Source: Nitrospirota bacterium
GTDB lineage: Bacteria; Nitrospirota; 9FT-COMBO-42-15; HDB-SIOI813
Reading direction: 5' to 3'
Length of the DNA stretch: 64,000 nucleotides
Assembly (NCBI GenBank): GCA_016212215.1
Contig: JACRGV010000009.1
Location: 63-64,062 of the forward strand
Part shown: piece after piece, positions 1 through 64,000 of the stretch
How the letters are laid out: every line of letters starts with the position of its first letter
How positions within the stretch are numbered: the first letter of the stretch is position 1
The notes under the pieces: generated by a model
Seen by the model: the letters and a program-made list of their open reading frames with translations, nothing else
What the model was told of the DNA's origin: nothing
The model's database searches: none
Program-made: the position numbers and the translations under genes

Positions 1-121
1 CACAAGTCTCAAGAGTATAACCTGATAATAATATGTGTAATATGAGTTACAAAATGCGTAATATTAAGAACTAACATCTTCAAAATTGCGTAATTAAGCT
101 AAGCTAAAGGTGGTATGATAA

Positions 122-1270
122 TTGCAGTTAAACATTAAAGGCATGCCAATACAACAGGTAAAACAGAGATTATTACAGGTTGCTTTTCTGGCAAAGATGG
201 GGTTTCGCCTTATTATCAGAAGACAGCTTACTGTAAAAAAGCTAATAAACCTATTCCAAAACATGTTTTACGGTGCACTGCGAATCCCGCGCACTACCGG
301 ATACCCATCCCTGATACAGGTGGACATTAATAATATCTGTAATCTGAAATGTACAGCCTGCCCGACAGGTTTAAGGGAACAGGCTACGCAAACAGGTCAG
401 ATGAACATATCTTCATTTAAAAATATGATTGATGAGGTAAAGGACCATGTTTTTTTGATTATTCTTTATAATTCCGGTGAACCATTTCTTCATCCGGATG
501 CCTTTGAGCTTATTCAATATGCAGTATCCAACGGAGTAGCTGTAATGACAAGTTCAAACGGGCATCTGATAAATTCTGATGAAAAGGCAGAACGGCTTGT
601 TAAGGCCGGACTTGATACTTTGATTATCTCTGTTTCAGGAACGACTCAGGATATTTATTCAAAGTATCATGTTGGAGGAGAGTGTGACACTGTATTTTCA
701 AATATTAAACGGATTGTTAATGCTAAAAATAGGCTTCACAGCGGAACTCCGAGGATAATTTTAAGGTATCTTGTTTTCGACCACAATTTGAAAGATACGA
801 GTAAAGTTAAGGGGTTGGCTAAGGAGCTGGGCGTTGATCAATACCATTTAAGGTTAGCTTGCAAAGAGCTTAAATTTGCTAACGATTCAGAAACCTCAGC
901 CGAAACAGGTTACACTGTTAATCATGATGATAATGGAAATACAAAAAATAAGAATCACTGTTACTGGCTCTGGATGCTTCCGGTTGTAAACTATGATGGG
1001 AATGTGATCCCATGCTGTCACATTAATCTTTCCCCGCCTGTACTTGGGAATGTCTTTAATGGGAGCTCCCTATCCGAAGTTTGGTCAGGTAAAAAATATT
1101 CAGATTTCAGAAGGAAGATACTGCATGCGAAGAATGATATTAATGCCTGCAGAAATTGTGTATCTTTCCCGGGCTTTCAGGATAAATTTAATGAACAACA
1201 GGAATTTGTTATACAACTTTCCAGATCACGAAAAAGGGAAAAGAAGAATATTGAGACCGCCAAATATTGA
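122..1270 (+). CDS. Radical SAM / SPASM-domain enzyme
   Basis: CNLKCTACP = CX3CX2C radical-SAM cluster motif near the N-terminus. C-terminal Cys-rich region (CCHINL...NACRNCVSF) is typical of SPASM/twitch domains. Start is uncertain; alternative ATGs at 143 and 197. Confidence 0.7.
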   Translation: MQLNIKGMPIQQVKQRLLQVAFLAKMGFRLIIRRQLTVKKLINLFQNMFYGALRIPRTTGYPSLIQVDINNICNLKCTACPTGLREQATQTGQMNISSFKNMIDEVKDHVFLIILYNSGEPFLHPDAFELIQYAVSNGVAVMTSSNGHLINSDEKAERLVKAGLDTLIISVSGTTQDIYSKYHVGGECDTVFSNIKRIVNAKNRLHSGTPRIILRYLVFDHNLKDTSKVKGLAKELGVDQYHLRLACKELKFANDSETSAETGYTVNHDDNGNTKNKNHCYWLWMLPVVNYDGNVIPCCHINLSPPVLGNVFNGSSLSEVWSGKKYSDFRRKILHAKNDINACRNCVSFPGFQDKFNEQQEFVIQLSRSRKREKKNIETAKY

Positions 1271-1286
1271 ATATGGAGGTAGTTAA

Positions 1287-3017
1287 TTGAAGATGATGTA
1301 CAGTGGAAAACCTAAGATATTTATAATAGGGATTGATGGAGGTACTTTTGATCTTATTGAGCCGTGGGTAAATGAAGGACTTCTTCCTAATTTTGCAAGA
1401 TTGATGAAAGAAGGCTATTGGGGAAATCTTGAATCCACAATGCCCCCGATAACTGCCCCTGCATGGACATCCTTTATGACAGGTAAAAATCCGGGCAAGC
1501 ATGGACTGTTCCATTTTATAGAACCCGAGCCTGGACGTTATGAGATGCGGTACACAAATGCACTTTCAAGAAGGGCAAAAACATTATGGGCGATTCTCAA
1601 TGAAGCGGGTTTGAGTACAGGTGTGTTTAATGTACCTATGACATATCCGCCTGAGAAGTTGAATGGTTACTGTATTTCCGGATTGGATGCACCGGAAGAA
1701 AGCAGCAGGATATTTTATCCGGAATCATTGTATAAAGAGTTACAAAAAACATTTAACCGCAAAAAACTCGGTTTTCTTGGTGTTCAGTTTTTGGGTGAAA
1801 CAAGGTCCGACAACAAGCGTGATCAGTTTATCAAACGTTCTATGGAGGTTGAGGACTTTAAGACAGATATGATACTCCACTTAATGGAGACACACCCTAC
1901 GGATGTTGTTATGATGGTATTTCGTGCAACTGATCATTTTCAGCATCTGTTTTGGCATTTTATGGATCCTGCTCACCCGCGTTTTGACGCTGTTGGAGCA
2001 ATAAAATATAACAATGCAATACTTAAAATTTATCAGAATGTGGATATGAATATACAACGAATATTATCTTCTCTTTCAGATGATACATCTGTTGTCATGC
2101 TGTCAGATCATGGGGCAGGTGCAACGCCGCAGCGTGTTTTTTATGTTAATAGATTCCTGCAGGAAATAGGAATGCTTCATCTCAAGGGCGGCAATAATAG
2201 AGATGCCGGTTTAATTAATTATGGTGTTAAAAAAATGGATAAGGTTCTTCGAACTTTTCTACCTTCAGATACAAAGGCAACGCTTGTGAATAATTTCCCT
2301 ACTCTGAGGAGGAAATGGGAAGAACGTTCTACTCTTTTTTCTTCTATAGACTGGTCAAAGACAAGGGCATATTGTCATGAAGTGTTAACCAACCCTTCGA
2401 ATATTTGTATAAATGTAAAAGGAAAGATGCCTGAGGGTATTGTAAATCCTGGGAAAGAATACAAAGAAATAATTGAAAATATACGTGAACAACTCTACTC
2501 TCTGAAAGAGCCAAGGAGCAATGAACAGGTTATAAAAAAGGTTTATACAAAAGAAGAACTCTACAATGGCCCTTATTTAGAAGAAGCTCCTGATCTTACT
2601 CTTGCATGGTGGGAGGAAAATTCCTTTGTAGGGAGACCAAGTTTCGGAGTAACTTGCAAAGGTTCAGTGGATTATGTGGAGGATAAAATATCCACTGGAA
2701 CTGAGTGGAGCGGCACCCACAAGATGAATGGGGTATTTCTTCTAAAAGGACCTGGATTTAAAAAAGATACAGGCAAATATAACGCAAGTATTATGGACCT
2801 GACTCCAACACTTTTATATAGAATGGGTGTTCCGGTACCGAGAGATATGGACGGCAGGGTCTTAAAAGAGGCTTTCACAGATGATTTTATATCGTCCAAT
2901 CCGGTTAAATACTCAGATAACAGCGGTTCTCAGTTTGAACAACAGGAAGTGACTTATGAAGATGATGAGGCTGAGATGGTGAAAGCCAGGCTCAGAGACC
3001 TTGGATATGTGCAGTAA
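1287..3017 (+). CDS. Alkaline-phosphatase-superfamily protein (type I phosphodiesterase / nucleotide pyrophosphatase-like)
   Basis: N-terminal 'IIGIDGGTFDLI...LPN...PPITAPAWTSFMTGKNPGKHG' metal-binding/Thr-nucleophile block and 'MLSDHGAG' block are typical of the PF01663-like AP superfamily. Tandem paralog of the next gene. Confidence 0.65.
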   Translation: MKMMYSGKPKIFIIGIDGGTFDLIEPWVNEGLLPNFARLMKEGYWGNLESTMPPITAPAWTSFMTGKNPGKHGLFHFIEPEPGRYEMRYTNALSRRAKTLWAILNEAGLSTGVFNVPMTYPPEKLNGYCISGLDAPEESSRIFYPESLYKELQKTFNRKKLGFLGVQFLGETRSDNKRDQFIKRSMEVEDFKTDMILHLMETHPTDVVMMVFRATDHFQHLFWHFMDPAHPRFDAVGAIKYNNAILKIYQNVDMNIQRILSSLSDDTSVVMLSDHGAGATPQRVFYVNRFLQEIGMLHLKGGNNRDAGLINYGVKKMDKVLRTFLPSDTKATLVNNFPTLRRKWEERSTLFSSIDWSKTRAYCHEVLTNPSNICINVKGKMPEGIVNPGKEYKEIIENIREQLYSLKEPRSNEQVIKKVYTKEELYNGPYLEEAPDLTLAWWEENSFVGRPSFGVTCKGSVDYVEDKISTGTEWSGTHKMNGVFLLKGPGFKKDTGKYNASIMDLTPTLLYRMGVPVPRDMDGRVLKEAFTDDFISSNPVKYSDNSGSQFEQQEVTYEDDEAEMVKARLRDLGYVQ

Positions 3018-3039
3018 AATTGTGTAGAGACAGGGTACA

Positions 3040-3107
3040 TGGTTTTATTCCCCCTCCCTTGACTGGAGGGGGTTAGGGGGAGGGTGAGCTATGGAGATTT
3101 TCGGATG
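3040..3107. repeat. GC-rich palindromic mosaic repeat unit (REP/BIME-like)
   Basis: 'ccccctcccttgactggagggggttagggggagggtgagctatggagattttcggatgaa'. Hairpin plus the terminal ATG module that supplies the start of gene 3105. Confidence 0.8.
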
Positions 3108-4811
3108 AATAAGTTACTAATCATTGGCCTTGATGGCGGTACATTCGATTTAATAAAGCCCTGGGCAGGGAATGGGAAACTTCCCAATCTTTCGAGATTA
3201 TTAAATGAAGGCGTACATGCAAGGTTGAACAGCACTATCCCTCCGATGACATTTCCTGCATGGAATACATTTATGACAGGAAAGAATCCCGGGAAACATG
3301 GTGTTTATGATTTTACAGAGCGTAAACAGGGGAGCTATGAGGTACAGTTTGTAAATGGAGGGATGAGAAGAAGCAAGACCATCTGGCAGATTATGAATGA
3401 AGCAGGTAAGAATGTCGGTATAATGGCAGTACCTGCAACTTATCCGCCGGAAGAGGTCAAACATTTTATGATCAGCGGGTTTGATACTCCTGGTATGACA
3501 TCCCCTAAAGGCAAAGCCACATCAATGTATCCTCAGGAACTATTTGAGGAGTTAAACAAAGAGGTTGGGGAATATGTTGTTACATCAAATGTTCACGGAG
3601 ATATTGCAAAGGGTAACCTGGATATTGCAGAACAAAAAATCCTTGCAACAATTGAGAGAAAGGCGGCAAATGCCAAATATCTTTATAAGAAATATCAGCC
3701 CAACTGTTTCATGATTGTTTTTGGTGAGACAGATTTAGTGAGCCACAGTTTCTGGCATTTCTATGACCCTCGTTCTCCTCTTCATAATAAAGGTGAAGGT
3801 AGAAAATACAAGGATACTATACTTCATATTTATGAGAAGGTGGATGAAAAGATCGGCGAACTCTTATCCATGTCTTCAAAAGATACCGTGGTTATGATTA
3901 TGTCGGACCATGGATTTGGAGGGAGCGGGAATAAGGCAGTTTATCTTAACAATTGGCTGGCAGAAAATGGATTACTTGCTTTCAGGGATACGTCTTATTC
4001 ATCAATGAAAAATGACCTGCTTCAGGGGGTTAAACGTGCAGGGATAAAGTTCGTTCCGGCCAAATTAAAGGGGATATTGATGCGCAGTAACTCAGTAAAA
4101 TTTGTCAACAAGCTCGAATCCTCTTTAAGATTTTCACAAATAGAATGGTCCGGGACAATGGCATTTTCAGAAGAGACCCCTCATTTTCCTTCAATATGGG
4201 TAAATGTGAGAGGAAGGGACCCTGAAGGGATAGTAGCGCCGGGTGCAGAATATGAGAAAGTAAGAGATGAGATTATTCAGAAACTTTATAGTTTTAAAGA
4301 TCCGTATACATGTCAGCCTGTAGTCAATAAGGCATATCGCAGGGAAGAGGTTTATAAAGGGAATTATACTCAAAAGTCCCCGGATATTGTGATTGATTGG
4401 GCACTGACTGAAGGCTATACCTATCTCAGTGAACAGAGTAAGCCGAACAAGTTCAATGAATCTATAAGAAAACTAAGCCCATCGGAAGTTCATACTGCGA
4501 GGTTCGGGAGCCACCGTCAGCATGGCATCTTTATACTGCACGGAGGTCCGATTAAAAGAAACTTAGAGATTACAAATGCTAATATTGCAGACCTTGCCCC
4601 CACTGCCCTCTATTTACTTGACATCCCTGTGCCTGATGATATGGATGGGGTTGTCCTGAAGGATGCCATCAAAAAGGATTATATAACAGATCATCCATTG
4701 AAAATTGTAAACAACACCGGCGATTCTAACATTGAAAAAGATCCTGCAGGATATTCACAGGATGAAGAAGATGCAGTCAGGGATCGTCTTGCTGATATGG
4801 GTTACATATAA
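3105..4811 (+). CDS. Alkaline-phosphatase-superfamily protein, paralog of 1287-3017
   Basis: Same conserved blocks (LIIGLDGGTFDLI, PPMTFPAWNTFMTGKNPGKHG, MSDHGFG). The ORF track starts at GTG 3084 inside a repeat unit. ATG 3105 (MNKLLIIGLDGG) aligns with the paralog's N-terminus. Confidence 0.65.
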   Translation: MNKLLIIGLDGGTFDLIKPWAGNGKLPNLSRLLNEGVHARLNSTIPPMTFPAWNTFMTGKNPGKHGVYDFTERKQGSYEVQFVNGGMRRSKTIWQIMNEAGKNVGIMAVPATYPPEEVKHFMISGFDTPGMTSPKGKATSMYPQELFEELNKEVGEYVVTSNVHGDIAKGNLDIAEQKILATIERKAANAKYLYKKYQPNCFMIVFGETDLVSHSFWHFYDPRSPLHNKGEGRKYKDTILHIYEKVDEKIGELLSMSSKDTVVMIMSDHGFGGSGNKAVYLNNWLAENGLLAFRDTSYSSMKNDLLQGVKRAGIKFVPAKLKGILMRSNSVKFVNKLESSLRFSQIEWSGTMAFSEETPHFPSIWVNVRGRDPEGIVAPGAEYEKVRDEIIQKLYSFKDPYTCQPVVNKAYRREEVYKGNYTQKSPDIVIDWALTEGYTYLSEQSKPNKFNESIRKLSPSEVHTARFGSHRQHGIFILHGGPIKRNLEITNANIADLAPTALYLLDIPVPDDMDGVVLKDAIKKDYITDHPLKIVNNTGDSNIEKDPAGYSQDEEDAVRDRLADMGYI

Positions 4812-4916
4812 AAATGAGGTCTGCTGAGTGCATGGTGAAGTGGAAAAAGTCATAAAGGCCGTCCGATTAAACCCTCAAATCCTTGTTCACTTGAATATTA
4901 TTAAAGAGGTGCTCTA

Positions 4917-6269
4917 ATGAAGAATGGTCTCTCAGTTGCTATGGTTGTTGCATCCCCTTTTCCTGCCAATCATGGTACCCCCGGCAGTATAAAAGAGATG
5001 GTGGATGCCCTAATGAAACTTGGACATAATATCCATCTTGTCACATATCATCAGGGTGAAAAGGATATTAATATTGATGGAGTGAATATCCACCGGATAC
5101 CATTTCCAGGATTCAGCAGAAATATAAAGGTAGGGCCTACTTTTGATAAACCATTCCTTGATATTTTACTTGCCCATAAACTTTTACAGGTGGTCAGGAG
5201 CGAGAATATAGACCTGGTACATGCACATAATTATGAAGGACTTCTTTCTGCTGTTGTTGCAAGACCGTTTATTAAGAAACCGGTAATTTACCATGCTATT
5301 AATACAATGAGCGATGAATTGCCGTCCTACAATTTTATCCGCCCTAAGGTACTGGCTGTGGCACTTGCAAGGATGCTTGATAAAAGTGTTCCGGTCAGGG
5401 CAGATCATCTGATTGCTATCTCTTCAGAGTTAAAGGATTTCCTGGTTAACGAAGGTGTGCGTAAAGAGAAGATTAGCAGAATACCGCTCGGTGTTAACGG
5501 CGGAATATTCCTTAGGGGTAACAGACAGCAGATCAGAGATATGTACGGCATCGGCAGCAGGCCTCTCGTACTCTATACAGGACTGCTTAACTCATTTCAA
5601 CGGCTTGATTACCTTGTGATTGCTATGAAACGTGTTGTTTCTCAGATTCCTGACGCTCTCCTGATGATTGTCCCGAATCTTCTTAATGGAAAGGAGTTGC
5701 AGGTACTAAACGATTTAATAGACCGGAACGGACTGGGAAAAAATGTTATAATTACTGACCGTGTCTCTTTCACAGAAATACCTGATTATCTTGCAGCAGC
5801 AGATGTTACAGCATTGCCGAGGCCTAATACACCCGGTTTTCCTGTAAAATTGCTGAATTATATGGCCGCAGGAAAAGCCATTGTATGTTTTACCGGTTCA
5901 GCAAAAGGATTAATAAACAGGGAGAGCGCCATAGTAGTAGATGACCACGATAGTAATGCTTTTGGAGAAGGGATTACTATCCTGCTGAAGGATAATGAAC
6001 TTCGCGAGTATGTAGCACGGGGGGCGAGAGCACTCTTTTTCCGTGAATTTGACTGGAAAAATGTGGCAAAAAAGATTGACGGATTATATAATTATGTACT
6101 CACAAAGAAGGTTCCTGTAGACTTAAAAGATGCTATAAGCTATTATGACAGGAGAGATAATGGGCATAATGGTGAATCCAACATTACCCAAAATAGAAAC
6201 GGCGACAGGAGAAAGTATCTTAAAAATATTGATTTTCCTGAACGGAGGAGGATAATACTTTTTGATTAA
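4917..6269 (+). CDS. Glycosyltransferase family 4 (group 1) with C-terminal extension
   Basis: GT4-like fold blocks (VASPFPANHGTPGS ... E(x7)E-like region 'NSFQRLDYL...PRPNTPGFPVKLLNYMAAGKAIV'). About 70 aa extension beyond the typical GT4 length. Confidence 0.65.
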   Translation: MKNGLSVAMVVASPFPANHGTPGSIKEMVDALMKLGHNIHLVTYHQGEKDINIDGVNIHRIPFPGFSRNIKVGPTFDKPFLDILLAHKLLQVVRSENIDLVHAHNYEGLLSAVVARPFIKKPVIYHAINTMSDELPSYNFIRPKVLAVALARMLDKSVPVRADHLIAISSELKDFLVNEGVRKEKISRIPLGVNGGIFLRGNRQQIRDMYGIGSRPLVLYTGLLNSFQRLDYLVIAMKRVVSQIPDALLMIVPNLLNGKELQVLNDLIDRNGLGKNVIITDRVSFTEIPDYLAAADVTALPRPNTPGFPVKLLNYMAAGKAIVCFTGSAKGLINRESAIVVDDHDSNAFGEGITILLKDNELREYVARGARALFFREFDWKNVAKKIDGLYNYVLTKKVPVDLKDAISYYDRRDNGHNGESNITQNRNGDRRKYLKNIDFPERRRIILFD

Positions 6270-6283
6270 TCTGAGGTGTATTA

Positions 6284-7420
6284 ATGCGCAGTAAATGGTG
6301 GATTGCCGGAGGGATATTTGTTGCGGCAATACTTTTAATTTTATTTGTTATAATCCCTGTAGGTAAACGTAAGATTACAACTGATCCAAAGATGTCCAGA
6401 ACGGTGCTTGGAAAGGTCCCTGTTGAGGTCGTTTCTGTTAAAGATTATAATATTGAGGATATAATCGGTGCAAGCGGTGAGATCAGGGAAATATCTACCA
6501 TACATCTTTCTTCAAAGGTTTCTGCAAGGGTAAGAGGCGTATATGTAGACCTCGGAAGTATGGTAAAGACAGATCAGGTACTCCTTGATTTTGACACTAC
6601 TCTTATAGAAGCAGGTCTTTTAAGCGCAAGAGATTTCGTAGGTAAGACTAAAATGGATCTTGATAACAAAAAGACCTTTCTTAGCAGAATCAGGGCATTA
6701 TATGAAAAAGGTATTGTGGCGCTTGCGGAACTGGAGAGTGCAGAAAGTGATTATAAAGATGCTATTTACAATCATAGTGATGCACTATTTAAACTGCAGA
6801 AAGCTGAATCAGACCGCAGTAATGCAAAAGTAACTGCACCTGTGGCAGGTGTCATTATGGAACGTGCAATTAATCCTGGTGAAGTACCTGCTGCTAATCA
6901 AAGCCTTTTTACCATTGGACGTATTGACAATGTATTATTGGCTGCCAGGGTTTCACAGGACCGTGTAGGTGACATTTATAATGGACAGGAGGCAGAGGTC
7001 ACATTTGATGCTTATCCTAATTTGATTTTAAAGGGGGTAATTGTAAAGATAGATCCTATGAGTGATTCCAAGACCAGGACATTTTCAGCCTTTGTAAAAT
7101 TGAATAACCCGGGTCTTAAGTTAAAGCCGGGGCTGAGCGGTTTTGCAAGGATTAAGAAATCCATTAAAGGACTCGCTATACCGAGTATTGCTATTATTGC
7201 GCCTGTCGGTTCAGGAGAGGCAACAGTTTTTGTTGTAGATAAAGAATATGTTGTACATCTTAAAAGGGTAAGTCCCGGCGTTAGTTCCAATGGTATGACA
7301 GAGATACTCGGCGGTCTGCAAACAGGAGATACAGTTGTAACAGTTGGACAGCTTAATCTCAGAGATGGAGACAAGGTATCGCTGGATACAAAAAAAACAC
7401 TTTCAATAAGTCGAAAATGA
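6284..7420 (+). CDS. HlyD-family periplasmic adaptor (membrane fusion protein)
   Basis: N-terminal TM anchor, coiled-coil central region, beta-barrel/lipoyl-like ends (VTAPVAGVI..., GLKLKPGLSGFARI). Confidence 0.7.
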   Translation: MRSKWWIAGGIFVAAILLILFVIIPVGKRKITTDPKMSRTVLGKVPVEVVSVKDYNIEDIIGASGEIREISTIHLSSKVSARVRGVYVDLGSMVKTDQVLLDFDTTLIEAGLLSARDFVGKTKMDLDNKKTFLSRIRALYEKGIVALAELESAESDYKDAIYNHSDALFKLQKAESDRSNAKVTAPVAGVIMERAINPGEVPAANQSLFTIGRIDNVLLAARVSQDRVGDIYNGQEAEVTFDAYPNLILKGVIVKIDPMSDSKTRTFSAFVKLNNPGLKLKPGLSGFARIKKSIKGLAIPSIAIIAPVGSGEATVFVVDKEYVVHLKRVSPGVSSNGMTEILGGLQTGDTVVTVGQLNLRDGDKVSLDTKKTLSISRK

Positions 7421-8751
7421 GATTCCTGAAGATAATAATTTTCTTCTTAATCCTCTTTCATTCCTCTTATGCCTTCCCGATTACATGTAATATTGAAGGT
7501 TATATAGAATTTGCACTTGAACATAATCCACAACTCAGGATAGAAAAGACAAGGGAGCATTATGCTGAGGGAGATTATGCTATACATGAGGCAGAGCAGA
7601 GACTTAGACTGAACTGGAAAGGAGAATTAGGGTATCTCAATGGTAAGCCTCCTTCCCCTTATTCACTGGTATCAGGCAGAACAGAAGATTCAATTAAAGT
7701 CAACGGTACGGATGGGTCATATTATAATACCGGTATTAGTTTAAACTTACCTCTTTATCAAAACGGGACATGGCTCGGTAAGGAATCTCCCTTAATCTCC
7801 GGCGCAAAATACAGGGTCGAAGAGTCTAAATATAAATACAATGTCATGGAAGAAGATATCCTCTATCGTGTAACAGGGCTTTACTATTCTGCCCTGAAGA
7901 TTATGGAAGATATAAAAGTACAGGAGCTTCGCGATAAGGAATATGAAAGAGAATATAAGGCTAGGGAGGCAAGATTGCAGTTAGGCTTAATCACTCAAAG
8001 TGAGTTGTTTGATCTTGAGAGCAAATGGGTTGCAGCGGACCATGACCTCTTTCGTTCACGTCAGGCATTATCACTTCTGAAAAAAGAGCTTGCTTCTGTC
8101 ATAGGTATTGATATGAATGAAGAAGTCATAATTGAACCGCCGTCAGATCTTATTCCTGACAGACCATCTCTGGAATCTCTGATAACTATTTCAGCAGAAA
8201 ATCATCCGGCTATAAAATCTGTCCGGAGCTTTATTAAGCAAATAGAATCCGAGCTTGATCTTGTGAGAAAAGCAAAACAGCCGGTGCTTGATTTAAATAT
8301 GTCTTACTCTCTTGGAGATGACTTTGGCCCGCCTATACATACCTACTGGACTACCTCGCTCAATGCAAGTGTGCCGCTCTTTGATTCCGGGTTAACAAGG
8401 GCAAAAGAGATGTCAGTGCAGTCAAAACTTAATGAAGCTCAGTTATTGTTACTACAACTCAGCAGGGAGACGATTCTTAATATCAACCGTCTGTATGGGA
8501 ATATACTTGAAGTAGAAGACCGCATTTCCTATCTGGAAAAGGATATTGTTGTCGCAAGGCAGTCTCTTACACTTACTCAGGAAAGGGTTAAGGAACATCT
8601 TTCTCCTGAAAGCATAGTTCATGAGGCTGAACTCACTCTGGCAGAGAAAGAGAAACTCCTTGTTCAGGCACGATATGACTGGAGAATTGCCTTCAGTGAG
8701 TTAAGGAAAGAGGTTGGAGGTATGACAGCACCGGCCCGGTATAAGGAATAG
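7417..8751 (+). CDS. TolC-like outer membrane efflux protein
   Basis: Signal peptide, two repeated alpha-helical/coiled-coil halves typical of outer-membrane factors. Start overlaps the HlyD gene stop (ATGA), suggesting coupling. Confidence 0.6.
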   Translation: MRFLKIIIFFLILFHSSYAFPITCNIEGYIEFALEHNPQLRIEKTREHYAEGDYAIHEAEQRLRLNWKGELGYLNGKPPSPYSLVSGRTEDSIKVNGTDGSYYNTGISLNLPLYQNGTWLGKESPLISGAKYRVEESKYKYNVMEEDILYRVTGLYYSALKIMEDIKVQELRDKEYEREYKAREARLQLGLITQSELFDLESKWVAADHDLFRSRQALSLLKKELASVIGIDMNEEVIIEPPSDLIPDRPSLESLITISAENHPAIKSVRSFIKQIESELDLVRKAKQPVLDLNMSYSLGDDFGPPIHTYWTTSLNASVPLFDSGLTRAKEMSVQSKLNEAQLLLLQLSRETILNINRLYGNILEVEDRISYLEKDIVVARQSLTLTQERVKEHLSPESIVHEAELTLAEKEKLLVQARYDWRIAFSELRKEVGGMTAPARYKE

Positions 8752-8760
8752 TAATAATAT

Positions 8761-11304
8761 ATGGTTAGGAATTTATTAAACATTCTTGGGTTGATATTAA
8801 TATACTATCCTTTCAGATGGATTTGTTCCTGCCTTTCATTTAGTAAAGCAATATATTTCGCTGAAGTTATTGCGATGATTCACTCAAAACTCAATGTTAC
8901 CCCTGTACCGCAGATTAAAAAGGGTATTAATAGTATTATGGAGAACAGATGGTCTTCAAAACAGGTTAATGATGTTATTATTGCAAATCTGACTACAAGG
9001 TATATTCATCTTGTAGAGTTATTTCTTGCCGGCAGGGTTTCCGCAGATAATATAGATGTCAGGGTCAGTTCTATATGCGGACTTGAGCATCTTGATTCTG
9101 CCATAAAACTTAATAAGGGAGTAATTTTATTGAGTTTTCACTTAGGGTCCTACGGGATACCGCTTGCGGCCTTAGGATATAAAGGATATTCTTTATTTCA
9201 ACATATAGTAGATTGGCAAGACACTCCATTAATAACACCGGATATACTCAAATATAAAGACAACACATTTTATCAACAGAATGCACCTTCTGATTTTTAT
9301 CCGGGAAGATACATCGGGACTATTGAGAAGTCAATCCTTGGAATAAAAAAACGGTGTCATTCTTTTTTGCCTGTTAAGATGCTGTATCATAAAGAGAAAC
9401 ATTATGCAAGGAATCTATTGAGGTGTTTAGGAGAAAACAGCATACTTTCAATTATGGGTGATGGATCAAAGGGGTCGCGTTTTACTAATGTAGATTTTCT
9501 GGGAAAGAAGATTTCATTTTCAACAGGGCCTGCTTCTCTTGCGGCTATAACCGGCGCTGCAATACTGCCTGTATTTACAATCAGAGAGAATGATAGGAGA
9601 CACAAGGTAATAATTCACTCACCTATATTTGTGAAAAGGAAGGATTCCGATTCAATAGAAGATGCTGTAGCCGCGTATACAGCACTACTTGAAAATTATG
9701 TAATGGAGTATCCAGGTCACTGGTATACATGGGATAGATTAACTGTAACGAGAGATTCAGCCGGCGAGGAGGTAATTCAGCCTGTTGTAAAGAAGAGTTT
9801 TTCTGATGAGACTATTTTGAGTCAGAATCCACCTATGAAACAGTCTCAACGTATAGCAAAGAATATTGTAACAGGAGTACTTGGTGAGGCATTAGGTGCA
9901 GTTCTACATCTCCTGACCATTGTGTCCATTGCCCGTTATCTTGGGACCTCCGGTTTTGGAGAATATGCATTTGTAATGGCATTTGTCGGTATTTTTGAGA
10001 TTGCTGCCGACCTCGGCCTGCGCAATATTTTTATCAGAGAGATTGCTGTTGATAAGGAGAATGTATCCCGTCATCTCGGGATTATGAAATTGATGATATG
10101 GGCCTTTTCTATTTTATCTTTTTTATTGATTGTCATTATAATAAACATTGTATCTTCGTCACATGAAATTATTATATCCAGTTATATTGCAGGGCTTGCA
10201 GCCCTTTCTACATTTCATGCGGTGGGATACGGGGCTGTATGTCGAGCCTTTGAAGACATGGAATACAATGCCGTTGGTTTTACCTTACATAAAACCGTGC
10301 TCTTTGGATTGATCTCTCTTGCAATATGGTTTCATACCAATATGTCGCAGATGTTCTTCGCCTATCTAGGGGCAAATATATTTTTATGGATTTATTATTA
10401 TTTGGTTGTAAGGTTTAAGTATGTAAAACCACGGATGATCTGGGATCCGAGAGGCGCATGGTACATGTTCAGGGAGGCTGTCCCGCTTGGAATTGCCGAA
10501 ATTATCCGTAAGGTAACATGGCAGGTAGATACTATCATTCTTTCGATGATTAGTACCTCGACAGCGGTGGGCCTATTCAATGCTGCTTACAAGGTAATAC
10601 AGGCGATTAATCTGATCCCGATTACTCTTGCCCATCCTCTATTTCCAATGTTTGCACGTCTGGGAAAAGAATCTCCCAGGAAGCTATTTGAGGCACATGA
10701 CAAGGCTATAAAGATGTTATTCTCAATAGGGTTACCTATGGCAGTCATACTCACTGTTTATGCTGATTTGACGATAGCCCTTCTGTTCGGCCCTAAGTTC
10801 CATGACGCAGTACCTGCACTTCAGCTTATGAGTTGGGCACTGTTCTTTCTATTCCCGACATCGTTGTATGTTTATCTTTTTACCTCGATTGGAAAACAGA
10901 AATTATTTACCGTTGCCTCTTTCTCATGCCTCGGCATTAACATTCTTATAGATTTCCTGCTGATTCCATATATGAGCTTCATCGGGGCCTGTTTCGGTAC
11001 GCTATTGTCAGAGGCGACACTATGCGGTGTTGGTGTTTATTTTATTCATAAAATGGGTCATAAAGTATCATGGTCCGGTATTGCAGGAAAACCTTTTATT
11101 GCAGGATTGTTATTAGTTGTTTTACTGTATTTCACAAGACACCTTCCGTTAATATGGCAGGTCTCAGGTTTTGTATCCGGAATGGGTGTATATGTATACG
11201 CGCTGTTTATTATGAATGTATTTTCAAAGAATGAGATAGATATGATTATCGAGGGTGCCTCTTTCGGTCTAAAGAAGGTCAGGACGTCTTCCATAATAAA
11301 ATAA
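8761..11304 (+). CDS. Fusion ORF: LpxL/HtrB-like lipid acyltransferase (N) + Wzx/MOP-family polysaccharide flippase (C)
   Basis: N-terminal ~350 aa has the lysophospholipid/lipid A acyltransferase 'HLGS' block region. From internal ATG 9835 (MKQSQRIAKNIVTGVLGEALG...LGTSGFGEY) onward it is a 12-14 TM MOP flippase. No stop between domains; either a true fusion or the flippase initiates at 9835. Confidence 0.6.
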   Translation: MVRNLLNILGLILIYYPFRWICSCLSFSKAIYFAEVIAMIHSKLNVTPVPQIKKGINSIMENRWSSKQVNDVIIANLTTRYIHLVELFLAGRVSADNIDVRVSSICGLEHLDSAIKLNKGVILLSFHLGSYGIPLAALGYKGYSLFQHIVDWQDTPLITPDILKYKDNTFYQQNAPSDFYPGRYIGTIEKSILGIKKRCHSFLPVKMLYHKEKHYARNLLRCLGENSILSIMGDGSKGSRFTNVDFLGKKISFSTGPASLAAITGAAILPVFTIRENDRRHKVIIHSPIFVKRKDSDSIEDAVAAYTALLENYVMEYPGHWYTWDRLTVTRDSAGEEVIQPVVKKSFSDETILSQNPPMKQSQRIAKNIVTGVLGEALGAVLHLLTIVSIARYLGTSGFGEYAFVMAFVGIFEIAADLGLRNIFIREIAVDKENVSRHLGIMKLMIWAFSILSFLLIVIIINIVSSSHEIIISSYIAGLAALSTFHAVGYGAVCRAFEDMEYNAVGFTLHKTVLFGLISLAIWFHTNMSQMFFAYLGANIFLWIYYYLVVRFKYVKPRMIWDPRGAWYMFREAVPLGIAEIIRKVTWQVDTIILSMISTSTAVGLFNAAYKVIQAINLIPITLAHPLFPMFARLGKESPRKLFEAHDKAIKMLFSIGLPMAVILTVYADLTIALLFGPKFHDAVPALQLMSWALFFLFPTSLYVYLFTSIGKQKLFTVASFSCLGINILIDFLLIPYMSFIGACFGTLLSEATLCGVGVYFIHKMGHKVSWSGIAGKPFIAGLLLVVLLYFTRHLPLIWQVSGFVSGMGVYVYALFIMNVFSKNEIDMIIEGASFGLKKVRTSSIIK

Positions 11305-11307
11305 ATA

Positions 11308-12588
11308 ATGAAAAAAGCGGTTTTGATATTTGCAGTAATTTGCTTAATGGGGGCAAGCATACTCTCATGGTTCACCCCCCCGCTGATAAGTCCTGTTAAT
11401 GGCTTTGATATTTCTCTTAGTCCGGTAGTATCTTTAAATACACATTCCTCCGTAATATCATCCTTTAGTATCCTGTTAATTATAATGGCTATAGGTGTTA
11501 TCCTGAGTTTATGGTCATCATACTCGTATATAGTTTTTCATATTTCCATGGGGTGTATTTTCACAACACTGTATTTTATACTCAAGGCGGCCTTCCTTGA
11601 CCATGTTTTTCTTGAGGATGTATTGTATTTACATCAACAGCATCTCAATATGATAAAATTTTCATCTATTCTTCCCGTTAATGTAGGGTTTGAACCCACG
11701 CTTGCCCCGCGTCTTTTGATTGATGGTCTTTTTACAAGAATATATGTTTTATTTTATTTCCTTTCTTATGGATGGTATCTGACCTTCATTACAGGGATTA
11801 TGCTCTTATTTTATTGTTTCCGGAGTGTTAAAAATCCTGATAAAGGTAAAAGGGGTTTAAGGGCAGTTACACGTACAGTAATAATCTGGGGCTTTGCATT
11901 TATAGGAATAGTTGCTTATAGTGTAGCTCCTTATATTATCTCAGAGTATTATGTTATCAATGGTGATAAATATATGGAGGCAGGCAATCCTGTTATAGCA
12001 GAAAAGGCATATAGGAAGATACTTGATAGAAACGATATTTTTGATACGGACAGTGAATTCCAAAATCGTCTCGGTGTTATTGCCTTCTCCTTAGGCAAAA
12101 GAAATAATACTGAGTATCATTTCTACATGGGAAACCTGTATTCAGAACAGAGAAGGTATGATATGGCAGAATTTGAATATAAAAAGGCATTAGAATTGAG
12201 CAGCGGTGATATGCATAAACTTTTGATCCGGTCTCTGGAAGAACTATACAATGTAGCCGGTCTGATAGAGTACACCAGGGGAAACAGCAGTTATGGCGTA
12301 CAAATGTGGGAGAAGGCCCAGCAGTTAAATCCTTCAGGGATTCAGACCTATTATTATTTATCAAAGGCGTACTATGATTCAGGAAATTATCAGAAGGCAA
12401 TGAGCTATGGAGAAAAGTTTCTTTCACTTTCCGGAAACAATATCCTGAATTCCAATATTAATGCAACAATAGGTGATTGTTATTATAAACTGGGAGATCC
12501 TGTCAAGGGACGCACCTATTATGAGAAGGCAAAGGCTCTGGATTTATTCGGGAACTACAGGATATTGAAAAGTCTTGGGGGAACGTAA
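11308..12588 (+). CDS. Polytopic membrane protein with C-terminal TPR repeats
   Basis: Several hydrophobic helices followed by TPR-like 34-aa repeats (YHFYMGNLYSEQRRYDMAEFEYKKALEL ... YYYLSKAYYDSGNYQKAMSYGEKFL). Confidence 0.5.
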   Translation: MKKAVLIFAVICLMGASILSWFTPPLISPVNGFDISLSPVVSLNTHSSVISSFSILLIIMAIGVILSLWSSYSYIVFHISMGCIFTTLYFILKAAFLDHVFLEDVLYLHQQHLNMIKFSSILPVNVGFEPTLAPRLLIDGLFTRIYVLFYFLSYGWYLTFITGIMLLFYCFRSVKNPDKGKRGLRAVTRTVIIWGFAFIGIVAYSVAPYIISEYYVINGDKYMEAGNPVIAEKAYRKILDRNDIFDTDSEFQNRLGVIAFSLGKRNNTEYHFYMGNLYSEQRRYDMAEFEYKKALELSSGDMHKLLIRSLEELYNVAGLIEYTRGNSSYGVQMWEKAQQLNPSGIQTYYYLSKAYYDSGNYQKAMSYGEKFLSLSGNNILNSNINATIGDCYYKLGDPVKGRTYYEKAKALDLFGNYRILKSLGGT

Positions 12589-12599
12589 GTTATTTACGA

Positions 12600-15500
12600 A
12601 TGAGACATCTTAGAACAGCATTATTTATAGTTATAATATTCGGAGTTGTTTCCGGTTATTTTGTTTGGAAGACTTTTTTTGCAATTCCTCCCAGGCTTTA
12701 TCCACAGATATTTAATAAGGCAGTTTGGATTTCATCACCTTCACAACAGCCTGTGGCATATTTCAGAAAGGTATTATTTATACCTGAAAAAATTAAAGAG
12801 GGATGGATTAAGATAAGTGCCCCGGATAAATTTATTCTTTATATCAACGGCCGGGTAGTCGGTAAGGAGACTTTTCCTTCTGTTAATGCTGCAGGTATTT
12901 ACGATATCGGCGGAAGTTTGCAGCACGGCAAAAATGTCATTGCAGTATTCGTATACAGGATGAGTTCCGGCAGTGCGACTGACATTGCAATGGAAGGAAA
13001 TTACACAGATGTTTCAGGCCATCAGCATGCCTTTTCCTCTGATAAATCATGGCGCGTTTCAAATCAGGAATCTTATGCATCTTCCGGTACAAATATATCT
13101 GCCTGGTATGAACAGGATTTTGATGACACTAACTGGAAATATGCTTCAGAGATAAGCCCTGCCCAAGGTTATGATAATGGGTTTCTTACTACCAATCCGG
13201 CAGTTTTCACAAGACCATTCCGTGGTAATATTATATGGCACCCCGATGCCCCTTCCTCTACAATATTATTCAAAAAGGACATCATAATCTCAAGAGAGCC
13301 TCTCAGGGAGGTGTGGGTCCGCATCTACTCGGGTTTGTCTTATACGCTTACAGTAAACGGATTCCGTCTGGATGGAGTTGCATTTATTACTCCCATGGTA
13401 GATATGTTGAAGATTACTCCATTGATACATAATGGTAATAATGTTATTACGCTCGAAGTATCCGGAGAAGGCAATACTCAGGGCATAGCTGTTGATTGTA
13501 TAGTGGAGATGGCAGATGGGAAGATTATAAGTCTTGCATCTGACCGTTCATGGATGGCAGGCAGTTATGCCTATATTTCAGGTGAAGGGAAAAGGGATAT
13601 TATCTGGAAACCTGCTATCACAGTAGTTTCAGGAACAGCATCTATCTCAACTGCCCAGATACAGAAGCGGATACTCGGACCGATAAATCTGCCTCAGGGA
13701 TATTATACATACAGATTTATGAGGATGACAGCGGTTATATTTCTTAACACCGTGTTGTTAATTCTTGCATGGCTTGTACTTTCTGTTATAAGAAAGAAGG
13801 TACTCATCATTGATACATCGCTGATTGAGCATTTACAGATAACTTCATATTTATTTCTCCCATCACTGCTCTTTTTCGGAATAATCTATCTCCTTTCTTT
13901 TGATATTAAGTATGAGCCTTCAGTTATATTTAATCCATGGGCGTTTTATGTATCCGGCGGCATATTTGTTTTTCTTTTTTTATTATCATTTTTGAGGCTA
14001 AAGCATTATGCCTTGAAAGATTCTACAGGTTTTTCTTCTTATTCAGAAATATTACAGAAGAAGTATGCTGTCTTCCTTATACTTCTCATAATACTCTGCC
14101 TCACAGGATTTCTTATAAGACTTCAATCACTCGGGTCAAGGTCTTTCAGTCATGATGAAGTAGCTATGGTGCGATTTGCACAGGGGATTCTTGAACATGG
14201 TTATTCATCTAAGATGCTGGGAGAACTTGAAAAGCCGCTCACTACCTACGAGGCCGTGCCGTTTCCAATAGCCTTTTCTATAAAGATGTTCGGAGACACT
14301 GAAACCGCTGCAAGAGTTCCTGCTGTTATCTTTGGTACAGTAACGATACTCCTTGTGGGTTTGTTTGCAGGGCGTTTATTCGGATATGCTGTAGGGCTGT
14401 ATGCAGCTATTCTTTATACCTTCTCACCGCTTGCCATAGCGTGGGCACAGGATTGTTATTTTCCCCAGCAGGTACAGATGTTCACCCTCCTCACAGTTTA
14501 TCTGTTTTACATCTATCTTGAGAGATATGATAAACAACCACGGTATGCCTATTATATTGCAATTTCATTCCTGCTGACATATCTTAGCTGGGAGGTTTCA
14601 GGCTTTCTCCTGCCTGCCCTCCTGATTGCAGGAATCCTATACAAAGGTAAGGATTTATCCTGGCTGAAAAACAGGCATATATGGCTTGCTGTGGGTATAG
14701 TGGTTGCCGGTGTGTTTCTACAGACAGCCAGAAGGACGTATTATCAAATCCCATATATCGTTGTTGGAATAGGCACCTCTGACGTAACCACCCCTTTACC
14801 GGTTTTTTTGTATCCTATGTATGACCCGTTTTTTTATGTAACAAACTTCCTCCTTCAGGAGAACCACGTTATTTTCACTTTATTGCTCGTTTGTGGAATA
14901 ATATTTCTGAGAAAATATAAAGGACTACGCTACCTCTATGCAATTATTATAATTATACTTCTTGAGCTGGCAAATCTACTGCCTTATTATACTTCACGAT
15001 ACATCTACTTCAGCCAGCCTTTTTTGATAATCATTGCCGCTTGTGTTTCAATTTTAAGTTTTTCATGGATGGCAGAGAAGATTAAAGGACTGCGGCTGCC
15101 AATCCTGTCTCCGGTTATATGGGGTACATGCTCTGTATTTCTGGTTGTTGTCTTTATCTCTTCCAACAGCTTATTTCTGAAACTCTACCGTCTTTCTTAT
15201 GACCCTACTCAGCCGGCTTTTCACACGCGGTCCGGTGTTATTGATTATGACTACAGGGATGTCGGTGCTTTCATAAAAAGTAATTTACAGAAAGGAGATA
15301 TTGTTATTGCAGTTATGTCACATACCATTGAGTACTATTCAGACATTACACCTGATTATTATATACAGAGTTATACAGACAGGCAGGTCTTTTACGACAT
15401 CGGAAGATCAGGAAATCCATCCCCTTATTATCTTGACAGGTATGTTGGACGTCCGGTAATAAGGAGTGTATCTGATCTTAAAAATGTTTTTAACAATAAT

Positions 15501-15638
15501 CGTCGTGTATGGATTGCCGCTGTAAACTATCGCACATTTGTTGCTTTTGATGATAAGGAGATGTTAGATTATATTCAATTAAACAGTAAGCCGGTTTACC
15601 GGGGTTATAATGCAGCAGTATATCTTTGGGAAAGATAG
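12600..15638 (+). CDS. Large membrane glycosyltransferase, ArnT/PMT (GT39/GT83)-like core with N-terminal periplasmic jelly-roll-like domain
   Basis: The central multi-TM region (…RSFSHDEVAMVRFAQGILEHGY…ETAARVPAVIFGTVTILLVGLFAGRLFGYAVGLYAAILYTFSPLAIAWAQDCYF) resembles the phospholipid-carrier-dependent GT fold. The last 103 bp is duplicated at 17110-17212. Confidence 0.5.
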   Translation: MRHLRTALFIVIIFGVVSGYFVWKTFFAIPPRLYPQIFNKAVWISSPSQQPVAYFRKVLFIPEKIKEGWIKISAPDKFILYINGRVVGKETFPSVNAAGIYDIGGSLQHGKNVIAVFVYRMSSGSATDIAMEGNYTDVSGHQHAFSSDKSWRVSNQESYASSGTNISAWYEQDFDDTNWKYASEISPAQGYDNGFLTTNPAVFTRPFRGNIIWHPDAPSSTILFKKDIIISREPLREVWVRIYSGLSYTLTVNGFRLDGVAFITPMVDMLKITPLIHNGNNVITLEVSGEGNTQGIAVDCIVEMADGKIISLASDRSWMAGSYAYISGEGKRDIIWKPAITVVSGTASISTAQIQKRILGPINLPQGYYTYRFMRMTAVIFLNTVLLILAWLVLSVIRKKVLIIDTSLIEHLQITSYLFLPSLLFFGIIYLLSFDIKYEPSVIFNPWAFYVSGGIFVFLFLLSFLRLKHYALKDSTGFSSYSEILQKKYAVFLILLIILCLTGFLIRLQSLGSRSFSHDEVAMVRFAQGILEHGYSSKMLGELEKPLTTYEAVPFPIAFSIKMFGDTETAARVPAVIFGTVTILLVGLFAGRLFGYAVGLYAAILYTFSPLAIAWAQDCYFPQQVQMFTLLTVYLFYIYLERYDKQPRYAYYIAISFLLTYLSWEVSGFLLPALLIAGILYKGKDLSWLKNRHIWLAVGIVVAGVFLQTARRTYYQIPYIVVGIGTSDVTTPLPVFLYPMYDPFFYVTNFLLQENHVIFTLLLVCGIIFLRKYKGLRYLYAIIIIILLELANLLPYYTSRYIYFSQPFLIIIAACVSILSFSWMAEKIKGLRLPILSPVIWGTCSVFLVVVFISSNSLFLKLYRLSYDPTQPAFHTRSGVIDYDYRDVGAFIKSNLQKGDIVIAVMSHTIEYYSDITPDYYIQSYTDRQVFYDIGRSGNPSPYYLDRYVGRPVIRSVSDLKNVFNNNRRVWIAAVNYRTFVAFDDKEMLDYIQLNSKPVYRGYNAAVYLWER
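15536..15638. repeat. Direct repeat copy A (3' end of gene 12600-15638), left flank of ATPase insertion
   Basis: 103 bp, ~88% identical to 17110-17212. In frame, encodes the C-terminus of the host protein. Confidence 0.85.
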
Positions 15639-17109
15639 AAAGGGAAATTAACAACCATAAATACGTCCACCTTACTTCAAATAATCTTTCATGTCTTCCA
15701 GACTCAATCCCAGCCATTTGACTTTGTAGCCTGAATATATATTGAGCAAACCTCCGGCCTTTGTCTTTAAGGCATTAAGGTTTATCTTTCCTCTGTCGAG
15801 CTTGATGTCGGCCATAGTGATTTCCTTTTTCAAATCGTTGATTGCAAGAAGATCAATTTCATTCTGATTTCCTTTTTCCCAGTACGAACCGATCACATTA
15901 TAGTTTCCTGTTTCGGCAAAAATCTGATGAAAAAATCTTTCGAGAATACGTCCTGAATAACTCGAATAATCCCTGTTTATGATTTCCTTAATATAAGAAT
16001 AATTTTCTGTTTCAGCAGCGGATAGGTTTCGGAAAATGAACCGGAACCAGAAGTTAAGGAAGTTGTCTGTTATTTTATATTTTTGAAGACGTGAACCCGG
16101 TTTGGCGCCTACCGGCTTATGCCTTGAGATTAGTGCATAGTCATTCTCAAGTCTTGCTAAATAGGCGCCTGCATGTATCTCTAAAACAGATTCAATCTCT
16201 GTCCTTGCTGTCTTGCCGATAGATATAAGCTCGAGGATAGAAAAATACGTTCCATATTCTTTCCCGAACTCTTCTATAAGCAGGTTTTTCCCCTCGTTTA
16301 TAAAGGGAGAATTCGGTGTGAGCATAAAATTAAGTATATCTTTGTAAGATAAAGCATCATTCGATGTCAATATATCCAGATACTTAGGCATTCCGCCGGT
16401 AAGTACGTAACAATCAAAAAGCGACCGCATATCAGATGCCCTGTGATCTGATAATACTCTATAGGTATCTTTTATGGTAAATGGTTTAAGGAAAAGTATC
16501 CTGTCCGCCCTCCCGAATAAAGGCTCTTTTGATTCTTCAAAAATCTTATGCATTAACGAATAAACAGAGCCTATACAGATGAGATTCATTTTACATTTTG
16601 ATTTATTCAAATCCCATAGACGCTGAATCTCTGAATATGCTGCTGAATTTACATTGTAGAATTCCTGAAATTCGTCAATAATCAGGATGAACCGCTCTTT
16701 TTTTGAAAGGTCAAGAAGAAGGGCAAAGACATCCTTAAAAAATTTAATATCTCCAATGACAGGCAGTGGAAAATGTTTTTTTATCTCCTCAATATATTCC
16801 ATACAAAGCAGATGCTCTGACTTCCTGGAGACAAACAGGTAAATAAACTTATGCTTACCGGCAAATTCCAGTGCAAGCATTGTTTTACCGACACGCCGAC
16901 GCCCTGTAATCACAGTCATACGTGCGGTATCTTTTGACTGATTGTAAAGCCTGTTAAGTTCATGGAGTTCCTGTTTGCGATTATAAAACTTCATGGTTCA
17001 TATTCCCATATAATATATATATCGTTACTCTGGCGTAACTCTGGTTACGGTAATAAATATTACGATATATTGAAAAAAGTTTCAATACTCAAGTTTATTA
17101 CTATCTTAT
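15639..17109. mobile_element. Putative single-gene insertion carrying a DUF234-type AAA ATPase, flanked by a 103-bp direct duplication of the host-gene 3' end
   Basis: Bounded by repeats 15536-15638 and 17110-17212. No transposase or integrase is present. The ATPase gene sits antisense, convergent with the host gene. Confidence 0.45.
15672..16994 (-). CDS. AAA+ ATPase (Arch_ATPase/DUF234 family) with C-terminal PD-(D/E)xK-like motif
   Basis: Walker A GRRRVGKT and Walker B LIIDEF. C-terminal 'EIDLLAI...ADIKLD' matches a D...(D/E)xK nuclease-like signature. Paralog of 61484-62929. Confidence 0.75.
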   Translation of the reverse strand: MKFYNRKQELHELNRLYNQSKDTARMTVITGRRRVGKTMLALEFAGKHKFIYLFVSRKSEHLLCMEYIEEIKKHFPLPVIGDIKFFKDVFALLLDLSKKERFILIIDEFQEFYNVNSAAYSEIQRLWDLNKSKCKMNLICIGSVYSLMHKIFEESKEPLFGRADRILFLKPFTIKDTYRVLSDHRASDMRSLFDCYVLTGGMPKYLDILTSNDALSYKDILNFMLTPNSPFINEGKNLLIEEFGKEYGTYFSILELISIGKTARTEIESVLEIHAGAYLARLENDYALISRHKPVGAKPGSRLQKYKITDNFLNFWFRFIFRNLSAAETENYSYIKEIINRDYSSYSGRILERFFHQIFAETGNYNVIGSYWEKGNQNEIDLLAINDLKKEITMADIKLDRGKINLNALKTKAGGLLNIYSGYKVKWLGLSLEDMKDYLK

Positions 17110-17212
17110 ATTTGTTGCTTTAGATGATAAATAGATGTTAGATTATATTGAACTATAGAGTAACCCTGTTTACCAGGGTTATAATGCAGCAGTATATCTT
17201 TGGGAAAGATAG
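17110..17212. repeat. Direct repeat copy B (degenerate duplicate of gene 12600-15638 3' end)
   Basis: Aligns base-for-base with 15536-15638 with ~12 mismatches. Contains in-frame stops (taaatag), so it is non-coding. Confidence 0.85.
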
Positions 17213-17221
17213 GATGATTAC

Positions 17222-18328
17222 ATGACAACAAAAAAAATAGCGGTTTTAATAGTTCTTCTTATTGCAATAATTTTAAGTACAGAATTCATTTCAACAGGAA
17301 AGGCACTATCTGTCCAGCCGGCCCCTGCGACTGACCTGAAAATAGCGGGAGATGATATATCCGGGATATGGGCTTTTTTTATGCTTGACATGAAGGCTGA
17401 ATCCCTTCAATTACTGAATAATGATGATATAGATAATATGTTGCAGGTGAAGCATCCGTATGTTAAAGGGATTGCACCCAGATTTGTCTGGTCTACACTT
17501 AACCCCGCCCCTGGTGAATATAATTGGACGCCTGTTGATAAGGTTATTGAAAGGGCAAGTGCGTATAATAAAAAAGTTGTAATAAGGATTATCGGCGGAG
17601 GCAGGTCTGAGTGGACGCCTGGTTGGCTCTGGCTAAAAACAAAATATGTAGATCACCTTTGTATAACGAAACAAGCCGAATGTAGGTTACCCATAATTTG
17701 GGATACTGAATATCTCTCGGCATGGACTACCTTTGTTAAGGCATTAGGTTCACGGTACGATTCCAATCCGCGTGTGCAACGTGTTGCCATTACCAACGGG
17801 TCCGGCGGGGAGCTATATTATCTACGCGGCGACCTTATGACAAATGATCAAATAAACCAGGTGGTTAATTCCGGTTTAGGTGATAATTTCGTTCAGACAT
17901 GGAATAATATTTTAGATAATTATGCAGTATCATTTCCAACAAAGCCGTTGTTTATGGACTTGGCACCTACGATCAAAGATATTCCAAATATGAAGGGTGA
18001 CGATAAAGAAGAAGTTATTGCAAATTACGCTATATCAAAGTTCGGTCATAGACTTTATCTTCAACAGGATGGACTACACGAAAATACAGATACTTCAGGG
18101 ACTTTTATTAGCCATGCAATTATGAAAAACCATGCTGTAAACGGTAATATTATAGGATTTCAAACATTGGCACCGGATGCGCATGGAAATTTAAGGATGG
18201 CATTTGAAAAGGCACTATCCTATCCTATCCATTATATTGAGGTTTTTACTAAGGACCTTCAGGACCCTGATCAGCAGGATGCAATCCGATTTCTGTATGA
18301 AAGACTTAAAGCTATTCCTCCTCATTGA
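17222..18328 (+). CDS. Secreted TIM-barrel-like protein, possible glycoside hydrolase
   Basis: Signal/TM anchor, then 'HPYVKGIAPRFVWSTLNPAPGEYNW...VVIRI' reminiscent of a GH-type (beta/alpha)8 N-terminal strand. Weak assignment. Confidence 0.4.
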   Translation: MTTKKIAVLIVLLIAIILSTEFISTGKALSVQPAPATDLKIAGDDISGIWAFFMLDMKAESLQLLNNDDIDNMLQVKHPYVKGIAPRFVWSTLNPAPGEYNWTPVDKVIERASAYNKKVVIRIIGGGRSEWTPGWLWLKTKYVDHLCITKQAECRLPIIWDTEYLSAWTTFVKALGSRYDSNPRVQRVAITNGSGGELYYLRGDLMTNDQINQVVNSGLGDNFVQTWNNILDNYAVSFPTKPLFMDLAPTIKDIPNMKGDDKEEVIANYAISKFGHRLYLQQDGLHENTDTSGTFISHAIMKNHAVNGNIIGFQTLAPDAHGNLRMAFEKALSYPIHYIEVFTKDLQDPDQQDAIRFLYERLKAIPPH

Positions 18329-20249
18329 TAGTCATAAATTGATCAGCCTTGATGTTTGTTAATTTCTGTACAATTCCAGAAGGCCATTGTATTGTAAGAG
18401 TATCAATTGATGAGGCGGTTCCGGTTCCGAAATGCACCGGGCCGCTTCCCTGAGAACGAAGTTCCCCTCCTCCGCCTCCGTTTACTTCCCTGAATTGATT
18501 TTTCCCGTTAATTGTCAAGGTAAGTTTCGCTCCAATTCCAAGACGGTTACTTTTCTTCCCTGCCAATTGAACCTTTAGATAGTGATTAATTTTATTCCTG
18601 TTATTCTTATAAAGAATCACAGGTCCATAAGCTAATGGGTATAGCTCACCAACGCCGTTCTTCAGGATAAGGTCAAGGAAACCGTCGTTGTTATAGTCCC
18701 CCCATGCAGCCCCGAAGTGCCGGTATGAGGCTTTATTATCATCAGTTCCTGTATTGCCTGCAACATCTGTAAATGTCCCATCACCATTATTTTTAAATAA
18801 TATATTAGGGGCACCCCCGGAAATATCTCCTCCATCTACAACGTATAAATCCATGAGGCCGTCATTATCGTAATCACCCCATAAGGCTGTTGAATGTGAT
18901 CCAATTTTATCCATACCGGATATAGTTGTTACATCACTGAAAGTCCCATCTTTATTATTTTTATATAGCGTATCTATGAAACCGGTATCAACGGGTTTAA
19001 AATTTGTTTTGATATTAGTTAAGCTGTTGTCACCTGTTATTTTACCGTAGAATATATTCAGGTTACCGTTACTGCTGTAATATACATGCCAGACATCAGA
19101 CTCATCTTTCCAAATATAAAAACCTATTTCTGATACCGGCAGGATAGTGGGAACACCTGTAAGCCGTTCATCATCTCTTGTTAAAGTAAAAGGCACTGTA
19201 GAAGGGGTTGTTTTCCCGCCCCCTAAAAATATTTTGTTGGGTTGATGTGTATTTTTAATTAATAGATCAAAAGTAACATTACTGCTTTGAGTCTCAAATT
19301 TAATTTCTCCTGCTAATAATTCTATCTCATCTTTAAAATGTATTTCTGATGGTTTTGAAACTAAATTGTGGTAATTAGTGTGAACACCCCGTGCAATGTA
19401 TAAGTCCATATAGCCGTCATTATCGTAATCACCCCAGGAAACACCATTCCCTATTTTCTTCAAAAAACCGGATTCTGATGTTGTTTCAGTAAATGTATGT
19501 GAAGACGGATTATTTTTAAATAACCGGTCATTGTTGATACCTACAACAATCAGATCCATTGTGCCATCATTATTATAATCCGCCCACGAACAAGTCTGGC
19601 CATCAATATTGTCTAACCCGGTTTCTTTTGTTACATCTGTAAATGTTCCATTTCCATTATTTTTATATAATACGCTGGTAGATGCATAGTTTAAAACAAA
19701 CAGGTCAAGAAATCCGTCGTTGTCATAGTCAACCCAGAATGCACTCCTGCCGCGTCCATCGGCATTTTCAACTCCGGCAGTCAAAGTTACATTTGTAAAA
19801 TTTCCATGTCCATCGCCTTTCCAGAGTTCATCAGTTTTGCTGCCGGAGCAATTACCGTGACACCCGCCGTTTGTTATGAACATGTCTAAATTCCCATCGT
19901 TATCGTAGTCACCAATGGCTATGCCGTGACGGTCCTTGCCTCCCACAGGACTAATGCCTGTATTTTTTGTAATATTTTTAAATTTATCATTCCCCTTATT
20001 ATCATAAAAGGTTAGCTTTTCCCAATGTTGATGTATAAGTATGTCCGGTTGATTATTATTATTGAAGTCTGCCCAGATTGGGTTAATAAAACTTAGGCCG
20101 GTCTTTGCCTTACCCAGCACTGTTAATGATGTGACATCTGAAAAGGTTGTTTGCGAATCCTCATTTTTTGGATCATTTAAACACCCGTAGATTAAAATTG
20201 GAAGTATGAGCAGAATAGAAAGATAATACAATGTATTAATATTCTTCAT
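18312..20249 (-). CDS. CRTAC1-family protein (FG-GAP/VCBS repeats + ASPIC/UnbV C-terminal domain), lipoprotein
   Basis: Repeated 'WGDYDNDGxxDLxV' FG-GAP-like blocks. C-terminal 'LKVQLAG...SNRLGIGAKLTLTINGK...REV...GGGELRSQGSGPVHFGTG' is an ASPIC/UnbV domain. Start chosen at ATG 20249 (MKNINTLYYLSILLILPILIYGC, lipobox) to avoid overlap with the upstream paralog. Confidence 0.7.
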   Translation of the reverse strand: MKNINTLYYLSILLILPILIYGCLNDPKNEDSQTTFSDVTSLTVLGKAKTGLSFINPIWADFNNNNQPDILIHQHWEKLTFYDNKGNDKFKNITKNTGISPVGGKDRHGIAIGDYDNDGNLDMFITNGGCHGNCSGSKTDELWKGDGHGNFTNVTLTAGVENADGRGRSAFWVDYDNDGFLDLFVLNYASTSVLYKNNGNGTFTDVTKETGLDNIDGQTCSWADYNNDGTMDLIVVGINNDRLFKNNPSSHTFTETTSESGFLKKIGNGVSWGDYDNDGYMDLYIARGVHTNYHNLVSKPSEIHFKDEIELLAGEIKFETQSSNVTFDLLIKNTHQPNKIFLGGGKTTPSTVPFTLTRDDERLTGVPTILPVSEIGFYIWKDESDVWHVYYSSNGNLNIFYGKITGDNSLTNIKTNFKPVDTGFIDTLYKNNKDGTFSDVTTISGMDKIGSHSTALWGDYDNDGLMDLYVVDGGDISGGAPNILFKNNGDGTFTDVAGNTGTDDNKASYRHFGAAWGDYNNDGFLDLILKNGVGELYPLAYGPVILYKNNRNKINHYLKVQLAGKKSNRLGIGAKLTLTINGKNQFREVNGGGGGELRSQGSGPVHFGTGTASSIDTLTIQWPSGIVQKLTNIKADQFMTINEEE

Positions 20250-20289
20250 TATGTACTGCGTTGCTTTCAACTTAGCTTGCACTAAATGA

Positions 20290-22197
20290 TTACTCAACAA
20301 CTCTTAAAGTTTGGTTCGCCGGTATGTTTGTTAAAATTTGAGTTAATCCGGATGGCCACTTAATTATAAGAGAATTTACGGCCGTTGCAGCACCTGTTCC
20401 GAAATGCACCGGTACGTTGCCTTGAGAATGTAATTCACCGCCGCTGTTAACTTCCCTGTACTGGATTTGACCGTTAATATTTAATATCAACTTTGCACCA
20501 ATGGCAGACCGGTTACTTTGAGTCCCGGTTAACTTAACCTTTAGCCAGTGGCTATTATTTCCATTATTCCTGTAAAGGACATCACTGCCTGTTGCGAGGG
20601 GATATGACATTCCCACACCATTTTTCATGAACAGGTCTAAAAAACCATCATTATTATAATCACCCCATGCAGCACCGAAATGGCGGCTCTGAATATTGCC
20701 CGCATCAATACCATTATAAACAGCGACATTCGTAAATGTACCATTACCATTATTTTTATACAGGAGATTAGGTTTACTTCCTGAAATGTCTCCAGCCTCT
20801 ACAGTATATAGATCTATGAAACCGTCATTATTAAAATCTCCAAAGGCAGATGTTTGATGATTACCAAACTTCCCAACACCTGCTGAATCAGTAACATCAG
20901 TAAAAGTGCCGTTACCGTTATTTTTGTAAAGTGTATCTTTAAATTGAAGTCTTGCAGGGGTAAATGTCGGGACAACTGAGGTAAAACTACCATTACCTGT
21001 TATGACGCCATAATATACAGGCCACTTGTTATATCCGCTGTACCTCAGATGCCATGTGCCTGTATTATCTTTCCAGATATAATAACCTGTGTCTACTCCA
21101 CGGGTGTAAGCAGGCATTCCATCAAGCAAGGGGTCTGATGCAGATATTGTAAATGGCAGAGATGCAGGATTGGTTTTATTCCCTCCGATAAAAATCATGC
21201 CTTTTTGCGCGAGGTTACTAATATAAAGGTCAAAGGTTACACTTCCACTATTGGTAGTAAAATCAACGCCGTCTTCCAAGTTTTCCTCATCTAAGAATGT
21301 AATTTTAGATGCATTCCAGATTAAGACATCCCTCATCTTTTCTATCCCCCGTGAGACATGAAGGTCAGGCAGGCCGTCATTATTATAATCTCCCCAAGCT
21401 GTTCCCATTCCTATCCTCGGGAGAAGACCTGCTTGCGTTGTTATATCAGTGAAGATATGGGAAATGGGGTCATTTCTGAATAACCTGTCCTTTACAACCC
21501 CGGTTACAAGAATGTCCATCGCACCGTCATTATTATAATCTGCCCATGAACAGACCTTACCTGTTATTTTCATTAGGCCGGTTGCTGATGCAACGTTTGT
21601 AAATGTCCCATTGCCGTTATTCCTGTACATTACACTGTTAGTATTATAATTCAAGACAAACAGGTCTAAGAGTCCGTCATTATTATAGTCAACCCAGTAG
21701 GCACTCCTTCCTCGACCGGAGGAGTTTGCAACACCGGCGGCGGTTGTAACGTTTATAAACTTCCCCTGCCCGTTTCCTTTCCATAGTTCATCGCTCTTAC
21801 CGCCTATGCAGTTACCCATGCAGGCTCCATCTGTAATGTATATATCCAAGTTCCCGTCATTATCATAATCTCCCCATGCCATACCATGCCTGTCTACGCC
21901 TGTCACAGGAGTAATGCCTGAAGTTCCAATTATGTTAATAAACTTACCGGAACCATTATTCAGATAAAGAGATAGAGGCCCTACGTGGTGTTGAATAAGA
22001 ATATCAGGATTATCATCATTATTAAAATCACCCCACATCGGGTTATCGTAACTCGCCCCAACCTTCCCGAGTCCTGCTGAAGCAGTAACATTTGTAAAAG
22101 TTGCTGATGCATTAGTTACCTCAAATCCATAATTGATCAAGACAGATATGACGAAAGTAATCGAGCAAATAATAAAACGACACAGTTGTTTCTTCAA
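20290..22197 (-). CDS. CRTAC1-family protein (FG-GAP repeats + ASPIC/UnbV), tandem paralog
   Basis: Same architecture and motif blocks as 18312-20249 (WGDFNNDDNPDIL, ASPIC/UnbV C-terminus). N-terminal signal peptide. Confidence 0.7.
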   Translation of the reverse strand: MKKQLCRFIICSITFVISVLINYGFEVTNASATFTNVTASAGLGKVGASYDNPMWGDFNNDDNPDILIQHHVGPLSLYLNNGSGKFINIIGTSGITPVTGVDRHGMAWGDYDNDGNLDIYITDGACMGNCIGGKSDELWKGNGQGKFINVTTAAGVANSSGRGRSAYWVDYNNDGLLDLFVLNYNTNSVMYRNNGNGTFTNVASATGLMKITGKVCSWADYNNDGAMDILVTGVVKDRLFRNDPISHIFTDITTQAGLLPRIGMGTAWGDYNNDGLPDLHVSRGIEKMRDVLIWNASKITFLDEENLEDGVDFTTNSGSVTFDLYISNLAQKGMIFIGGNKTNPASLPFTISASDPLLDGMPAYTRGVDTGYYIWKDNTGTWHLRYSGYNKWPVYYGVITGNGSFTSVVPTFTPARLQFKDTLYKNNGNGTFTDVTDSAGVGKFGNHQTSAFGDFNNDGFIDLYTVEAGDISGSKPNLLYKNNGNGTFTNVAVYNGIDAGNIQSRHFGAAWGDYNNDGFLDLFMKNGVGMSYPLATGSDVLYRNNGNNSHWLKVKLTGTQSNRSAIGAKLILNINGQIQYREVNSGGELHSQGNVPVHFGTGAATAVNSLIIKWPSGLTQILTNIPANQTLRVVE

Positions 22198-22254
22198 TAC
22201 TTAGCCTCCTTTGTTATTAAAATAACCTTAGGTAAAAAAGGAATGGCAGTCACT

Positions 22255-24405
22255 CTATTTGACTTTATATCCAAGCAGCCATGCACTTGATTGGAATGAA
22301 GGAGACACTGTAAGGCTTTCATTGCTGATTACCTCTACAGCTCCTATGTGGATTTCTCCTGACACCTTGTTCCCGATATTAAATGTTTTAGAATAGGTTG
22401 AACCATTTGATATTAATTTGGACACGCTTTTCCCATCATCATAGAACAGGTAGGCATTAACAGGTACTGATGCAGGGGTAAATATTTCCATCTCAACTGT
22501 GACCTCATTGTTTTTATTCAAGATTGGTAATCCATCGGGTATATTACGGAGTTCTCGGGAGATGCCTGTTTCCCAAAAGACAACCCCTTCCTGATTTTTG
22601 ATTTTAACCCATTTTATTTTGAATTCCGGGTCCGGAGTTCCTGATGATGTCATAATGATTTCATTAGGCGAAATATGTGATACACTCCAGCTTCCATCAT
22701 CATTCTCATGGGCCTTAATATTGGATTTAATAGATATGTTGATATGTTTAGTAGTTGTGCCTAACTTTGCTTCGCCTGCCCCAATCCTTTCGACTTCAAC
22801 GTTTGCTATGGAACCATTGGCATCACCGGCTATATTCTGGAAAGAGATGTCTCCTGACAGGGTTCTTGTCAGTTCAGGCTGAGATGGTATTGTTATTTCA
22901 AAAAGGCTGTTGATTTTCAACAGCTTTTCTAAACTTATTGCATCCTTGATCTTATCAAGGGCTATATTTGACATTGTGCTTCCAGTCGTAAATGTCCATG
23001 AATAGTTATTTACCAATGCATTACCTGCAACGTCTTGAACCCCTGTAGTGATGGTTGCTGTGTATTGAATTTCGTAGCTAAGCGGGGCTGATGGTTTAAA
23101 TGTAGCAGTGCCGTTATTATAAGTAACATTTCCTGCTATCGTGCTGCCATCCGTTTTTTTCAAAGTAAATGTTTCTGTTGTTATGGTAAGTGGGTTCATA
23201 GCTTCAGAGAAGGTTGCAGAGACAGATGTATCAGCACTTATACCGGTAGAATTACCGGCAGGAGCAAACGAATCAAGAATTACTGCCGGTGGTGTGGTAT
23301 CCGGGGTTATGCCTGTAGTAAAGCTCCATGATTTGTTGGATGCCATATAATTGCCGGCCAGGTCCTTTACCCCTGTTGTGATTGTTGCATTGTAGGGAGA
23401 AGAGTCATCGAGAGAGACTGATGGGTTAAAAGTAGCAGTCATTCCATTGTAAGAGACATCTCCTGTAACATCGCTCCCGCCTGATTTAGCCAGAGTGAAT
23501 GTTGTTGTATTTACAGTGGATGTATTAATTGATTCGGAGAATGTTGCTGATATAGAAATGTTAGAAGGAATATCAGTTGTATTATTCTCAGGATATGTAG
23601 AGCTTACAGAAGGTGGTGTAGTATCCTCATCTAAAGCAGAACCGGTAGTGAAAGTCCATGTATAATCATTTGTCATCCCATTTCCTGCTGAATCTTTTAC
23701 TGCGGATGTAATATTTGCAGTGTAGTCAGTTAAATAACTTAATGGGGCTAATGGTTTAAAAGTAGCAGTATTTCCATTATAAGAAACCTCTCCTGTAACA
23801 CTGCTGCCGTCTGTTTTAGTTAAAGTAAATGTTGCTGTTGTTATTGTAGATGGATTGATAGGTTCCGAGAATGTTGCTGTTAAAGAAGCATTGGAAGCAA
23901 CACCTGTAGTATTTCTTTCAGGAGCTGTAGAATTTATAGAAGGAGGTGTAGAATCAGGCGCCGCATCTGTAGTAAAGCTCCATGAGAAACTATTGGTCAT
24001 GTTATTGCCTGATATGTCTTTTATGCCTGTAGTAATTGTTACTGTGTAAGTATTGGAGTGCAAAAGTGAGGCTGTTGGTGTAATGGTAACAGAGGTTCCA
24101 TTATATGTAACTATAATGGGTATATTAGTACCATTTGATGTCATTATAAAATTTGCTGTAATTAATGTGGATGGGTTAATCTGCTCACTGAATACAGCAG
24201 AGATAATTGTATTAATACCTACATCAGTTGAATTATTTGCAGGGGTTGTGGAAGTTACAGCCGGTGGAGTAGTATCAGAAGGTGAGGCACCTGCTGTGGA
24301 ATTTTGTGCACCTCCATTAATAGAACCACAGCCTCCGAACAGAGTCCCCAGAAATAATAATATGATTAAAACCTGTGCATAGGATAAAAGTGACCTCTTT
24401 TTCAT
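22255..24405 (-). CDS. Surface lipoprotein with five tandem bacterial Ig-like (SbsA/Big_5-type) domains + C-terminal beta-rich domain
   Basis: Five ~95-aa repeats 'DTTPP...ST.P..N.T.V....I.A.FSE.INPST...A.F.L.....S.V.G.VSYNG.TATF.P...L...T.Y.A.IT...KD..GN....N.SW.FTT'. Start at ATG 24405 (MKKRSLL...LFGGCGS lipobox) is preceded by a GGGGGA RBS. The track's ORF start at 24492 looks like an artefactual extension. Confidence 0.65.
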   Translation of the reverse strand: MKKRSLLSYAQVLIILLFLGTLFGGCGSINGGAQNSTAGASPSDTTPPAVTSTTPANNSTDVGINTIISAVFSEQINPSTLITANFIMTSNGTNIPIIVTYNGTSVTITPTASLLHSNTYTVTITTGIKDISGNNMTNSFSWSFTTDAAPDSTPPSINSTAPERNTTGVASNASLTATFSEPINPSTITTATFTLTKTDGSSVTGEVSYNGNTATFKPLAPLSYLTDYTANITSAVKDSAGNGMTNDYTWTFTTGSALDEDTTPPSVSSTYPENNTTDIPSNISISATFSESINTSTVNTTTFTLAKSGGSDVTGDVSYNGMTATFNPSVSLDDSSPYNATITTGVKDLAGNYMASNKSWSFTTGITPDTTPPAVILDSFAPAGNSTGISADTSVSATFSEAMNPLTITTETFTLKKTDGSTIAGNVTYNNGTATFKPSAPLSYEIQYTATITTGVQDVAGNALVNNYSWTFTTGSTMSNIALDKIKDAISLEKLLKINSLFEITIPSQPELTRTLSGDISFQNIAGDANGSIANVEVERIGAGEAKLGTTTKHINISIKSNIKAHENDDGSWSVSHISPNEIIMTSSGTPDPEFKIKWVKIKNQEGVVFWETGISRELRNIPDGLPILNKNNEVTVEMEIFTPASVPVNAYLFYDDGKSVSKLISNGSTYSKTFNIGNKVSGEIHIGAVEVISNESLTVSPSFQSSAWLLGYKVK

Positions 24406-24653
24406 TCTCAGTCCCCCGCTTATTACCGTTGATTCATGTTGTATTTTAAGGGTTAACCATTCCAATTCTTTTAGTAATAAAATAGTATGCAAATCTTATG
24501 CCCGAATGTTGCCGGATATTATATGGCAAATGCTAATTATTTTGATATTTTTTGCAGGGGCGAAGAGGGTTTTTTACTGGAATATTTATCAGAGGCGGTG
24601 TTTATGGCATCCGCCTCTGATAAATTATTAAAGAATTTTATGGCAGATACGTT

Positions 24654-25256
24654 CTATTGAGCTACGCGAATTGGCTGAACCTGTATTATGTCAATGCTTT
24701 CTACATCTGTGGTTACATCAGGTATTCCACTTGCATTATTCCGGTGTCTTGCTGTGTATTTTCCCCACACATCAAGCTCTCTAACCATTCCGGAGGCTGC
24801 ATCCGGTGTAACCATTATGACTACAAATCCTTCAATATGTGTATTAAGAGTTACACCCGATGGAAATAGTGACCTGATATCCTGACAATCCACTTCCATG
24901 GCCTGGTCCGAATCCAGAAACTCCTGTTTAATATTTGATATTGGTCCTTTTGTTGTTGATCGTTCAGGAAATGCAACCACGGCCTTTTTAAAGAAATCTA
25001 CCCGTTTTGCTTGTGGATTATGGATGTTTACTGCGGTCTTATACATCCCCTTTACCACATCCGTTCCTTCGATTGTTGCTGTAGATGGATTTGGAGTTGA
25101 CCCGCATACGAACTTGGTAGCATAAGAAAGATATGGTGGGTTGATTACTACTGCGGCTGACGGGTCTACCGCACTGCTTGGAGTAACAACTCCTAGTAAT
25201 CCTATGAGTGTACCTGCCAGAGTAAGACTTAAAGCTAATTTACCTTTTTTATTCAT
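24654..25256 (-). CDS. Secreted hypothetical protein
   Basis: Clear N-terminal signal peptide (MNKKGKLALSLTLAGTLIGLLGVVTPSSA). No recognisable domain. Preferred over the overlapping + strand ORFs. Confidence 0.5.
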   Translation of the reverse strand: MNKKGKLALSLTLAGTLIGLLGVVTPSSAVDPSAAVVINPPYLSYATKFVCGSTPNPSTATIEGTDVVKGMYKTAVNIHNPQAKRVDFFKKAVVAFPERSTTKGPISNIKQEFLDSDQAMEVDCQDIRSLFPSGVTLNTHIEGFVVIMVTPDAASGMVRELDVWGKYTARHRNNASGIPDVTTDVESIDIIQVQPIRVAQ

Positions 25257-25931
25257 GTGTCTCTCCTTTCCTATTTAACTGTATAATTTCCATCTTGGAA
25301 ATAAATAAGGCAATAATTAATGATGAAGCACCTCTGTCCGTTTCACCCCCTTTCTAATAACATTTCCTATATCCTAATAAAAGATAATGCATTTTTAATG
25401 CCAATATAATATAATCAAAAAGCCCTTATTCATTCGGCTGGTAAGTGTTTGAACTTGATTGAGGTTATAACACCTCAAAAAATGTATCGTGAATGTAACT
25501 GTTAAAATAAATTACACCTCTCAATTTATTGCATATCTAATTGATATATAAGAATAATAATATATAAGTTAAATTGAAAAAGGCTCTTTTATAATAATTA
25601 AGTGACAGAAAAATTAACACTAATAGTATCGTTTATAACTAATTGAAAATGCAGTAGAATTAGTTATTAATTGAGAGAAATATATGTTTAAGGGGGGTGT
25701 TTATATGTATTTAAGTGACAGCTTTTTTTACAGTTCAATTATGAGCATGTTGGTCAAAGAAAAAATATTCTTTATAAATCAATAGATTATGTTTATAATA
25801 ATATCTGGTATAAAAAATGCATCAAAAATATTTATAAATTCAGCTATAGAGTTTCAGCATAAGACTCTGCTGAACGGGTAAAATATAAATAATGTTTAAC
25901 AATGAAGAATTTTCAACAAGGGGGATTGAAC

Positions 25932-26729
25932 ATGCGAGGTATTTGGAAAAAGACTATAGTTATTGCGGGGGTTATATTTGGACTTTCATCGGGAATATCG
26001 TATGCTGTTCCAACTGTCCCTCATGAGTTGCTCACAAACGGTGATTTTGCCAGCGGGGCTTTAAGTCCTTGGACTAAAGCATCTGTGGCAGTTGGTACAA
26101 CTGATCCGAATGTAAAAACATTATTAGATAGTGAAATCACATTGATGGATAGTGTTGATAATGCCCCTAATTCTATTGTTGATGCAGGGGGGCATCATGT
26201 CCATGGTCCGGTTTATGTAAGAAGCGGGAGTAGTGATAATTATTTTGTAAGAGGCGGGATACCCAGTAATGAAACCGGTACTCCTCAATTGACAGGCTAT
26301 AGAGTTATTCAATCAAATGACTTCACTATCCCTACCCACACAATAAATACAGATGTATCTTTCTATTGGCGGCTTATGACATGGGATTCAAGTGCTAATG
26401 ATACTACTTGGGCAGTTATAAGAAAATCAGATGATAGTTACGTTGCCCAACCTTGTGGTCAAAAAGGGGGGCTTGATAGAGGAGGACTCCAGGACACTGG
26501 ATGGAAGAATTGTAGTAAGACGTATGATACTACAATATTGACCCCAGGTGAAACATATTTCCTTAGGATGACGCTTTTTACCAACAATGATACTTCTTAT
26601 CCTTCATGGGGTTATGCTGATAGTGTGTCAGTAAAAGCTAATGTTGTACCGGAACCTGCAACGATATTATTACTTGGCGGGGCGTTAGTTGGAATGGGAT
26701 TACTTAAAGGAAGAAGGAAGAATAGTTAG
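25932..26729 (+). CDS. PEP-CTERM sorting-domain protein (exosortase substrate)
   Basis: C-terminus VPEPATILLLGGALVGMGLLKGRRKNS = PEP motif + TM + basic tail. Signal peptide starts at ATG 25932 with a GGGGGA RBS; the track starts at 25902. Confidence 0.7.
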   Translation: MRGIWKKTIVIAGVIFGLSSGISYAVPTVPHELLTNGDFASGALSPWTKASVAVGTTDPNVKTLLDSEITLMDSVDNAPNSIVDAGGHHVHGPVYVRSGSSDNYFVRGGIPSNETGTPQLTGYRVIQSNDFTIPTHTINTDVSFYWRLMTWDSSANDTTWAVIRKSDDSYVAQPCGQKGGLDRGGLQDTGWKNCSKTYDTTILTPGETYFLRMTLFTNNDTSYPSWGYADSVSVKANVVPEPATILLLGGALVGMGLLKGRRKNS

Positions 26730-26761
26730 TTCTTACTTATAAACATTAGAGGAGAAAATGC

Positions 26762-27550
26762 ATGCCGAGCATTAGTCTTGTATTTCCAGCTTATAATGAA
26801 GAAGAGAATATAGTTCAGGCAGTGAAGCAGGCACAGAAGGTTCTCAGCAGGATTGCATCGCCTTGGGAAGTTATAGTTGTTAATGATGGTAGTAAGGACA
26901 AAACAGGAGAGATTATTAATAAACTCTCTAAAAACGACAGCCATGTAAAACCGATTCATCATCCGACTAATTTCGGTTATGGGGCAGCGTTAAAGTCTGG
27001 AATCACTGCGGCCAGATATGATTATGTATTTTTTTGTGATTCTGACCTGCAGTTTGATCTGAAGGAGCTGCCTACTTTTTTAAAACTTATCAGTGATTGC
27101 GACATTGTTATAGGCTACCGTGCAAAACGTCAGGACCCATTTCATAGAAAATTTAATGCATGGGGCTGGAAGATGTTAATCAGGCTTGTGCTTGGGTTGA
27201 AGGTTAAAGATCTTGACTGTGCCTTCAAGCTATTCAGGAGAGAAGTTTTTGACACGATCAAGATTGATGCGGTAGGTGCTATGGTAAATACAGATATACT
27301 TGTACAGTCTCAGAGGTATGGGTTTGAAATGAAACAACATCCTGTGACACATTATCCCCGTTTAAATGGAAAACAGACAGGTGCCAATATCAAGGTGGTA
27401 ATGAAGGCATTCCGTGAATTATGTTCTTTGTATAAAAAATTAAAAGATATCAAACCTGTTGAAGTGCTTGAGTATAAGTTAACAAGAATGGAGGGTGCAA
27501 GATTTAGCAGCGCAAATAGAAGAAAAATCGACAGGAAAGTTGCTGGTTAG
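26762..27550 (+). CDS. GT2 glycosyltransferase, dolichyl/polyprenyl-phosphate mannose(glucose) synthase-like
   Basis: 'SLVFPAYNEEENI...VIVVNDGSKDKTGEI...CDSDLQ...' DxD GT-A fold blocks typical of DPM1-like enzymes. Confidence 0.75.
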   Translation: MPSISLVFPAYNEEENIVQAVKQAQKVLSRIASPWEVIVVNDGSKDKTGEIINKLSKNDSHVKPIHHPTNFGYGAALKSGITAARYDYVFFCDSDLQFDLKELPTFLKLISDCDIVIGYRAKRQDPFHRKFNAWGWKMLIRLVLGLKVKDLDCAFKLFRREVFDTIKIDAVGAMVNTDILVQSQRYGFEMKQHPVTHYPRLNGKQTGANIKVVMKAFRELCSLYKKLKDIKPVEVLEYKLTRMEGARFSSANRRKIDRKVAG

Positions 27551-27644
27551 CATTTCTCCTTCAAATTCAGTAGAATGGACACAGGTGATCAGTTATCACC
27601 AGATAAATCATTAAAACAGCGAAAAAAATATAGGGGGGCGTAAT

Positions 27645-28091
27645 ATGAAAAAGAAAAAGATTTTATTGTTTAGTATATTTGTTTTATTAGTTTCATTGTG
27701 GTCTGTTGATAGTCATGCAGTTACAAGACGTGTAGGCAGCCTTGAATTTACCTGCAATGGACCTTGTGCGCCGGTTGGAATGGTTATCTTGAATCACTTA
27801 GATACACTAAGGCCATCTATAAACTTCCCTTTATCATCAGGTTCTACAGGAGTCGGTGAATTTACAACTCCTTGGGGAATAGTTATTCAAGGAAGTGTTA
27901 TTATTGGCGACACACTAATTAATATAACTAACACAGATAATCTGCTGCCTCTTAGTATAAATGTAAAATTGTATGATAAAGATGGGGTTATTGGTACTGG
28001 TTGCAGTAAAACTCTTAATATCGGTGCAAATAAAACGATCTTACTCGCTACAAGGACTTGGATGTCAACATGTCCGTTAGTTATTCCTTAG
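27645..28091 (+). CDS. Small secreted Cys-containing hypothetical protein
   Basis: Signal peptide MKKKKILLFSIFVLLVSLWSVDSHA. No known domain recognised. Confidence 0.45.
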   Translation: MKKKKILLFSIFVLLVSLWSVDSHAVTRRVGSLEFTCNGPCAPVGMVILNHLDTLRPSINFPLSSGSTGVGEFTTPWGIVIQGSVIIGDTLINITNTDNLLPLSINVKLYDKDGVIGTGCSKTLNIGANKTILLATRTWMSTCPLVIP

Positions 28092-28182
28092 TTTAGTAAT
28101 AATATTATGCGGCAAATGACCTAAACTATGCGGTATGGTTTCCATGAGATGTATTTAGTAAGGAAAATACAGTGGATTAAAT

Positions 28183-29166
28183 GTGTGTTTAATCTATAAA
28201 ATAACAAGCAGATGTTTGCTAAGGTTTTACATATTAATTATTGTTGCAGGTATATCTTTTGCTCATTCGGCAGAAGGGGCAACAAGCAATAGTAATGTTT
28301 TTCTAAAAACTAACAATAACTTATACACTGTTAAGGCAACAGATGTATCACTTTTAAAACTCCTCCAGGAAATTACAACACAAACCGGGATAAAGGTATA
28401 TGGGGATACAAGCCTTTCATCTGAAATTATTACAGTAGATATTAGTGATGCTGCAATTGATGACCTTTTAAAGAAGATATTAGATAAATACAATTTTGCC
28501 TTTGTATTCTCATCAAAAGACATAGTTAATGGCAATTCAAACCCAGTCAGACTAAAAGAGGCATGGATATTCTCAAATGATAAAAAAGGGGGTGGAGGCG
28601 CCCCTTTCAGAGAGATTGCTTCCAGACAAGAGACATATACTTACCAGCCTCCAAAAGAAGTTTCAGATAGACCTAATGACACGGTTTTTAACCAGAATCT
28701 AAAGTTAAGAGAAATTCAGAATGTTAATAATCAGGACCCTGCGAGTATTCCGGCTCTATTAAATTTACTTAAAGATCCCAATCAGTCTGTCCGGCTTGCA
28801 GCTATGGACACACTCAGCAATTTTGGGCCTCTGATCCCGGTGGATCAATTGGTAAATATAGCATTTAATCATGAAGACCCTCAGATGAGGATTGCAGTAT
28901 TGGGAATGGGTATAGACATACCGAATGAGGCTATTGTAGAACATGTTCTTCATGACCCATCTCCGCAGGTAAGGCTTGAGGCCCTTCAGATACTTGGCGG
29001 TAGTGAGAACATTGAAGAGGTGGCAAGGCATGCACTGAATGACCCTGACCCGTCTGTCCAGGATGCAGCAAGAGAGATATTAAGAGGTATTTCCGAAGAA
29101 AATTCCGCACCTCCCCAAGAGGAAGAGGATTTGAATATCACAGATGGTATGGATGAAGAGCATTAA
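28183..29166 (+). CDS. HEAT/PBS-lyase-repeat protein with N-terminal STN-like domain
   Basis: Four 'DP(N/S/D)xxVRxxA...LG' HEAT-like repeats (DPNQSVRLAAMDTL, EDPQMRIAVLGMG, DPSPQVRLEALQILG, DPDPSVQDAAREILRG). The N-terminal 'LLKLLQEITTQTGIKVY...DAAIDDLLKKIL' resembles a secretin/TonB N-terminal domain. Confidence 0.55.
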   Translation: MCLIYKITSRCLLRFYILIIVAGISFAHSAEGATSNSNVFLKTNNNLYTVKATDVSLLKLLQEITTQTGIKVYGDTSLSSEIITVDISDAAIDDLLKKILDKYNFAFVFSSKDIVNGNSNPVRLKEAWIFSNDKKGGGGAPFREIASRQETYTYQPPKEVSDRPNDTVFNQNLKLREIQNVNNQDPASIPALLNLLKDPNQSVRLAAMDTLSNFGPLIPVDQLVNIAFNHEDPQMRIAVLGMGIDIPNEAIVEHVLHDPSPQVRLEALQILGGSENIEEVARHALNDPDPSVQDAAREILRGISEENSAPPQEEEDLNITDGMDEEH

Positions 29167-29513
29167 TCAAATCCCCACTACCCACCTTTTCTAAATGGGG
29201 AGCGTCTCCCGTGTTACTCATTCCTCATAAACCATCAACCATCAACCGTCTTAAACCGTAACCGTTCACAGTTATCAGTTTACGGTTCACGGTTTTTCAA
29301 CGAGTTATGTAACGCTTGGAGCATTTTTGAAATTGACTTCAATTCTTGAATGAGTTCTTTCGCATCACTATTAGAAAATACCTCTTACTTTTATATTTTT
29401 CTTAACCCTTAACTGTAAACTGTCAACTGTGAACGGTTACCTTAAACCTTTCTTGCTTTTTAAACCCTATCCATTTAAAATCATGCTTTAAAATAATCTG
29501 GGTCTATCAGTAT

Positions 29514-32500
29514 ATGAAATTTCCCTCCACACTTTTACAAAAGTCTGTTATTGCTATCCTGATAATACTGCTTCCTGTAGTCGTCAGCTTTGTCTTTGAC
29601 TATTACAAGAACAAAGAGAATCTTAAGGAAGGTATACTGCGGGAGATGACGGTAATAGCAGAAGGTGTTGAAGGGCAGGTGTATAACTTCCTTGAGATGT
29701 CGAGGAGAAGGGCTTATGACTTCTCTACTGACGGATACATAAGAGACTCGTTACTTAAAATAAAGAAGGGCGACAAGGATGCACGATTTGCATTGAACCG
29801 TCACCTTCTTTTATATAAGAAACCTGTTGATGAAACTTTAAGCCGGATAAATATTATTTCAACTGATGGAAAGATTGTTGCGGCAACTGATTTTTCCTCT
29901 ATGGGGCTTGATGTATCAAATGAGGAATACTTCATAAAAGGAAGAGAAGGTTTAAATATTTCTGAGAATTTTCATGTCTCCAATGGCCTTCCTGAACTTG
30001 CAGTAACTGCACCTATTAAGAGCAATATTAATAATGGGACCATTGGCATCCTGGTTAATTTTATTACTTTATCAGAACTTAATGATGTCCTTTCCGGAGA
30101 GTTAAGCAGAAAATTCGGTGCCATATCATCAACACTTGGAAGACACAAGACAATGGAAATCTATCTTGCAAACAAAGATAGGTACATGATAACAGAGTCA
30201 AGGTTTATAAAAGACGCAGTATTAAAACAAAAGGTTAATTCTCTTCCTATTGAATTATGTTTGAATTCAAATAAGGAGTTTACAGGCTTCTATAAAGACT
30301 ACCGCGGGATAGAGGTTGCCGGTGCATCCATGTGCGTGCCTAAGTTGAAGTGGGTTTTATTAATTGAGACTGATACAAGCGAGACCTTTGCACCACTTTC
30401 AATTATGCGTAAAAGTGCCATTACCAGCGGAGGGGTTGTTGTTAGCATAATACTCATGGTTCTGTTATATATCTTTAAAAAATTTGTAATTCCTCTTCGA
30501 AAGGTATACACAGCAGCGGAAGACATTGCACAAGGGAACTACGATATTCGGATTCCTGTGGTTACAAGTGATGAAATAGGTATTGTTTCTTCTTCCATCA
30601 ACAGGATGGCAAGGGATATAAAAGAGCGGACTAAATTACTTGAAGAAAATGAGGGGCAGATCAGGGTAATCATAGATAATTCCACTGCGGTTATATATCT
30701 TAAGGACAGGGAGGGTAGGTACATACTTATAAATAAAAGATATGAAGAGCTGTTTCATATAACAAAGGAATATATTAAAGGAAAAACAGATTTTGACATA
30801 TTCCCTGAAGATATTGCATCTGCATTTAAAGCGAATGATGTCGAGGTCTTGAATGTCAAACAGCCGCTTCAGTTTGAAGAGATAGCCCCACACGATGATG
30901 GGCTTCATTACTACTTATCTATTAAAGTGCCAATATTTGATTCTTATGGATTCCCTTATGGAACTTGCGGTATCTCTACAGATATAACTGAACGTAAGCT
31001 TATGGAAAATGAGATCAATCTTCTCAAAAACATTTCTATTTCAATCGGAAAATCAGAAGACTTCGATTCTGCCCTCAGGGAGGTACTCGCAAGGGTATGC
31101 GAGTTTACAGGGTGGGTCTTTGGTGAGGTTTGGTTCCCAAATCAAGAAGGGACCTTATTGGAATACGGTTCCATCTGTTACGGAAAAGACAACAGGTTGA
31201 AAAGTTTCTGTGATGCAAGTAAACAGTATACTTTTTCAAAGGGGACAGGACTGCCGGGACGTGTCTGGTTAACGAACAAACCGGAATGGATCAGGGATGT
31301 AACCATAAATAACACTGGGTTTCTAAGACCGGACCTCGCTTTAAAGGCCGGTATTAAAGCAAGCCTCGGCGTTCCGATTATAGCCGGTGAAGATGTCCTC
31401 GCTGTCATTGTATTCTTTGTGTCCAATGTACGGGAAGAGGACAGACAGCTTATCAGTATAATCTGGGCTGTTGCATCTCAGCTTGGTCCTATTTTCCAGC
31501 GTAAGCATACAGAGGATTTACGTTCAGAATTACAGCAGAGGTATGAAGGGCTTGTGAACAGCCTTGATGTTGGGGTTTACAGACATACGCTTGACGGCCG
31601 GTTCACAGAGGTAAATCAGGGGGCAATCAGACTGGCAGAGGCGGAATCTGAAGATGAGCTTTTAATCCATAATGCAGAAGAATTAGTCTACAATAAAAAA
31701 ACTTATGCAGAGCTTATAGAAAAATTATCACAGAAAGGTTTTATTAAAAATCTTGAAGTTGAGTGTATAACATTAAAAGGCAGGAGATTCTGGGCATCTA
31801 TCTCAGCAGTCTTAAAAAAGGATGAAAATGGGATAACCTTTATTGATGGACTTATAGAAGACATTACACTAAATAAGAGCCTTGAAGAACAGCTTATACA
31901 GGCCCAAAAGACTGAGGCTATTGGACGGCTCGCCGGTGGTATTGCACATGACTTTAATAATATACTTACCGCAATAATAGGTTATGGCACCATCCTGCGA
32001 ATGAAGCGTGGAGATGATGAACTGTTGAACAAGAATATCAGCAATATACTTACTCTCTGTGAAAGGGCAGCTAACCTGACTCAGGGACTCCTCACCTTCA
32101 GCAGAAGACAATATATGAATGTAGGTATTTATAATCTGAATGAGATTGTTAAGAGCTCAGAAAAGATGTTATCAAGAATTATTGGTGAGGATATTACTAT
32201 AAACTCAATACTGCATGAAAAAGAACTTATGGTGAAGGCTGATTTTGCACAGATAGAGCAGGTACTCTTAAACCTTGCCACAAATTCTATAGATGCCATG
32301 CCTGCAGGCGGGACATTAACTATCAGGACAAGTCTCACAGCCCTTGATGACAAATATATAGAGAAACACGGATATGGTGAGTCAGGAGATTATGCATCAA
32401 TATTGTTTTCTGACACTGGAACCGGCGTAAGCGAAGATGTTATGCAGAAGATGTTTGACCCTTTTTATACAACAAAAGAGGTAGGTAAGGGGACAGGGCT

Positions 32501-33047
32501 TGGGTTATCCATAGTATCCGGCATAGTTAAACAGCATAATGGTTTTATTGATGTAAATAGTGTGCCGGGTACAGGAACGACATTCAGTATATATATTCCC
32601 ATTACAAAGTTGTTAACTGAGAAAAAAGGATTTTCTGAGGTAATGATTCAAAAAGGGAAAAAGATGCTAATACTCCTCGCAGAGGATGAGGAGGAGGTAA
32701 GAAAGGTAACTGCAAATGCACTGAGGGAATTCGGTTATACAGTGATTGAGGCAGTTGACGGAGAAGATGCATTAATTAAGTTTATGGAAAACAAAGATTC
32801 TATTCATCTGTTATTTTTTGATATTGTTATGCCGCACAAGGGTGGTCTGGATGCTTATGAAGAGATAATTAAGTCAAGGCCTGAATTAAAGGCTATATTT
32901 ACAAGCGGGTATACATTAGAGATGGATAATATGAACAAAATCCATGAATATGGTTGTGACTTTATCCCTAAACCTATCTCGCCAACACTCCTTTATAAGA
33001 AGGTCAGTGATGCATTGAATTCAATAACATCGCAGATTAAGGAATAA
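29514..33047 (+). CDS. Hybrid sensor histidine kinase / response regulator (Cache-like sensor, HAMP, PAS, GAF, PAS, HisKA, HATPase_c, REC)
   Basis: TM, periplasmic region, second TM and HAMP (…NRMARDIKERT…), then PAS (RVIIDNSTAVIYLKD…) and GAF. H-box 'AHDFNNILTAI', N/G boxes 'DTGTGV…GTGLGLS', then C-terminal receiver with D (FDIVMPH…). Confidence 0.8.
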   Translation: MKFPSTLLQKSVIAILIILLPVVVSFVFDYYKNKENLKEGILREMTVIAEGVEGQVYNFLEMSRRRAYDFSTDGYIRDSLLKIKKGDKDARFALNRHLLLYKKPVDETLSRINIISTDGKIVAATDFSSMGLDVSNEEYFIKGREGLNISENFHVSNGLPELAVTAPIKSNINNGTIGILVNFITLSELNDVLSGELSRKFGAISSTLGRHKTMEIYLANKDRYMITESRFIKDAVLKQKVNSLPIELCLNSNKEFTGFYKDYRGIEVAGASMCVPKLKWVLLIETDTSETFAPLSIMRKSAITSGGVVVSIILMVLLYIFKKFVIPLRKVYTAAEDIAQGNYDIRIPVVTSDEIGIVSSSINRMARDIKERTKLLEENEGQIRVIIDNSTAVIYLKDREGRYILINKRYEELFHITKEYIKGKTDFDIFPEDIASAFKANDVEVLNVKQPLQFEEIAPHDDGLHYYLSIKVPIFDSYGFPYGTCGISTDITERKLMENEINLLKNISISIGKSEDFDSALREVLARVCEFTGWVFGEVWFPNQEGTLLEYGSICYGKDNRLKSFCDASKQYTFSKGTGLPGRVWLTNKPEWIRDVTINNTGFLRPDLALKAGIKASLGVPIIAGEDVLAVIVFFVSNVREEDRQLISIIWAVASQLGPIFQRKHTEDLRSELQQRYEGLVNSLDVGVYRHTLDGRFTEVNQGAIRLAEAESEDELLIHNAEELVYNKKTYAELIEKLSQKGFIKNLEVECITLKGRRFWASISAVLKKDENGITFIDGLIEDITLNKSLEEQLIQAQKTEAIGRLAGGIAHDFNNILTAIIGYGTILRMKRGDDELLNKNISNILTLCERAANLTQGLLTFSRRQYMNVGIYNLNEIVKSSEKMLSRIIGEDITINSILHEKELMVKADFAQIEQVLLNLATNSIDAMPAGGTLTIRTSLTALDDKYIEKHGYGESGDYASILFSDTGTGVSEDVMQKMFDPFYTTKEVGKGTGLGLSIVSGIVKQHNGFIDVNSVPGTGTTFSIYIPITKLLTEKKGFSEVMIQKGKKMLILLAEDEEEVRKVTANALREFGYTVIEAVDGEDALIKFMENKDSIHLLFFDIVMPHKGGLDAYEEIIKSRPELKAIFTSGYTLEMDNMNKIHEYGCDFIPKPISPTLLYKKVSDALNSITSQIKE

Positions 33048-33059
33048 CCTTAGCCTCAT

Positions 33060-33125
33060 ATTTCCCCTCCCCTTGCGGGAGGGGATTAAGGGGAGGGTTA
33101 GGGTGGGGATGGGGTTATTTTCGGA
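33060..33125. repeat. REP/BIME-like unit
   Basis: 'ttcccctccccttgcgggaggggattaaggggagggttagggtggggatggggtt'. Confidence 0.8.
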
Positions 33126-33214
33126 ACATAATTAACTCATTCCATCTGTTGACGCTCATTGAGCAATTGTGTTAGTATGTAGCAATTTTAAAGGGGCCAT
33201 AATAGGGGCCAAAA

Positions 33215-34993
33215 TTGGGGAACAACATGAAAATGAGCGGGGCAGAGATACTTATAGAGTCGTTAAAAAAGGAAGGCGTTGATACTGTATTTGGAATGCC
33301 CGGCGGAGTTGTCCTGCAGATATTTGATGTCCTTTATAACGAAAAGAATCTCAAATTTATATTAACACGCCATGAACAGGGCGCGGCCCATGCGGCTGAT
33401 GGTTATGCACGCGCAAAGGGGAAACCAGGGGTCGCCCTTGTTACATCAGGGCCCGGTGCAACGAATACAGTTACCGGTATTGCCAATGCCCACATGGATT
33501 CTATTCCGCTTATAGTTATTACAGGTCAGGTTGCAACAAGGATGATCGGTAATGATGCATTCCAGGAGGCGGATATTGTCGGAATAACAAGGCCGTGCAC
33601 AAAATATAATTTTCTTGTAAAGAGTGTTGATGAGCTTGCAAAGACGATTAAAGAGGCATTTTATATTGCAAGTACAGGCCGGCCCGGTCCTGTACTTATT
33701 GATTTACCAAAAGATATTTCAGGTGCAAGGACTGATTTCGAGTATCCTGAAAAGGTCTCAATGCGGAGTTATAATCCGACTTATTACGGTAATAAATGGC
33801 AGATTAAGCAGGCAGCTCAGGCAATCCTGAGGGCAAAACGGCCGGTAATATATGCCGGCGGCGGCGTTATCCTCTCAAATGCATCTGGAGAGCTGAAAGA
33901 ACTTGCAGAGTTAAACAGGATACCTGTTACCCTCACGCTAATGGGGCTTGGCGGGTTTCCGGGTACGCATCCTCTGTTTCTTGGAATGCTTGGGATGCAT
34001 GGTACTTATGCGGCAAACATGAGTGTGCATGATGCAGACCTTGTTATTGCCATAGGGTCACGGTTTGATGACCGTGTTACCGGCAAGGTAAGCGAGTTTG
34101 CGCCAAAGGCTAAGTTTATTCATATAGACATTGACCCCACAAACATAAGAAAGAATATCCATGTTGATATTCCTATTGTTGGTGATGTGAGAAATGTCCT
34201 TGTGGAATTAAATAAGGAGCTTAAGACACTGGAAGAAAACCGGAACCAGTTAATAAGGGAAAGAGATCCGTGGTATTCACAGATAAAAGAATGGGAGAAG
34301 GGGCACCCGCTTTCATATAAAAAGAGTAATAAGGTGATAAAACCACAGTACGTTATAGAAAAGATATATGAGCTTTCAGGCGGTGATGCAATTGTGGCAT
34401 CAGATGTGGGACAACATCAGATGTGGGTAGCCCAGTTTTTCAAATATGACAGACCGAGGACATCCATTACTTCAGGCGGGTTGGGGACAATGGGATTCGG
34501 TCTTCCTGCTGCTATTGGCGCACAGTTTGCGTGTCCGGATAAACTTGTATTCAATGTTGCAGGGGACGGCAGTTTCCAGATGAATGTTCAGGAACTCGCA
34601 ACTATTGCTGTAAACAAATTACCAATAAAGATAGTTATCATAAATAATGGTTCTCTTGGAATGGTGAGGCAGTGGCAGGAGTTATTCTTTAATCAGCATT
34701 ATTCAGGCAGCATTATAAAAGATATGCCGGACTATGTAAAACTTGCTGAGGCATACAGTATTAAAGGCTTGAGGGCAACTAATCCATCGGAAGTAGAAGG
34801 GATAATTAAAGAGGCGATTAACACAGATGGGCCTGTGCTGATGGATTTCATAGTAGACCCCGGAGAAAACGTATTTCCAATGGTACCGGCGGGCGCAGCG
34901 AACTCAGAGATGATCTTCGGAGAATCTGCAAAGAGTGTAAAAGACAAGACAGCGGCTAAGAAAGAGAAGAAAAACTCGGTGCTGCCGGCATGA
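33215..34993 (+). CDS. ilvB: Acetolactate synthase large subunit
   Basis: TPP-enzyme blocks ([38 protein letters not shown]). Probable true start at ATG 33227 (MKMSGAEIL). Confidence 0.85.
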
Positions 34994-35042
34994 CAAACAG
35001 TAAGCAGGTAGCAGGAAGCAGTAAAAAAAAGAATTCCCTCCC

Positions 35043-35100
35043 CTTCAAGGGGAGGGTTAGGGTGGGGATGGGGTTTATTCTTCGATGAATCAGGAGACAC
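35043..35100. repeat. REP/BIME-like unit
   Basis: 'ccctccccttcaaggggagggttagggtggggatggggtttattcttcgatgaa'. Confidence 0.8.
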
Positions 35101-35107
35101 AATTCTT

Positions 35108-35629
35108 ATGCAGCATATAATAAGCATTTTAGTAGAAAATAAATTCGGTGTGCTTTCAAGGGTGGCTGGGCTGTTCAGCGGCAGGGGGTTTAATATCGAG
35201 AGTATATCAGTCGGCACGACACTTGATTCTTCTACATCTCAGATTACAGTTGTGACTATGGGTGATGATCGGATCATAGAGCAGATAATCAAGCACCTGA
35301 ATAAGCTGATTGATGTTATAAAGGTCATTGACCTTTCTGAGAAGGATTATATTGTAAGGGAGGCAGCACTGATCAAGATACACACAAGCAGGCCGGAGGA
35401 CAGGAGCGAGGCATTAAGGATTACAGAAATATTCAGGGCAAGGGTCGTTGATTCTACACCATCAACATATACTGTTGAGATTACGGGTGATGAGAATAAG
35501 ATAGAGGCAATCATAAACCTGCTCCGCCCACTCGGCATAAAAGAGATCGTCAGGACAGGAAAGATAGCAATAGCAAGGGAAGACATGAAACAGACCGCCA
35601 TGCAGGAGTTGAAGAAGGTAAGAGCGTAA
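35108..35629 (+). CDS. ilvN: Acetolactate synthase small (regulatory) subunit
   Basis: ACT domain start 'HIISILVENKFGVLSRVAGLFSGRGFNIESISVG', adjacent to ilvB. Confidence 0.85.
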   Translation: MQHIISILVENKFGVLSRVAGLFSGRGFNIESISVGTTLDSSTSQITVVTMGDDRIIEQIIKHLNKLIDVIKVIDLSEKDYIVREAALIKIHTSRPEDRSEALRITEIFRARVVDSTPSTYTVEITGDENKIEAIINLLRPLGIKEIVRTGKIAIAREDMKQTAMQELKKVRA

Positions 35630-35713
35630 TAGGGATGAGCATAGAGCAGAAGTAAGAAGCAAGAAATTAGAAGTAAGAAGATTGTACTGATAATAAACAC
35701 TAAGGGGGAATGA

Positions 35714-36727
<1,014 letters not shown>

Positions 36728-36742
36728 CGGATAACGCAAAAA

Positions 36743-37195
36743 GCCCCCCCTCCCCTTAATCCCCTCCCGCAAGGGGAGGGGAGACATAAGAGAGATTCCT
36801 TACCCTGGGGGGAGCGGGTACATAGAATATGCTCAAGGGAGAGGGTACTAAGTTTATCCCCCCTCCCTTGACGGGAGGGGGTTAGGGGGAGGGTGAGCTA
36901 TGGTGATTTTCGGATGAACTCCCATGAGCGGGGCGATCACAAAGGGCAATGAAAACCCCACCCTCACCCTAACCCTCTCCCTGAGGGAGAGGGGGCTACG
37001 TTGATTCCCTCCCCTTCAAGGGGAGGGGTAGGGTGGGGATGGGGTTGATTTTCGGATGAACTCACATGAACCAGGGTTCACGAATGGCAATGAAAATCAA
37101 CGGGACAAGAATGTCCCGCCTATCCTCATAGATATGGATAGGCGGGGTTTTCTTACCCCGCCGGAAGGATTTTCGAGTGAGTTCAATCAGGAGGA
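36743..37195. repeat. Composite BIME-like cluster (at least 5 units in alternating orientation) + three-hairpin 75-bp module
   Basis: Alternating 'ccctcccc..ggggaggg' and inverse 'caccctcaccctaaccctctccctgagggagaggg' units joined by 'catga(a/g)cNNNgNtcacaaagg.catgaaaa' linker hairpins. Ends with 'cgggacaagaatgtcccgcctatcc…ggataggcggggttttcttaccccgcc'. Confidence 0.8.
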
Positions 37196-37207
37196 TGAAA
37201 ACAATAA

Positions 37208-37852
37208 ATGGATCGTAACAGTGCCCCGTTAGCAGCAGAAGGGGTGCCTTTTGTAATTATTTCCGGGGTTATATCCATTTTGCTCTTTCTTCCGGGATGG
37301 TTGATACCCGGCATTATTTCTTCTCTGCTTTTTCTTTTTATAGTATGGTTTTTCCGTAATCCTCAGCGGAGTATTCCGACCGGGAAAAATTTGGTTGTCT
37401 CTCCTGCGGACGGTAAGATCATTGTAATAAAGAAAGGCGAAGTTGACCGTGTTCTGAAAAAGAAGATGGTGAAGATAAGCATATTCATGAATGTCTTTAA
37501 TGTCCATGTGAACAGGATACCGTGCAAAGGAAAGATAGTTGATATACTCTACAATCCCGGGAAATTTGTATCTGCCAATTTAGATAAGGCATCCCTTGAG
37601 AATGAGCAGAATGCCGTTGTAATGGAGACTGAGAAAGGGGAGAAGGTACTTTTTATACAGATAGCAGGATTGATTGCAAGGAGGATCGTCTGCCGTCTCA
37701 AAACCGGTCAACGTGTTGAAAGGGGAGAGCGGTTCGGATTAATAAGGTTCGGGTCAAGGGTGGATGTGTATCTGCCTGAGACTGCTGATATTAAGGTATC
37801 AATAGGACAAAAGGTGAAAGGAGGCGAGAGTATTCTCGCGGCACTGAAATAA
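37208..37852 (+). CDS. psd: Phosphatidylserine decarboxylase (short-form proenzyme)
   Basis: PSD family signature around 'GERFGLIRFGSRVDVYLP' (GS cleavage/pyruvoyl site). Membrane N-terminus. Immediately upstream of pssA. Confidence 0.7.
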   Translation: MDRNSAPLAAEGVPFVIISGVISILLFLPGWLIPGIISSLLFLFIVWFFRNPQRSIPTGKNLVVSPADGKIIVIKKGEVDRVLKKKMVKISIFMNVFNVHVNRIPCKGKIVDILYNPGKFVSANLDKASLENEQNAVVMETEKGEKVLFIQIAGLIARRIVCRLKTGQRVERGERFGLIRFGSRVDVYLPETADIKVSIGQKVKGGESILAALK

Positions 37853-38631
37853 TGGAAAATACTAATCCCCAAAATCCCCAAAATCAAAAGATAGGTGTGT
37901 TTATCATACCAAGCCTGCTTACTTTGGCAAACCTGTTTTGCGGTTTCTATGCAATTATAGGGATTCAGAAGTCCGACTACACGCTTGCTGCATGGGCCAT
38001 TCTCTTAGGGATGTTGTTTGACAGCTTTGACGGCAAGATAGCGAGACTTACAAATTCAACCAGCCGTTTCGGTATTGAGCTTGATTCCCTTGCTGACCTT
38101 GTTTCATTCGGCGTTGCGCCCGGTCTGTTGATTTATTCATGGGCATTAAACGGTTACGGCAAGATAGGATGGCTTGCAGTGTTCCTGTTTGTAGCATGCG
38201 GGGCTATCAGGCTTGCAAGGTTCAATACACAGGCAACAAGTTCTGCAAGCAATTATTTTACGGGATTACCAATTCCAGCGGCAGCCGGTCTCATAGCTAC
38301 CACAGTTATTTTTGATAGCCATATACTTGAGATGGGTAACGAGGTAAGGCCGATTGTAGTGCTTCTTATGACTTACATCCTTGCATACCTTATGGTGAGC
38401 ACAATAGGGTACCGGAGTTTCAAAAATGTTCACCTTGGAGAAAAGAAGTCTGTGTCTGCCCTTGTTGCAGCAGTTCTTGTAATTATTATTATAATTGCAG
38501 AACCGCAGATAATGCTGTTTGTAATCTTTGCTTTATATGCATCATTAGGGCCTTCAGAGAGGGTTCTTCTGCCGTTGATAAAGGCTATTCGTCATAAGGT
38601 GCATCATAAGGGGGAAGGGAAAGTTGCGTAG
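37852..38631 (+). CDS. pssA: CDP-diacylglycerol--serine O-phosphatidyltransferase (CDP-alcohol phosphatidyltransferase family)
   Basis: Motif DG(x2)AR(x8)G(x3)D(x3)D present: '[28 protein letters not shown]'. Start overlaps the psd stop (TAATGG), and the 3' end overlaps the leuA start. Confidence 0.75.
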
Positions 38632-40135
38632 AATTAAGATATTTGATACCACACTGAGAGACGGGGAACAGTGTCCCGGCGCCAGTATGAATAAGGAGGA
38701 AAAGCTTACAGTTGCAAGACAACTGGCCAGGCTTAATGTAGATATAATTGAGGCAGGTTTTCCAATTGCATCAGAAGATGATTTTGATGCGGTAAGACTC
38801 ATTGCAGGGGATGTAAAAGGGCCTGTGATTGCAGGGCTTGCAAGGGCGAGAAAAGAAGATATAGAGCGTGCGGCCGAGGCGGTAAAGATTGCTGAACGTT
38901 CAAGGATACATACATTTATTGCAACATCTGAGATACATATACAACAGAAACTTAGGATGAGCCGTGAGGAGGTTATCGAAGCCGCTGTTGCTGCGGTCAG
39001 ACTTGCGAGACAGTTTACAGATGATGTGGAATTTTCTGCAGAGGACGCCTCAAGGAGTGATATAGATTTTCTGTGCAGGGTGGTGGAAGCGGCCATTAAT
39101 GCAGGTGCATCCACTATAAATATACCGGATACTGTCGGCTATGCACTCCCTGATGAGTTTGGTGAATTAATCGGCAGTATAATGAACAGAGTTCCCAATG
39201 TTGATAAGGCGGTGATAAGTGTTCATTGCCATAATGATCTGGGGCTTGCAGTTGCAAATTCCTTATCCGCTGTCCTTGCAGGGGCAGGTCAGGTGGAGTG
39301 TACTATAAATGGTATTGGAGAGAGGGCCGGCAATGCCTCTATGGAAGAGGTTGTTATGGCCTTAAAGACGAGGGGACAATATTTTAGTGCGGACACCGGT
39401 ATTACTACGCAGGAGATTTATAAATCAAGCAGACTTGTGAGCACAATAACCGGCATGGTTGTTCAGCCGAATAAGGCGATCGTCGGGGCTAATGCCTTTG
39501 CCCATGAGTCCGGAATCCATCAGGACGGGCTGTTGAAAGATAAAAGGACCTATGAGATAATGACGCCTGAATCTGTTGGAATATCTGAGCACAAATTAGT
39601 GCTTGGAAAACATTCAGGCAGGCACGCATTCAAGAATAAACTCGTGGAGATGGGATACAACATCTCAGAGGATGAGATAAACAAGGCGTTTGAACGATTC
39701 AAGAAGCTTGCTGACCAGAAGAAAGAGGTCTTTGAGGAAGATTTGGACGCAATTGTAACTGAGGAGGTTTACCGGATACCTGAGAGATTTGTATTGAAAA
39801 ATTTACATGTGGAAAGCGGCAGTAATGTAACCCCTGCGGCAATGGTTGAACTTGAGATAGACGGCAGGAGTGTTACGAACAAATCGTCCGGAGACGGGCC
39901 GGTAGACGCCACCTACAGGACTATAAAAGAGATGGTAAAGACAAACAGCATCCTGTTGTCTTATGAAGTCAAAGCTATAACAGGCGGGACAGACGCACTC
40001 GGCGAAGTTACAGTAAGACTTGAAGAAAATGGAAGAACAGTAGTCGGCCAGGGTGCAGACACAGATATTATAATAGCCAGTGCAAAGGCATATCTGAATG
40101 GACTGAACAGGATGGAGAGCAGGAAAAAGCAGTGA
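38624..40135 (+). CDS. leuA: 2-isopropylmalate synthase
   Basis: '[11 protein letters not shown]' and '[12 protein letters not shown]' signatures, plus the C-terminal LeuA dimerisation domain. Confidence 0.9.
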
Positions 40136-40560
40136 ATCGTGATTAGTGAATGGTGAATAGTAAAGGCCCCCTCACCCGGAGCCTCTCCCTGAGGGGGAGG
40201 GGGCTACGTTGATTCCCTCCCCTTCAAGGGGAGGGGTAGGGTGGGGATGGGGTTGATTTTCGGATGAACTGTCATGAAACGGAGGTTTCACAAAGGAGGA
40301 TGAAAACCACCCCCCCAATCCCCCCCTTGTTAAGGGGGGGAAAGTTCCTTTGGTGCTCAATGGCCAACGGCAATCCCCCCCTTTGTTCAAGGGGGGGCAT
40401 GGGGGGGTCATTTTCGGATGAACCCACATGAACCAGGGTTCACAAAGGGACATGAAAATCAGCGGGACAAGAAAGTCCCGCCTATCCTCGTAGAGATGGA
40501 TAGGCGGGGTTTTCTTACCCCGCCGGAAGGGATTTTCGGATGAATGCAAATGAGGTTAAA
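40126..40560. repeat. Composite BIME-like cluster incl. 3' 'cagtgaat' module, variant C-tract hairpins and three-hairpin module
   Basis: Starts at leuA's last codons ('aaagcagtgaatcgtgattagtgaatggtgaatag'). Contains 'cccccctt gttaa gggggg' variant hairpins. Ends with the 75-bp module before leuC. Confidence 0.8.
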
Positions 40561-40562
40561 CT

Positions 40563-41861
40563 ATGCCAATGACTTTAACAGAAAAAATATTAGCGAGACA
40601 TGCACACAGAGACAGTGTAAAACCCGGAGATAATGTATGGGTTGATGTAGATGTCCTTATGACCCATGATGTCTGCGGCCCGGGCACGATAGAGATTTTT
40701 AGACGTGAATTCGGGGCAGGGGCAAAGGTTTGGGATCGTGAACGGGTTGTAATTATCCCTGACCACTACATTTTTACGGAAGATGTTTATGCAAGAAGAA
40801 ATATAGATATCCTGCGTGAGTTTGCAATAGAACAGGGGATTAAAAACTTCTATGACGTGGGTTCTCCTAATTATAAGGGAGTTTGTCATGTAGCCCTATC
40901 AGAGGAAGGGCATACAAGACCCGGTGAAGTCCTGTTCGGTACTGACTCTCACACATGCACGGCAGGTGCATTCGGTGAATTTGCAACAGGCATAGGAAAT
41001 ACTGATGCCGCCTTTATCCTTGGAACCGGTAAGCTCTGGGTTAAGGTGCCTCCGACAATGAGATTTGTGTTTGAAGGAGAGATACCGCCGTATCTGATGG
41101 CAAAGGATTTGATACTCCATATTATCGGCGATATTGGTGTGGATGGAGCAACTTATAAGGCAATGGAATTTGCAGGAGAGGGGATTTCAGGACTCTCAGT
41201 AGAAGAACGTATGACGATCTGCAATATGGCCATCGAGGCAGGTGGAAAGAACGGGATAATTGCACCTGATGACAAGGCTGTTGCCTTTGTGAAGCAGAGG
41301 ACAAAAATACCTTTTCAGCCGCTTTATGGAGATGCTAATGCAGTTTATGAATCTGTAAAGGTTTATAAGATGAAAGACCTTGAACCTGTTGTTGCAAAAC
41401 CCCATTCACCTGATAACAAGGCCCTTGTTAGAGAGGTAAAAGGTACCAGGGTTGACAGGTGTTATATCGGTTCCTGTACCGGAGGGAAGTTAGAGGACTT
41501 CATGGCTGCTGCAAGGATATTTAAGAGGAACAATGCAAAAGTGGAGACATATATAGTACCATCAACCACAGAGGTCGAAAGGCGTTTAAAAGAGGAAAAG
41601 ATTGATGGAGAAACCCTCTATTCTATCTTCCAGAGGGCGGGAGTAAAGATTTCTGATAATGCATCCTGTGCCGCATGTCTCGGCGGACCGCCGGACACCT
41701 TTGGACGGCTCAGCGGGGATGAGGTATGTATCTCTACAACCAACAGAAATTTCCCCGGCAGAATGGGTTCAAAAGGTTCTCAGGTATACCTTGCATCACC
41801 ACTGACAGTAGCAGCATCAGCAGTCAGGGGTGTGATAACAGACCCGCGGGAGTTTGTGTGA
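40563..41861 (+). CDS. leuC: 3-isopropylmalate dehydratase large subunit
   Basis: Aconitase-family blocks and Fe-S cysteines (…GSCTGG…, …NASCAACLG…). Confidence 0.9.
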   Translation: MPMTLTEKILARHAHRDSVKPGDNVWVDVDVLMTHDVCGPGTIEIFRREFGAGAKVWDRERVVIIPDHYIFTEDVYARRNIDILREFAIEQGIKNFYDVGSPNYKGVCHVALSEEGHTRPGEVLFGTDSHTCTAGAFGEFATGIGNTDAAFILGTGKLWVKVPPTMRFVFEGEIPPYLMAKDLILHIIGDIGVDGATYKAMEFAGEGISGLSVEERMTICNMAIEAGGKNGIIAPDDKAVAFVKQRTKIPFQPLYGDANAVYESVKVYKMKDLEPVVAKPHSPDNKALVREVKGTRVDRCYIGSCTGGKLEDFMAAARIFKRNNAKVETYIVPSTTEVERRLKEEKIDGETLYSIFQRAGVKISDNASCAACLGGPPDTFGRLSGDEVCISTTNRNFPGRMGSKGSQVYLASPLTVAASAVRGVITDPREFV

Positions 41862-41875
41862 AAATAACCTCTTAG

Positions 41876-42063
41876 ATTTCCCTCCCCCTTGAGGGGGGAG
41901 GGGCAGGGTGGGGGTGAGCTATGGAGATAATCAGATGAACTCCCATGAAACAGGGTTTTACAAAGGGGCATGAAAATCAGCGGGACAAGAATGTCCCGCC
42001 TATCCTCAATTTACACATGGATAGGCGGGGTTTTCTTACCCCGCCGGAGGAATTTTTCGAATG
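41876..42063. repeat. BIME-like cluster + three-hairpin module ending in leuD start codon
   Basis: 'ccctcccccttgaggggggaggggcagggtgggggtgagctatggagataatcagatgaactcccatgaaacagggttttacaaaggggcatgaaaatcagcgggacaag…ttttcgaATG'. Confidence 0.8.
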
Positions 42064-42621
42064 AAAGATATTATCAGGGGTAAAGCCTACGTTCTATGCA
42101 ATGACATTGATACTGACCAGATTATTCCGGCACAGCATCTTGTGTACAGCCTGAGTGACCATGAAGAGAGGAAGATGTACGGACGGTTTGCATTATCAAG
42201 CGTCCCGGATTCTCTGGCCGGTCTGCCTGATGGACATATCAGGTTTGTTAAAGATGATACCTTTAAATCAGAGTTTAATATAATTATAGCCGGTAAGAAT
42301 TTCGGATGCGGCTCATCGCGTGAACATGCACCGATTGCTTTGAACATAGCAGGGGTCGAGGCAGTTGTTGCTGAATCTTATGCAAGGATTCATTACAGAA
42401 ACGTTGTTGACGGCGGTTTCTTTATCCCCTTTGAAATAAATCAGCATATTTATAAGGAAGCAAAAACAGGGGATGACATTGAAATTGATGTAAAGAAAGG
42501 CATCCTTAAAAACCTTTCACAGGACAAGGAATATAAACTTCAGCCATTGGGTGATGTAGAAGCAATACTGCGGGCCGGTAGTATATTTGAGTATGCCAGG
42601 CAAGAGGGGATGCTGAAGTAA
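42061..42621 (+). CDS. leuD: 3-isopropylmalate dehydratase small subunit
   Basis: Aconitase swivel-domain blocks (IIAGKNFGCGSSREHAP). Its ATG lies inside the terminal 'ttttcgaATGaaa' module of the upstream repeat. Confidence 0.85.
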   Translation: MKDIIRGKAYVLCNDIDTDQIIPAQHLVYSLSDHEERKMYGRFALSSVPDSLAGLPDGHIRFVKDDTFKSEFNIIIAGKNFGCGSSREHAPIALNIAGVEAVVAESYARIHYRNVVDGGFFIPFEINQHIYKEAKTGDDIEIDVKKGILKNLSQDKEYKLQPLGDVEAILRAGSIFEYARQEGMLK

Positions 42622-42697
42622 GAAGATTGATGCTATAGGCAAGAATTAAGAAGTAAGAAGCAAGAAGATAGAGACACAAGTTAGAGAAAAAAAGATA

Positions 42698-42800
42698 CCC
42701 ACCCTCACCCGGACCCTCTCCCTGAGGGAGAGGGTGCTTAGATTATTCCCTCCCCTTCAAGGGGAGGGTTAGGGTGGGGATGGGGTTATTTTCAGGAGAT
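42698..42800. repeat. BIME-like pair of units
   Basis: 'cccaccctcacccggaccctctccctgagggagagggtgctt…ccctccccttcaaggggagggttagggtggggatggggtt'. Confidence 0.8.
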
Positions 42801-42808
42801 AATTCACA

Positions 42809-43894
42809 ATGACTACTACTTACAAGATAGCGGTTTTTCCGGGTGATGGGATTGGGAGGGAGATTGTTCCTCAGGCGGTCAGGGTTCTAAAGGCCATCAG
42901 TAATAAGTATAATATTAATCTTGAATTGCAGGAGGCATTGGTCGGGGGCAGTGCGATTGATGCGTACGGGATACCTCTGCCGGAGGAGTCGCTGAATATT
43001 GCACTTCACAGCGATGCAGTATTGCTTGGTGCTGTAGGGGGGCCAAAATGGGAGGGGTTAGATTATTCCATCAGGCCTGAAAGGGCATTGCTTGGACTAA
43101 GGGAGAAGCTCGGATTATTTGCGAATCTGAGACCGGCAAGGCTCTTCTCATCTCTTGCTGATGCTTCTACACTAAAGAGGTCAGTAATAGACGGTATTGA
43201 TATAGTAGTTATAAGAGAATTAACCGGCGGGATATACTTTGGTAAGCCGAGGGGTATAGAAAAGATTGATGGAGAGGAAAGGGGTATAAATACAGAGGTA
43301 TATACAACCCATGAAATTGAACGTATTGCAAGGCTTGGCTTCCAGGTTGCAAAAAGCAGGCGCGGTAAATTATGCTCTGTTGATAAGGCAAATGTACTGG
43401 AGTCTTCAGAGCTTTGGAGAAGGGTGGTAATCGGCATACACAAGGAATATGAAGAGGTGGAGTTGTCTCATATATATGTAGATAATTGTGCCATGCAGTT
43501 GATAAGGAATCCACGGCAATTCGATGTCATATTAACCAGCAATATGTTCGGCGATATCCTGAGTGATGAGGCGGCTATGCTTACAGGGTCAATCGGTATG
43601 CTTCCATCTGCAAGTATCGGCGGTGAGACAGGGATGTACGAACCTATTCATGGGAGCGCCCCGGATATTGCCGGTCAGGACAAGGCAAATCCAATTGCCA
43701 CAATACTCTCAGTGGGGATGATGTTGAAATATTCATTCGGCCTGGACATTGCTTATGAGGAGATTGAGTCTGCTGTTAACAGGGTTCTGGAAAAAGGCTA
43801 TCGTACTGCAGACATATATTCTGAGGGGGCGCAGGATACCCGGCTTGTCGGCACAATTGAGATGACAGATATTATTCTAAATGAACTTACGTAA
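42809..43894 (+). CDS. leuB: 3-isopropylmalate dehydrogenase
   Basis: '[13 protein letters not shown]', '[25 protein letters not shown]' IMDH/ICDH family signature. Confidence 0.9.
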
Positions 43895-44321
43895 TCCTCT
43901 GGAATCCTTGTACAATAAAAAACAACTTTTTATTTCAGTTGTAAGTATTCTTATACTACTTGTATCTGTTGTTACAGGCTGTGCAACTGTTGAGGTGAAT
44001 GAGAGCAATGATGGTCCATATATAGTATCTACTTATCCTTCCTCAGGTGATTTTAATATATCAAGACTTACAGACATTAGTATAAGATTCAGTGAGTCAA
44101 TGGACACAGAAACCCAGGCTGAATTCAGGATGTTATTAAGCGGTTCAAAGGTGGATGGTGAGACGAGGTGGATGGATTCAAATACCATGCTTGCATTCAG
44201 GCCGTACAAGCCTCTTGAGGCAAACAGCCTGTATCAGTGCATTTTAGGGATAGGGAAGTCTAAGGAAGGTAAGGGGCTAAGAGGGGCGCCGTATATATGG
44301 ATGTTCAGCACCGGGAACTGA
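43881..44321 (+). CDS. Small lipoprotein with Ig-like (SbsA-type) domain
   Basis: Lipobox 'VVTGCATV'. '[29 protein letters not shown]' resembles the N-terminal strand region of the Ig-like repeats in 22255-24405. Confidence 0.45.
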
Positions 44322-44344
44322 CAAGTGCAGTGTGCGGAATGAGC

Positions 44345-44475
44345 AAAACCCCACCCTCACCTTAATCCTCTCCCTGAGGGAGAGGAAATTTCCCACCCAT
44401 TTAAGGGGGAAGTTAGTGTGCCATGCTTAAATTCCCTCCCCTTCAAGGGGAGGGTTAGGGTGGGGATGGGGTTAT
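44345..44475. repeat. BIME-like pair of units
   Basis: Same two unit types as 42698-42800. Confidence 0.8.
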
Positions 44476-44506
44476 ATAGTAAGAACAAGTTAGCCGGAGG
44501 TTATTA

Positions 44507-45520
44507 ATGCTAAAAAAAGATAAATATACTGTGGCGGTTGTCGGGGCTACCGGTGCGGTGGGGAAGGAGATGATTCAGGTTCTGGAGGAGAGGCGGTTTC
44601 CGGTTGGGAAACTCAGGCTGTTTGCCTCTATGAGATCTGCAGGGGATTCCCTTTCATATAGGGACGAAGACCATAGGGTGGAACTGCTTCAGGATAATTC
44701 ATTTGAGGGTGTGGATATTGCATTATTTTCTGCAGGGGAAAAGATTAGTCTTGAGTTTGCACCAAAGGCAGTGGAGAGCGGGGCAATTGTTATTGATAAT
44801 AGTTCTGCCTTCCGTATGACACCTGAAGTGCCTTTAGTTGTTCCTGAGGTTAATCCTGATGCAGTTAAACAACATAAAGGCATAATAGCGAACCCCAACT
44901 GTTCAACCATTCAAATGGTGGTTGCCTTAAAACCTTTGCATGAAAAGGCAACAATAAAAAGGGTTGTTGTCACCACATTTCAATCTGTATCAGGAAAAGG
45001 GAAAGAGGCGATGGATGAACTATTTGAACAGACAAAGGCGATCGTGAGTTTTCAGGATCCTGTAATTGAAGTCTTCCCCTATCAGATTGCATTCAACTGT
45101 CTTCCGCACATAGATGTATTTCTTGACAACGGCTATACAAAGGAAGAGATGAAGATGGTCAATGAGACAAAGAAGATATTGGAAGATGACAGCATAAGGG
45201 TTACAGCAACAACGGTCCGTGTGCCGGTATACATTTGTCATTCAGAGGCCGTAAATGTTGAGACAGAAGAAAAGATAACTGCAAATGAGGCAAGGGCATT
45301 ATTGTCCGAAACACCAGGAATAATTGTCTTCGATGACCCACAGAAAAATATTTACCCGGTACCTCTTGAAGTATCAGGAAAAGACGAGGTATACGTCGGC
45401 AGAATACGAGAAGATGAATCAATAGAGAACGGATTAAACCTCTGGGTCGTTGCGGACAACCTGAGAAAAGGCGCCGCCACAAATGCGGTTCAGATTGCCG
45501 AATTGTTGATAAAACCATGA
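44507..45520 (+). CDS. asd: Aspartate-semialdehyde dehydrogenase
   Basis: 'VAVVGATGAVG' NAD(P) fold. Active-site 'IANPNCSTIQMVVALKPL' (Cys) and 'RVPVYICHSEAV' (His) blocks. Confidence 0.85.
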   Translation: MLKKDKYTVAVVGATGAVGKEMIQVLEERRFPVGKLRLFASMRSAGDSLSYRDEDHRVELLQDNSFEGVDIALFSAGEKISLEFAPKAVESGAIVIDNSSAFRMTPEVPLVVPEVNPDAVKQHKGIIANPNCSTIQMVVALKPLHEKATIKRVVVTTFQSVSGKGKEAMDELFEQTKAIVSFQDPVIEVFPYQIAFNCLPHIDVFLDNGYTKEEMKMVNETKKILEDDSIRVTATTVRVPVYICHSEAVNVETEEKITANEARALLSETPGIIVFDDPQKNIYPVPLEVSGKDEVYVGRIREDESIENGLNLWVVADNLRKGAATNAVQIAELLIKP

Positions 45521-45555
45521 TGAGTTACAGCTTACAAATGATGATAAATATAAAG

Positions 45556-45730
45556 CCCCCTCACCCGGTGCCCCCCCCGCCTGCCTCCCCCCGCAAAGGA
45601 GGGGGGAGGAATTTGGTAGGAATTTAATTGCAGCTCTCCCGCCAGGGGAGAGGGAGGCTAACGTTTATTCCCCCTCCCTTGACGGGAGGGGGTTAGGGGG
45701 AGGGTGAGCTACGAAGATTTTCAGGAGAAC
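45556..45730. repeat. BIME-like cluster
   Basis: 'cccctcacccggtgcccccccgcctgcctccccccgcaaaggaggggggag…ccccctcccttgacgggagggggttagggggagggtgagctacgaagattttcaggaga'. Confidence 0.8.
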
Positions 45731-45732
45731 TA

Positions 45733-46893
45733 ATGAACAGAATATACCTTGACCATGCAGCGACTACTCCAATAAGGCCGGAAGTTATTGAGGCTATGCA
45801 GCCTTATTTCAGCAATTTCTTTGGGAATCCATCGAGCCTCCATTATTTCGGGAAGGAGACTGCAAATGCTATTAAAGACGCAAGAGAGAAGATTGCGGCA
45901 ATAATAGGGGCGCGTTGGGATGAGATTGTCTTTGTAAGCGGCGGGACAGAATCGGACAATCTTGCCATATTCGGTACCGCCTTTGCGAACAGGGATAAGG
46001 GAAGGCATATAATAACATCATGTATTGAACATCATGCTGTTCTTGAACCATGTCGCTTCCTTGAGAGGGAGGGATGGAAGGTCACGTATCTTCCGGTAGA
46101 CAGATATGGGATGGTAAATCCTGAAGATGTAAAAGATGCAATTACTGATGAGACATTTTTAATCTCAATTATGCATGCTAATAATGAAATAGGCACTATT
46201 CAGCCTATGAAGGAGATAGGGGCAATTGCAAAGGAGAGGGGTGTCATATTTCATTCAGATGCTGTTCAGACGTTTTCCCATATTCATGTAAATGTTGACG
46301 AACTTAATGTAGACCTGCTTTCTTTCTCCGGTCATAAATTCTATGGTCCTAAAGGTATCGGTGGTCTTTATGTAAGAAAAGGTACTGCAATATCTCCTCA
46401 TATACATGGGGGGTATCAGGAGTTTAAACTCAGGGCCGGTACAGAAAATGTTGCAGGGATTGTAGGTGTTGCAAAGGCAGTACAGCTTGCATCTCTTGAG
46501 ATGGTTGCACAGACCGCTTATGTAATGTCCCTGAGGGACAGGCTTGTTGAGTCCATTCTTGAGATAGATGGTATTAAACTTAACGGGCATCCAGGGAACA
46601 GGCTCCCCAATAATATAAATATTACTGTTGATTTTGTTGACGGAGAGGCAATGCTGATAAACCTTGATTTCAAAGGTATTGCAGTATCCACAGGCTCTTC
46701 ATGCAGGTCTGCGATTAAAGGGCCGTCACATGTGTTAACCGCTATCGGCAGGACGTATGAAGAGGCGAGGAGCGCCGTTAGAATCACACTCGGTAAGGAT
46801 AACACTGAAAAAGAGATTGTCTACTTTATTGAGGTTTTTAAAGATATTTTAACTAACCTGAGAAAGATGTCGCCGGTGTATCAAAAGCAGTGA
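45733..46893 (+). CDS. Cysteine desulfurase (NifS/IscS family, class V aminotransferase)
   Basis: 'IYLDHAATTP', PLP-Lys region 'FSGHKFYGPKGIGGLYVR', catalytic Cys loop 'STGSSCRSA'. Confidence 0.8.
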   Translation: MNRIYLDHAATTPIRPEVIEAMQPYFSNFFGNPSSLHYFGKETANAIKDAREKIAAIIGARWDEIVFVSGGTESDNLAIFGTAFANRDKGRHIITSCIEHHAVLEPCRFLEREGWKVTYLPVDRYGMVNPEDVKDAITDETFLISIMHANNEIGTIQPMKEIGAIAKERGVIFHSDAVQTFSHIHVNVDELNVDLLSFSGHKFYGPKGIGGLYVRKGTAISPHIHGGYQEFKLRAGTENVAGIVGVAKAVQLASLEMVAQTAYVMSLRDRLVESILEIDGIKLNGHPGNRLPNNINITVDFVDGEAMLINLDFKGIAVSTGSSCRSAIKGPSHVLTAIGRTYEEARSAVRITLGKDNTEKEIVYFIEVFKDILTNLRKMSPVYQKQ

Positions 46894-46925
46894 ATAGTGA
46901 ACAGTGAACAGTGAATAGTTAACTA
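46886..46925. repeat. 3' 'cagtgaat' tandem module overlapping the NifS-like gene stop
   Basis: 'aaagcagtgaatagtgaacagtgaacagtgaatagttaac', ~80% identical to the 40126-40165 module after leuA. Confidence 0.7.
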
Positions 46926-46994
46926 CTCAACAGAACAACCAGTGAGAAGCAAGAATAGCATGTAATACCTCCAACTTACACATCCCTTAAGGTC

Positions 46995-47090
46995 ATCCCT
47001 ATCCAGCCAGGGGAGAGGGTGTTAAGTTTATTCCCCCTCCCTTGACGGGAGGGGGTTAGGGGGAGGGTGAGCTATGGATATTTTCACATG
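46995..47090. repeat. BIME-like units upstream of queA
   Basis: 'ccagccaggggagagggtgttaagtttattccccctcccttgacgggagggggttagggggagggtgagctatggatattttcacATG'. Confidence 0.8.
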
Positions 47091-48122
47091 ACATATACAT
47101 TATCAGATTTTGATTATACATTTGATCCTTCACTCATAGCACAGTATCCACTGCCTGAACGGGATAGCTCAAGGCTATTGGTTTTAGATAGAAAGCACAA
47201 TAGGATTGAACACAGGAGGTTCTACGAAATAGGTGAGTATCTGAGAGAAGGTGATATGCTCATTGTGAATAATACCCGTGTAATCCCTTGCAGGCTTATC
47301 GGTAAGAAAGAGCATACCGGCGGGATGACCGAACTTCTGCTGATAAAAAGGATTGAAGAAGATGTTTGGGAAGTAATGTTAAAGGGAAGAGCAAAGAAAG
47401 GTAATAAGATCATTTTCTCTTCCTCATTAAATTGTGATGTGCAGGACCGTAGAGATGCCCGTAAAGATGAATATACAATCGTTAAGTTTAATTATTACGG
47501 TGACTGGGATACAATACTTTCAGAAACCGCTAACATACCCATTCCCCCTTATATAAGGAGGAAACCGGTTGAAGGAGATAAGGAATGGTATCAGACGGTT
47601 TTCGCCTTATATAAAGGTTCTATTGCAGCGCCGACTGCCGGGCTGCATTTTACAGAAAAATTGCTGTTTGATTTAAAATCAAAAGGTATTATAATAGCCG
47701 CTGTTACGCTGCATGTCGGTGTAGGGACATTTAAACCTGTTAATGTTGAAAGTATTGATGATCATAAAATGCATCCTGAATATTTTGATGTCAGTAAAGA
47801 GCTTGCTGATACCATAAGAAGGGTTAAAGCAAACGGTGGAAGGATAATTGCCGTCGGCACTACATCAGTCCGTGCATTGGAACATGCGGCAATAAGCGGA
47901 GAGGTAATGGCCGGAAAAGGTGAAACCGGCATATTTATTCATCCCGGATTTAAATTTAATGTTATAGATGCAATGGTAACCAACTTTCACCTTCCTAAAT
48001 CAACCCTTTTAATGCTTGTAATGGCATTAGCAGGGAGGGAAGGTATATTAACTGCATATTCAGAGGCAGTCTCATTGCGTTACCGTTTTTATAGTTATGG
48101 TGACGCAATGTTGATTTTATAA
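47088..48122 (+). CDS. queA: S-adenosylmethionine:tRNA ribosyltransferase-isomerase
   Basis: QueA blocks (DFDYTFDPSLIAQYP, LIVNNTRVIPCRL, TAGLHFT, VGTTSVRALE). The track start 47067 is a GTG inside the repeat; ATG 47088 is the likely start. Confidence 0.85.
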   Translation: MTYTLSDFDYTFDPSLIAQYPLPERDSSRLLVLDRKHNRIEHRRFYEIGEYLREGDMLIVNNTRVIPCRLIGKKEHTGGMTELLLIKRIEEDVWEVMLKGRAKKGNKIIFSSSLNCDVQDRRDARKDEYTIVKFNYYGDWDTILSETANIPIPPYIRRKPVEGDKEWYQTVFALYKGSIAAPTAGLHFTEKLLFDLKSKGIIIAAVTLHVGVGTFKPVNVESIDDHKMHPEYFDVSKELADTIRRVKANGGRIIAVGTTSVRALEHAAISGEVMAGKGETGIFIHPGFKFNVIDAMVTNFHLPKSTLLMLVMALAGREGILTAYSEAVSLRYRFYSYGDAMLIL

Positions 48123-48136
48123 GAAGAAAGGCAATA

Positions 48137-48853
48137 TTGAGAAATTTCAGAAATAGTGGAACAAGGTTCGGGAAAAGGGACAGCGGTTTTAATCCAAGAT
48201 ATTTGTTTTTTTTAATAATTGCTGCGGCAATAATTGTGACTATTGCGGTGACTGTTTCAAAAGTAAAGACAAAGACCCTTGCTTCTGATATTACCCCGGG
48301 AAAGATACTTCTAAAAGAGATTGGACAGACAAGGAAGGCTCCACACACTGAAGATAACAGCGGAGTTAAGCCATTAGATGGTCAGGCAGATGGTCAGGTT
48401 AATAATGATAAGAAAGAGGGAGAAACGACGCCGGATTCTTTTACCTTCTATAAATCCCTGAACGGCAGGGAAGGTAAGATTATTCCTTTGAGCGGCGCTG
48501 TTGAAAAGGCTGAAAAAGAGAAAAAGGGTGAAGATGCAGAGGTAAAGACTATTCAGCCGGAAAAGATTTTGCAGGTAGAAGAGAAGATAGATAAAAATAT
48601 TGAGAAGATTGTAAAAAAAGAAAATATTTTTTCAGTTCAAATAGCTGCATTCAGCAGTGAGTCAACAGCAAGCGATATTATCAACAGGCTGAAACAATTC
48701 GGTCATTCCCCTTATCTTGTAAGAGAAGAGGATAAGAATGGAAAGAAATTAATAAAGGTTCGAGTCGGAAGATTCGCTTCAATGACAGAAGCCCAGTCAG
48801 TAGCAAATGCATTGAAGAAAGATGGATATGATACGTATGTAATAAAGAATTAA
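48137..48853 (+). CDS. SPOR-domain protein (septal peptidoglycan-binding)
   Basis: N-terminal TM helix, low-complexity linker, C-terminal SPOR fold 'FSVQIAAFSSESTASDIINRLKQFG...KLIKVRVGRFASMTEAQSVANALKKDGYDTYV'. Confidence 0.6.
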   Translation: MRNFRNSGTRFGKRDSGFNPRYLFFLIIAAAIIVTIAVTVSKVKTKTLASDITPGKILLKEIGQTRKAPHTEDNSGVKPLDGQADGQVNNDKKEGETTPDSFTFYKSLNGREGKIIPLSGAVEKAEKEKKGEDAEVKTIQPEKILQVEEKIDKNIEKIVKKENIFSVQIAAFSSESTASDIINRLKQFGHSPYLVREEDKNGKKLIKVRVGRFASMTEAQSVANALKKDGYDTYVIKN

Positions 48854-48972
48854 GTAGACCCCGCCTTATCTTCAAAATATCAATAAAACCAAAAAAATAT
48901 TGTAAAGAAACACCCACTAAAAAATAAAATAAATTAAAGTCTTTATTTGTGGCATTCGTCTTATTCGTGAGA

Positions 48973-49045
48973 AAACCAGCGGGACAAGAAAGTCCCGCCT
49001 ATCCTAAGTAGAAATGGATAGGCGGGGTTTTCTTACCCCGCCGTA
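48973..49045. repeat. Three-hairpin 75-bp module (copy 4)
   Basis: 'cagcgggacaagaaagtcccgcctatcctaagtagaaatggataggcggggttttcttaccccgcc'. Confidence 0.8.
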
Positions 49046-49073
49046 GGTAACCCATTATATTCGGAGGTGATTT

Positions 49074-50612
49074 ATGCTTGCACGGGTCTTCAGTAGTCTG
49101 TTATTCGGCATGGATGCATCAGTAGTGGAAGTAGAAGTTGATATGGTATTCGGTCTCCCGTTGTTTACTATTGTCGGTCTTCCTGATACTGCTGTCAGGG
49201 AGAGTAAAGAGCGGGTCAGGGCAGCATTACGCAATGCGGGTTTTAAATTTCCTACCAAGAAAATAACCGTAAACCTTGCACCTGCCAACATAAAAAAGGA
49301 AGGCGCCCTCTATGACCTGCCTGTAGCTGTTGCAATCTTGTGTGCTGAAGAGATTATTGATGTAAACAAGGTTAAAGATTTTATGCTGATAGGTGAGCTT
49401 TCATTAGATGGCCGCATAAAACCGGTGAGGGGTGCATTATCAATTGCGATATTGGCAAAGGATAAAGGATTTAAGGGTTTGTTGATCCCGGAGAGTAATG
49501 CAGCAGAGGCCGGCCTGATCAAGGATATAAATATTTACGGTGTCGAATCCCTGTCACAGGTTATCAGTTTTTTTAATAACAGCATTAATCTGAATTCCAG
49601 CAGAACAGATGTTGAGAAATTCTTTTCAGAGCCGGATATTAATGCAGAAGATTTATCTGATGTAAAGGGGCAGGATTATGCAAAAAGGGCATTGGAGGTT
49701 GCTGCAGCAGGCGGTCATAATATTCTTATGATCGGCCCTCCAGGTTCCGGTAAGACCATGCTTGCAAAAAGGTTCACCACTATCCTTCCTCAAATGAGAT
49801 TTGACGAGGTCATTGAGACGACAAAATTATACAGCCTTACCGGCAGTCTGAATAGTAAAATGCCCTTACTTGCTGTAAGGCCTTTCAGGGTTCCTCATCA
49901 CACGATCTCTTATGCAGGGATGGTCGGCGGAGGTCACATCCCAAGACCTGGTGAGATAAGTCTTGCACACAATGGCGTCTTATTTATTGATGAACTCCCA
50001 GAGTTCAGGAGAGATGTTTTGGAGGTATTAAGACAGCCTGTTGAAAATGGATATATTACAGTAACAAGGTCTGCAGGTTCAGTGACGTATCCATCCAGAT
50101 TTATTTTAGTATGTGCAATGAATCCATGCCCCTGCGGCCATTTTATGGATTATGGAAAGGAATGTAAATGTACTGCCCTTCAGATCCGGAGATACCGCAG
50201 TAAAGTTTCCGGTCCTCTCTTGGACAGGATTGACATGCACATCAGCCTCCCCCCTGTTTCTCTAAGAGAAATAATGTCATCAAGGTCAGGTGAGCCGTCA
50301 GTTAATGTAAGAAACAGGGTAGATAAGGTACGGGATGTACAGTTAAAAAGGTATTATAATGAGAAGGGTGTTTCCTCTAATGCGGAAATGAAAGGGCATC
50401 ATGTTGATAAATTTTGCAGGATTAACAAGGCAGGGATGGAGATACTTGAGACTGCAATAAGCAGGCTCGGGTTGAGTGCAAGGGCTTATGATAAGGTCTT
50501 AAAGGTCTCAAGGACAATAGCAGACCTTGATTCAAGGGAAGAGATAATGCCTCAGGATATTTCAGAGGCTATCGGTTACAGGGCATTAGACAGAGGATTG
50601 GATGGTATATAA
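49074..50612 (+). CDS. comM: YifB/ComM-family Mg-chelatase-like AAA+ ATPase
   Basis: N-terminal ChlI-like domain, Walker A 'GPPGSGKTM', and the 'NPCPCG' zinc-ribbon-like motif characteristic of YifB/ComM. Confidence 0.85.
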   Translation: MLARVFSSLLFGMDASVVEVEVDMVFGLPLFTIVGLPDTAVRESKERVRAALRNAGFKFPTKKITVNLAPANIKKEGALYDLPVAVAILCAEEIIDVNKVKDFMLIGELSLDGRIKPVRGALSIAILAKDKGFKGLLIPESNAAEAGLIKDINIYGVESLSQVISFFNNSINLNSSRTDVEKFFSEPDINAEDLSDVKGQDYAKRALEVAAAGGHNILMIGPPGSGKTMLAKRFTTILPQMRFDEVIETTKLYSLTGSLNSKMPLLAVRPFRVPHHTISYAGMVGGGHIPRPGEISLAHNGVLFIDELPEFRRDVLEVLRQPVENGYITVTRSAGSVTYPSRFILVCAMNPCPCGHFMDYGKECKCTALQIRRYRSKVSGPLLDRIDMHISLPPVSLREIMSSRSGEPSVNVRNRVDKVRDVQLKRYYNEKGVSSNAEMKGHHVDKFCRINKAGMEILETAISRLGLSARAYDKVLKVSRTIADLDSREEIMPQDISEAIGYRALDRGLDGI

Positions 50613-50726
50613 ATTGCATTATTTTCCACTGGGTTATTTAATATCCTTGACAAATTGACTCAAGGTTATTAACATTGTATACGTTTTTTAAATCTTAACA
50701 ACAGGAACAAAAAAGAGGAGGAACAG

Positions 50727-51281
50727 ATGAGAAAGAAACAGATTAAAAGACTATTACTGGCAGGCATAATGACAGCTTGTGTTGCAGGTGTTACCATGAG
50801 CGGTAATTCTTTTGCAGCAGAAGGGACAAATGCCGCAGAAGAAAATCAGGCAATCATGATACTCGAATCAGTAAGGCAGAATTACCTTGCAAGTGTTAGG
50901 TTAGAGTCGCTCAAATCAAAGAACACATTACCATCAAAGAGCCACGCAGACAGCCCTGCTCAGGCATGGTTAAAGAGGGTAAAACCGAGTGAAGTTAATA
51001 TGGTAACCAATAGATATACACAATCGGAACAGAGCGCAGTCCGGATGGAAGGTAAATTGTATTTTACCTCCGGCGATGCATACATTACTAATCTAAAGCA
51101 GAATCCATCAATCCGTTTTGCAAAAGACCCGATTTCAGGGCGGACAGTAGACAAGGCAGAGGCAGCGATATATATTGATGCATCCGGAAGGGCATTATAT
51201 TTCAAGACAGATGATTCATTTAAAAACTTTATAGCCCTTGCTGATACTGGAACAGTGTTCGGGTATTCACAACCAAGGTAG
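50727..51281 (+). CDS. Exported hypothetical protein
   Basis: Signal peptide (MRKKQIKRLLLAGIMTACVAGVTMSGNSFAAEG). No confident domain; the 3' end abuts a repeat cluster. Confidence 0.45.
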   Translation: MRKKQIKRLLLAGIMTACVAGVTMSGNSFAAEGTNAAEENQAIMILESVRQNYLASVRLESLKSKNTLPSKSHADSPAQAWLKRVKPSEVNMVTNRYTQSEQSAVRMEGKLYFTSGDAYITNLKQNPSIRFAKDPISGRTVDKAEAAIYIDASGRALYFKTDDSFKNFIALADTGTVFGYSQPR

Positions 51282-51294
51282 AACTAACGAAAAC

Positions 51295-51410
51295 AACCCC
51301 CATCCCCACCCTAACCCTCCCCTTGAAGGGCAGGGAAATTTCCTCTCCCTCAGGGAGAGGATTAAAGCTTGCCCCCGAAGTAGTTATCGGGGGGGTGAGG
51401 GTGGGGTTTT
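51295..51410. repeat. BIME-like units (inverse-type)
   Basis: 'ccccatccccaccctaaccctccccttgaagggcaggg…ctctccctcagggagagg…gggggtgagggtggggtt'. Confidence 0.75.
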
Positions 51411-51431
51411 CTTTGCCCTTATATTAGAGGA

Positions 51432-51680
51432 GTGAAAATGGGTAACAATGTCTCCGACAAATTATCTATAATTGAAATCCTCGAAGAAGCCATCAAAAAA
51501 GAGCATGCATCCTGTGAGTTTTACAACAATGCTGCTTCTTCCGCTCTAAAACCTTCATCAAAAAAGATGTTCCATAAACTCGCAGAGATGGAGATGGGAC
51601 ATGCCAATGAACTTAAAAGGCACCTGTTAGATGTTGAGGCTCAGTTGCTCATTGACAAGGCTTTAACATCGAATTTCTGA
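51432..51680 (+). CDS. Small ferritin/rubrerythrin-like protein
   Basis: Two E-x2-H diiron-type motifs (EAIKKEH..., EMEMGHANE) in an 82-aa helical protein. Low confidence. Confidence 0.4.
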   Translation: MKMGNNVSDKLSIIEILEEAIKKEHASCEFYNNAASSALKPSSKKMFHKLAEMEMGHANELKRHLLDVEAQLLIDKALTSNF

Positions 51681-51682
51681 TA

Positions 51683-52040
51683 AACCCTCATGAGCGAGGC
51701 GCTCACAAAGGACAATGAAAACCCCACCCTCACCCTAACCCTCTCCCTGAGGGAGAGGGGGCTATGTTGATTCCCTCCCCTTCAAGGGGAGGGGTAGGGT
51801 GGGGATGGGGTTGATTTTTGGATGAACCGCCATGAGCCTTCGGCTCACAAAGGTACATGAAAATGAGGCCCCCTCACCCGGAGCCCCCCTCCTGCCTCCC
51901 CCCGCAAAGGAGGGGGGAGAAATTTGGTAGGAATTTAATTGCAGCTCTCCCGCCAGGGGAGAGGGATGCTAAGTTTTTCCCCCTCCCTTGACGGGAGGGG
52001 GTTAGGGGGAGGGTGAGCTATGGAGATTTTCGGATGAACT
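51683..52040. repeat. Composite BIME-like cluster (at least 5 units)
   Basis: Linker hairpins with compensatory stems (tgagcg-ag-gcgctca; tgagcc-ttc-ggctca). Ends with the 'gattttcggATGaa' module. Confidence 0.8.
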
Positions 52041-52076
52041 TTCAATTACTCAGCAAATCAACAATTCTAAGAGGAG

Positions 52077-53054
52077 GTGAGGAAGATGGATATTGAAAAG
52101 AGAGACCTTCTTCAGTTGTACTACTATCTTAAATTGACCCGGAGCGTTGAAAACCGTGTTACAGCATTATACCGGCAGGGAAAGATCCTTGGCGGGGTAT
52201 GGACCAGCAATGGTATGGAGGCCATATCTGTCGGATACTCATACGCCCTTGGGATTAATGATGTCATTGCACCATATTTCCGGGACATGGGGGCATACCT
52301 TGTAAGGGGCATAACCCCTAAAAGGATTTTTGCACAGTACTTAGGTAAGAAGACCGGCGTAACAGGCGGCAAAGAGGGAAATGTGCATGTCGGTGATATT
52401 AACCTGAATGTTCTGGGTTATCCGAGTCATCTTGCTGATAACTATCCTGTTGCAGTCGGGGTTGCCCTTTCATTTAAGGTTAGAAATGAAAAACGTGTTG
52501 TTGCCGCATGTACAGGAGATGGGGGCACAAGCAGGGGTGATTTCCATGAGGCATTGAATATGGCATCTGTATGGAAGGTGCCTGTAGTATTTTTCTGCAA
52601 TAACAATCAGTATGCCTATTCAACCCCATTGAAATTGCAGATGGCTATTGAAAATGTCGCTGACCGTGCATTGGCTTATGGAATCCCATCGGAGGTTGTG
52701 GATGGCAATGATGTTATTGCAGTGTATAATGCCGCAAAGAATGCTTATGATAGGGCACGGTCAGGTGAAGGGCCTTCCTTTATTGAATGTAAGACCATGC
52801 GTATGCACGGACATTCAGAACACGATGCAGCAAAATACGTCCCGCTGGAGCTTTTGGAAGAGTGGAAGAAAAAAGACCCTGTAATTAAAATGGAACATTA
52901 TTTAACAACTAACAAAATAGCAACACAAGAGGAGCTTTTGGTCTTGGACGAACGCATAAAAAATGAGATTCAGGCCGCAGAAGAGTTTGCTGAAAACAGC
53001 CCGCTTCCTGAAGGAAGGGATGCATTGGAAGGGGTGTATGCAACGGCATTGTAG
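52077..53054 (+). CDS. 2-oxoacid dehydrogenase E1 component alpha subunit (TPP-dependent; pyruvate / branched-chain / acetoin type)
   Basis: TPP-binding 'GDGGTSRGDFHEALNMASVWKVPVVFFCNNNQYA'. The phospho-loop-equivalent region is 'MRMHGHSEHD'. Confidence 0.8.
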   Translation: MRKMDIEKRDLLQLYYYLKLTRSVENRVTALYRQGKILGGVWTSNGMEAISVGYSYALGINDVIAPYFRDMGAYLVRGITPKRIFAQYLGKKTGVTGGKEGNVHVGDINLNVLGYPSHLADNYPVAVGVALSFKVRNEKRVVAACTGDGGTSRGDFHEALNMASVWKVPVVFFCNNNQYAYSTPLKLQMAIENVADRALAYGIPSEVVDGNDVIAVYNAAKNAYDRARSGEGPSFIECKTMRMHGHSEHDAAKYVPLELLEEWKKKDPVIKMEHYLTTNKIATQEELLVLDERIKNEIQAAEEFAENSPLPEGRDALEGVYATAL

Positions 53055-53140
53055 AGATGAGCGTAGGGGAGAAGTAAGAAGTTAGAAGTAAGAAGTTAGA
53101 AGCAAGAAGTAAGAAGTTAGAAGTAAGAAGGCTGAAGACT
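53055..53140. repeat. Heptamer tandem repeat (gtaagaa/gttagaa)n, about 11 units
   Basis: 'gaagtaagaagttagaagtaagaagttagaagcaagaagtaagaagttagaagtaagaaggctgaag', immediately after the E1alpha stop. Confidence 0.8.
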
Positions 53141-53289
53141 GGAGGTAGGAGTCCGGAACAAGATTTTTTAACTCAGACAGGACCATCTGTCATCCCCGAG
53201 TTCCTCTATCGGGGATATAGCTTATATAAAAACAGATTCCCGCTTAATGACTGCGGGAATGACAATAGAGGTACGAAAATTGGAGGGTT

Positions 53290-54261
53290 ATGGAGATTAC
53301 ATATCTTGAGGCAATACGGCAGGCTTTGGATGAAGAGTTAGCACGGGATAAGGATGTGTTTCTGCTTGGTGAGGATATTGGAAACTATGGTGGGGCATTC
53401 CGTGTTACAGAGGGGTTTTATGAGAAGTATGGGAGGTGGAGGATTATTGATACGCCGCTTTCTGAATAAGGCTTTACCGGCGCTGCGATAGGTGCGGCAT
53501 TGATGGGGATGAGACCGGTTGTTGAGATGCAGTTTGCAGATTTTATCTCCTGTGCCTTTGACCAGATTGTAAATGTGGCGGCAAAAAATTATTACAGGTG
53601 GGGAGGTAAAACACCAATGGTTATCAGGGCGCCTTTTGGAGGAAATGTACACGGCGGTGCATTCCACTCACAGTGTCCGGAAGGGTGGTTCTTCAATGTA
53701 CCGGGATTAAAGATCGTGGCCCCATCCAACCCTTATGATGCAAAGGGGCTTTTGAAATCTGCAATCAGGGATGATGACCCTGTTATATATTTTGAACACA
53801 AGTTTCTTTATCGCAGGATAAAAGGGGATGTCCCTGATAATGATTATGTAGTCCCCCTTGGAAAGGTAAATGTTGTAAGGGAAGGTGAGGATATTTCTAT
53901 AATAACTTATGGTGCAATGACGCACATTGCCTTAGAGGCATCAAAGACCCTTGGAGATGACGGGATAAGTGCAGAGATAGTGGATTTAAGGACACTTTTA
54001 CCGCTTGATAAAGAAGGAATTTATAAATCTGTTAAAAAGACCAACAAGGTCATTGTCCTGTATGAAACAGCAAAGACAGGCGGTATCGGCGCTGAGGTCT
54101 CAGCATTAATTGCAGAGGATATGTTTGAATACCTTGACAGCCCCGTAGTCCGCATCGCTGCACCCGATACACCGGTACCATTCAGTCCCCCATTAGAAGA
54201 ATTCTATCTGCCTAAGGCAGAAGATGTGGTGAAGGCCGCGAGGAGACTGGCAGCTTATTAA
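53290..54261 (+). CDS. 2-oxoacid dehydrogenase E1 component beta subunit, interrupted by an in-frame TAA at 53467-53469 (possible pseudogene, sequencing error or recoding)
   Basis: 53290-53466 encodes [59 protein letters not shown], the canonical E1beta N-terminus. After the TAA the same frame continues [25 protein letters not shown]... (transketolase-like Pyr domain) to 54261. Confidence 0.7.
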
Positions 54262-54332
54262 GCATAGGCTGAAGGCTGAAGGTAGAAGCAAGAGGCAAGA
54301 AGTTAGAAGTTAGATTGCTATATGATCTAAAA

Positions 54333-54380
54333 TTCCCTCCCCTTCAAGGGGAGGGTTAGGGTGGGGATGGGGTTGTTTTT
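54333..54380. repeat. REP/BIME-like unit upstream of E2
   Basis: 'ccctccccttcaaggggagggttagggtggggatggggttg'. Confidence 0.8.
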
Positions 54381-54382
54381 CA

Positions 54383-55723
54383 ATGCATGAAATAATAATG
54401 CCACAGATGGGTGAAAGCGTTGTTGAAGGGACGATATTAAAGTGGCTTGTTGATGAAGGTCAGCGAGTAGAGAAAGACCATCCCCTTGTTGAAATCAGTA
54501 CAGATAAGATTGACACTGAAATACCGTCACCTTTCTCAGGGATATTAAAAACCATAGTTCACAAGCAAGATGAGACCGTTCCTGTAGGGAAAGTTATTGC
54601 GTTTATTGAGGAATTTAAGGATGATGAAAAAATACCCCCTCCCCTTAATCCCCTCCCGCGAGGGGAGGGGAAATTAATGGTGCAAACGGGGGGAGAGGGT
54701 GCTAAGCTTATCTCACCTCCCTTGAGGGGAGTTCCTTCGTTTGTCCCCTCCCCCTTGACGGGGGAGGGCCAGGGTGGGGGTGAGCAAGAGCAAAGAAATA
54801 TATTTACCCCTCTCGTAAAACGCCTCTCCAGAGAATACGGTATTGACCTGGATGAGATTAATAAGATTACCGGTACAGGTGCAGGGGGCAGGATTACGAA
54901 AGATGATATTCTGGACTATGTTGAGAGAACCCAAAAGATGCCGCTTATTGCTATTGCAAAACCATCTCCTGTTGAGGCAATAAAACCTGAAACAAGAGAA
55001 GAGATTATTCCTTTGAGCAATAAGCGAAGGATCATTGCAGAGAGGATGGTTAAAAGTAAAACAGAGATACCTCATGTCACAACAACATTCGAAGCAGACC
55101 TGACAGGTATCACCCGATTCAGGTCTTTGAATAAAGACATCATATTAAAAGAACATGGTGTTCACCTCACCTTTCTTCCTTTTATTATTAATGCTGTTAC
55201 TTCAACGATCAGGAAGTATCCCATACTTAATGCTATGTGGAATGGAAATGAGATTATAATTAAAAAATATATAAATATCGGGATAGCTGTTTCATTGGAG
55301 GACGGCCTTATAGTCCCTGTTATTAAAGATGCTGATAAAAAGGGACTGGTAGAGCTTGCAAGAGAGAGCCAGGAACTCGCAAAGCGTGCACGAGAGAAGA
55401 ACCTCGGATTGGAAGACCTGCAGGATGGGACGTTTACTATCACTAACTATGGCATTGGAGGGAGTCTGTTTGGGACTCCAATAATTCTGCCGTCACAAAC
55501 AGCAATACTAGGAATCGGTGCAATTATGAAGAGGGCTGTTGTTATAGGTGATGCCATAGCAATCAGGGACATGGTTTATCTAAGCCTCTCATTTGACCAC
55601 CGCGTTATTGACGGTGCACAGGCTGACCGGTTCATGGCAGATGTTAAAGAAGATCTGGAAGGATGGAGAGGTAAGATTGAAAAGGTGTCTGCTGATGCGT
55701 CCGGGTTTGGTGGAGTATGGTAA
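54383..55723 (+). CDS. Dihydrolipoamide acyltransferase (E2) with lipoyl domain, PSBD and catalytic domain
   Basis: Lipoyl-Lys motif 'EISTDKIDTEI', PSBD 'PLVKRLSREYGIDLDEINKITGTGAGGRITKDDI', catalytic 'SLSFDHRVIDGA'. The linker (54636-54785) is encoded by GC-rich repeat units. Confidence 0.8.
   Translation: MHEIIMPQMGESVVEGTILKWLVDEGQRVEKDHPLVEISTDKIDTEIPSPFSGILKTIVHKQDETVPVGKVIAFIEEFKDDEKIPPPLNPLPRGEGKLMVQTGGEGAKLISPPLRGVPSFVPSPLTGEGQGGGEQEQRNIFTPLVKRLSREYGIDLDEINKITGTGAGGRITKDDILDYVERTQKMPLIAIAKPSPVEAIKPETREEIIPLSNKRRIIAERMVKSKTEIPHVTTTFEADLTGITRFRSLNKDIILKEHGVHLTFLPFIINAVTSTIRKYPILNAMWNGNEIIIKKYINIGIAVSLEDGLIVPVIKDADKKGLVELARESQELAKRAREKNLGLEDLQDGTFTITNYGIGGSLFGTPIILPSQTAILGIGAIMKRAVVIGDAIAIRDMVYLSLSFDHRVIDGAQADRFMADVKEDLEGWRGKIEKVSADASGFGGVW
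54636..54785. repeat. BIME-like units located INSIDE the E2 coding sequence (lipoyl-PSBD linker), in frame
   Basis: 'ccccctccccttaatcccctcccgcgaggggaggggaaa…ggggggagagggtgctaagc…cctcccttgaggggag…cccctcccccttgacgggggagggccagggtgggggtgagc', translated as PPPLNPLPRGEGK…GGEGAKLISPPLRGVPSFVPSPLTGEGQGGGE. Confidence 0.8.
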
Positions 55724-56342
55724 GGCATGGGATATCCAGAGAGAACTATTCTTTGCAAGGTCCAACAATGAGATTGAAGATACCTTAGTCCTGCTGCAGC
55801 ATCCCCCGACTTACACGTTCGGCCGTTCAAGTGAGCGTCCAAGTGAGATAGCACAACCGTTGCTCAAAGAGTCTCCTCAGAAAGGAGACGTTAATAGCGC
55901 ATCTATCTATTTTGTAGACAGGGGAGGAGGTGCTGCCTACCACGGGCCAGGCCAGATATTGGGGTATCCTATTCTATATTTAAAGTCTTACACCCCTGAT
56001 TTTCATACATACCTGAGGATGCTTGAAGATGTAATTATAAAAACCCTTAAAGACTTTCAGATTGAATCACAAAGGATAAATGGATATACAGGTGTGTGGG
56101 TGGATAACAAAAAAATAGGTTGTATCGGCGTCAGGATTATAAAGGGGTTCACTATGCATGGGTTTTCAATAAACGTAAACAATGACCTGAGTCCTTATGA
56201 AAAGATAATTCCATGCAATATTAAAGATGTAAAGATGATGTCTATTCAAGAAATTATTGAGAGAGTGCCGGATATATCAACTGTTGAGGAAAGAATAATA
56301 AGGAATTTTTCTGAAGTATTTCATGTAATGTTTGAGATATAA
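55695..56342 (+). CDS. lipB: Octanoyltransferase (lipoyl(octanoyl) transferase)
   Basis: LipB blocks 'LLQHPPTYTFG', 'RGGGAAYHGPGQ', 'KIGCIGVRIIKGFTMHGFSINV'. Start ATG 55695 is chosen within the longer track ORF (55593); it overlaps the E2 3' end by 29 nt. Confidence 0.75.
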   Translation: MRPGLVEYGKAWDIQRELFFARSNNEIEDTLVLLQHPPTYTFGRSSERPSEIAQPLLKESPQKGDVNSASIYFVDRGGGAAYHGPGQILGYPILYLKSYTPDFHTYLRMLEDVIIKTLKDFQIESQRINGYTGVWVDNKKIGCIGVRIIKGFTMHGFSINVNNDLSPYEKIIPCNIKDVKMMSIQEIIERVPDISTVEERIIRNFSEVFHVMFEI

Positions 56343-56557
56343 TATACAAAAAGGAGGATAGTGCCATGAAAAAGAAGCTAATAGTATTATCCCTGTTACT
56401 TTCAGGGATTACAGGTAGTTTTTTCATACCGCAAAAAGGCTATTCACAGACGGCCCCGGAGGCATCTTCAGTTTCTTAAGAAACAATTTCAAGGGATGCA
56501 GATGTTAATACAGAACTGCCGGCATCGGCAATCTTTTCTACAGGAGAGATTGAGGCT

Positions 56558-57019
56558 GTGCGTCAGCAATGGCTTGACCAGCGGGAGTTGATAGATTCAA
56601 TGGTTGATAATAGTCCGGCAAGTCCTGCAGGTCTTCCATTAAAGAAAGGCAGGGAGGTCAACCTGATTGACCCTGCTATAATGGAAATACCAAGTACGAT
56701 TACTATAAGCCGAAATAACAAAAATACCATTGCCAATGGTGCAGGAGGAAGTGTTCTTGCTGAACCTGCTGCTGCAAGCGAAGGGGCAGAAGTTTTTTAT
56801 ACAGGAAATAATTATGCATCATATTCTACAAATGGCGGCGCTATATGGGTTAATGTTCCTATACCGGCAGGTCCTGCCGATGCCTCGCTCCCATGCTGTG
56901 ATAATGATGTAATCCATGACAAAGGGCAGCAAGAAGTTAGAAGCAAGAAGTTAGAAGTAAAGATTGGCTGCCACTTCCCTATTTTTAGCTTTCCCCCCTC
57001 CATTGACGGGAGGGGTTAG
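56558..57019 (+). CDS. Hypothetical protein (possible 3' part of a disrupted secreted-protein gene beginning at 56366)
   Basis: The track ORF starts at GTG. It is in the same frame as the signal-peptide ORF 56366-56477, separated by a single TAA. The 3' end runs into a heptamer/GC-hairpin repeat. Confidence 0.3.
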   Translation: MRQQWLDQRELIDSMVDNSPASPAGLPLKKGREVNLIDPAIMEIPSTITISRNNKNTIANGAGGSVLAEPAAASEGAEVFYTGNNYASYSTNGGAIWVNVPIPAGPADASLPCCDNDVIHDKGQQEVRSKKLEVKIGCHFPIFSFPPSIDGRG

Positions 57020-57050
57020 GGGGAGGGTGAGCTATGGGTATTTCCGAGTG
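56990..57050. repeat. REP/BIME-like unit with GTG variant of the terminal start module
   Basis: 'ccccctccattgacgggaggggttagggggagggtgagctatgggtatttccgaGTGaaa'. Confidence 0.75.
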
Positions 57051-57320
57051 AAACATAAGATTATACATATCTCAATCTTATTCTCAATCTCAATCCTTAC
57101 CTTATTTTCCACCTCCTGCAATTATCAGTCAAAAGAAAAGAATGTTGATTCAATCAAAAATCTTCATAAACAAACAGAAGGCACTTATCCTTTAAATAAA
57201 GAAGAGATTAAACAGGATACAAATGTTGACTATGAGAAACCTGCCCCGCCTCTCACCCCTGAGGAAAGACAAAGATTAATTGACAGTACAGAAAAAGAAG
57301 ACAAGGACGATAAGAAATAG
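57048..57320 (+). CDS. Small lipoprotein (hypothetical)
   Basis: GTG start inside the repeat-terminal module ('tttccgaGTGaaa'). 'ILFSISILTLFSTSC' lipobox, followed by a low-complexity Lys/Glu-rich tail. Confidence 0.4.
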   Translation: MKHKIIHISILFSISILTLFSTSCNYQSKEKNVDSIKNLHKQTEGTYPLNKEEIKQDTNVDYEKPAPPLTPEERQRLIDSTEKEDKDDKK

Positions 57321-57363
57321 TAACTGGTACTGTAATTGCAGTAATTTAATAATGACTTTACTA

Positions 57364-57393
57364 ATTGACATGCTGTATTATGGGCATATATAA
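57364..57393 (+). promoter_or_regulatory. Near-consensus sigma70-type promoter (TTGACA-N18-TATAAT)
   Basis: ttgaca at 57364-57369, tataat at 57388-57393. Lies ~25 nt upstream of the 57419 gene. Confidence 0.5.
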
Positions 57394-57418
57394 TCTGTTC
57401 AACTTATTTCAGAATTAA

Positions 57419-58417
57419 TTGGGGTTATCAGTGAATAATAAGCTCCGGATTATACTCATCTTTTCTGTTTTTTATTTTGCTGTAAGTGTCGGTACCGCAT
57501 TCTGTTCTGAGATTGCTGTTATCAAAAGTCAGGATTTGCCTATTTATCAGCAGGCATTGGATGGCTTTAAGAAGATATATAGGGGAAAGGTAAGTGAGTA
57601 TGACCTGAAAGGCAGGCCGGATGAATCTGCTGATATTATTATCGCATTAAAGAAAGACCCTCCTGACCTTATACTTACGATTGGACTATATGCAGCTAGG
57701 ATGGCGAAAGAAAATTTTTCTCAAACTCCGGTTGTTTATTGCATGGTTTATGATCCGCTGCGTTTATCTCTGTCAGGGGGAAATATAACAGGAGTAAGTC
57801 TGGAAACCAATCCAATGGACACCTTTATGAGAATAAAGGATTTTTTCCCTTCATCAAAAAGAATAGGAGTTTTATTTGATCCGGTTAAATCCGGAAAGAC
57901 TGTGAATCAGGCTATGATTGCTGCTCAAAGGTCAGGCTTAACACTTATAGCAGAAGAGGTAACATCTGAAAAACAGATTCCGGATGCGCTCAGGGCTATT
58001 CAGCATAAAATAGATCTCCTCTGGATGATTCCCGACAGCACTGTTGTTACAGCAGAATCCATTGACTTTATATTTTTGACTGCCCTTGAAAACAACACCC
58101 CTGTAATATCCTTTTCAGATGAAATGGTAAGGAAGGGGGCTGTTATGGCAATTTTACCTGATTATCATTCAGTTGGGGAACAGGCCGGCCGTCTGGCAAT
58201 TGATATTCTAAGGGGTAAGAGCCCGGCAAAGATTCCGGTGACCCTTTCAGAAAAGATACGGACATTGATTAATCCCGGCATTGCTAAAAAGATAGGCATT
58301 GAAATTAACGCAGACCATGTTCGTTCCACAAAGTCATACCGGATAGAGTTGTATACGCCGGAGACGAATGTAGGTAAAATCCAGCGGCAATCTAATACTA
58401 AGAAGATATATGAATAA
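57419..58417 (+). CDS. ABC-transporter-type periplasmic substrate-binding protein (PF04392-like, sensor-associated)
   Basis: Signal peptide plus a periplasmic-binding-protein fold. This family is typically found upstream of membrane sensors. Confidence 0.6.
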   Translation: MGLSVNNKLRIILIFSVFYFAVSVGTAFCSEIAVIKSQDLPIYQQALDGFKKIYRGKVSEYDLKGRPDESADIIIALKKDPPDLILTIGLYAARMAKENFSQTPVVYCMVYDPLRLSLSGGNITGVSLETNPMDTFMRIKDFFPSSKRIGVLFDPVKSGKTVNQAMIAAQRSGLTLIAEEVTSEKQIPDALRAIQHKIDLLWMIPDSTVVTAESIDFIFLTALENNTPVISFSDEMVRKGAVMAILPDYHSVGEQAGRLAIDILRGKSPAKIPVTLSEKIRTLINPGIAKKIGIEINADHVRSTKSYRIELYTPETNVGKIQRQSNTKKIYE

Positions 58418-59186
58418 ATATTCACTAAAAATAAAGATACTCATTCTCTCAGGTTTGGTAATAACAGCGGCCTGTGCAGTTCTTACATTCGTATCTTTTT
58501 ACCAAATCAGAAATACTATGAAGGAAAATTTTATTAACCAGGGGTTTAATCTGGCAAAGAACCTCGCACATAACAGTAGATACGGGGTTTATTCTGAAGA
58601 CAGGGTTATGCTTGAGGAATTAGTGCTTGGGGTACTGCAGGTCGAGGAGGTTATAAATGTCAGTATTTTAAATTCTGAAGGTAAACTTCTTATCCGGAAG
58701 GACATCTTAGGTTCAACATACAACAAGAAAAATGGATTAGTATCCACAACTCATTGGAAGAAGGTTATTGATTCAGAAACCCCTGTTAGTGAACTTGTTG
58801 CCTCAGGTAAGGGTGATGATATTTATTATTTTTATGTGCCGGTAACATCATCATGGATCCACGCAAGCAGTGTCCCTGAGTGGCTCCTTGAGGAAAACAA
58901 TATTTCAAAATCAAAGAATACGGGACTAATGAAGCTTGGTTTAGTGCAGATAGGGTTGTCCACGGCCCCTTTAAACAAACAGATCAGAAGGATTTTTCTT
59001 TTACTGTTCGGGCTTACCATCTTATGTGCAGGCGGAGCAGTCTGTTTGATATATCTTATTTATACGGCTTATGTCAGGCCGCTTGAAATACTGACTATAG
59101 CTGACCTTCAGTTTTCAGGAGATAACATCTCTAATCCTGTAGTCAACGAGGTCAGGGAAGAAGCAGGTGTACTCACCCATAAATAA
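58410..59186 (+). CDS. Membrane sensor N-terminal fragment (TM, periplasmic domain, TM, partial HAMP), truncated
   Basis: Ends 'YVRPLEILTIADLQFSGDNISNPVVNEVREEAGVLTHK*', i.e. mid-HAMP. No transmitter domain follows. Confidence 0.5.
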   Translation: MNKYSLKIKILILSGLVITAACAVLTFVSFYQIRNTMKENFINQGFNLAKNLAHNSRYGVYSEDRVMLEELVLGVLQVEEVINVSILNSEGKLLIRKDILGSTYNKKNGLVSTTHWKKVIDSETPVSELVASGKGDDIYYFYVPVTSSWIHASSVPEWLLEENNISKSKNTGLMKLGLVQIGLSTAPLNKQIRRIFLLLFGLTILCAGGAVCLIYLIYTAYVRPLEILTIADLQFSGDNISNPVVNEVREEAGVLTHK

Positions 59187-59361
59187 TCTTGCCTCTTTCA
59201 ATAAGAAAATATATAATCCTTCCACTTTGAAAAACCATTTCTCACACAAAGACACAAAGGGACTGAAAATTAAATTATCCTTCGACAGGCCTGTCCTGAG
59301 CGAAGCCGAAGGGCTCAGGATGACATCCATGGTGTCATGGTGAACCTGTCGAACCATGACA

Positions 59362-59447
59362 AGAAAATCAGCGGGACAAGAATGTCCCGCCTATCCTCAT
59401 AGATATGGATAGGCGGGGTTTTCTTACCCCGCCGGAGGGGGCGGATG
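59362..59447. repeat. Three-hairpin 75-bp module (copy 5) supplying the TonB receptor ATG
   Basis: 'cagcgggacaagaatgtcccgcctatcctcatagatatggataggcggggttttcttaccccgccggagggggcggATGaac'. Confidence 0.8.
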
Positions 59448-61364
59448 AACACTATTGTAAAACGATTACTGCAAATTAAGCTGTTTGTTATACTATCCAT
59501 TCTTCTCTCATACTCATATTCTTATGCCGGTGATATAAGCGGTGATATGGAGGATTTACTTGCACTTTTTTCAGAAGAAAAGATGGTAATTACCCCCTCT
59601 AAATATTTACAGCCGGTGAGTGAATCCCCATCAACCACAACCGTTATTACATCTGAAGAGATTATGCACTCAGGGGCAACAACGATTCCTGATATTTTGA
59701 GAATGGTACCTGGTATGGAAGTTATGCAGACAAGCACCCCGGAATTTAATCTTAGTATCAGAGGAGACAATCAGTTACTTGCCGACAAACTCCTTGTCCT
59801 TATAGACGGCCGTACATTTCAGGAAGAGGTGCAGAATACAGTAATATGGAGCGCGATCCCCATATCACTGGAAGAGATTGACCATATAGAAATAATCCGG
59901 GGGCCAGGCTCAGCCATGTGGGGGGCGAATGCCTTTGACGGTGTAGTGAATATAATTACAAAACGACCCGGCAGTATGAAAGGTACAACTATATCAGCAG
60001 TCGGCGGGCAGGTTGGGACAGGTATAGGGAATCTGATTCATGAAGGGGAAAATAATGGGATAGCCTACAGATTTTCTGTTGGTTATAGCCGGGCAGATAC
60101 ACTTCCAGGCAGGGAAGATGCAAGGTTTCATGTAGATGGCCGTGAACAGGGGCTTGATGTCTCACGCGGCAATGTAATGATTGAATACCGGCTTTCCCAA
60201 AAAAGAAGGGCCATTCTTGCCGGCGGAAAAAGTGAGCTTCCGGTTTATGATGGACCAAGGTTTGATGACGGTTGGGGTGATACGGATATTCAATATGACT
60301 ATCTGCAATTCAATTATGAGGGGGAAAATTCACAATTCAGGGCTTACTGGAATAAATATGACATCAAGATAAATTATTTGGATATAAGCGGGCAAAACGA
60401 CCCGGATAATCCATTACCATTTGTTGTTGACATTAACTCTGAACTATATAACCTTGAGTGGAATTATAGATTGGACTTAGGGAATTCACACCAGATAATT
60501 GGCGGGGTTAATTATCGTCATAATGATGCAGGAGGACCTTTCATAGATCCTGCTACACGCCGCCCATTGAGTATGACCGGACTTTTTCTACAGGAAGAGT
60601 GGCGGCCTGTGAAACCGGTTACTGTGATAATCGGTGCAAGATATGATCGCCATACAATCTTTGATAATACCATAAGCCCAAGGGCAGCAATTCTTTATCA
60701 ACCGGTGCCCCATAATACCTTTCGTATATCTTCCGGTATGGCATACAGGTCACCTACCCCATTTGAAATATTTGCTCTTTATGGTGCAAATCCTGATCTT
60801 GCTTATGAAAAGATTCTTACGTATGAGGCAGGATATTCCACGCTTTTATTTCAAAGGTTGAAAGGAGATGTTAACTTCTTCTATAACAGATTAACTGACC
60901 TGATAGATGTAGAGGCAGACCCTAATATTAATAAATTTAATTATGGGGTTTACGGCGGTGAAATCAACGGGGAGCTATTATTAAATGAACGGTTTACAAC
61001 CTTCTTTAATTATTCAAATCAAAAGTTACATAGATATAATAATAAAAGGGTGATACGAAACAATCCTGCACATAAGGTTAATGGCGGAATCCGTCTTCAT
61101 ATCAGTGACTCTTTATCAGCAAATCTGATGATACATTACGTCTCAAAGATTGAATATGATTCAAACATGCCGCCAAAACTTTTAGTATCTGATACAACAG
61201 ACCCTTATACACTTGCTAATCTACAGATTAAATATAGTGTATTAAAAAATAAGATGGATATTGCTTTATCAGTATTCAATCTGTTTAACAATGTCCACAG
61301 GGAACACTGGTTCGGTGATGAAATAGGTACCCGTGTGCTGGCGCATATTACTTACCGTATGTAA
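59445..61364 (+). CDS. TonB-dependent outer membrane receptor
   Basis: Signal peptide, plug domain with TonB box-like 'EKMVITPS', 'IEIIRGPGSAMWGANAFDGVVNIITK' block, and C-terminal beta-barrel ending in aromatic 'HITYRM'. The ATG is supplied by a repeat module. Confidence 0.8.
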   Translation: MNTIVKRLLQIKLFVILSILLSYSYSYAGDISGDMEDLLALFSEEKMVITPSKYLQPVSESPSTTTVITSEEIMHSGATTIPDILRMVPGMEVMQTSTPEFNLSIRGDNQLLADKLLVLIDGRTFQEEVQNTVIWSAIPISLEEIDHIEIIRGPGSAMWGANAFDGVVNIITKRPGSMKGTTISAVGGQVGTGIGNLIHEGENNGIAYRFSVGYSRADTLPGREDARFHVDGREQGLDVSRGNVMIEYRLSQKRRAILAGGKSELPVYDGPRFDDGWGDTDIQYDYLQFNYEGENSQFRAYWNKYDIKINYLDISGQNDPDNPLPFVVDINSELYNLEWNYRLDLGNSHQIIGGVNYRHNDAGGPFIDPATRRPLSMTGLFLQEEWRPVKPVTVIIGARYDRHTIFDNTISPRAAILYQPVPHNTFRISSGMAYRSPTPFEIFALYGANPDLAYEKILTYEAGYSTLLFQRLKGDVNFFYNRLTDLIDVEADPNINKFNYGVYGGEINGELLLNERFTTFFNYSNQKLHRYNNKRVIRNNPAHKVNGGIRLHISDSLSANLMIHYVSKIEYDSNMPPKLLVSDTTDPYTLANLQIKYSVLKNKMDIALSVFNLFNNVHREHWFGDEIGTRVLAHITYRM

Positions 61365-61369
61365 TTTCT
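61320..61369. repeat. Direct repeat copy A (3' end of TonB-dependent receptor gene)
   Basis: 50 bp, 48/50 identical to 63287-63336. Confidence 0.85.
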
Positions 61370-61483
61370 TACATTGTAATTATGTGGAGTTATGGGGGGA
61401 TTTTCTGTTTTAGGCTGATCATTATGCTTCTTTAAATCTGCTCTCGCTTTGACCTCATCCCATTCAAATGTGATTTATACAAC

Positions 61484-62929
61484 TTAACCGGATAAGTCAG
61501 GATTACCTTTCTCCTGAATCAGTTCGTCAGGCCCGATTAACATCACCTCTCCTCTCGTACTTGCCTCCCGTAGTTCCTTTGAAAAAAGACCGCGCCCTGA
61601 AAATAGGGCAAGCCTTACCTCATGATCCGCTATCAGGGACTTCACACGTATCCTGAGTTTTTCCAGGTAACCGTAGGTAATCGGTTCACCCCACTTGCAC
61701 TCACCCATGATCAGTGAACCGTCTCCGAGTTCTGCACAGATATCAATATCAAAATCCCTGTCCCAGTGCCTCCCAATCCGCTTAATATACAATTCACTTT
61801 TTGGTAACCAGTCATAAACCAGAAAATCCCTGCAAAGGGATTCAAATGCATCGCCCATGAAATCATCAAGAAATGGGAGTACACCATTTTTTACCACTGC
61901 TTTTCCGCTCATAGATCTTATTGCAGTCTGGTTCGGCAGTACGAACCTGTACCAGAACCTGATAAAATGGTCTGAAATGCGGTAACGATTGTTGCGTGAT
62001 TTTTCCGGCGCACGTGAGAAGAAGGGCGCTGTCTTTTCCACTATTCCAAGCTCAATCAGGGTCGTCAGGTAGCGGGCAGCCGTTGGGGTATTTTCACACC
62101 CGGATATGTTTGCGATCTCCCCTATGGATGTCTTGCCTTCAGCAAGTGCCCTCAGCACTGAATTGTATCTGGCCGGTTCCCGTAACTCCTGCTGGAGGAT
62201 GAAAAAAACCTCGTTGTACAGGAACCCTGTAGGAGAAAAGGCAGTTGCTGTAAGCATATCCGCGAGTTTGGTTTTTTCTTCAATCAGGTTAAGGTAAGCA
62301 GGGATGTTCCCAAAAATTCCATAAGTTTTAAGGCGGTCACGTACAGGCCACCCTTCGGAAAACTTAAAAACAGAGGCCGGTCTCAGCCCCTCTAGCTTCA
62401 ACTGACCTGTACGTCTTCCAAAAAGCGGTGACCTTTCTCCCAGTACCTCGTCTTCCATGAAAGATACGGACGAACCGCAAAGGATAAGGAACATCTTCGT
62501 GTGGCGGCCTGTGTTATCCCAAAACCTCTGGATGATGGACGGAAGAGCCGGATTCCCCTTGCACAGATACGGGAACTCATCTAATATGACGAGAAGACGT
62601 TCTGTCCTTGCCCTCTCTGCAAGCAAAGTCAAAGCCCCGTGCCAGTCATGGAATGCGACACCGGAAAGCACAGCATCCCCGGGAAGGGACGACACAACGC
62701 TATGCTGAAAGTCCCTCAGGTTTAAAGCCTCATCCTGCAGCGAAGCCTCATAATAGACATGCCGCCGCCCTTTTGCCCCTTTTGCCCGTTTTGCCCCATT
62801 TGCAATGTGCAGCAACAATTCGGATTTGCCTATTCTGCGTCTGCCGTACATTATAAAAAGTTCGGCTTTGCCACTATCATATCGTTGGATTAAGGCTTCA
62901 AGTTCATTCTCACGTCCGATAAATCGCAT
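61484..62929 (-). CDS. AAA+ ATPase (Arch_ATPase/DUF234 family) with C-terminal PD-(D/E)xK-like motif
   Basis: Walker A GRRRIGKS and Walker B ILDEFPYL. C-terminal 'DFDIDICAEL...GECKWG' fits a D...ExK signature. Diverged paralog of 15672-16994. Confidence 0.75.
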   Translation of the reverse strand: MRFIGRENELEALIQRYDSGKAELFIMYGRRRIGKSELLLHIANGAKRAKGAKGRRHVYYEASLQDEALNLRDFQHSVVSSLPGDAVLSGVAFHDWHGALTLLAERARTERLLVILDEFPYLCKGNPALPSIIQRFWDNTGRHTKMFLILCGSSVSFMEDEVLGERSPLFGRRTGQLKLEGLRPASVFKFSEGWPVRDRLKTYGIFGNIPAYLNLIEEKTKLADMLTATAFSPTGFLYNEVFFILQQELREPARYNSVLRALAEGKTSIGEIANISGCENTPTAARYLTTLIELGIVEKTAPFFSRAPEKSRNNRYRISDHFIRFWYRFVLPNQTAIRSMSGKAVVKNGVLPFLDDFMGDAFESLCRDFLVYDWLPKSELYIKRIGRHWDRDFDIDICAELGDGSLIMGECKWGEPITYGYLEKLRIRVKSLIADHEVRLALFSGRGLFSKELREASTRGEVMLIGPDELIQEKGNPDLSG

Positions 62930-63044
62930 GATATAAAGACCTCCTGTTGCTATTATACGATATATTATAAAATACGATTAATTAAATCAAGAGTTATTTA
63001 TGATTTTGTCTTGACCCGGGGGATTCTGGGGACATCCATGATAA

Positions 63045-63225
63045 GGGTCTGTCATGAAATAACTTGTGCATTTAGGCGCTCAGATTTCGGTCAGGTTTGA
63101 GTGCGACCGATTGAGCAAACCCGAAGGCGTAGTTGAATCTACGCTGAGGGGTTGCGATTGATGAGCACACAAAGATGGCCGGAAGATGAGATGCATAAAT
63201 GTATAGGTTATTTTATGACAGACCC
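63045..63225. repeat. 181-bp element bounded by 18-bp inverted repeats (gggtctgtcatgaaataa / ttattttatgacagaccc)
   Basis: Near-perfect terminal inverted repeat. Internal hairpin gcgtagttgaatctacgc. Could be a MITE or a structured 5' leader. Confidence 0.5.
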
Positions 63226-63286
63226 TAAGTATAGAATCAAGAATCTGAATTTAAAATGGATGTCCGCAGAATCCATCGGGTTGTTA

Positions 63287-63336
63287 GAAATAGGAACCCG
63301 TGTGCCGGCGCATATTACTTACCGTATGTAATTTCT
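63287..63336. repeat. Direct repeat copy B (duplicate of TonB receptor 3' end)
   Basis: 48/50 identical to 61320-61369, including a non-functional copy of the receptor's stop codon context. Confidence 0.85.
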
Positions 63337-63426
63337 GACGTTTGCTTACCAATTTTACTTCTGTTATATTTAGCCGTACGTTTAACCTTTCCTTTTTTTT
63401 CATTTAGCATCAACACGGGGTGATTT

Positions 63427-64000
63427 ATGAAGTTATCATCAGCATTGAGAAAAAGGCTTGCTGAAACACTGAAGGAAAAGGACTATCTTGAGACAATATT
63501 AAATGGAATAAAACACAGGATAATACTTATAAACAGGGAGTATAAGATACTCCATTTTAATAAGGCTGCTTTAGGAGATCGCAGGGATTTAATAGAGAAT
63601 AATGAACTGTATTGTTACAGAATATTTGAGAACCGAGATTCAATCTGTCCTGACTGTCCTGCAACAACCACATTTGTAACCGGAGAAGTAGTTCACATTC
63701 AGAGGCAATATAAAAACAGTTCAGGAGATGAATTAAGTTATAAGATATCTTCATATCCTGTAATGAACAGAAACGGACATGTTGAGAATGCAATATTAGC
63801 CGCAAGAGACATAACAGAGATTTACAAAGCAGAGCAGATGAAGAATGACCTGCTTAGAATGTTGACACATGATATAAGAAACCCTGTACTTGCAACTGCA
63901 CATACACTTGAGACCCTTCTTAATTGTTCATCCACACAAAAGAAATTTGAAACCCCTGTTCAGGAGATTTTATGTGAGACAAGGGATAACTGTGAACTGT
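63427..64000 (+). CDS. PAS-domain sensor histidine kinase (5' partial; continues beyond the window)
   Basis: Open frame from ATG 63427 to the window end. PAS-like region, then an H-box 'LTHDIRNPV'. Absent from the ORF track because no stop falls inside the window. Confidence 0.6.
   Translation, partial: MKLSSALRKRLAETLKEKDYLETILNGIKHRIILINREYKILHFNKAALGDRRDLIENNELYCYRIFENRDSICPDCPATTTFVTGEVVHIQRQYKNSSGDELSYKISSYPVMNRNGHVENAILAARDITEIYKAEQMKNDLLRMLTHDIRNPVLATAHTLETLLNCSSTQKKFETPVQEILCETRDNCEL

Follow-up and report, generated by a model that had tools for sequence, protein, structure and literature searches.

A single-gene ATPase cassette between two copies of a host gene's 3' end in a Nitrospirota genome

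Introduction

The means by which defence genes lacking a recombinase spread through genomes are a long-standing question, raised in compact form by a locus in an uncultured Nitrospirota bacterium. A single gene for an AAA ATPase lies there antisense to a glycosyltransferase-like gene, directly behind the 3' end of the latter, and a near-copy of that 3' end follows on its other side. What kind of event leaves one gene between two copies of its neighbour's end? We analysed the window, by which we mean the whole 64-kb stretch of DNA (a MAG contig), following a sequence-only reading that had proposed insertion of the ATPase gene with direct duplication of the host gene's end. We consider it likely that a single-gene cassette inserted non-site-specifically and duplicated a target of 113-115 nt, an event of the kind called insertion with long target duplication.

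Results

The ATPase gene is an insertion flanked by a duplicated gene end

The glycosyltransferase-like (GT) gene belongs to a polysaccharide operon on the + strand (8761-18328), and its in-frame 3' end with the TAG stop codon constitutes copy A of the direct repeat (Table 1). Copies A and B are identical at 101 of 115 positions in full register. The sequence-only reading had paired 15536-15638 with 17110-17212, segments that blastn aligns at 90% identity; its repeat length of 103 bp was too short, however, given that the homology starts 10 nt earlier and spans approximately 113-115 nt. The in-frame stops that it had noticed in copy B were confirmed as two TAG codons (17132-17134 and 17156-17158), and this copy stops 9 nt short of the ATG of the downstream gene. 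Mismatches between the copies are confined to the 5' two-thirds, with the final 37 nt being identical.

Table 1 Features of the two insertion loci, in window coordinates.
Feature	Coordinates	Strand	Basis
Host gene 1, membrane glycosyltransferase-like (PMT_2 / GT39-type), 1012 aa	12600-15638	+	
Direct repeat copy A, functional last 37 codons plus TAG stop of the glycosyltransferase-like gene	15526-15640	+	
Junction filler, 22 nt, outside both the repeat and the shared cassette	15641-15662	.	blastn boundaries, four independent cassette copies
Cassette-1, mobile, 1437 bp: leader, ATPase ORF and ~9 nt past the stop	15663-17099	-	
AAA+ ATPase / winged helix / PD-(D/E)xK nuclease-like protein, 440 aa	15672-16994	-	PF01637 + PF03008 = COG1672; PADLOC PDC-S27
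Leader of cassette-1 with promoter and presumed operator	16995-17099	-	
Direct repeat copy B, displaced and decaying copy of the glycosyltransferase-like gene 3' end	17100-17214	+	
Downstream host gene, 368 aa, weak GH42-like match	17222-18328	+	
Host gene 2, TonB-dependent receptor, 639 aa	59445-61364	+	
Repeat copy A2, final 45 nt of the receptor gene including TAA stop (61362-61364) plus 11 nt	61320-61375	+	
Second DUF234-type ATPase, 481 aa, PF01637 + HTH + PF03008	61484-62929	-	
Nested MITE-like element inside the second insert	63045-63225	.	
Repeat copy B2	63287-63342	+	

A near-copy of a gene 3' end, ~100 nt long and ~1.5 kb downstream, superficially resembles the VR/TR pair of a diversity-generating retroelement, and the window is rich in dispersed repeats elsewhere. 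We nevertheless regard the chance that the copies are a TR/VR pair or members of a dispersed repeat family as negligible. Substitutions of many kinds (T>A, GG>AT, C>G, T>C, A>T, G>C and others) separate the copies, without specificity for adenine, and no reverse transcriptase is encoded. A search of the 64-kb window with a 36-nt piece of the repeat gave exactly two matches versus none expected, and the copies bear no relation to the GC-rich REP-like family of the window. Together with homology of the repeat to the 3' end of an orthologous GT gene (see below), this bears out, within the 64-kb window, the proposal that the repeat is the neighbouring gene's own end and not a dispersed element.

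As had been read from the sequence, the copies enclose only one gene: the insert is 1459 nt long, and the ATPase gene, which is convergent with the GT gene, is its sole ORF of note. The proposed lack of mobility genes also stood, with no integrase, transposase or reverse transcriptase being found among the ORFs of at least 200 aa in the window. There are no tRNA genes in the window and no terminal inverted repeats of cassette-1 at 15640/17100, and an Rfam search of the leader and insert detected no known RNA element. An insertion sequence or DNA transposon was rejected on the basis of the missing transposase and terminal inverted repeats and of the ragged ends described below, and an integrase-mediated integrative element on the basis that the window contains neither a recombinase ORF nor a tRNA gene. 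An integron gene cassette was likewise rejected: the gene has its own conserved promoter, the repeat is a host coding 3' end and not a multi-copy attC, and there is no intI.

The same cassette occurs at other loci

Four other loci (L005, L089, L090 and L091) each match the window from 17099 to 15663 or 15669 with 92-93% nucleotide identity, in different contexts. Given that these four contexts match at ~93% nucleotide identity, the boundaries of cassette-1 are defined. Related populations thereby carry DNA ~93% identical to cassette-1 at four or more further loci, and close homologs of the ATPase occur in at least six distinct neighbourhoods. The cassette ends are ragged and accompanied by variable hitch-hiking sequence, and the 22-nt filler between copy A and the cassette probably travelled with the cassette from a previous site. 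Occurrence of the same ATPase at the GT locus without the duplication, an arrangement that would have told against the earlier proposal, was found in no case; the nearest relatives of the ATPase (93-96%) are all at other loci and none is at the GT locus.

These boundaries bear on the idea that the insert is the remnant of a larger integrative element, which a site-specific recombinase would have placed at the GT 3' end between attL and attR and from which all but the ATPase gene was later deleted. Gene 3' ends are common targets of such elements, which supply a replacement copy and thereby generate long direct repeats (PMC2853133). We nonetheless hold this scenario to be very improbable: in addition to the lack of an integrase or tRNA gene in the window, a 1437-bp block known at other loci occupies all but 22 nt of the space between the repeats, and the second case described below would require the same improbable precise decay.

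A distant relative retains an empty site

An empty site was reached through the GT ortholog in the Logan contig of a relative (L006), whereas a search of species-representative genomes with the GH-like protein yielded no relatives. The empty site and the 93-96% cassettes are contained in runs SRR223878xx-SRR223882xx. The contig retains the Polysacc_synt-TPR-GT-GH synteny without the ATPase, and its GT ortholog (P0122) shares 72% amino acid identity with the 1012-aa protein of the window. The GT and GH-like genes are thus adjacent in a genome lacking the ATPase, as the sequence-only reading had expected; the gap between them, a 43-nt spacer from the GT stop codon to the GH-like ATG, is longer than the ~10 bp expected there. 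The fair distance of the relative that provides this sole empty site, and the difference in spacer length (43 nt versus 9 nt), count against target duplication.

The 3' end of the ortholog is present once and is identical to each of copies A and B at 89 of 115 positions. The two copies are equally far from this outgroup, with 6 derived changes in copy A and 5-6 in copy B, a result that is not predicted by a simple model in which the coding copy is conserved and the pseudo-copy decays. About 5 derived changes in copy A are mostly non-synonymous, and copy B retains the ancestral residues I and Q. The identical 37-nt tail has a probability of ~0.004 under uniform decay and needs an additional assumption, either gene conversion or constraint.

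The equidistance of the copies, and the derived state of copy A beside the ancestral I and Q of copy B, are what would be seen if a donor allele lay next to a recipient allele. In such a Campbell-type re-integration, flanking repeats already present in a related donor strain would have recombined to give a circle carrying the cassette and one GT 3' end, and a single homologous crossover in the GT 3' end of the recipient would have regenerated the repeats. The duplication would in that case go back to a previous primary event elsewhere, and the copies would have differed from the outset by the divergence between donor and recipient. The cycle that Furuta et al. proposed for RM units is comparable (PMC2853133), and the ATPase family is plasmid-borne. 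An identical 37-nt tail, however, is unexpected from two diverged alleles, and the search turned up no donor genome carrying the cassette at the GT locus; the 93-96% relatives are all elsewhere. This scenario, which we judge unlikely, leaves the origin of the first duplication unaccounted for and would complement insertion with long target duplication, not replace it.

The encoded protein combines AAA+, winged-helix and nuclease-like domains

The 440-aa protein matches PF01637 (ATPase_2; residues 3-206, E = 3.7e-16, 60 bits versus a cut-off of 33.2) and PF03008 (DUF234; residues 316-401, E = 1.4e-12, 48.3 bits versus a cut-off of 22.5). It also matches the PADLOC HMM for PDC-S27 (PDLC04985) over nearly its full length with an E value of 5.1e-43, residues 2-419 aligning to profile positions 5-438 of 484. 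PDC-S27 is an unvalidated defence candidate (PMC12988326), and DUF234 has been classified as PD-(D/E)XK family 76 (Steczkiewicz et al. 2012, PMC3424549). These matches agree with the earlier impression of a module of defence or selfish type. A match to the TniB family of Pfam was below threshold (19.2 versus 22.4 bits).

The Walker A/B and C-terminal nuclease-like motifs noted from the sequence proved to be conserved. The Walker A motif G31-R-R-R-x-G-K-T, the Walker B motif D107-E-F-Q and the C-terminal residues E352, N-E-I-D381 and K398 are kept across 80 homologs that represent more than 10 phyla; E352, D381 and K398 are invariant or almost so in 42-80 homologs. An AF2 model (pLDDT of 87) consists of an AAA+ domain (residues 1-230), a wHTH domain (~234-308) and an alpha-beta-beta-beta-alpha-beta core (332-430) composed of H332-362, E367-373, E377-386, E391-397, H406-419 and E424-430. 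According to this model, the C-terminus adopts the PD-(D/E)xK fold, as judged from the core topology, an acidic residue in beta2 and (D/E)xK in beta3. Foldseek with the model gave 2QEN and 2FNA as the best matches and revealed resemblance of the AAA+ domain to TnsC and MuB, which are transposition target-selection ATPases, as well as to Orc/Cdc6. A phmmer search of PDB with the protein detected no sequence homolog, so that structural neighbours are known through the AF2 model only.

Members of the DUF234/COG1672 ATPase family were found in more than 10 phyla at 50-72% identity and on 141 plasmids, with essentially no carriage by phages.

The leader contains a conserved palindromic motif

The promoter of cassette-1 is sigma70-like, with TTGAAA (17085-17080) and TAATAT (17062-17057) separated by N17. 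Two tandem palindromes, GTAAT-N4-ATTAC (17063-17050) and GTAAC-N4-GTTAC (17048-17035), form a presumed operator that overlaps the -10 box and the RBS. The motif, GTAAY-N4-RTTAC, is present upstream of 71 of 83 family members, compared with 6 matches in 1.25 Mb of background, and is found at one cassette end only. The winged helix may bind these palindromes and thereby repress its own gene, in the manner of the controller proteins of RM systems. The insertion targets contain no operator-like sites, with the exception of a one-mismatch site created by changes specific to copy B. Conservation of the operator across phyla offers a possible handle for finding and delimiting such cassettes.

A second family member shows the same arrangement in the window

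The suggestion that the cassette might be found at other gene 3' ends was borne out within the window itself, where a second ATPase gene, 45 kb away, lies at the end of a TonB-dependent receptor gene. Copies A2 and B2 (repeat family D16) are 56 nt long and identical at 52 positions; upstream of B2, a weaker resemblance to the end of the receptor gene continues as far as ~63258, and the next + strand gene starts at ~63428. The 481-aa ATPase shares 28% identity with the 440-aa protein and has the same architecture, with scores of 74.4 bits for PF01637 and 61.8 bits for PF03008, both above the gathering score. Its gene is convergent with the receptor gene, as in the first case.

Cassette-2, as delimited by the portion common to loci L092 and L093, extends over ~61513-63001. 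The segment at 63045-63225 was rejected as a part of cassette-2 and is instead a nested MITE-like element, given that it is missing from L092 and L093, is flanked by TAA/TAA and recurs after the receptor stop codon at L088; its terminal inverted repeats are GGGTCTGTCAT[G/A]AAATAAC. The search for an empty site of the second insertion was unsuccessful, with L088 ending 42 nt after the receptor stop codon and L087 being too diverged.

Flanking repeats are found at a minority of family loci

Clean two-copy duplications of gene ends are also found beside family members in other phyla, with repeats of 65 nt across the start of an RM-methylase-like gene (L064), 42 nt across a purS-like start (L067) and 145 nt at a gene end (L024). 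Flanking matches in inverted orientation never exceed 13 nt. Approximately 90% of family loci have no flanking repeat, and the repeats at five others (L080, L082, L085, L014 and L048) were rejected as target duplications, being multi-copy or low-complexity intergenic sequence. As a control, 177 neighbouring genes gave 14 flanking-repeat matches, mostly of this same type. Clean two-copy repeats were present, by a loose count, at 7 of 82 ATPase loci compared with 3 of 176 neighbouring non-ATPase genes (p = 0.013) and, by a strict count, at 5 of 82 ATPase loci (p = 0.11). The enrichment over neighbouring genes is modest.

These family data bear on the possibility of autonomous, nuclease-driven transposition, in which the ATPase/winged-helix/nuclease protein would be the mobility enzyme, making widely and variably staggered cuts in the target and perhaps also cutting the cassette ends, with the long and variable duplications as its mechanistic signature. 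The protein is the only one encoded in the insert, its AAA+ domain resembles those of TnsC, MuB and Orc/Cdc6, and its nuclease residues are conserved; moreover, the window contains two distant family members in the same architecture and orientation, and cassettes ~93% identical occupy at least four loci. We still consider such transposition improbable. The ends are ragged, carry variable hitch-hiking sequence and lack terminal repeats, the operator motif is at one end only and the targets lack sites like it, most family loci show no flanking repeats and only weak enrichment over neighbours, and unrelated RM genes show the same mode of insertion.

Discussion

We infer that the event at the GT locus belongs to the class of insertions with long target duplication, documented until now only for RM and solitary restriction-nuclease genes (Nobusato et al. 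2000, Gene 259:99; Furuta, Abe & Kobayashi 2010, NAR 38:2428, PMC2853133). A linear cassette fragment probably arrived by plasmid or transformation and was linked, through illegitimate recombination or end joining, to two staggered breaks in the target that lay tens to hundreds of bases apart, the gaps then being filled in. The point at which the 1.44-kb cassette entered the chromosome would have been 113 nt ahead of the glycosyltransferase-like stop codon. Joining of a fragment at staggered breaks is in keeping with the raggedness of the cassette ends and with the filler that probably came with them. The host gene keeps an intact 3' end in the form of copy A because the duplication extends to the stop codon; copy B, on the other hand, displaced to a position between the cassette promoter and the downstream gene, would have become non-coding and then decayed. 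A primary target duplication implies that empty sites in close relatives should end in '...GATAG-GATGATTAC-ATG'.

The DUF234/COG1672 (PDC-S27) family, a very abundant but uncharacterised family of single genes, thus behaves like RM genes with regard to insertion, and the present findings add evidence based on mobility that DUF234 ATPases are restriction-like selfish or defence genes. With its compact 1.44-kb unit, ends mapped to the base and several recent insertions, the cassette offers a tractable model of mechanism, to the usefulness of which the two independent examples in one 64-kb stretch of core chromosome contribute. Should nuclease-driven transposition prove correct after all, a minimal mobility machine consisting of a single protein would define a novel type of "selfish nuclease gene" that moves autonomously, and nuclease-driven staggered breaks would also explain the movement of recombinase-less RM and other defence genes between and within genomes.

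Among known systems, the DUF234/COG1672 (PDC-S27) family itself shares with the 440-aa ATPase its architecture, Walker motifs and nuclease-like C-terminal domain, as well as a patchy distribution across Bacteria and Archaea and presence on plasmids. The literature found on this family gives no account of it as a discrete mobile cassette, of flanking target duplications or of the GTAAY-N4-RTTAC leader. Tn7-type TnsA (PD-(D/E)xK) with TnsC (AAA+), and MuB, are similar in their pairing of an AAA+ fold with a restriction-endonuclease-like nuclease, whereas cassette-1 lacks a DDE transposase, terminal repeats and a fixed short target duplication. The controller (C) proteins of RM systems and their C-boxes provide a possible parallel for the leader, in that a mobile nuclease gene likewise has its promoter overlapped by a palindromic operator, with the HTH coming from the same unit. 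The C protein is a separate small protein, however, whereas the HTH here is a domain of the nuclease-ATPase itself, and its binding to the operator is a prediction.

A close likeness exists to the RM insertions. RM units and a solitary mcrA gene were reported between direct repeats, 30 to over 400 bp long, that often span a start or stop codon, without mobility genes and by a mechanism that was left unexplained, and an orphan methyltransferase was inserted in the same manner (PMC2853133). The RM-unit cycle proposed by Furuta et al. consists of invasion, amplification via the repeats and release (PMC2853133). Given this published precedent, the mode of insertion described here is not new in kind. 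The RM insertions were characterized by direct repeats of >30 bp, compared with 113-115 and 56 nt here; by an insert of <20 kb without mobility genes, here 1459 nt with one ORF; and by alignment of the repeat once to a related empty site, here to the distant L006. In both, the repeat spans a stop or start codon, the host gene is intact, the site is within an operon-like cluster, and the cargo is a nuclease-containing gene of defence type. The cargo of the 2010 survey consisted of R and M homologs, whereas that found here is a single AAA+/wHTH/PD-(D/E)xK gene without a methyltransferase. The solitary mcrA and the orphan methyltransferase were also inserted in this way, and the R and M gene content is therefore a search filter and not a mechanistic requirement. 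The earlier work did not cover uncultured Nitrospirota or the other phyla encountered here. Unlike the RM insertions, the present unit has boundaries defined to the base from several recent insertions and carries a conserved operator.

Results

Duplication of a host gene end around the first ATPase

The first DUF234-type ATPase gene is flanked by two direct copies (A and B) of a segment from the end of the upstream glycosyltransferase (GT) gene. A repeat search and three-way alignment gave identity at 101 of 115 positions; the 103-nt match described in the sequence-only reading was seen on alignment, and the repeat runs on to 115 nt. Copy A constitutes the in-frame 3' end and TAG stop codon of the GT gene. 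As that reading had stated, copy B contains in-frame stops (TAG at 17132–17134 and 17156–17158) and lies close to the next plus-strand ATG, at a measured distance of 9 nt for the 10 bp given. A 36-nt probe from the repeat matched exactly twice in the 64-kb window, at copies A and B, with no match expected by chance, so that the repeat is not a dispersed one there. GC content was flat across the repeat and insert.

Features of the two insertion sites (window coordinates; minus-strand leader features are given in reading direction)
Feature	Position	Strand	Remarks
Host GT gene	12600–15638	+	1012-aa ORF, PMT_2/GT39-type membrane glycosyltransferase-like protein
Copy A	15526–15640		
First ATPase	15672–16994	−	sole substantial ORF between copies A and B
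Palindrome 2	17048–17035	−	GTAAC-N4-GTTAC
Palindrome 1	17063–17050	−	GTAAT-N4-ATTAC
Sigma70-like promoter	17085–17057	−	TTGAAA-N17-TAATAT in cassette-1 leader
Copy B	17100–17214		
GH-like gene	17222–18328	+	
TonB-dependent receptor gene	59445–61364	+	
Receptor repeat, first copy	61320–61375		
Second ATPase	61484–62929	−	PF01637 + HTH + PF03008; 28% identical to first
MITE-like element	63045–63225		181 nt; terminal inverted repeats GGGTCTGTCAT[G/A]AAATAAC; TAA/TAA flanks
Receptor repeat, second copy	63287–63342		

The window derives from a Nitrospirota MAG, and one reasonably close GT ortholog was found (P0122, 72% identity), on a 7.3-kb contig (L006) with the gene order of the window: Polysacc_synt, TPR, GT, GH-like. 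The ATPase is absent from L006, and the GT gene directly precedes the GH-like gene as foreseen for an empty site, with a spacer of 43 nt between stop codon and ATG rather than the predicted 10 bp or so. Given that copies A and B each align to the single GT 3' end of L006, the segment was single-copy ancestrally and became duplicated on arrival of the ATPase. This comparison, which covers the first (GT) insertion, indicates that the ATPase locus is an insertion and that the duplication came with it. The L006 spacer (6815–6868) is made up of the GT gene's last ~11 nt (GGGAAAAGTAG) in three to four tandem copies, which suggests a slippage-prone gene end.

With L006 as outgroup, six of the 14 differences between the copies were polarised as changes in B, both stop codons included, and six as changes in A, of which five fall inside the gene, four being non-synonymous; two were ambiguous. 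This divergence indicates, from alignment, that the first insertion is not recent. Each copy matches L006 at 89 of 115 positions. Equal divergence is also what would be expected of a donor allele, had the duplication been inherited via homologous re-integration of an excised circle (Campbell-type), and we therefore retain re-integration as the main rival explanation, albeit an improbable one. The within-gene differences are confined to the first 76 of 113 positions (P ~0.004 under uniform decay, from the difference positions). To account for the identical tail, the copies must have undergone gene conversion or been under constraint; constraint on the tail of copy B is possible, as it carries the Shine-Dalgarno region of the 17222 gene.

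Boundaries and distribution of the mobile unit

The ATPase has close homologs (88–96% identity) in widely differing contexts: flanked by an HTH and a Bac_transf gene in another polysaccharide cluster (loci L001 and L002), or adjoining HEPN/nucleotidyltransferase and AAA_14-DUF4143 genes (L003 and L004), a PEP-CTERM protein gene (L005), a small membrane protein gene (L089 and L091), or VapBC (L090). Comparison of L005, L089, L090, and L091 with the window by blastn yielded a single block each, 92–93% identical, extending from 17099 to 15663 (15669 for L090), and this common block defines a unit of 1437 bp (cassette-1). The unit comprises a leader of ~105 nt, the ORF, and ~9 nt past the stop codon, and it occupies the whole space between the copies except for 22 nt (15641–15662). 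Its ends are ragged: L005 and L089 share a further 30–45 nt at the promoter end plus 21 nt past the stop codon, and L090 shares less.

No terminal inverted repeats were found at the unit ends, no tRNA genes in the window, and no integrase, transposase, or reverse transcriptase among window ORFs of at least 200 aa, in line with the earlier statement that transposase and integrase are absent. Readings of the locus as a DGR, an integrase remnant, an IS, or an integron were all rejected on the features tested. The unit is embedded in core chromosome (ilv/leu genes, asd, queA, pyruvate dehydrogenase, lipid synthesis). At 50–72% identity, the family occurs in Nitrospirota, Desulfobacterota, Chloroflexota, Planctomycetota, Omnitrophota, Verrucomicrobiota, Bacteroidota, Chlamydiota, Spirochaetota, and Gammaproteobacteria, and it is carried by 141 plasmids and hardly ever by phages, a distribution as expected for a horizontally transferred gene.

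Cassette insertions recur in or beside surface-polysaccharide, glycosyltransferase, or PEP-CTERM loci (window 8761–18328; L001/L002; L025; L005). In the window, cassette-1 lies antisense within a tightly packed plus-strand operon (8761–18328), the last gene of which is cut off from its upstream partners.

Gene-end duplications in the ATPase family

We compared 800 nt on either side of the ATPase gene in 81 family loci, with inverted-orientation matches as the null. Inverted matches reached at most 13 nt, and direct matches of 22–205 nt were present in 11 loci. Two-copy repeats were found at L064 (65 nt, 98%), overlapping the start of an Eco57I/MmeI-type methylase-like gene, at L067 (42 nt, 93%), overlapping the start of a purS-like gene, and at L024 (145 nt, 88%). 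Weaker cases were L018 (25 nt, 92%) and L025 (41 nt, 85%), the latter overlapping codons 4–17 of a GT2 gene, a match that could be a paralogous fragment. Applied to 177 neighbouring genes, this flank test produced 14 matches, most of them dispersed repeats, among which was the GC-rich REP-like family described below. Restriction to two-copy repeats left seven of 82 ATPases versus three of 176 neighbours (Fisher p = 0.013), or p = 0.11 with a stricter ATPase count of 5/82. On the basis of the clean two-copy cases and this weak enrichment, gene-end duplication recurs in the family but may not be specific to it.

A copy-number check ruled out L014, L048, L080, L082, and L085 as target duplications, their matches being multi-copy or low-complexity intergenic repeats. 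Multi-copy intergenic repeats of 22–205 nt separate the ATPase and its neighbours there, and these loci are gene arrays whose repeated spacers are possibly attC-like or REP-like.

The control analysis of neighbouring genes brought out another such case elsewhere in the window, so that a cassette at another gene 3' end, a check proposed earlier, was indeed found. A strictly two-copy repeat (52/56 identical) flanks the second ATPase, its first copy covering the last 45 nt, TAA stop included, of the TonB-dependent receptor gene. Both sites show an intact host 3' end, a convergent ATPase, a leader, a displaced copy, and the next host gene. The displaced receptor copy shows weaker homology to the receptor gene for ~30 nt further upstream; in both displaced copies, therefore, the stop-proximal part is well preserved and the distal part decayed. 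Relatives of the second cassette (89% nucleotide identity) occupy another locus in L092 and L093, and comparison with them sets its limits at ~61513–63001 in the window. A search for an empty site of this second insertion yielded none. The MITE-like element is nested in the second insert and was rejected as part of the cassette, given its TAA/TAA flanks, its absence from L092, and its presence directly past the receptor-ortholog stop codon in L088 (1950–1991).

Other repeats were observed nearby. Tandem repeats of ~95 nt lie downstream of a TonB-receptor ortholog in a Nitrospira MAG (L087, 1990–2290). In this AT-rich genome, a GC-rich, REP-like palindromic intergenic family (e.g. CCCCCTCCCTTGACGGGAGGGGGTTAGGGGGAGGGTGAGC) occupies window positions 33000–57100, where at least 15 copies separate housekeeping genes, and purine-rich GAAGTAAGAAGTTAGAAG... 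tandem tracts of 14-nt period occur at 35635, 42615, 53057, 54271, and 56926. A double-hairpin element of ~115 nt (CAGCGGGACAAGAAWGTCCCGCC ... GGATAGGCGGGGTTTTCTTACCCCGCC), for which an Rfam search gave no match, is present in five copies (37069–37182, 40431–40544, 41949–42065, 48948–49062, and 59340–59453) immediately upstream of genes, the TonB receptor gene among them.

Predicted ATPase-nuclease and its leader

The lone antisense ORF recognised earlier between the copies scored above the gathering thresholds in the HMM searches suggested for it (PF01637, ATPase_2, 60 bits; PF03008, DUF234, 48 bits), and the PADLOC comparison gave a near end-to-end match to the candidate single-gene system PDC-S27 (E = 5e-43). 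The Walker and C-terminal nuclease-like motifs noticed in the sequence proved invariant or nearly so in 80 homologs from more than 10 phyla: Walker A G31-R-R-R-x-G-K-T, Walker B D107-E-F-Q, and C-terminal E352, N378-E-I-D381, and K398. Three parts are seen in an AlphaFold2 model (mean pLDDT 87), an AAA+ domain (1–230), a winged helix (~234–308), and an alpha-beta-beta-beta-alpha-beta unit (332–430). The model puts E352 on the helix of this unit, with D381 and K398 on its second and third strands, respectively, a predicted layout that corresponds to the canonical PD-(D/E)xK arrangement. Among solved structures, 2QEN and 2FNA, both archaeal PF01637 ATPases, were nearest to the model, with Orc1/Cdc6, TnsC, MuB, and STAND proteins next; a sequence-only search of the PDB detected no relative. 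DUF234 has been classified as family 76 within the PD-(D/E)XK superfamily (PMC3424549), and PDC-S27 is an abundant, experimentally unvalidated defence candidate (PMC12988326).

The two leader palindromes stand in a 15-nt register, and an Rfam search of the leader matched no family. GTAAY-N4-RTTAC occurs within 150 nt upstream of the gene in 71 of 83 family members from more than 10 phyla (at least two copies in 35), compared with six matches in the other 1.25 Mb that was searched. Its offsets from the ATG are fixed at ~15–20 and ~30–35 nt, and the motif overlaps the -10 box, together with the ribosome-binding site in many members. We infer that the motif is a putative operator, to which the protein would bind through its winged helix and so repress its own gene, by analogy with RM controller proteins.

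An operator-like site with one mismatch (GTAACCCTGTTTAC, 17160–17173) arose in copy B through changes confined to that copy, and it may reflect recruitment into the regulatory region of cassette-1 or coincidence. In L003, one palindrome copy lies in the DUF234 ATPase leader (5935–5976) and a solitary copy (TTTATCGTAATACTGGTAACCGTAACCACGGTTACGATAAAT, 4293–4334) downstream of the AAA_14-DUF4143 ATPase gene; the latter may be a relic of a lost cassette.

Discussion

The most likely course of events, and in our view a probable one, is that a linear fragment carried cassette-1 to the target and was joined by illegitimate recombination to breaks staggered by ~113 nt. Fill-in at the stagger would have produced the ~113-nt duplication, and the event would have been retained by selection, as it left the host gene intact. 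Cutting of the target by the cassette's own nuclease-ATPase would be the most interesting outcome if true; we consider it very unlikely, more so than Campbell-type re-integration.

Our full-text literature search found no paper in which DUF234/PDC-S27 genes are presented as self-contained mobile cassettes, or in which a conserved operator is reported for them. Furuta, Abe and Kobayashi, building on Nobusato et al. 2000, described 'insertion with long target duplication' for all types of RM unit, as well as for a solitary mcrA and an orphan methyltransferase; these were inserted without a mobility gene and are bordered by direct repeats, 30 to more than 400 bp long, that align once to the empty site (PMC2853133). 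Often a translation start or stop falls within the repeat, which preserves the target gene, and some of the insertions lie within operon-like clusters; as to the mechanism, the authors suggest double-strand breakage as the common factor (PMC2853133). The DUF234 locus shows the features by which such insertions are defined, with uniqueness of the repeat seen across the 64-kb window, except that its cargo is not an RM pair, and we therefore assign the cassette-1 insertion to this known kind of gene mobility rather than to a new one.

Follow-up and report, generated by a model that had tools for sequence, protein, structure and literature searches.

The GC-rich repeat clusters in the window, by which we mean the whole 64-kb stretch of DNA that was analysed, combine two kinds of repeat. 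Judged by sequence, the hairpin units belong to the known E. coli BoxC/PIT/TM_ECO "intrastrand triplex motif" family, and the linkers between them run collinear with the junction of right end, core, and left end in an insertion sequence of the IS110 family (DEDD). Comparison with related genomes indicates that the clusters are recent, lineage-specific insertions inside operons. We lean, with little more than even confidence, towards reading them as arrays of transposase-less mini-elements that derive from IS110-family ends and carry triplex-motif (TM) or palindromic cargo. The features are listed in Table 1.

Table 1. Repeat units, linkers, T-modules, and proposed mini-elements in the window
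Feature	Position	Strand	Remarks
TM unit	3050..3083	+	A' type; then GGAGATTTTCGG, then ATGAAT, likely start codon of next gene
TM unit	33063..33097	+	type-A third-strand tail follows
TM unit, type A	35036..35068	+	ilvB-ilvN spacer
TM unit U1	36748..36782	-	TCCCCTCCC-CTTGC-GGGAGGGGA-TTA-AGGGGAGGG; perfect hairpin, 9/9 mirror; inverted doublet with U2
TM unit U2 (type A')	36859..36893	+	CCCCCTCCC-TTGAC-GGGAGGGGG-TTA-GGGGGAGGG
Right-end-like tail GATTTTCGGAT	36905..36915	+	cf. IS right end ..ATTTTCAG+NN
Core GAAC	36916..36919	+	corresponds to GAAA(C) core of autonomous IS copies
Bounding cores GAAC of proposed E1	36916-36919, 37058-37061	+	~95% identity between copies ends at cores
Linker 1, left-end-like	36920..36956	+	TCC-CATGA-stem-loop-stem-TCAC-AAAGG-GCA-ATGAAAAC
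Linker 1 stem arms	36925-36930, 36934-36939	+	one G.A mismatch
Proposed mini-element E1	36920..37057	+	left-end hairpin + U3 + U4 + right-end tail; copy 2 at 51686-51823
TM unit U3 (type B)	36961..36993	-	CCCTCTCCC-TCA-GGGAGAGGG-TTA-GGGTGAGGG; exact TM_ECO pattern
TM unit U4 (type A)	37007..37044	+	38-mer CCCTCCCCTTCAAGGGGAGGGGTAGGGTGGGGATGGGG
Right-end-like tail GATTTTCGGAT + core GAAC	37047-37057 + 37058-37061	+
Linker 2, left-end-like	37062..37097	+	TCA-CATGA-ACC-AG-GGT-TCAC-GAATG-GCA-ATGAAAAT; arms 37067-37072, 37075-37080
Proposed mini-element E2	37062-37178	+	cargo T-module; copy 2 at ~40424-40540
T-module copy 1	37100..37163	+	64-nt GC-rich palindrome; one long or three hairpins; 5 nearly identical copies
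T-module copy 1, first hairpin	37100..37163 region		terminator-like on -
Degenerate right-end-like tail GATTTTCGAGT	37168..37178	+	precedes psd RBS AGGAGG (37189-37194), start codon 37208
TM doublet	40169..40247		B-like (-) + type A (+); leuA-leuC spacer
Linker 3	40255..40306	+	right-end tail, core GAAC 40266-40269, hairpin TGAAAC/GTTTCA
C7/G7 TM doublet	40308..40409		(-) 40308-40341, (+) 40375-40409
Linker 4	40409..40459	+	core 40420-40423, stem TGAACC/GGTTCA
T-module copy 2	40462..40525	+	upstream of leuC
TM unit	41880..41914	+	GGGGGAGGG / GGGTGGGGG; leuC-leuD spacer
Linker 5	41926..41977	+	core 41937-41940, stem TGAAAC/GTTTTA, one G.T pair
T-module copy 3 + right-end-like tail GGAGGAATTTTTCGA	41980..42060	+	tail abuts leuD start ATGAAAG (42061)
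TM doublet	42702..42780		B (-, exact TM_ECO) + type A (+); leuD-leuB spacer
TM units	44354..44466		B-like (-), type A (+); big5-asd spacer
TM unit A'	45670..45704	+	asd-nifS spacer; degenerate composite 45555-45660 upstream
TM unit A'	47033..47067	+	nifS-queA spacer
T-module copy 4	48979..49043	+
Linker 6	51682..51722	+	core-like AAAC, stem TGAGCG/CGCTCA; opens E1 copy 2
TM doublet	51727..51805		B (-, exact TM_ECO) + type A (+); cargo of E1 copy 2
Linker 7	51813..51864	+	core 51824-51827, stem TGAGCC/GGCTCA
TM unit A'	51979..52013	+
TM unit, type A	54335..54367	+
TM units	54637..54780		(-) 54637-54671, (+) 54746-54780
TM unit, degenerate A' type	56995..57026	+
T-module copy 5 + GGAGGGGGCGG	59371..59444	+	abuts ATGAAC start (59445), TonB-dependent receptor gene

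Triplex-motif units and their mirror third strand

The pattern CCCTCCC-N3-12-GGGAGGG has 16 matches in the window against 0.00 in 100 shuffles. A stricter scan, in which a pyrimidine arm and its complementary purine arm had to enclose a loop and to be followed by a short loop and a third strand, returned 26 matches: 25 complete units in spacers (17 on the + strand and 8 on the - strand) and one probable chance hit inside queA at 47542. The same scan gave 0-1 matches on 20 mononucleotide shuffles. All GC-rich units except one lie at 33-57 kb (~1 per kb over 24 kb), spread over 14 spacers of the gene string ilvBNC-psd-pssA-leuACDB-asd-nifS-queA-..., and the unit-bearing spacers have 46-56% G+C in a window of 41%. 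An earlier note on this DNA had described at least 17 hairpin sites in both orientations, arranged as a BIME-like palindromic mosaic and clustered in the ilv-leu-asd-nifS-queA block, and this description was borne out. Seven near-identical copies are of type A' (repeat family D7), and the T-modules fall into repeat families D13, D17, and D18. The segment 36738-37200 folds far better than its shuffles (z = -9.5 as DNA and -8.9 as RNA); the U1/U2 and B/A inverted doublets fold as long hairpins, and inverted partners are also found in other genomes. The repeats create spurious ORFs and break metagenome assemblies. An exact look-up of LeuB returned a single contig of 1.6 kb, which matches the window identically and breaks off within the repeats; the organism occurs in SRR12113407. 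Exact-protein look-ups with the window IlvC and IlvN returned no record.

The units share with BoxC, also described as the PIT (potential intrastrand triplex) element and as TM_ECO (Holder et al., NAR 2015, PMC4666352), an architecture of Y arm, 3-6 nt loop, R arm, 3-nt loop, and third G-rich strand, and they are likewise multicopy, intergenic, present in both orientations, and often inverted doublets. The published TM_ECO pattern, CCCTCNCCC-N3-6-GGGNGAGGG-N3-GGGNGAGGG, is matched exactly three times in the window (36961-36993, 42702-42734, and 51727-51759) and not at all in shuffles, whereas the remaining 22 units are stem variants outside it (CCCTCCCC, CCCCCTCCC, C7). Besides A and A', there is a AAAGAGGGG type. 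The B unit of the window has matches over 46 nt in 5409 of 5426 E. coli genomes, at a median of 16 places per genome, with best matches that are mostly 80-95% identical, and the type-A 38-mer recurs without change in no fewer than 67 species genomes from other phyla. The exact 38-mer has no match among IMG/VR viral contigs, and megablast against plasmid and phage collections returned none, which is weak evidence against a vector as the low-complexity filter may mask the query. The literature on TM_ECO records 3610 copies in 262 proteobacterial genomes, whereas the window host is uncultured, has 41% G+C, and is not a proteobacterium (its nearest database relatives are labelled Nitrospira/Nitrospirota or 'Deltaproteobacteria' MAGs); the window units differ further in their density and in being set between IS110-like ends. 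To our knowledge, BoxC/PIT/TM repeats have been on record for ~30 years with neither a function nor a mechanism of spread.

Within each TM unit, a Y arm, a loop, and the complementary R arm are followed, 3 nt past the hairpin, by a third segment, rich in G, that mirrors the purine arm. The tail ttagggtggggatggggtt, which the earlier note had placed after each unit, follows the eight type-A copies only; the tails of the other types are GGGGGAGGG, GGGTGAGGG, AGGGGAGGG, and GGGTGGGGG. All perfect hairpins in the window have a 9/9 mirror third strand after the 3-nt loop, on one strand only, and the 25 units fit the class II layout, in which the third strand and the purine arm run in opposite directions, with G*G, A*A, or T*A at every position. 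Among 181 distinct asymmetric arm/tail combinations from ~250 loci, the mirror fits better in 128 and the direct repeat in 10, with 43 ties. Taking 42 distinct asymmetric arms from all loci and several phyla, with the second loop fixed at 3 nt, we found a perfect mirror third strand in 29 and a perfect direct repeat in none; third strands permuted among these arms gave a mean of 2.3 perfect mirrors and a maximum of 8. The third strand was rejected as a direct arm repeat or an alternative pairing partner. G-quadruplex formation was rejected as a general rule, since most arm families have too few G-tracts (11 of the 42 are capable); the window types A, A', and B have at least four G3+ tracts.

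The layout of a TM unit is the design of a purine-motif DNA triplex within one strand (G*G.C, A*A.T, T*A.T). Copying by polymerases yields direct or inverted repeats, not mirror repeats, so a mirror rule obeyed by many unrelated arms suggests that selection acts on a fold of single-stranded DNA and not of RNA. The triplex may also form in vivo. In the published work, a single strand makes the triplex in vitro, as shown by CD and NMR for the E. coli sequence only, and no triplex was seen for E. coli TM_ECO in duplex DNA or by in vivo footprinting.

Linkers and the ends of IS110-family insertion sequences

The 3' stem arms of the seven linkers end at approximately 36939, 37080, 40290, 40442, 41960, 51705, and 51847. 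Their stems are TGAACC/GGTTCA (twice), TGAGCC/GGCTCA (once), TGAGCG/CGCTCA (one perfect copy, one with a G.A mismatch), and TGAAAC/GTTTCA (one perfect copy, one with a G.T pair), and all of the stem variants that had been reported as varying yet complementary are present. In an alignment of eight linker sequences, three of the six stem pairs have changed in both arms, and pairing holds in 95.8% of cells; the covariation score was reached by none of 500 shuffles, and slid registers pair 20-48%. Stem pairs are Watson-Crick in 91% over 77 distinct metagenomic linker copies, which were fetched with a window-derived pattern, so that conservation of CATGA, TCACAAAGG, and ATGAAAA is partly by construction. 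The covariation had been taken as selection on the hairpin; a conserved hairpin is upheld, but as part of an insertion-sequence left end. A small linker ORF was considered and rejected, as the loops differ by 2-4 nt (frame lost) and the ATG-to-TGA spacing differs between window and metagenome, and likenesses to an IHF site, a K-turn, and a hammerhead were dropped by eye for misfit to the consensus. A literature search with the linker sequence returned unrelated primers only.

The linker-built pattern retrieved more than 120 metagenome contigs, and in at least 14 of them a transposase with PF01548 and PF02371 starts 90-190 nt downstream of the linker in the same orientation. IS110-family copies with linker-like ends occur in metagenomes and in a Nitrospirota MAG. 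When IS copies were retrieved via the transposase alone, five of five had the left-end hairpin and the right end ATTTTCAG-NN, and past the GAAA(C) core they have unrelated flanks. The IS junction consensus comprises right end ATTTTC-RG-NN, core GAA(A)C, and left end NNN-CATGA-hairpin-TCAC-AAAGG-NNN-ATGAAAAY; the window-type junction reads, in the same order, ..TTTTCGGAT, GAAC, and NNNCATGA..., with a window-type right end ..ATTTTCGGAT. The window linkers align with real tandem-IS junctions at two loci (L248 and L249), their ends are homologous to those of the autonomous copies, and each junction has one short core, which is GAAC in the window, not GAAAC, just as the right-end tail is ..CGGAT, not ..CAGNN.

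The IS110 family uses a DEDD recombinase that takes its guidance from the element's non-coding RNA, a bridge RNA or seekRNA (PMC11208160, PMC11187229). In the autonomous relatives of the window linkers, which encode PF01548 and PF02371, a short core marks each of the two junctions, and the transposase gene is followed on its 3' side by a long non-coding region. Non-coding segments repeat the ends and the target, as in IS110/IS1111, and co-vary with the ends and the host flank of the copy that contains them: one repeats the right end and core, including the variable dinucleotide, in 12 of 12 IS copies, and a second equals the four host bases left of the core in 8 of 11. The window copies, in contrast, are without transposase or guide region and are at most non-autonomous derivatives, of ~100-150 nt, with palindromic hairpin cargo and arranged in head-to-tail arrays inside operons. 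By tblastn, no IS110-family transposase was found in the 64-kb window nor in genome loci L001-L125 (120 selected by TM unit and 5 by IlvC), and a partner in this genome is therefore assumed. GAGCC/GAACC-type stems as in the window were found next to no transposase in this sample; like the missing transposase and the differing core and tail, this counts against the mini-element reading.

The linker could instead be an independent, REP-like host repeat that is merely a preferred IS110 landing site, the arrays having been built in another way, independently of the IS. IS110/IS1111 elements often target palindromic repeats (REPs for IS621 and ISPpu9; QMITE2 for IS1111), the hairpin adjoins every IS copy seen, and many linkers have no nearby transposase. 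However, the host bases matched by the presumed guide NNNN-GAAAC lie left of the hairpin, so the hairpin falls within the element; the right flanks of the IS copies hold no remainder of a split target; the stem type shifts with transposase lineage (CGG..CCG, ACAG..CTGT, CCGAC..GTCGG); and tandem IS copies have exactly one core between them. In Coxiella burnetii (PMC5896051), the small palindromic QMITE2 repeats are likewise physically tied to an IS1111-type element, but there the IS targets the repeat and splits it, whereas here the hairpin lies inside the element boundary that the presumed guide defines. We regard the landing-site explanation as quite unlikely.

The view put forward in the earlier note, that the units are REP/BIME-type repeats (REPINs) whose hairpins serve as the ssDNA substrate of a RAYT (IS200-like Y1 transposase), fares worst and is in our judgement highly improbable. 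REP elements have the same short, multicopy, extragenic GC-rich palindromes, the same mosaic clusters with linkers, and the same inverted doublets folding as long hairpins; four copies (the G variant of type A) contain an internal GTAG, and canonical systems exist in related bacteria (L123 spacers; L231). The window units, however, start with (T)TCCC...., have no conserved GTAG/CGTC head, and add a third mirror strand, for which the REP model has no place. Searches of the window and ~250 loci, seeded with E. coli RayT and a found homologue, detected Y1-type genes at L071, L116, and L231 only, none of them flanked by TM units or linkers: the genes at L071 and L231 have other repeats on their flanks (GGGGACGGTTCTA; GCAGGCTTTAGCCTGC), and TM units are also missing around the one at L116. 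The canonical REP was not found in the window, and the linker is homologous to DEDD-type IS ends.

Insertion history and proposed mini-elements

Synteny is conserved at four loci from relatives (L121, L123, L124, and L125), where the genes range from overlapping to separated by 28 nt; the window spacers at those sites measure 480, 427, 199, 185, and 212 nt. One cluster lies between leuC and leuD, which overlap in the relatives. These short spacers in close relatives indicate that the window elements are lineage-specific insertions.

Host-selected function offers another explanation, in which the elements would act as mRNA stabilisers, processing sites, attenuators, or terminators, or as DNA topological, H-DNA, G-quadruplex, or variation hotspots. 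Predicted folding is strong for both RNA and DNA, the elements crowd a single, highly expressed string of biosynthetic genes with 17 of 25 units sense-oriented, and all five T-modules sit just upstream of start codons; in published work, TM_ECO is also associated with local instability of the genome, and a switch between G-quadruplex and hairpin has been proposed. Yet the same spacers are free of elements in relatives whose IlvC is 86-95% identical, so the elements are not needed for operon function, and orientation relative to genes in other genomes is near neutral (25 same versus 18 opposite for units; 56 versus 34 for linkers). Purine-motif triplexes are reported not to form in RNA, PIT elements to have no promoter or terminator activity, and the G-quadruplex is possible in a minority of arm families. 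At the Rfam gathering score there are no matches in the whole window, the only sub-threshold ones at 36700-37260 being generic (miRNA-like) hairpins, and a T-module 27-mer has no match among metagenome contigs. A terminator role in particular was rejected: no T-run follows the hairpins on the sense strand, a single sense terminator-like match falls on a unit (40319), the T-module matches are on the - strand, and the 18 terminator-like matches compare with 16.4 expected from shuffles. The terminator or attenuator role suggested in the earlier note is also hard to reconcile with the leuC-leuD cluster site and the orientation counts. Host function overall seems to us unlikely.

Several observations bear on the reading of the clusters as mini-element arrays. 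The segments 36922-37060 and 51688-51826 are ~95% identical, and the match breaks off at the downstream GAAC core and, at the other end, just within the upstream one; this duplicate could also be recombinational. Of 121 linkers, 44 have a right-end motif within the following 450 nt, compared with 11 of 372 random windows. The cargo so enclosed has a median length of 82 nt, and in at least 18 cases it is a TM-type hairpin, the sequences of these being quite unlike one another. At leuD, a right-end-like tail runs straight into the start ATGAAAG, and the same position reads RTGAAAG in relatives.

We propose that the ilvC-psd spacer and ~13 others were filled in this lineage by small palindromic DNA elements, each with a core at either boundary and, between the cores, a left-end hairpin, then a palindromic cargo in the form of a TM doublet or a T-module, then a right end, and joined head-to-tail. 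Mobilisation would be in trans, by a full-length IS copy elsewhere in the genome, with the TM doublets and T-modules as cargo; there is precedent in cargo placed between IS1111/IS110 ends, which is mobilised by transposase and seekRNA (PMC11187229), and in ISPpu9, which mobilises a module consisting of ssr9 only (PMC12288879). Integration would occur at GAA(A)C cores, often those in the ATGAA(A/C) of a start codon, and the right end has a GGAG 8-10 nt before the ATG, so that downstream genes would keep a ribosome-binding site and the operon would tolerate the insertions. Our literature search found no published description of such miniature IS110-end arrays.

A broader and more speculative idea, to which we give a fairly small chance, is that TM doublets are not passive cargo but a working part of widespread, RNA-guided, IS110-mobilised mini-elements that insert at start-codon GAA(A)C and supply their own Shine-Dalgarno sequence. 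On this idea, an order of left-end hairpin, TM(-), TM(+), and right end is kept although the TM sequences differ completely between lineages. TM units also occur without any IS110-like ends, at E. coli, Betaproteobacteria, and Desulfobacterota loci, so this IS family cannot explain the spread of TM units in general, nor why the 38-mer is identical in different phyla.

Over dozens of unrelated arms and several phyla, the third strand follows the mirror image of its purine arm, which amounts to covariation-type evidence for a non-Watson-Crick DNA fold. If TM doublets are indeed a working part of such elements, this would provide a first mobility mechanism for the long-known BoxC/PIT repeats and comparative evidence for in vivo selection of an intrastrand DNA triplex. 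Natural mini-elements with defined ends, arrayed in essential operons that are left unbroken, would show how IS110 elements mobilise cargo and choose targets, and they would supply many natural donor-end variants for IS110 'bridge/seek RNA' recombinases.

Hairpin units in operon spacers and the mirror rule

The ilvC-psd spacer (window 36728-37207, between ilvC at 35714-36727 and psd at 37208-37852) is 480 nt long and has 54% G+C, compared with 41% for the whole window. The surrounding plus-strand gene string comprises ilvB, ilvN, ilvC, psd, pssA, leuA, leuC, leuD, and leuB, followed by a Big_5 protein gene, asd, a class-V aminotransferase gene, queA, and others. The GC-rich repeats described in the earlier note are real and far above chance. 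The pattern CCCTCCC-N3-12-GGGAGGG has 16 matches in the window versus none in 100 shuffles. A stricter scan for complete triplex-motif (TM) units, i.e., pyrimidine arm, loop, complementary purine arm, short loop, and third strand, found 25 in spacers (17 on the plus and eight on the minus strand) versus 0-1 in shuffles, and one further match inside queA is probably due to chance. The linker hairpins between units also exist (seven, with all quoted stem variants represented), but the tail ttagggtggggatggggtt, said to follow each unit, is found in one unit type (eight copies) and not in the others.

A full-text literature search with the unit sequences revealed that the core unit is a member of an already known family, the E. 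coli BoxC repeat, later known as the PIT element and, after that, as TM_ECO (Holder et al. 2015, PMC4666352). The published pattern is CCCTCNCCC-N3-6-GGGNGAGGG-N3-GGGNGAGGG, of which 262 proteobacterial genomes contain 3610 copies. In vitro, single-stranded TM_ECO DNA adopts a class II purine-motif intrastrand triplex; the same study (PMC4666352) saw no triplex in duplex DNA or by in vivo footprinting, and neither promoter nor terminator activity had been found for the repeats in earlier work. Three window units fit this pattern exactly and the others are stem variants; the B unit of the window has matches in 5409 of 5426 complete E. coli genomes, with a median of 16 sites in each.

In every perfect window hairpin, on one strand, the third strand lying 3 nt past the purine arm is that arm reversed, with A kept or T in its place. 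The mirror match is 9/9 in five different asymmetric stem types, whereas a direct-repeat model reaches at most 7-8 of 9, and this only with a shifted loop. We widened the comparison to around 250 loci. Of the 181 distinct arm/tail combinations whose arms are asymmetric, 128 fit the mirror model better and 10 the direct model, with 43 ties. When the second loop was set to 3 nt, a perfect mirror third strand was present for 29 of 42 distinct asymmetric arms (e.g., AAAGAGGGG / GGGGAGATT, AAAGGGAGG / GGAGGGATT, and AGGGGAAGG / GGATGGGGA) and a perfect direct repeat for none; when third strands were permuted among the arms (2000 trials), perfect mirrors averaged 2.3 and never exceeded eight. Four G3+ tracts occur in only 11 of the 42 families, and the G-quadruplex was rejected as the common denominator of the units. 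Replication yields direct or inverted repeats, not mirror repeats, and we thus infer that selection on a fold dependent on mirror symmetry maintains the mirror rule, the comparative support for which is new here. An intrastrand triplex is the obvious candidate for this fold and would imply single-stranded DNA rather than RNA.

Lineage-specific insertion and spread across phyla

The closest IlvC homologues are 95% (Logan contig L121) and 93% identical (a MAG labelled Nitrospira sp.), followed by relatives at 82-83% (groundwater MAGs labelled Deltaproteobacteria). Gene order is the same in the IlvC-fetched loci L121, L123, and L125 and largely so in L124. In these relatives, the ilvC-psd spacer measures 21, 19, or -4 nt (480 nt in the window), leuA-leuC 18-28 nt (427 nt), and big5-asd 16-18 nt (185 nt), and leuC and leuD overlap by 4 nt (a 199-nt spacer in the window). 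Such short spacers in syntenic relatives identify the clusters as lineage-specific and, by this comparison, recent insertions inside operons. A host function of the elements in RNA or DNA is disfavoured, because they are missing from relatives, their orientation is neutral, and published tests were negative; a terminator signature is not present either, and the terminator reading of the earlier note is not supported. Nor is its REP/RAYT identity: the units have no GTAG head, no RAYT link was found in the window or around 250 loci, and related bacteria have a different, canonical REP with its own RAYT-like gene. Spacers of the relative L123 are filled by this REP (GTAG-TCGCAGGC-TTTA-GCCTGCG), and the same hairpin flanks a RAYT-like fragment at L231:5200-6000; this canonical REP is absent from the window.

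The exact 38-mer of the type-A unit occurs in more than 120 contigs from at least 67 species-level genomes. Among the matches listed are isolates of Undibacterium, Noviherbaspirillum, and Hydromonas and MAGs labelled Gallionellaceae, Rhodocyclaceae, Geobacter, Syntrophaceae, Chromatiaceae, and Nitrospirota. The loci listed have 43 to 68% G+C and unrelated flanks, often with an inverted partner 20-60 nt away. The units show hardly any orientation bias with respect to the genes beside them (25 same and 18 opposite in tandem spacers, based on crude ORF calling in foreign loci). The finding of one 38-mer unchanged across phyla is new here. In Geobacter sp. UBA9976 (L013, L019, L041, L085, L089, and others), the type-A unit lies within a larger genome-specific repeat with inverted ends TTCTACTTTGTCAGATTAC / GTAATGTGACAAAGTAGAA, and in a Rhodocyclaceae MAG (L023, L028, L030, L032) within larger genome-specific repeats in which a conserved 60-nt spacer separates inverted units. 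A 1608-nt contig (L127) from short-read assembly SRR12113407 is 100% identical to window 42767-44374 and ends inside TM units at both sides, so the repeats break assemblies.

The window has further features. Tandem 7-nt arrays lie directly 3' of stop codons (Table) and resemble cyanobacterial STRR repeats; the same spacers in relatives carry other heptamers (ATTGGTT/AACCAAT in L121, GTAGGGT and AGAAACA in L123). The E1-beta (transketolase-like) gene at 53290-54261 has an in-frame TAA at 53467-53469, which could reflect a pseudogene, a sequencing error, or recoding. An inverted repeat of GTTCACGGTT-like units lies upstream of a histidine kinase gene (29258-29440), and three long minus-strand ORFs at 18312-24492 contain internally repeated coding sequence with periods of 150-330 nt (repeat families I23, D1, D6, D14, and D16 for both regions).

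Linkers and IS110-family ends

The linkers are CATGA-type hairpin segments between units. In the window alignment, three of six stem pairs are changed on both sides, 95.8% of cells are paired, and no shuffle matches the covariation score, bearing out the covariation that had been claimed. A pattern from the conserved flanks of the linker retrieved more than 120 metagenome contigs, a set biased by that pattern. Across 77 distinct hairpins from this set, 91% of the six outer stem pairs are Watson-Crick, and G.T (19) exceeds A.C (6) among the remainder. The conserved block of these pattern-selected copies extends from (A/G)TGAAAC, 10 nt 5' of CATGA, to ATGAAAAT, and approximately half have a TTTTC-RG motif upstream. 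The metagenome linkers are intergenic and occur in both orientations with a mild gene-strand bias (56 versus 34), a poor fit to a dedicated cis-regulatory RNA.

In at least 14 of 120 linker-selected contigs, a gene in the same orientation begins 90-190 nt downstream, and its product has DEDD_Tnp_IS110 (PF01548) and Transposase_20 (PF02371) domains. The gene is followed by around 330 nt of conserved non-coding sequence ending in ..ATTTTCAG-NN-GAAA, after which the flanks diverge. A search by the transposase alone, meant to remove the selection bias, led through three homologues to contigs L248 (two tandem copies), L249, L250 (a Nitrospirota MAG, GCA_040755805.1), and L251. Each of the five IS copies begins with GAAAC-NNN-CATG-hairpin-CAC-AAAGG-NNN-ATGAAAAT and finishes with ATTTTCAG-NN, and the flanks past the core are unrelated. 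The tandem copies, on a 2-Mb metagenome contig (L248:1320-4450), differ from each other, as do their left-end stems, and exactly one GAAAC core lies between them. The linkers of the window can be aligned, column for column, to the real right-end/core/left-end junctions in L248 and L249 (approximately 80% identity outside the variable stem, counted by eye for one pair), and by this alignment the linker is homologous to IS110-family end junctions. The window core GAAC and tail ..CGGAT are variants relative to the autonomous copies. No IS110-family transposase was found in the window or in loci L001-L125. The transposase frames in L171, L174, L230, L238, L247, and L180 all break after around 305 aa, near GGAAAGAAAAAAGC, and resume in another frame (AILTQCAWAASKTKNTYL..), and a conserved frameshift is possible; the frame is intact in some homologues from databases (405-408 aa).

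Within the non-coding region, GCAG-NN-GAAA-TTTTT repeats the right end and core, including the variable dinucleotide (AT, GT, AG, or GG), in 12/12 autonomous copies, and NNNN-GAAAC-TGA equals the four host bases left of the core in 8/11, two further copies agreeing at three of four. This co-variation is of the kind expected from a guide RNA, and the guide match to ends and target in published seekRNA/bridge-RNA systems would predict it. The linker might instead be a mere landing site of the IS, as QMITE2 is for IS1111. The evidence argues against this, because the presumed guide match lies left of the hairpin, which places the hairpin inside the element, and the right flank lacks the remainder of a split target.

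Arrays of putative mini-elements

Read with these IS landmarks, the ilvC-psd spacer appears to comprise two units arranged head to tail, each laid out as core / left end - palindromic cargo - right end / core (Table). The first (36922-37060) is repeated at 51688-51826 with approximately 95% identity, which breaks off slightly inside the upstream core on one side and at the downstream core on the other; the second is repeated at ~40424-40540 (repeat family D13). A right-end motif lies within 450 nt downstream of 44 of 121 metagenome linkers, versus 11 of 372 random windows, with a median cargo of 82 nt in between. At least 18 of these cargos are TM-type hairpins, unlike those of the window in sequence and often with the same (-)(+) doublet layout, and one cargo consists of a lone 22-nt hairpin akin to the T-module. 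This GC-rich palindrome of ~65 nt has five nearly identical window copies, all on the plus strand and each a short distance 5' of a start codon. The first hairpin of the module is a terminator-like site when read on the minus strand, and a 27-mer from the module had no exact match in the metagenome collection. The right-end-like tail of the window bears GGAG 8-10 nt 5' of an ATG that is the start codon of four genes.

Table. Window positions of array components, gene starts after right-end-like tails, and heptamer arrays
Feature	Position	Strand	Remark
TM doublet U1/U2	36748-36782, 36859-36893	-, +	first in ilvC-psd spacer, 5' of right-end tail
Right-end tail	36905-36915
Core GAAC	36916-36919
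Left-end hairpin	36920-36956
TM doublet B/A	36961-37044	-, +
Right-end tail	37047-37057
Core	37058-37061
Left-end hairpin	37062-37097
T-module	37100-37163	+
Degenerate right-end tail	37168-37178		next comes the ribosome-binding site native to psd, then its start codon
T-module, other copies	40462-40525, 41980-42046, 48979-49043, 59371-59434	+
leuD start	42061		ATGAAAG; relatives RTGAAAG at that position
Likely gene start	~3110
TonB-dependent receptor gene start	59445
nifS start	45733		5 extra nt between tail and start
Heptamers, AGAAGTA type	35648-35680, 42641-42667, 53070-53137, 54271-54319, 56928-56958
Heptamers, AGTGAAT/CAGTGAA type	40131-40161, 46888-46923

The mosaic clusters probably represent arrays of mini-elements of the IS110 family, i.e., transposase-less copies of left end, cargo, and right end, that carry triplex-motif cargo inside operons, a point that is new here. 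Mobilisation of cargo between IS ends has published precedent (PMC11187229), as does an ssr9-only module of ISPpu9 (PMC12288879). We lean, by a modest degree, towards the explanation that combines TM units with such arrays. The variant core and tail of the window count against it, as does the negative transposase search of the window and loci L001-L125. TM units also occur without IS110-like ends in E. coli and the other phyla, so the IS family found here cannot be their general vehicle. In this genome, a full-length IS elsewhere would supply the recombinase and guide RNA that move the mini-elements, integration would take place at GAA(A)C cores, and the right end with its Shine-Dalgarno sequence would render insertions harmless to the operon, while the TM fold would matter as single-stranded DNA.

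Follow-up and report, generated by a model that had tools for sequence, protein, structure and literature searches.

Five near-identical modules of about 65 nt, all of them intergenic, all on the + strand and spread over 22 kb, are found in the 64,000-nt stretch of DNA analysed here (the window). Each of them is very probably a REPIN, in which two REP (repetitive extragenic palindrome) units in inverted orientation enclose a variable spacer. As judged by sequence comparison, the five modules are a REPIN family whose REPs carry a (G)ATAG tag, tied to a clade of RAYTs (REP-associated tyrosine transposases) from Omnitrophota and related uncultivated bacteria. The kind of element is already known, and is found here in an uncultivated bacterium.

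Copies and genetic context of the modules

The pattern CGCCTATCC-N(8-16)-GGATAGGCG matches the window at 37117, 40479, 41997, 48996 and 59388 and none of 100 dinucleotide-preserving shuffles, and both the first hairpin (GCGGGACAAGAA[T/A]GTCCCGC) and the third (GGCGGGGTTTTCTTACCCCGCC) are confined to the same five window sites when up to one mismatch is allowed. The five copies and three stems described in an earlier sequence-only reading of this DNA are thus borne out. A covariance model, a check proposed in that reading, was trained on the window copies together with foreign copies and run over the window without filters. It retrieved the five modules only, at 91-97 bits on the + strand, with reverse-strand echoes of the same five at 61-65 bits and the next-best match in the window at 13 bits.

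Copy 1 (37100..37161, + strand), at the junction between ilvC and psd, is made of a left arm, a 10-nt spacer and a right arm, and ends 46 nt upstream of the psd ATG (37208). Its left REP unit (37100..37125, - strand) is GGATAG followed by GCGGGACA-TTCT-TGTCCCGT, with the L-type stem ACA/TGT, and appears on the + strand as a hairpin followed by CTATCC. The right unit (37136..37161, + strand) is GGATAG followed by GCGGGGT-TTTCTT-ACCCCGC, with the R-type stem, and the spacer between the two (37126..37135) is TCATAGATAT, the "variable loop" of the sequence-only reading. A 5' extension (37092..37099, + strand; GAAAATCA) precedes the left unit and is complementary to GATTTTC at 37170-37176. It is kept in window copies 1, 2, 3 and 5 and in both copies from a Schekmanbacteria genome (GAAAATCA and GAAAATCT); copy 4 has GAAAACCA.

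The four other copies are likewise on the + strand. Copy 2 (40462..40523; spacer TCGTAGAGAT) lies at the leuA/leuC junction, 39 nt before the leuC ATG (40563), and copy 3 (41980..42044), with a 13-nt spacer (TCAATTTACACAT), lies at the leuC/leuD junction, before the leuD ATG at 42061. Copy 4 (48979..49041; 11-nt spacer TAAGTAGAAAT) separates a SPOR-domain gene from a ComM/Mg-chelatase-like gene, and copy 5 (59371..59432), whose spacer is again TCATAGATAT, separates a Cache-domain gene from a TonB-dependent receptor gene. From copy 1 to copy 5, the distance between the last stem and the start of the following ORF is 46, 39, 16, 32 and 12 nt, a wider range than the 20-40 bp upstream of a start codon previously given.

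At the ilvC/psd junction the module belongs to a repeat stack (36728..37184, + strand) of 457 nt, composed of two C/G-rich palindromic doublets, two linkers of about 50 nt and REPIN copy 1, which exactly fills the interval from the ilvC stop codon to the psd Shine-Dalgarno. The idea that the ~50-nt linker upstream of the element is left over from the 3' coding end of a RAYT gene was tried by nucleotide alignment, which requires a 24-nt gap and yields only scattered identity (GATTTT..).

Anatomy of the REP units

The two outer hairpins of the module repeat each other in inverted orientation, a relation absent from the sequence-only reading. Both follow the form 5'-(G)GATAG-GCGGGNNN-TTCY-N'N'N'CCCGC-3', in which a single-stranded tag stands at the 5' foot of an 8-bp hairpin, and a unit length of 26 nt with such a stem falls within the short stem-loop palindromes of 20-40 nt that define REPs. 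The arms are of two subtypes, the left arm reading GCGGG-AC-AAGAA-TGT-CCCGCCTATCC against GCGGG-GT-AAGAA-AAC-CCCGCCTATCC for the reverse complement of the right arm. The distal part of the stem is ACA/TGT in the L-type unit (- strand) and GTT/AAC in the R-type unit (+ strand), and wherever the arms differ, they do so in just such a way that the hairpin of each arm is preserved.

What had been read as a middle hairpin is formed by the two tags (CTATCC...GGATAG), which face each other and are paired with their complements, and its "loop" is the 10-13-nt spacer between the inverted units, not an RNA recognition loop. Nor does this spacer differ in every copy, as had been stated: four variants are present in the five window copies, copies 1 and 5 sharing theirs. 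Across the window and foreign loci the spacer is variable and ranges from 0 to 17 nt, with near-invariant arms; within the window only two positions vary over both 26-nt arms, and the right arm is identical in 5/5 copies. We infer that the arms are held near-invariant as transposase recognition sites, with the spacer drifting freely.

Covariation was examined in a set of 14 distinct REP variants from the window and eight other loci. Pairing holds in 95.5% of the cells of the 8-bp stem, and three distal pairs change on both sides in a compensated manner (GC/AU, UA/CG and UA/AU). The observed covariation score was reached by 0/500 shuffles, and slid controls were paired in only 34-49% of cells. 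The ATAG tag is invariant (14/14 variants, usually as GGATAG), and one variant of the upstream unit at a RAYT locus (GCGGGATT...AATCCCGC) is a clean compensated change.

Some bases (CGC and GGCG) are common to more than one of the three stems. In RNA form, the modules have very stable predicted folds (-39 to -45 kcal/mol, z-scores -4.4 to -6.8), with almost no difference in energy between three hairpins and a single long imperfect one. When the + strand is folded as single-stranded DNA, the three hairpins are the minimum, each REP unit folding at -8 to -10 kcal/mol.

Relatives in other genomes and linkage to RAYT genes

An exact-pattern scan of one genome per species yielded two loci, L001 from Candidatus Schekmanbacteria GWA2_38_11 and L002 from an Omnitrophota MAG. 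A scan of metagenomes yielded 68 loci, among which only L005, L019 and L069 are true relatives, L019 being a further record of the L001 locus. About 50 of the 68 belong to an unrelated large palindromic repeat of rumen/FLNY01 contigs that shares CCCGCCTATCC...GGATAGGCGGG, about a dozen more are assorted unrelated matches, and a scan of viral contigs for the middle stem returned 0 loci. The doublet architecture is found in all five window copies and in the copies of L001, L002, L005 and L069; the arms are nearly identical in these four loci, and the spacers, of 0, 7, 9 or 17 nt, are unrelated in sequence. The copy without a spacer, at 3873-3922 of L001, may be an excision scar.

The link with a transposase comes from these relatives. 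At L002 the left arm runs over the stop codon of an ORF of 167 aa, and this ORF scores 107.7 bits against the NCBIfam model NF047646 for REP-associated tyrosine transposases (cut-off 80) and 41.5 bits against Pfam Y1_Tnp (cut-off 23). The arm encodes the last residues of this RAYT, AGQECPAYP, and 47 nt before the start of the gene there is an R-type unit. With the L002 RAYT as query, a protein search gave 30 cluster representatives, 17 of which were read; a C-terminus of AGQECPAY(P/S), the translation of the left arm, is present in 10 of these 17 homologues. The surrounding DNA was inspected for three homologues of the AGQECPAY type (L071-74, from Omnitrophica WOR_2 RIFOXYA2_FULL_45_12; L075/76; L077). 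The same bracket is found at five further RAYT genes (L069, L071-74, L075/76, L077), 48-70% identical to that of L002, the R-type unit preceding the start by 15-40 nt and the L-type unit covering the stop. The RAYT gene of L069 (54% identical to L002's) is closely preceded by a complete doublet, has its stop covered by an L unit and carries in-frame tandem insertions built of L units.

A phmmer search with the RAYT clade against PDB sequences gave only a weak match to ISDra2 TnpA (E = 0.001), E. coli TnpA-REP not being matched; it is thus the NCBIfam and Pfam models that carry the RAYT assignment. In the window itself, tblastn with the RAYT detected no RAYT gene and only the 9-11 residues encoded by the arms. 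The absence of such a gene from the 64 kb speaks against the REPIN fit, as does the number of copies visible there, which is only five; we infer that a RAYT is probably encoded elsewhere in the source genome and mobilises the element from there.

Empty sites in syntenic relatives

The IlvC protein of the window is 95% identical to that of a Logan contig (L078), 93% to that of a MAG labelled Nitrospira sp., 87% to that of L080 and 88% to that of L081/82, the labels of MAGs among these relatives running from Nitrospira to Deltaproteobacteria. The gene order ilvBNC-psd-pssA-leuA-leuCD is common to the window, L078, L080 and L081/82, and the intergenic distances are very different. The ilvC-psd junction measures 19-21 nt in these relatives (L078, L080, L081/82) against 480 nt in the window. 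The leu junctions were compared in L080 only, L078 and L081/82 ending before them: leuA and leuC are 18 nt apart in L080 against 427 nt in the window, and leuC and leuD overlap in L080 against a gap of 199 nt in the window.

In L078, which is 80% identical to the window, the ilvC-psd spacer of 21 nt is without the 457-nt stack, and the blastn alignment with the window breaks exactly at 36727/37185, leaving a 457-nt insert between the ilvC TAA and the psd Shine-Dalgarno. Taken together, clean insert blocks of 457 nt, ~460 nt and ~200 nt distinguish the window from the syntenic relatives L078, L080 and L081, and no copy of the module or of any other window repeat was found in the 7-21 kb of each relative. 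The window copies sit in what are very short intercistronic gaps of housekeeping operons. As the orthologous junctions are empty in the relatives, the copies are insertions gained in the lineage of the window, not ancestral regulatory leaders. Presence in the window and absence from relatives 75-80% identical in DNA shows, on the evidence of these alignments, gain (or loss), which is distinct from ongoing mobility.

Insertions with an inverted-repeat architecture, a variable centre and an intergenic position could also be MITEs derived from an insertion sequence with a DDE transposase, or integron attC-type recombination sites, the single orientation of all copies being that of cassette arrays. 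Either origin is scarcely credible here. There is no target-site duplication at the ilvC-psd junction (AACTAA/insert/TCAGGAGG against AACTAA/TCAGGAGG), a comparison that concerns the whole stack and not a single element. Each arm is a hairpin with a 5' tag, the type of substrate used by Y1/HUH enzymes, and RAYT is the only enzyme gene that is repeatedly adjacent. What flanks the copies is not cassettes but core housekeeping genes in conserved synteny, and direct reading of the arms revealed no GTTRRRY core sites.

Possible roles at the RNA level

The sequence-only reading had proposed either a structured RNA or a palindrome recognised by a protein. The second of these stands, given the RAYT bracketing and the compensated stems. 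The first would make the module a dedicated cis-regulatory RNA governing the downstream genes, be it a leader, an attenuator or a riboswitch-like switch between the long hairpin and the three hairpins, and we regard it as highly improbable. It could appeal to the two mutually exclusive RNA folds of similar energy, to the position of the copies, always upstream of an ORF and in sense orientation, and to the short T-run that follows the third hairpin in L001 and L002. The genes downstream, however, are psd, leuC, leuD, comM-like and a TonB receptor gene in the window, with pdhA/B-like and neuB-like genes at other loci; their functions are unrelated and they share no common pathway. The element is missing at the same junctions in three syntenic relatives. 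Its sequence is near-invariant across organisms, beyond what structure alone would account for, and it is physically tied to transposase genes.

Searches for known RNA features point the same way. Rfam, which had also been put forward as a check, gave no matches for the whole window at the gathering threshold, and between 36700 and 37250, at E up to 10, only spurious matches to microRNA precursors, far below threshold. In the window the hairpin is not followed by a T-tract, and the terminator scan made no sense-strand call; a terminator was considered as a candidate in itself and rejected, the scan producing only weak antisense calls at the left arm and a total count not above that of shuffles. 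A small ORF was rejected as well: reading frames that begin at the ATG of the linker run for 12, 12, 41 and >50 codons depending on the copy, with no consistent peptide. The earlier reading was correct in taking the module for something other than coding sequence or a simple repeat.

A different proposal, complementary to the REPIN explanation, is that the elements are REPINs by origin which have been co-opted at the RNA level as intercistronic modules. They might stabilise the mRNA, provide a processing site, uncouple the translation of neighbouring cistrons or bring their own Shine-Dalgarno to the downstream gene. We hold this to be possible, if somewhat doubtful. The complete doublets all (12/12) point in the sense direction of the genes around them, with a start codon 12-58 nt further downstream, in a census comprising five copies in the window, two in L001, one in L002, one in L005 and two in L069, with L019 as a further record of the L001 locus. 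CGGA(A/G)G follows four of the five window copies. The leuD Shine-Dalgarno is GGAGGAA, 3 nt past copy 3 (after CCG), and GGAGGGGG stands directly after copy 5, before the ATG of the TonB-dependent receptor gene at 59445; for both genes the GGAGG that follows the element is the sole Shine-Dalgarno before the ATG, and in the relative L080 the leuD Shine-Dalgarno is located inside leuC. The stability of the predicted RNA folds is in keeping with such a role, as is the known effect of E. coli REPs on mRNA stability (PMC3479197).

Against co-option, the orientation bias is confounded with replication, the GC skew being positive across the window and the genes between 33 and 61 kb being nearly all on the + strand, and single-strand transposition is strand-biased by itself. 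Close relatives manage without the element, the sense-strand signature of a terminator is absent at all window copies, and copies in other genomes have no conserved CGGAGG tail.

Proposed mechanism and significance

On the REPIN reading, a single-copy RAYT of the HUH/Y1 type, its gene lying at another place in the genome, would attach to single-stranded DNA at the REP hairpins and their tags, then cleave and religate the strand, by which the doublet could spread into intergenic DNA. This scheme is drawn from homology to E. coli TnpA-REP and IS200/IS605. Copies that are transcribed would place a cluster of stable hairpins in the 5' or intercistronic part of the mRNA, as a side effect that may or may not have been co-opted. 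Besides the lack of a RAYT gene and the few copies visible in the window, further observations run contrary to the REPIN fit. The described REP superfamilies have GTAG or CGTC as their canonical tag (PMC3733652), and here it is ATAG. The 12 complete doublets all have the orientation of their flanking genes and are nearer to the downstream start than to the upstream stop, which could point to a role at the RNA level.

According to MAG labels and compared by sequence, near-identical REPs are present across phyla (L001, labelled Schekmanbacteria, against L002 and L071, labelled Omnitrophota). RAYT-REPIN systems of Pseudomonas and Enterobacteria are vertically inherited. It is conceivable but unlikely that the present system moved between phyla with its REP almost unchanged, and that its REPINs are portable, sense-oriented operon-junction modules equipped with their own Shine-Dalgarno. 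Under that scenario the REP might have remained unchanged through doubling as the coding sequence of the C-terminal tail of the transposase, and the modules would reshape the translation coupling and mRNA stability of core metabolic operons.

Reading the modules as REPINs removes a candidate "new structured RNA" from the annotation, explains why intergenic regions of the window genome are 10-20 times longer than those of its relatives and adds a REPIN family outside the well-studied Proteobacteria. For the specialist, the points of note are the ATAG tag, the L and R subtypes of the arms, the overlap of a REP with the C-terminal codons of RAYT and the near-identity of REPs across differently labelled phyla with RAYTs just 48-70% identical to L002's. 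To these can be added the strictly sense-oriented insertion into operon junctions of 0-21 nt, with a ribosome-binding site supplied in two cases.

Comparison with known systems

In the IS200/IS605 family (IS608, ISDra2) and its non-autonomous derivatives, a Y1/HUH transposase recognises subterminal hairpins and a short guide on single-stranded DNA. The elements described here resemble that family in having no target duplication and an orientation biased to one strand. They differ from it in that the ends of IS200/IS605 elements are not mutual inverted repeats and their transposase travels with the element in many copies, whereas the hairpins here are inverted and the repeat would spread without the gene.

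The E. coli TnpA-REP (RayT/YafM) binds the 5' GTAG of its REPs base-specifically, and A3 and G4 specify a CT cleavage site (PMC3479197, Messing et al. 2012). The present REPs also have a conserved tetranucleotide at the 5' foot of the hairpin, keep the same A and G in ATAG and contain a CT in the complementary CTATCC. As in E. coli BIMEs, they are stacked with other motifs in mosaic intergenic blocks. The first base of the tag, on the other hand, is A and not G, the hairpin sequence is unrelated, and the RAYT clade, which is known from sequence, has no phmmer match to the structure of E. coli TnpA-REP.

More generally, REPs carry a tetranucleotide tag at the foot of the hairpin, often occur as close dimers in opposite orientation with larger folds, and are predominantly located downstream of coding regions in the families described (Di Nocera et al. 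2013, PMC3733652). The doublets found here, with their tags inside, correspond to the "tail-tail" (TT) type of dimer of the GTAG and CGTC families. They depart from those superfamilies as defined by their (G)ATAG tag and by adjoining the downstream start, all in sense orientation.

A close parallel is with the REPINs of P. fluorescens SBW25 (Bertels & Rainey 2011; PMC3116915, PMC3337134). A REPIN is defined as a pair of inverted REPs whose intervening spacer is less conserved, and the RAYT that mobilises it has REPs on either side of its own gene (PMC3337134). Like the SBW25 elements, the present ones are extragenic, occur in more than one copy (five in the window), combine inverted REPs with a less conserved spacer of variable length and can fold as a whole into a long hairpin in single-stranded nucleic acid, and a RAYT gene is flanked by the same REPs, here in related loci. 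Unlike them, they have spacers of 0-17 nt (mostly 18-110 nt in SBW25), arms that form distinct L and R subtypes three compensated stem pairs apart and a left arm that overlaps the RAYT reading frame. SBW25 belongs to the Gammaproteobacteria, whereas the hosts here are Omnitrophota, Schekmanbacteria and a lineage whose IlvC is closest to that of a Nitrospira-labelled MAG, all of them uncultivated.

Other repeat families in the window and elsewhere

A second palindromic doublet family is present in the window and is commoner there than the three-hairpin element. Its main form occurs at 36956-37046, 40164-40254, 42697-42787, 44349-44473 and 51722-51812 and its variant form at 3048-3091, 36857-36900, 45668-45711, 47031-47074 and 51977-52020, nearly all copies of both forms being on the + strand. 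Each doublet consists of a C-rich arm (CCCCACCCTCACCCTAACCCTCTCCCTGAGGGAGAGGG), a spacer of about 12 nt and a G-rich arm (CCCTCCCCTTCAAGGGGAGGGGTAGGGTGGGGATGGGG), with one separate hairpin per arm, and copies are stacked on the 5' side of the three-hairpin element. The family was not found in the syntenic relatives (L078, L080 and L081/82). It is probably another REPIN-like family with its own transposase.

Stacked repeats in the window are separated by a linker of about 50 nt (GATTTTCGGATGAACnCnCATGAAnCAGGGTTCACAAAGGGCAATGAAAA), found in full at 36905-36955, 37047-37099, 40255-40305, 40409-40461 and 41926-41979, with only its first 15 nt at 3096, 40531, 42052, 51813 and 52025. The start of the linker (GATTTTCGGATGAA) is also present after the final repeat of a stack, where the ATG in it is the one at which leuD (42061) and the TonB receptor gene (59445) actually start. 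The linker may belong to the mobile unit, may be a site preferred for insertion, or may be a duplicate of a translation-start region.

Heptanucleotide tandem arrays lie directly 3' of the stop codons of + strand genes (35648-35680, 42641-42667, 53070-53137 and 56928-56958, also 46888-46923 and 40131-40161), with the units (GAAGTAA/GAAGTTA/GAAGCAA)n, (CAGTGAA)n and (AGTGAAT)n; they are similar to the short tandemly repeated heptamers of cyanobacteria. Three 330-nt tandem repeats (22982-23941) and a series of repeated modules of about 150 nt (18700-21900, - strand) probably encode repetitive domains of large surface proteins.

Elsewhere, about 50 of the loci L003-L070 carry a highly repeated palindrome of about 110 nt (for example L007 4880-4990), mainly on rumen/FLNY01 metagenome contigs (FLNY01, Ga0310690 / Ga0247608). 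Its sequence, GTTGTCTTA..CCCGCTCATCCCGCCTATCC-cacacgtaagatttttt..gtgtg-GGATAGGCGGGATGAGCGGG, is unrelated to the three-hairpin element, with which it has an 11-nt core, CCCGCCTATCC, in common.

Unusual copies of the three-hairpin element

In some RAYT genes of the L002-type clade, sequence of the element itself has been inserted in frame, as at 2854-2969 of the metagenome locus L069 (RAYT gene 2579-3232, - strand) and in the homologues P0005, P0009 and P0028; the element therefore lands in its own transposase gene too. One type of insertion consists of 45-nt left arms in tandem, giving the peptide repeat IMMRDKNVPPIHGKD, and that of P0028 is an entire doublet close to the N-terminus.

In the Candidatus Schekmanbacteria locus L001, a copy with no spacer (…CCCGCCTATCGATAGGTGGGG…) lies at 3873-3922, between two pyruvate-dehydrogenase-E1-like ORFs. 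This copy may be a scar left by symmetric excision of the centre of the element, a process described for Pseudomonas REPINs.

Follow-up and report, generated by a model that had tools for sequence, protein, structure and literature searches.

Modular hairpin repeats in Nitrospirota operons end in a putative translation-initiation region that appears to supply start codons to downstream genes

Introduction

How does a repeat that lies between genes come to hold the codon at which the next gene starts? The question arises in a 64,000-nucleotide stretch of DNA from an uncultivated Nitrospirota bacterium (assembly GCA_016212215.1, contig JACRGV010000009.1, positions 63 to 64,062; 41% GC), hereafter the window. 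Between 33 and 60 kb, the window encodes plus-strand operons (ilvBNC, psd, pssA, leuA, leuC, leuD, leuB, asd, an aminotransferase gene, queA, and others) whose gene order is kept in relatives and whose intergenic gaps are packed with repeats. The nearest relatives are metagenome-assembled genomes from groundwater and sediment; the LeuD proteins of GTDB genomes are 76-82% identical to that of the window, those of Logan contigs are 94-96% identical, and an exact look-up of the window LeuD returned no identical protein on record. The loci used for comparison are designated below by L and a number.

A preliminary description of the window had proposed that the 3' module of one repeat ends in an ATG, or a GTG, that starts four genes: the second of two AP-superfamily paralogs (AP1 and AP2), leuD, a small lipoprotein gene, and a TonB-receptor gene. 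The motif exists and chance does not account for it, but the sequence quoted for the given coordinates and the view of a single repeat did not withstand analysis. We favour, with moderate confidence, the reading that these are modular repeats ending in an initiation module, that they were inserted at the stop/start junctions of genes, and that the module supplies the start region of the downstream gene, together with a presumed translational coupling.

A terminal module is common to several hairpin units

The 13-mer ATTTTCGGATGAA occurs in the window seven times exactly and once with one mismatch, when 0.16 copies are expected by chance, and all eight copies are on the plus strand. The longer 24-mer GAGCTATGGAGATTTTCGGATGAA is found exactly at 3086 and 52015, with one mismatch at 36895, and with three at 41916 (0 expected). 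What had been taken for the 3' module of one repeat is in fact the common end of at least four types of GC-rich hairpin unit: A (CCCCCTCCCTTGACGGGAGGGGGTTAGGGGGAGGGTGAGCTATGGAG-ATTTTCGGATGAA), B (CCCTCCCCTTCAAGGGGAGGGTTAGGGTGGGGATGGGGTTG-ATTTTCGGATGAA), C (GCGGGACAAGAATGTCCCGCCTATCC..GGATAGGCGGGGTTTTCTTACCCCGCCGGAAGGG-ATTTTCGGATGAA), and D (CCCCCCCTTTGTTCAAGGGGGGGCATGGGGGGGTC-ATTTTCGGATGAA). The sequence at 42040-42066, which had been quoted as the module, is CCCGCCGGAGGAATTTTTCGAATGAAA; it is the end of a type C unit and agrees with the terminal module at 11 of 13 positions, and the 'gagctatgg' that was attributed to it is missing altogether. Similarly, the copy ahead of the TonB-receptor gene does provide an ATG start, but has only CGGATGAAC in common with the consensus.

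The module consists of a purine tract (GGAG, GGAGG, or GGAAGG), a U-rich spacer ATTTTCGG, and an ATG followed by AA. The suspected RBS-like purine tract is thus present, and its distance to the ATG is that of a Shine-Dalgarno sequence: 8 nt for the GGAG of type A and 9-10 nt for the GGAGG or GGAAGG of type C. Taken at face value, the module is a complete bacterial translation-initiation region.

Five of the seven exact 13-mers lie away from gene starts, four of them followed by a linker, L, and one opening a 10-codon ORF before leuC. One internal exact copy (36906..36918, plus strand) is followed by L and by no gene, and further internal copies lie at 37048, 40256, 40410, 41927 (a variant), and 51814 (one mismatch). 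Conservation is highest in the internal copies next to L, of which four of six are exact; those at gene starts match the 13-mer at 8-13 of 13 positions. Since the gene-start copies are more diverged than the internal ones, the sequence would be conserved mainly for the repeat and its use as a start would be secondary; hence, the primary role of the 13-mer is probably in the repeat, with translation coming second.

This pattern can be pushed further, to exaptation only: the ATTTTCGGATGAA end would be conserved for the repeat, as a recombination or cleavage core or as part of L, and its use as a start would be accidental. Under this explanation, which we consider possible but rather unlikely, start use reflects which insertion sites are survivable, and the purine tract and the mini-ORFs described below are untuned by-products. 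It can also draw on the ATGAA-type hexamers that bound each unit, and of which L carries three, two of them spaced exactly 10 nt (in the window as a whole ATGAA is not enriched, with 251 occurrences against 247 expected). However, the module is co-oriented with the downstream gene without exception, including in an opposite-strand case, cysD of L099, which lies on the minus strand and starts at the ATG of a co-oriented module.

Units are strung on a structured linker

The repeats are a modular intergenic family, in which hairpins of types A, B, C, D, and X are strung on a covarying linker hairpin, L. They form mosaics of GC-rich imperfect palindromes and linkers. Within operons these arrays reach a length of about 450 nt; most separate co-transcribed genes, and all share the transcribed strand with the co-directional genes around them. 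The C unit is the final unit ahead of the gene in all five of its window copies, and the inter-domain linker of the E2 acyltransferase is encoded by one array, read in frame.

The linker spans about 40 nt and reads ATGAAC-NNN-CATGA, a hairpin, and then CACAAAGG-NN-CATGAAAA. One copy lies at 41935..41976 (plus strand) and the others at 36914-36955, 37056-37096, 40264-40306, 40418-40458, about 51675-51721, and 51822-51863. Across 12 copies from four genomes (alignment A1), the hairpin is 94% paired, four of its six pairs show compensatory changes, and its flanks are invariant. The pairing, the covariation, and the invariant flanks argue that L is a selected structure, either as RNA or as single-stranded DNA, and its variation in hairpin length argues that it is structural and not coding. 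Three other candidate features were rejected: a relay of mini-ORFs through L, since the frame is kept in three of six copies, which is the chance level; a hammerhead or other ribozyme, since the core of L does not fit (e.g., a C where G5 is required) and has no Rfam match; and an outer helix GATTTTC/GAAAATC closing the units, which is 66% paired and has no informative covariation.

The location of arrays in the ilv-leu operon raises the possibility that they are amino-acid-responsive leader-peptide attenuators or riboswitch-like regulators of that operon, and the C unit indeed has helices that exclude each other (CCCGCCTATCC/GGATAGGCGGG or else two local hairpins). Yet, the same units precede the unrelated AP2, queA, E2, lipoprotein, and TonB-receptor genes; codons for Leu, Ile, and Val are not enriched in the mini-ORFs; and intrinsic terminators are at the expected frequency (18 terminator-like sites against 16.7). 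Rfam gave no match in the whole window at the gathering threshold, and between 36700 and 42100 at E <= 5 it returned just generic hairpin matches to miRNA models, far under their cut-offs. We thus disfavour this explanation and regard it as extremely unlikely. A consensus scan of the window found no promoter inside the array bodies. The only promoter-like matches near arrays, at 35094-35121 and 47088-47117, begin at or just past the end of the module and run into the gene.

Module codons coincide with predicted gene starts

In six window genes, the N-termini of HMMs or orthologs place the predicted initiation codon within the repeat, and the ATG or GTG of the module appears to be the only plausible start of AP2, leuD, queA, and the genes of the E2 acyltransferase, the lipoprotein, and the TonB receptor, all starts having been assigned from homology and ORF logic. 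The four starts proposed at the outset were upheld: each of the downstream ORFs has its first start, or the only one that makes sense, at the repeat-borne codon (ATG at 3105, 42061, and 59445; GTG at 57048). The Pfam domain of AP2 opens three residues past Met-3105, and an independent assembly has the identical 568-aa product, called from the same ATG. The N-terminus of LeuD, MKDII, is kept across all relatives with or without repeats, and the HMM of LeuD starts at residue 7. The GTG at 57048 ends an A unit (56986..57052, plus strand), and the protein read from it, VKHKIIHISILFSISILTLFSTSC, begins with a signal peptide and has a lipobox-like Cys as residue 24. The TonB-receptor gene follows a C unit (59363..59447, plus strand) that ends in GGAGGGGGCGG and ATG; this ATG, at 59445, is the earliest start past the preceding stop codon and leads into a signal peptide, and the ortholog of L118 (86% identical) has GGAGATTTTCGG and then ATGAAC ahead of the gene.

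Two repeat-borne starts were absent from the earlier list, those of queA (ATG 47088) and of the E2 acyltransferase gene (ATG 54383). The first is the terminal ATG of an A unit (47026..47092, plus strand), and position 2 of the QueA equivalog model aligns three residues past Met-47088 with no start codon in between. The second is the terminal ATG of a B unit (54332..54390, plus strand); position 2 of the E2 model and the start of the lipoyl domain align at residues 1-2 of the ORF from 54383, and the predicted N-terminal peptide is MHEIIMPQMGES.

Could the module ATG be unused, with the true starts elsewhere and the coincidence an artefact of ORF calling? The starts were assigned from sequence, and in about five genes the real start does lie downstream. 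The domains of AP2, QueA, and E2, however, begin 0-3 residues past the module Met with no alternative start between, and the MKDI of LeuD is conserved across relatives. For AP2 and queA, the sole other candidate is a GTG 21 nt upstream, which is also within the repeat; it is the GTG in gGTGagctatgg that, as first described, opens the extensions of the ORF track at 3084 and 47067. We therefore judge it very unlikely that the module ATG goes unused.

The idea that the repeat has become part of the initiation region holds for several genes, but not for about five others (ilvN, psd, leuC, E1alpha, and the aminotransferase gene), whose real start is 4-52 nt downstream of the position of the module ATG. 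At leuC, an exact 13-mer opens the 10-codon ORF mentioned above (40532..40572, plus strand; ATG 40540), which ends in ATGA on the second leuC ATG (40569); this second ATG yields MTLTEK, as in L003. Elsewhere, the module ATG is the start of pheT in L105 (MKATIKWLKEYV), of leuD in L007, and of the TonB-receptor gene in L118.

Arrays are insertions at stop/start junctions

If modules supply starts, relatives lacking the repeats should reveal what preceded them. Between leuC and leuD, the window has a 197-nt array (A unit, linker L, C unit; 41864..42060, plus strand) that folds 3.1 standard deviations better than shuffled sequences (z = -3.1). The end of its C unit (42024..42060, plus strand) consists of a REP-like hairpin, GGCGGGGTTTTCTTACCCCGCC (42024-45), GGAGG (42046-50), and the U-rich spacer (42051-60). 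The array is absent from L001 (leuD 94% identical) and L003 (80%), in both of which leuC and leuD overlap by ATGA (GTATGAAAGAT; overlap sequence GGGAGTTTGTATGAAAGAT). The window reads GAGTTTGTGTGAAA, the array, and ATGAAAGAT, with RTGAAA on both flanks: the left hexamer, GTGAAA (41858..41863, plus strand), holds the stop codon of leuC (TGA, 41859-61), and the right one, ATGAAA (42061..42066, plus strand), is made of the start codon of leuD and a Lys codon. When GAGTTTGTGTGAAA is joined to ATAACC, it aligns with GAGTTTGTATGAAAGAT of L001. Since relatives share the leuD start, ATGAAAGAT, whether or not they have repeats, nothing was replaced. By this comparison, the leuD start is reconstituted and not donated, the array sitting between two copies of RTGAAA.

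The leuC/leuD junction has been occupied in different ways. L002, L004, L005, L007, and L115 have five different inserts, four of which end in a U-rich tract directly before ATGAAA, and more distant Nitrospirales have short repeat-free spacers. In L115 the left junction, GTGTRAAAATAA, is the same as in the window but the insert differs and is AT-rich, which suggests a multi-step history of the site.

Between AP1 and AP2, the window has an A-type insert of 89 nt (3019..3107, plus strand) ending in GGAGATTTTCGGATG, the ATG of which (3105-07) is the start of AP2. In L116 (AP2 82% identical), there is no insert, the two genes overlap as GGATATGTCCAATAAATTACT, and AP2 begins MSNKLL; the window has GGATATGTGCAGTAAA, the A unit ending ..TTTTCGGATG, and AATAAGTTACT, and AP2 begins MNKLL. 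The left hexamer AGTAAA (3013..3018, plus strand) holds the AP1 stop codon and the right hexamer AATAAG (3108..3113, plus strand) provides codons 2-3 of AP2, the ancestral form of both being AATAAA. The former ATG of AP2 persists within the 3' end of AP1. Since AP2 of L116 starts at a different ATG, inside the upstream gene, the start in the window would be repeat-borne, and its donation by the repeat is real as far as one relative (L116) and the flanking duplication establish the direction of change. Hence, the expected replacement of an ancestral start is seen at AP2, where MSNKLL became MNKLL, but not at leuD, which is unchanged. Two further candidates for empty sites, L119 (TonB receptor, 67% identical) and L120 (AP2, 60%), were set aside as too diverged or rearranged.

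These alignments show that, compared with close relatives, the arrays are insertions. Both resolved inserts landed in the stop/start overlap of two genes, and at both sites a flanking A-rich hexamer is duplicated (RTGAAA, AATAAA), the true length of the duplication being 1-6 bp, an ambiguity that arises because the end of the element, ATGAA, resembles the target. On the left, the hexamer retains the upstream stop codon in both cases; on the right, the module ATG falls on the old start at leuD and takes its place at AP2. The inserts (3019-3107 and 41864-42060) have no terminal inverted repeats, their ends not being complementary.

These empty sites also bear on whether the 13-mer could be the native leader and start context of this lineage, just upstream of which GC-rich hairpins insert. 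About one-third of the window ORFs open with ATGAA, and L004 has GGGTATTTTGGATGAAA before leuD in the absence of a GC-rich hairpin unit, as this explanation would have it. But the repeat-free relatives lack ATTTTCGG before leuD (L001, L003) and before AP2 (L116), six of the 13-mers are internal to arrays and followed by L rather than by genes, and window genes without repeats also lack the motif, which makes a native leader very unlikely. The comparisons show how selfish repeats can spread between genes, even where the genes overlap, by bringing a ribosome site and a start codon, with an N-terminus rewritten in one case (AP2) and restored exactly in the other (leuD).

Repeat ends contain mini-ORFs that overlap the gene start

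The ends of the units have a further regularity. In type A, at 3079..3108 (plus strand), a GGAGG and a 7-nt spacer lead into ATG GAG ATT TTC GGA TGA (MEIFG and a stop), and the stop of this mini-ORF overlaps the ATG of AP2 as ATGA; the layout is repeated at queA (47074-47091) and at the lipoprotein gene (57034-57051). Mini-ORFs have about 6-7 codons in type B and 15 in type C. The one before E2 (54367-54390, 7 codons) ends 5 nt into the gene, and the one before leuD (42017..42064, plus strand, 15 codons) encodes MDRRGFLTPPEEFFE and ends in a TGA that overlaps the leuD ATG as ATGA. Diverged copies retain a stop/start overlap with the actual start of the gene even where the module ATG is not the start: the mini-ORF has 10 codons and an ATGA overlap at leuB, 13 codons and a TAATG overlap at asd, 20 codons at E1alpha, and 7 codons at psd.

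Of the 15 repeat-preceded genes, 10 have an ATG-initiated mini-ORF of 5-20 codons that overlaps the gene start, compared with 2 of the 21 controls (Fisher p = 5e-4), these counts being of copies of one repeat family and not of independent observations; with each unit design counted once, 8 of 13 have a mini-ORF (p = 0.0035). Shuffling the upstream 75 nt gave a mean of 3.5 +/- 1.5 and a maximum of 9, so that 10 was reached in 0 of 2000 shuffles. The overlap is partly kept in other genomes and absent in L005, L007, L105, and L118. Only the type A mini-ORF is preceded by a clear Shine-Dalgarno sequence; in type C none is obvious, and the mini-ORF is within strong helices.

These layouts suggest that the repeat end, with its mini-ORF, is a portable translational coupler. 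The hairpin bodies would fold on the mRNA, leaving a weakly structured, U-rich module to recruit ribosomes, either directly or by termination and re-initiation from the mini-ORF. In the latter case, ribosomes that reach the end of the mini-ORF would start again at the gene, opening nearby RNA structure as they do so; synthetic two-cistron designs work in this way. Initiation at the module may in this way substitute for the direct stop/start coupling that the insertion disrupted.

Were start use accidental, the overlap might be trivial, since a gene starting with ATGA automatically provides a TGA overlapping its start, and the several genomes without a mini-ORF would be as expected. Against this, the overlap is enriched over controls and shuffles, it is kept at genes that do not start at the module ATG (leuB, asd, leuC, E1alpha), and the type A mini-ORF has its GGAGG at ideal spacing. 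We thus retain the reading in which the module supplies the start region. A bolder form of it, which we put forward only tentatively as we think it improbable, is that the repeats of groundwater Nitrospirota are mobile cassettes of a new class, modular and RNA-structured, ending in a two-cistron device (Shine-Dalgarno, mini-ORF, ATGA overlap, start), preferring A-rich hexamers at stop/start junctions, and having in L, with its conserved ATGAA-type flanks 10 nt apart, a site recognised by a dedicated recombinase or RNA-binding protein. Such cassettes, because they would bring a replacement coupler, could split translationally coupled genes without killing them.

Comparison with known repeats and couplers

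The closest precedent, likened by its described layout, is that of the Neisseria REP2 and Borrelia plasmid IR repeats, in which a promoter and an RBS are combined with an ATG that is fused to ORFs (Delihas 2011, PMC3184786, citing Parkhill 2000 and Morelle 2003). REP2 is a single unit of 120-150 bp that bears a promoter and marks a co-regulated set of genes. Compared with REP2, the window repeats are alike in being multi-copy and intergenic, in lacking terminal inverted repeats, in having internal stem-loops, and in holding an RBS and an ATG that is apparently used as the downstream start. They differ from it in that the module ends several unit types, which are assembled within operons into arrays that reach about 450 nt, in having no promoter signal, in the covarying linker and the mini-ORF layout, and in the direct evidence of insertion into stop/start overlaps. 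Given the phylum, sequence homology to REP2 is unlikely. We found no description of the present family in the literature on Nitrospirae repeats, and the A-type 24-mer has 0 matches in GTDB representative genomes. A hairpin-repeat family ending in an RBS and ATG is of a kind known from Neisseria, but the family itself appears to be undescribed.

The REP/BIME elements of enterobacteria and pseudomonads are similar in other respects: they are mosaics of GC-rich imperfect palindromes with short linkers, they lie between co-transcribed genes, and they turn over rapidly between strains. Unlike them, the window repeats are fixed in orientation relative to the downstream gene; REP/BIMEs are located 3' of genes and are not known to supply start codons. 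The tetranucleotide GTAG is the one that REP-associated transposases recognise. A search of metagenomes for the C hairpin GGCGGGGTTTTCTTACCCCGCC returned 31 loci, most of them with the hairpin alone in unrelated contexts and only two, L099 and L105, with the terminal module. GTAG precedes the hairpin in 18 of these 31 unrelated contigs, and the window has ATAG in five of five copies. We saw no gene for a REP-associated (RAYT) transposase within the window.

MITEs, the RPE of Rickettsia, and the BOX and RUP elements of pneumococci are short mobile non-coding repeats that can extend or enter coding regions. The window repeats resemble these in the short duplications flanking both resolved sites and in the array translated in frame within E2, and differ from MITEs in the lack of terminal inverted repeats at both resolved sites and in being strand-specific relative to genes.

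Two-cistron, or bicistronic-design, expression cassettes are reportedly described in Schoner 1986 and Mutalik 2013. The type A end has the layout of this engineered device, with a GGAGG, 7 nt, and a 5-codon ORF containing a second GGAG and ending in a stop that overlaps the ATG (ATGA). The putative version of the window differs in being natural, repeat-borne, and multi-copy, with a layout partly kept in related genomes. Natural translational coupling by ATGA and TAATG overlaps (reviews PMC6728339 and PMC12548453) is comparable as well. If the coupling by mini-ORFs is real, the repeats would be a natural counterpart of the engineered bicistronic design and a new route by which the translation of operons could be rewired over short evolutionary time.

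The repeats also have practical consequences. They lead gene callers astray, through spurious GTG extensions and wrongly placed starts, and they break metagenome assemblies: two independent contigs stop 22-23 nt upstream of the module ATG.

Distribution of the repeats in metagenomes

Exact matches to the hairpin of the C units, the 22-nt palindrome GGCGGGGTTTTCTTACCCCGCC, occur in 31 JGI metagenome contigs (L084-L114), where the flanking sequences are mostly unrelated and GTAG precedes the hairpin in 18 contigs. The hairpin looks like a widespread REP-type element of sediment and groundwater bacteria. Metagenome assemblies are broken by the repeats, and are therefore likely to yield MAGs in which the family is under-represented. 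Two contigs from independent short-read assemblies (L117 and L118) each end, at position 1, inside a repeat, 22-23 nt upstream of the ATG that ends the module, i.e., the shared 3' end of the repeat units.

Composition of the arrays

Another widespread repeat, GTCCTGAGCGAAGCCGAAGGGCTCAGGATGACA with its relatives, is a component of the same arrays in three genomes (window 59283-59320; L003, ~6620-6690; L007, 1260-1345 and 1980-2060). The B units carry a G-rich tract, GGGGAGGGTTAGGGTGGGGATGGGG (e.g., 35047-35075 and 37018-37046), with five G-runs and a TTAGGG. A G-quadruplex could arise from this tract on the transcribed strand, a short way ahead of the ribosome site, and the putative structure could compete with the CCCTCCCC/GGGGAGGG hairpin. 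Ahead of ilvB, and after a truncated repeat unit, there is a sigma-70-like promoter at 33149-33178, in which 18 nt separate TTGACG from TAGTAT and a TG is present upstream; this promoter-like site is likely the start of the array-bearing operon.

Repeats within coding regions

The E2 acyltransferase gene (54383-55723) contains ~160 nt of in-frame GC-rich units (54627-54785), which are the same repeat units as those of the intergenic arrays. Their translation (..IPPPLNPLPRGEGKLMVQTGGEGAKLISPPLRGVPSFVPSPLTGEGQGGGE..) forms the linker that joins the lipoyl domain to the E3-binding domain. In having a repeat within a coding region, the gene resembles cases of Rickettsia palindromic elements. Three large tandem genes on the minus strand at 18312-24492 have internal periodic units of 150-180 nt (repeat families D1, D6, D14, D16 and D20) and are unrelated to the start codons supplied by the module.

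Heptamer arrays

Tandem heptamers (AGAAGTA, AGTGAAT or CAGTGAA, in 4-9 copies) are found in the window at 35648-35680, 40131-40161, 42641-42667, 46888-46923, 53070-53130 and 56928-56958, and in the related contig L001 at 2995-3030. Each array starts at a stop codon or no more than ~30 nt from one, and the period of 7 delivers stop codons to all three frames. In this they recall the heptamer repeats of sequence TAACTGA that have been reported from Beggiatoaceae and cyanobacteria (PMC4679880). In L120 (3001-3060), a homolog of the second AP-superfamily paralog (60% identical) has its N-terminus, ..KTQNSKLKTQN.., encoded by a heptamer repeat (ACTCAAA, ~5 copies), and is a further case, within the group, of a simple repeat entering the 5' end of a gene.
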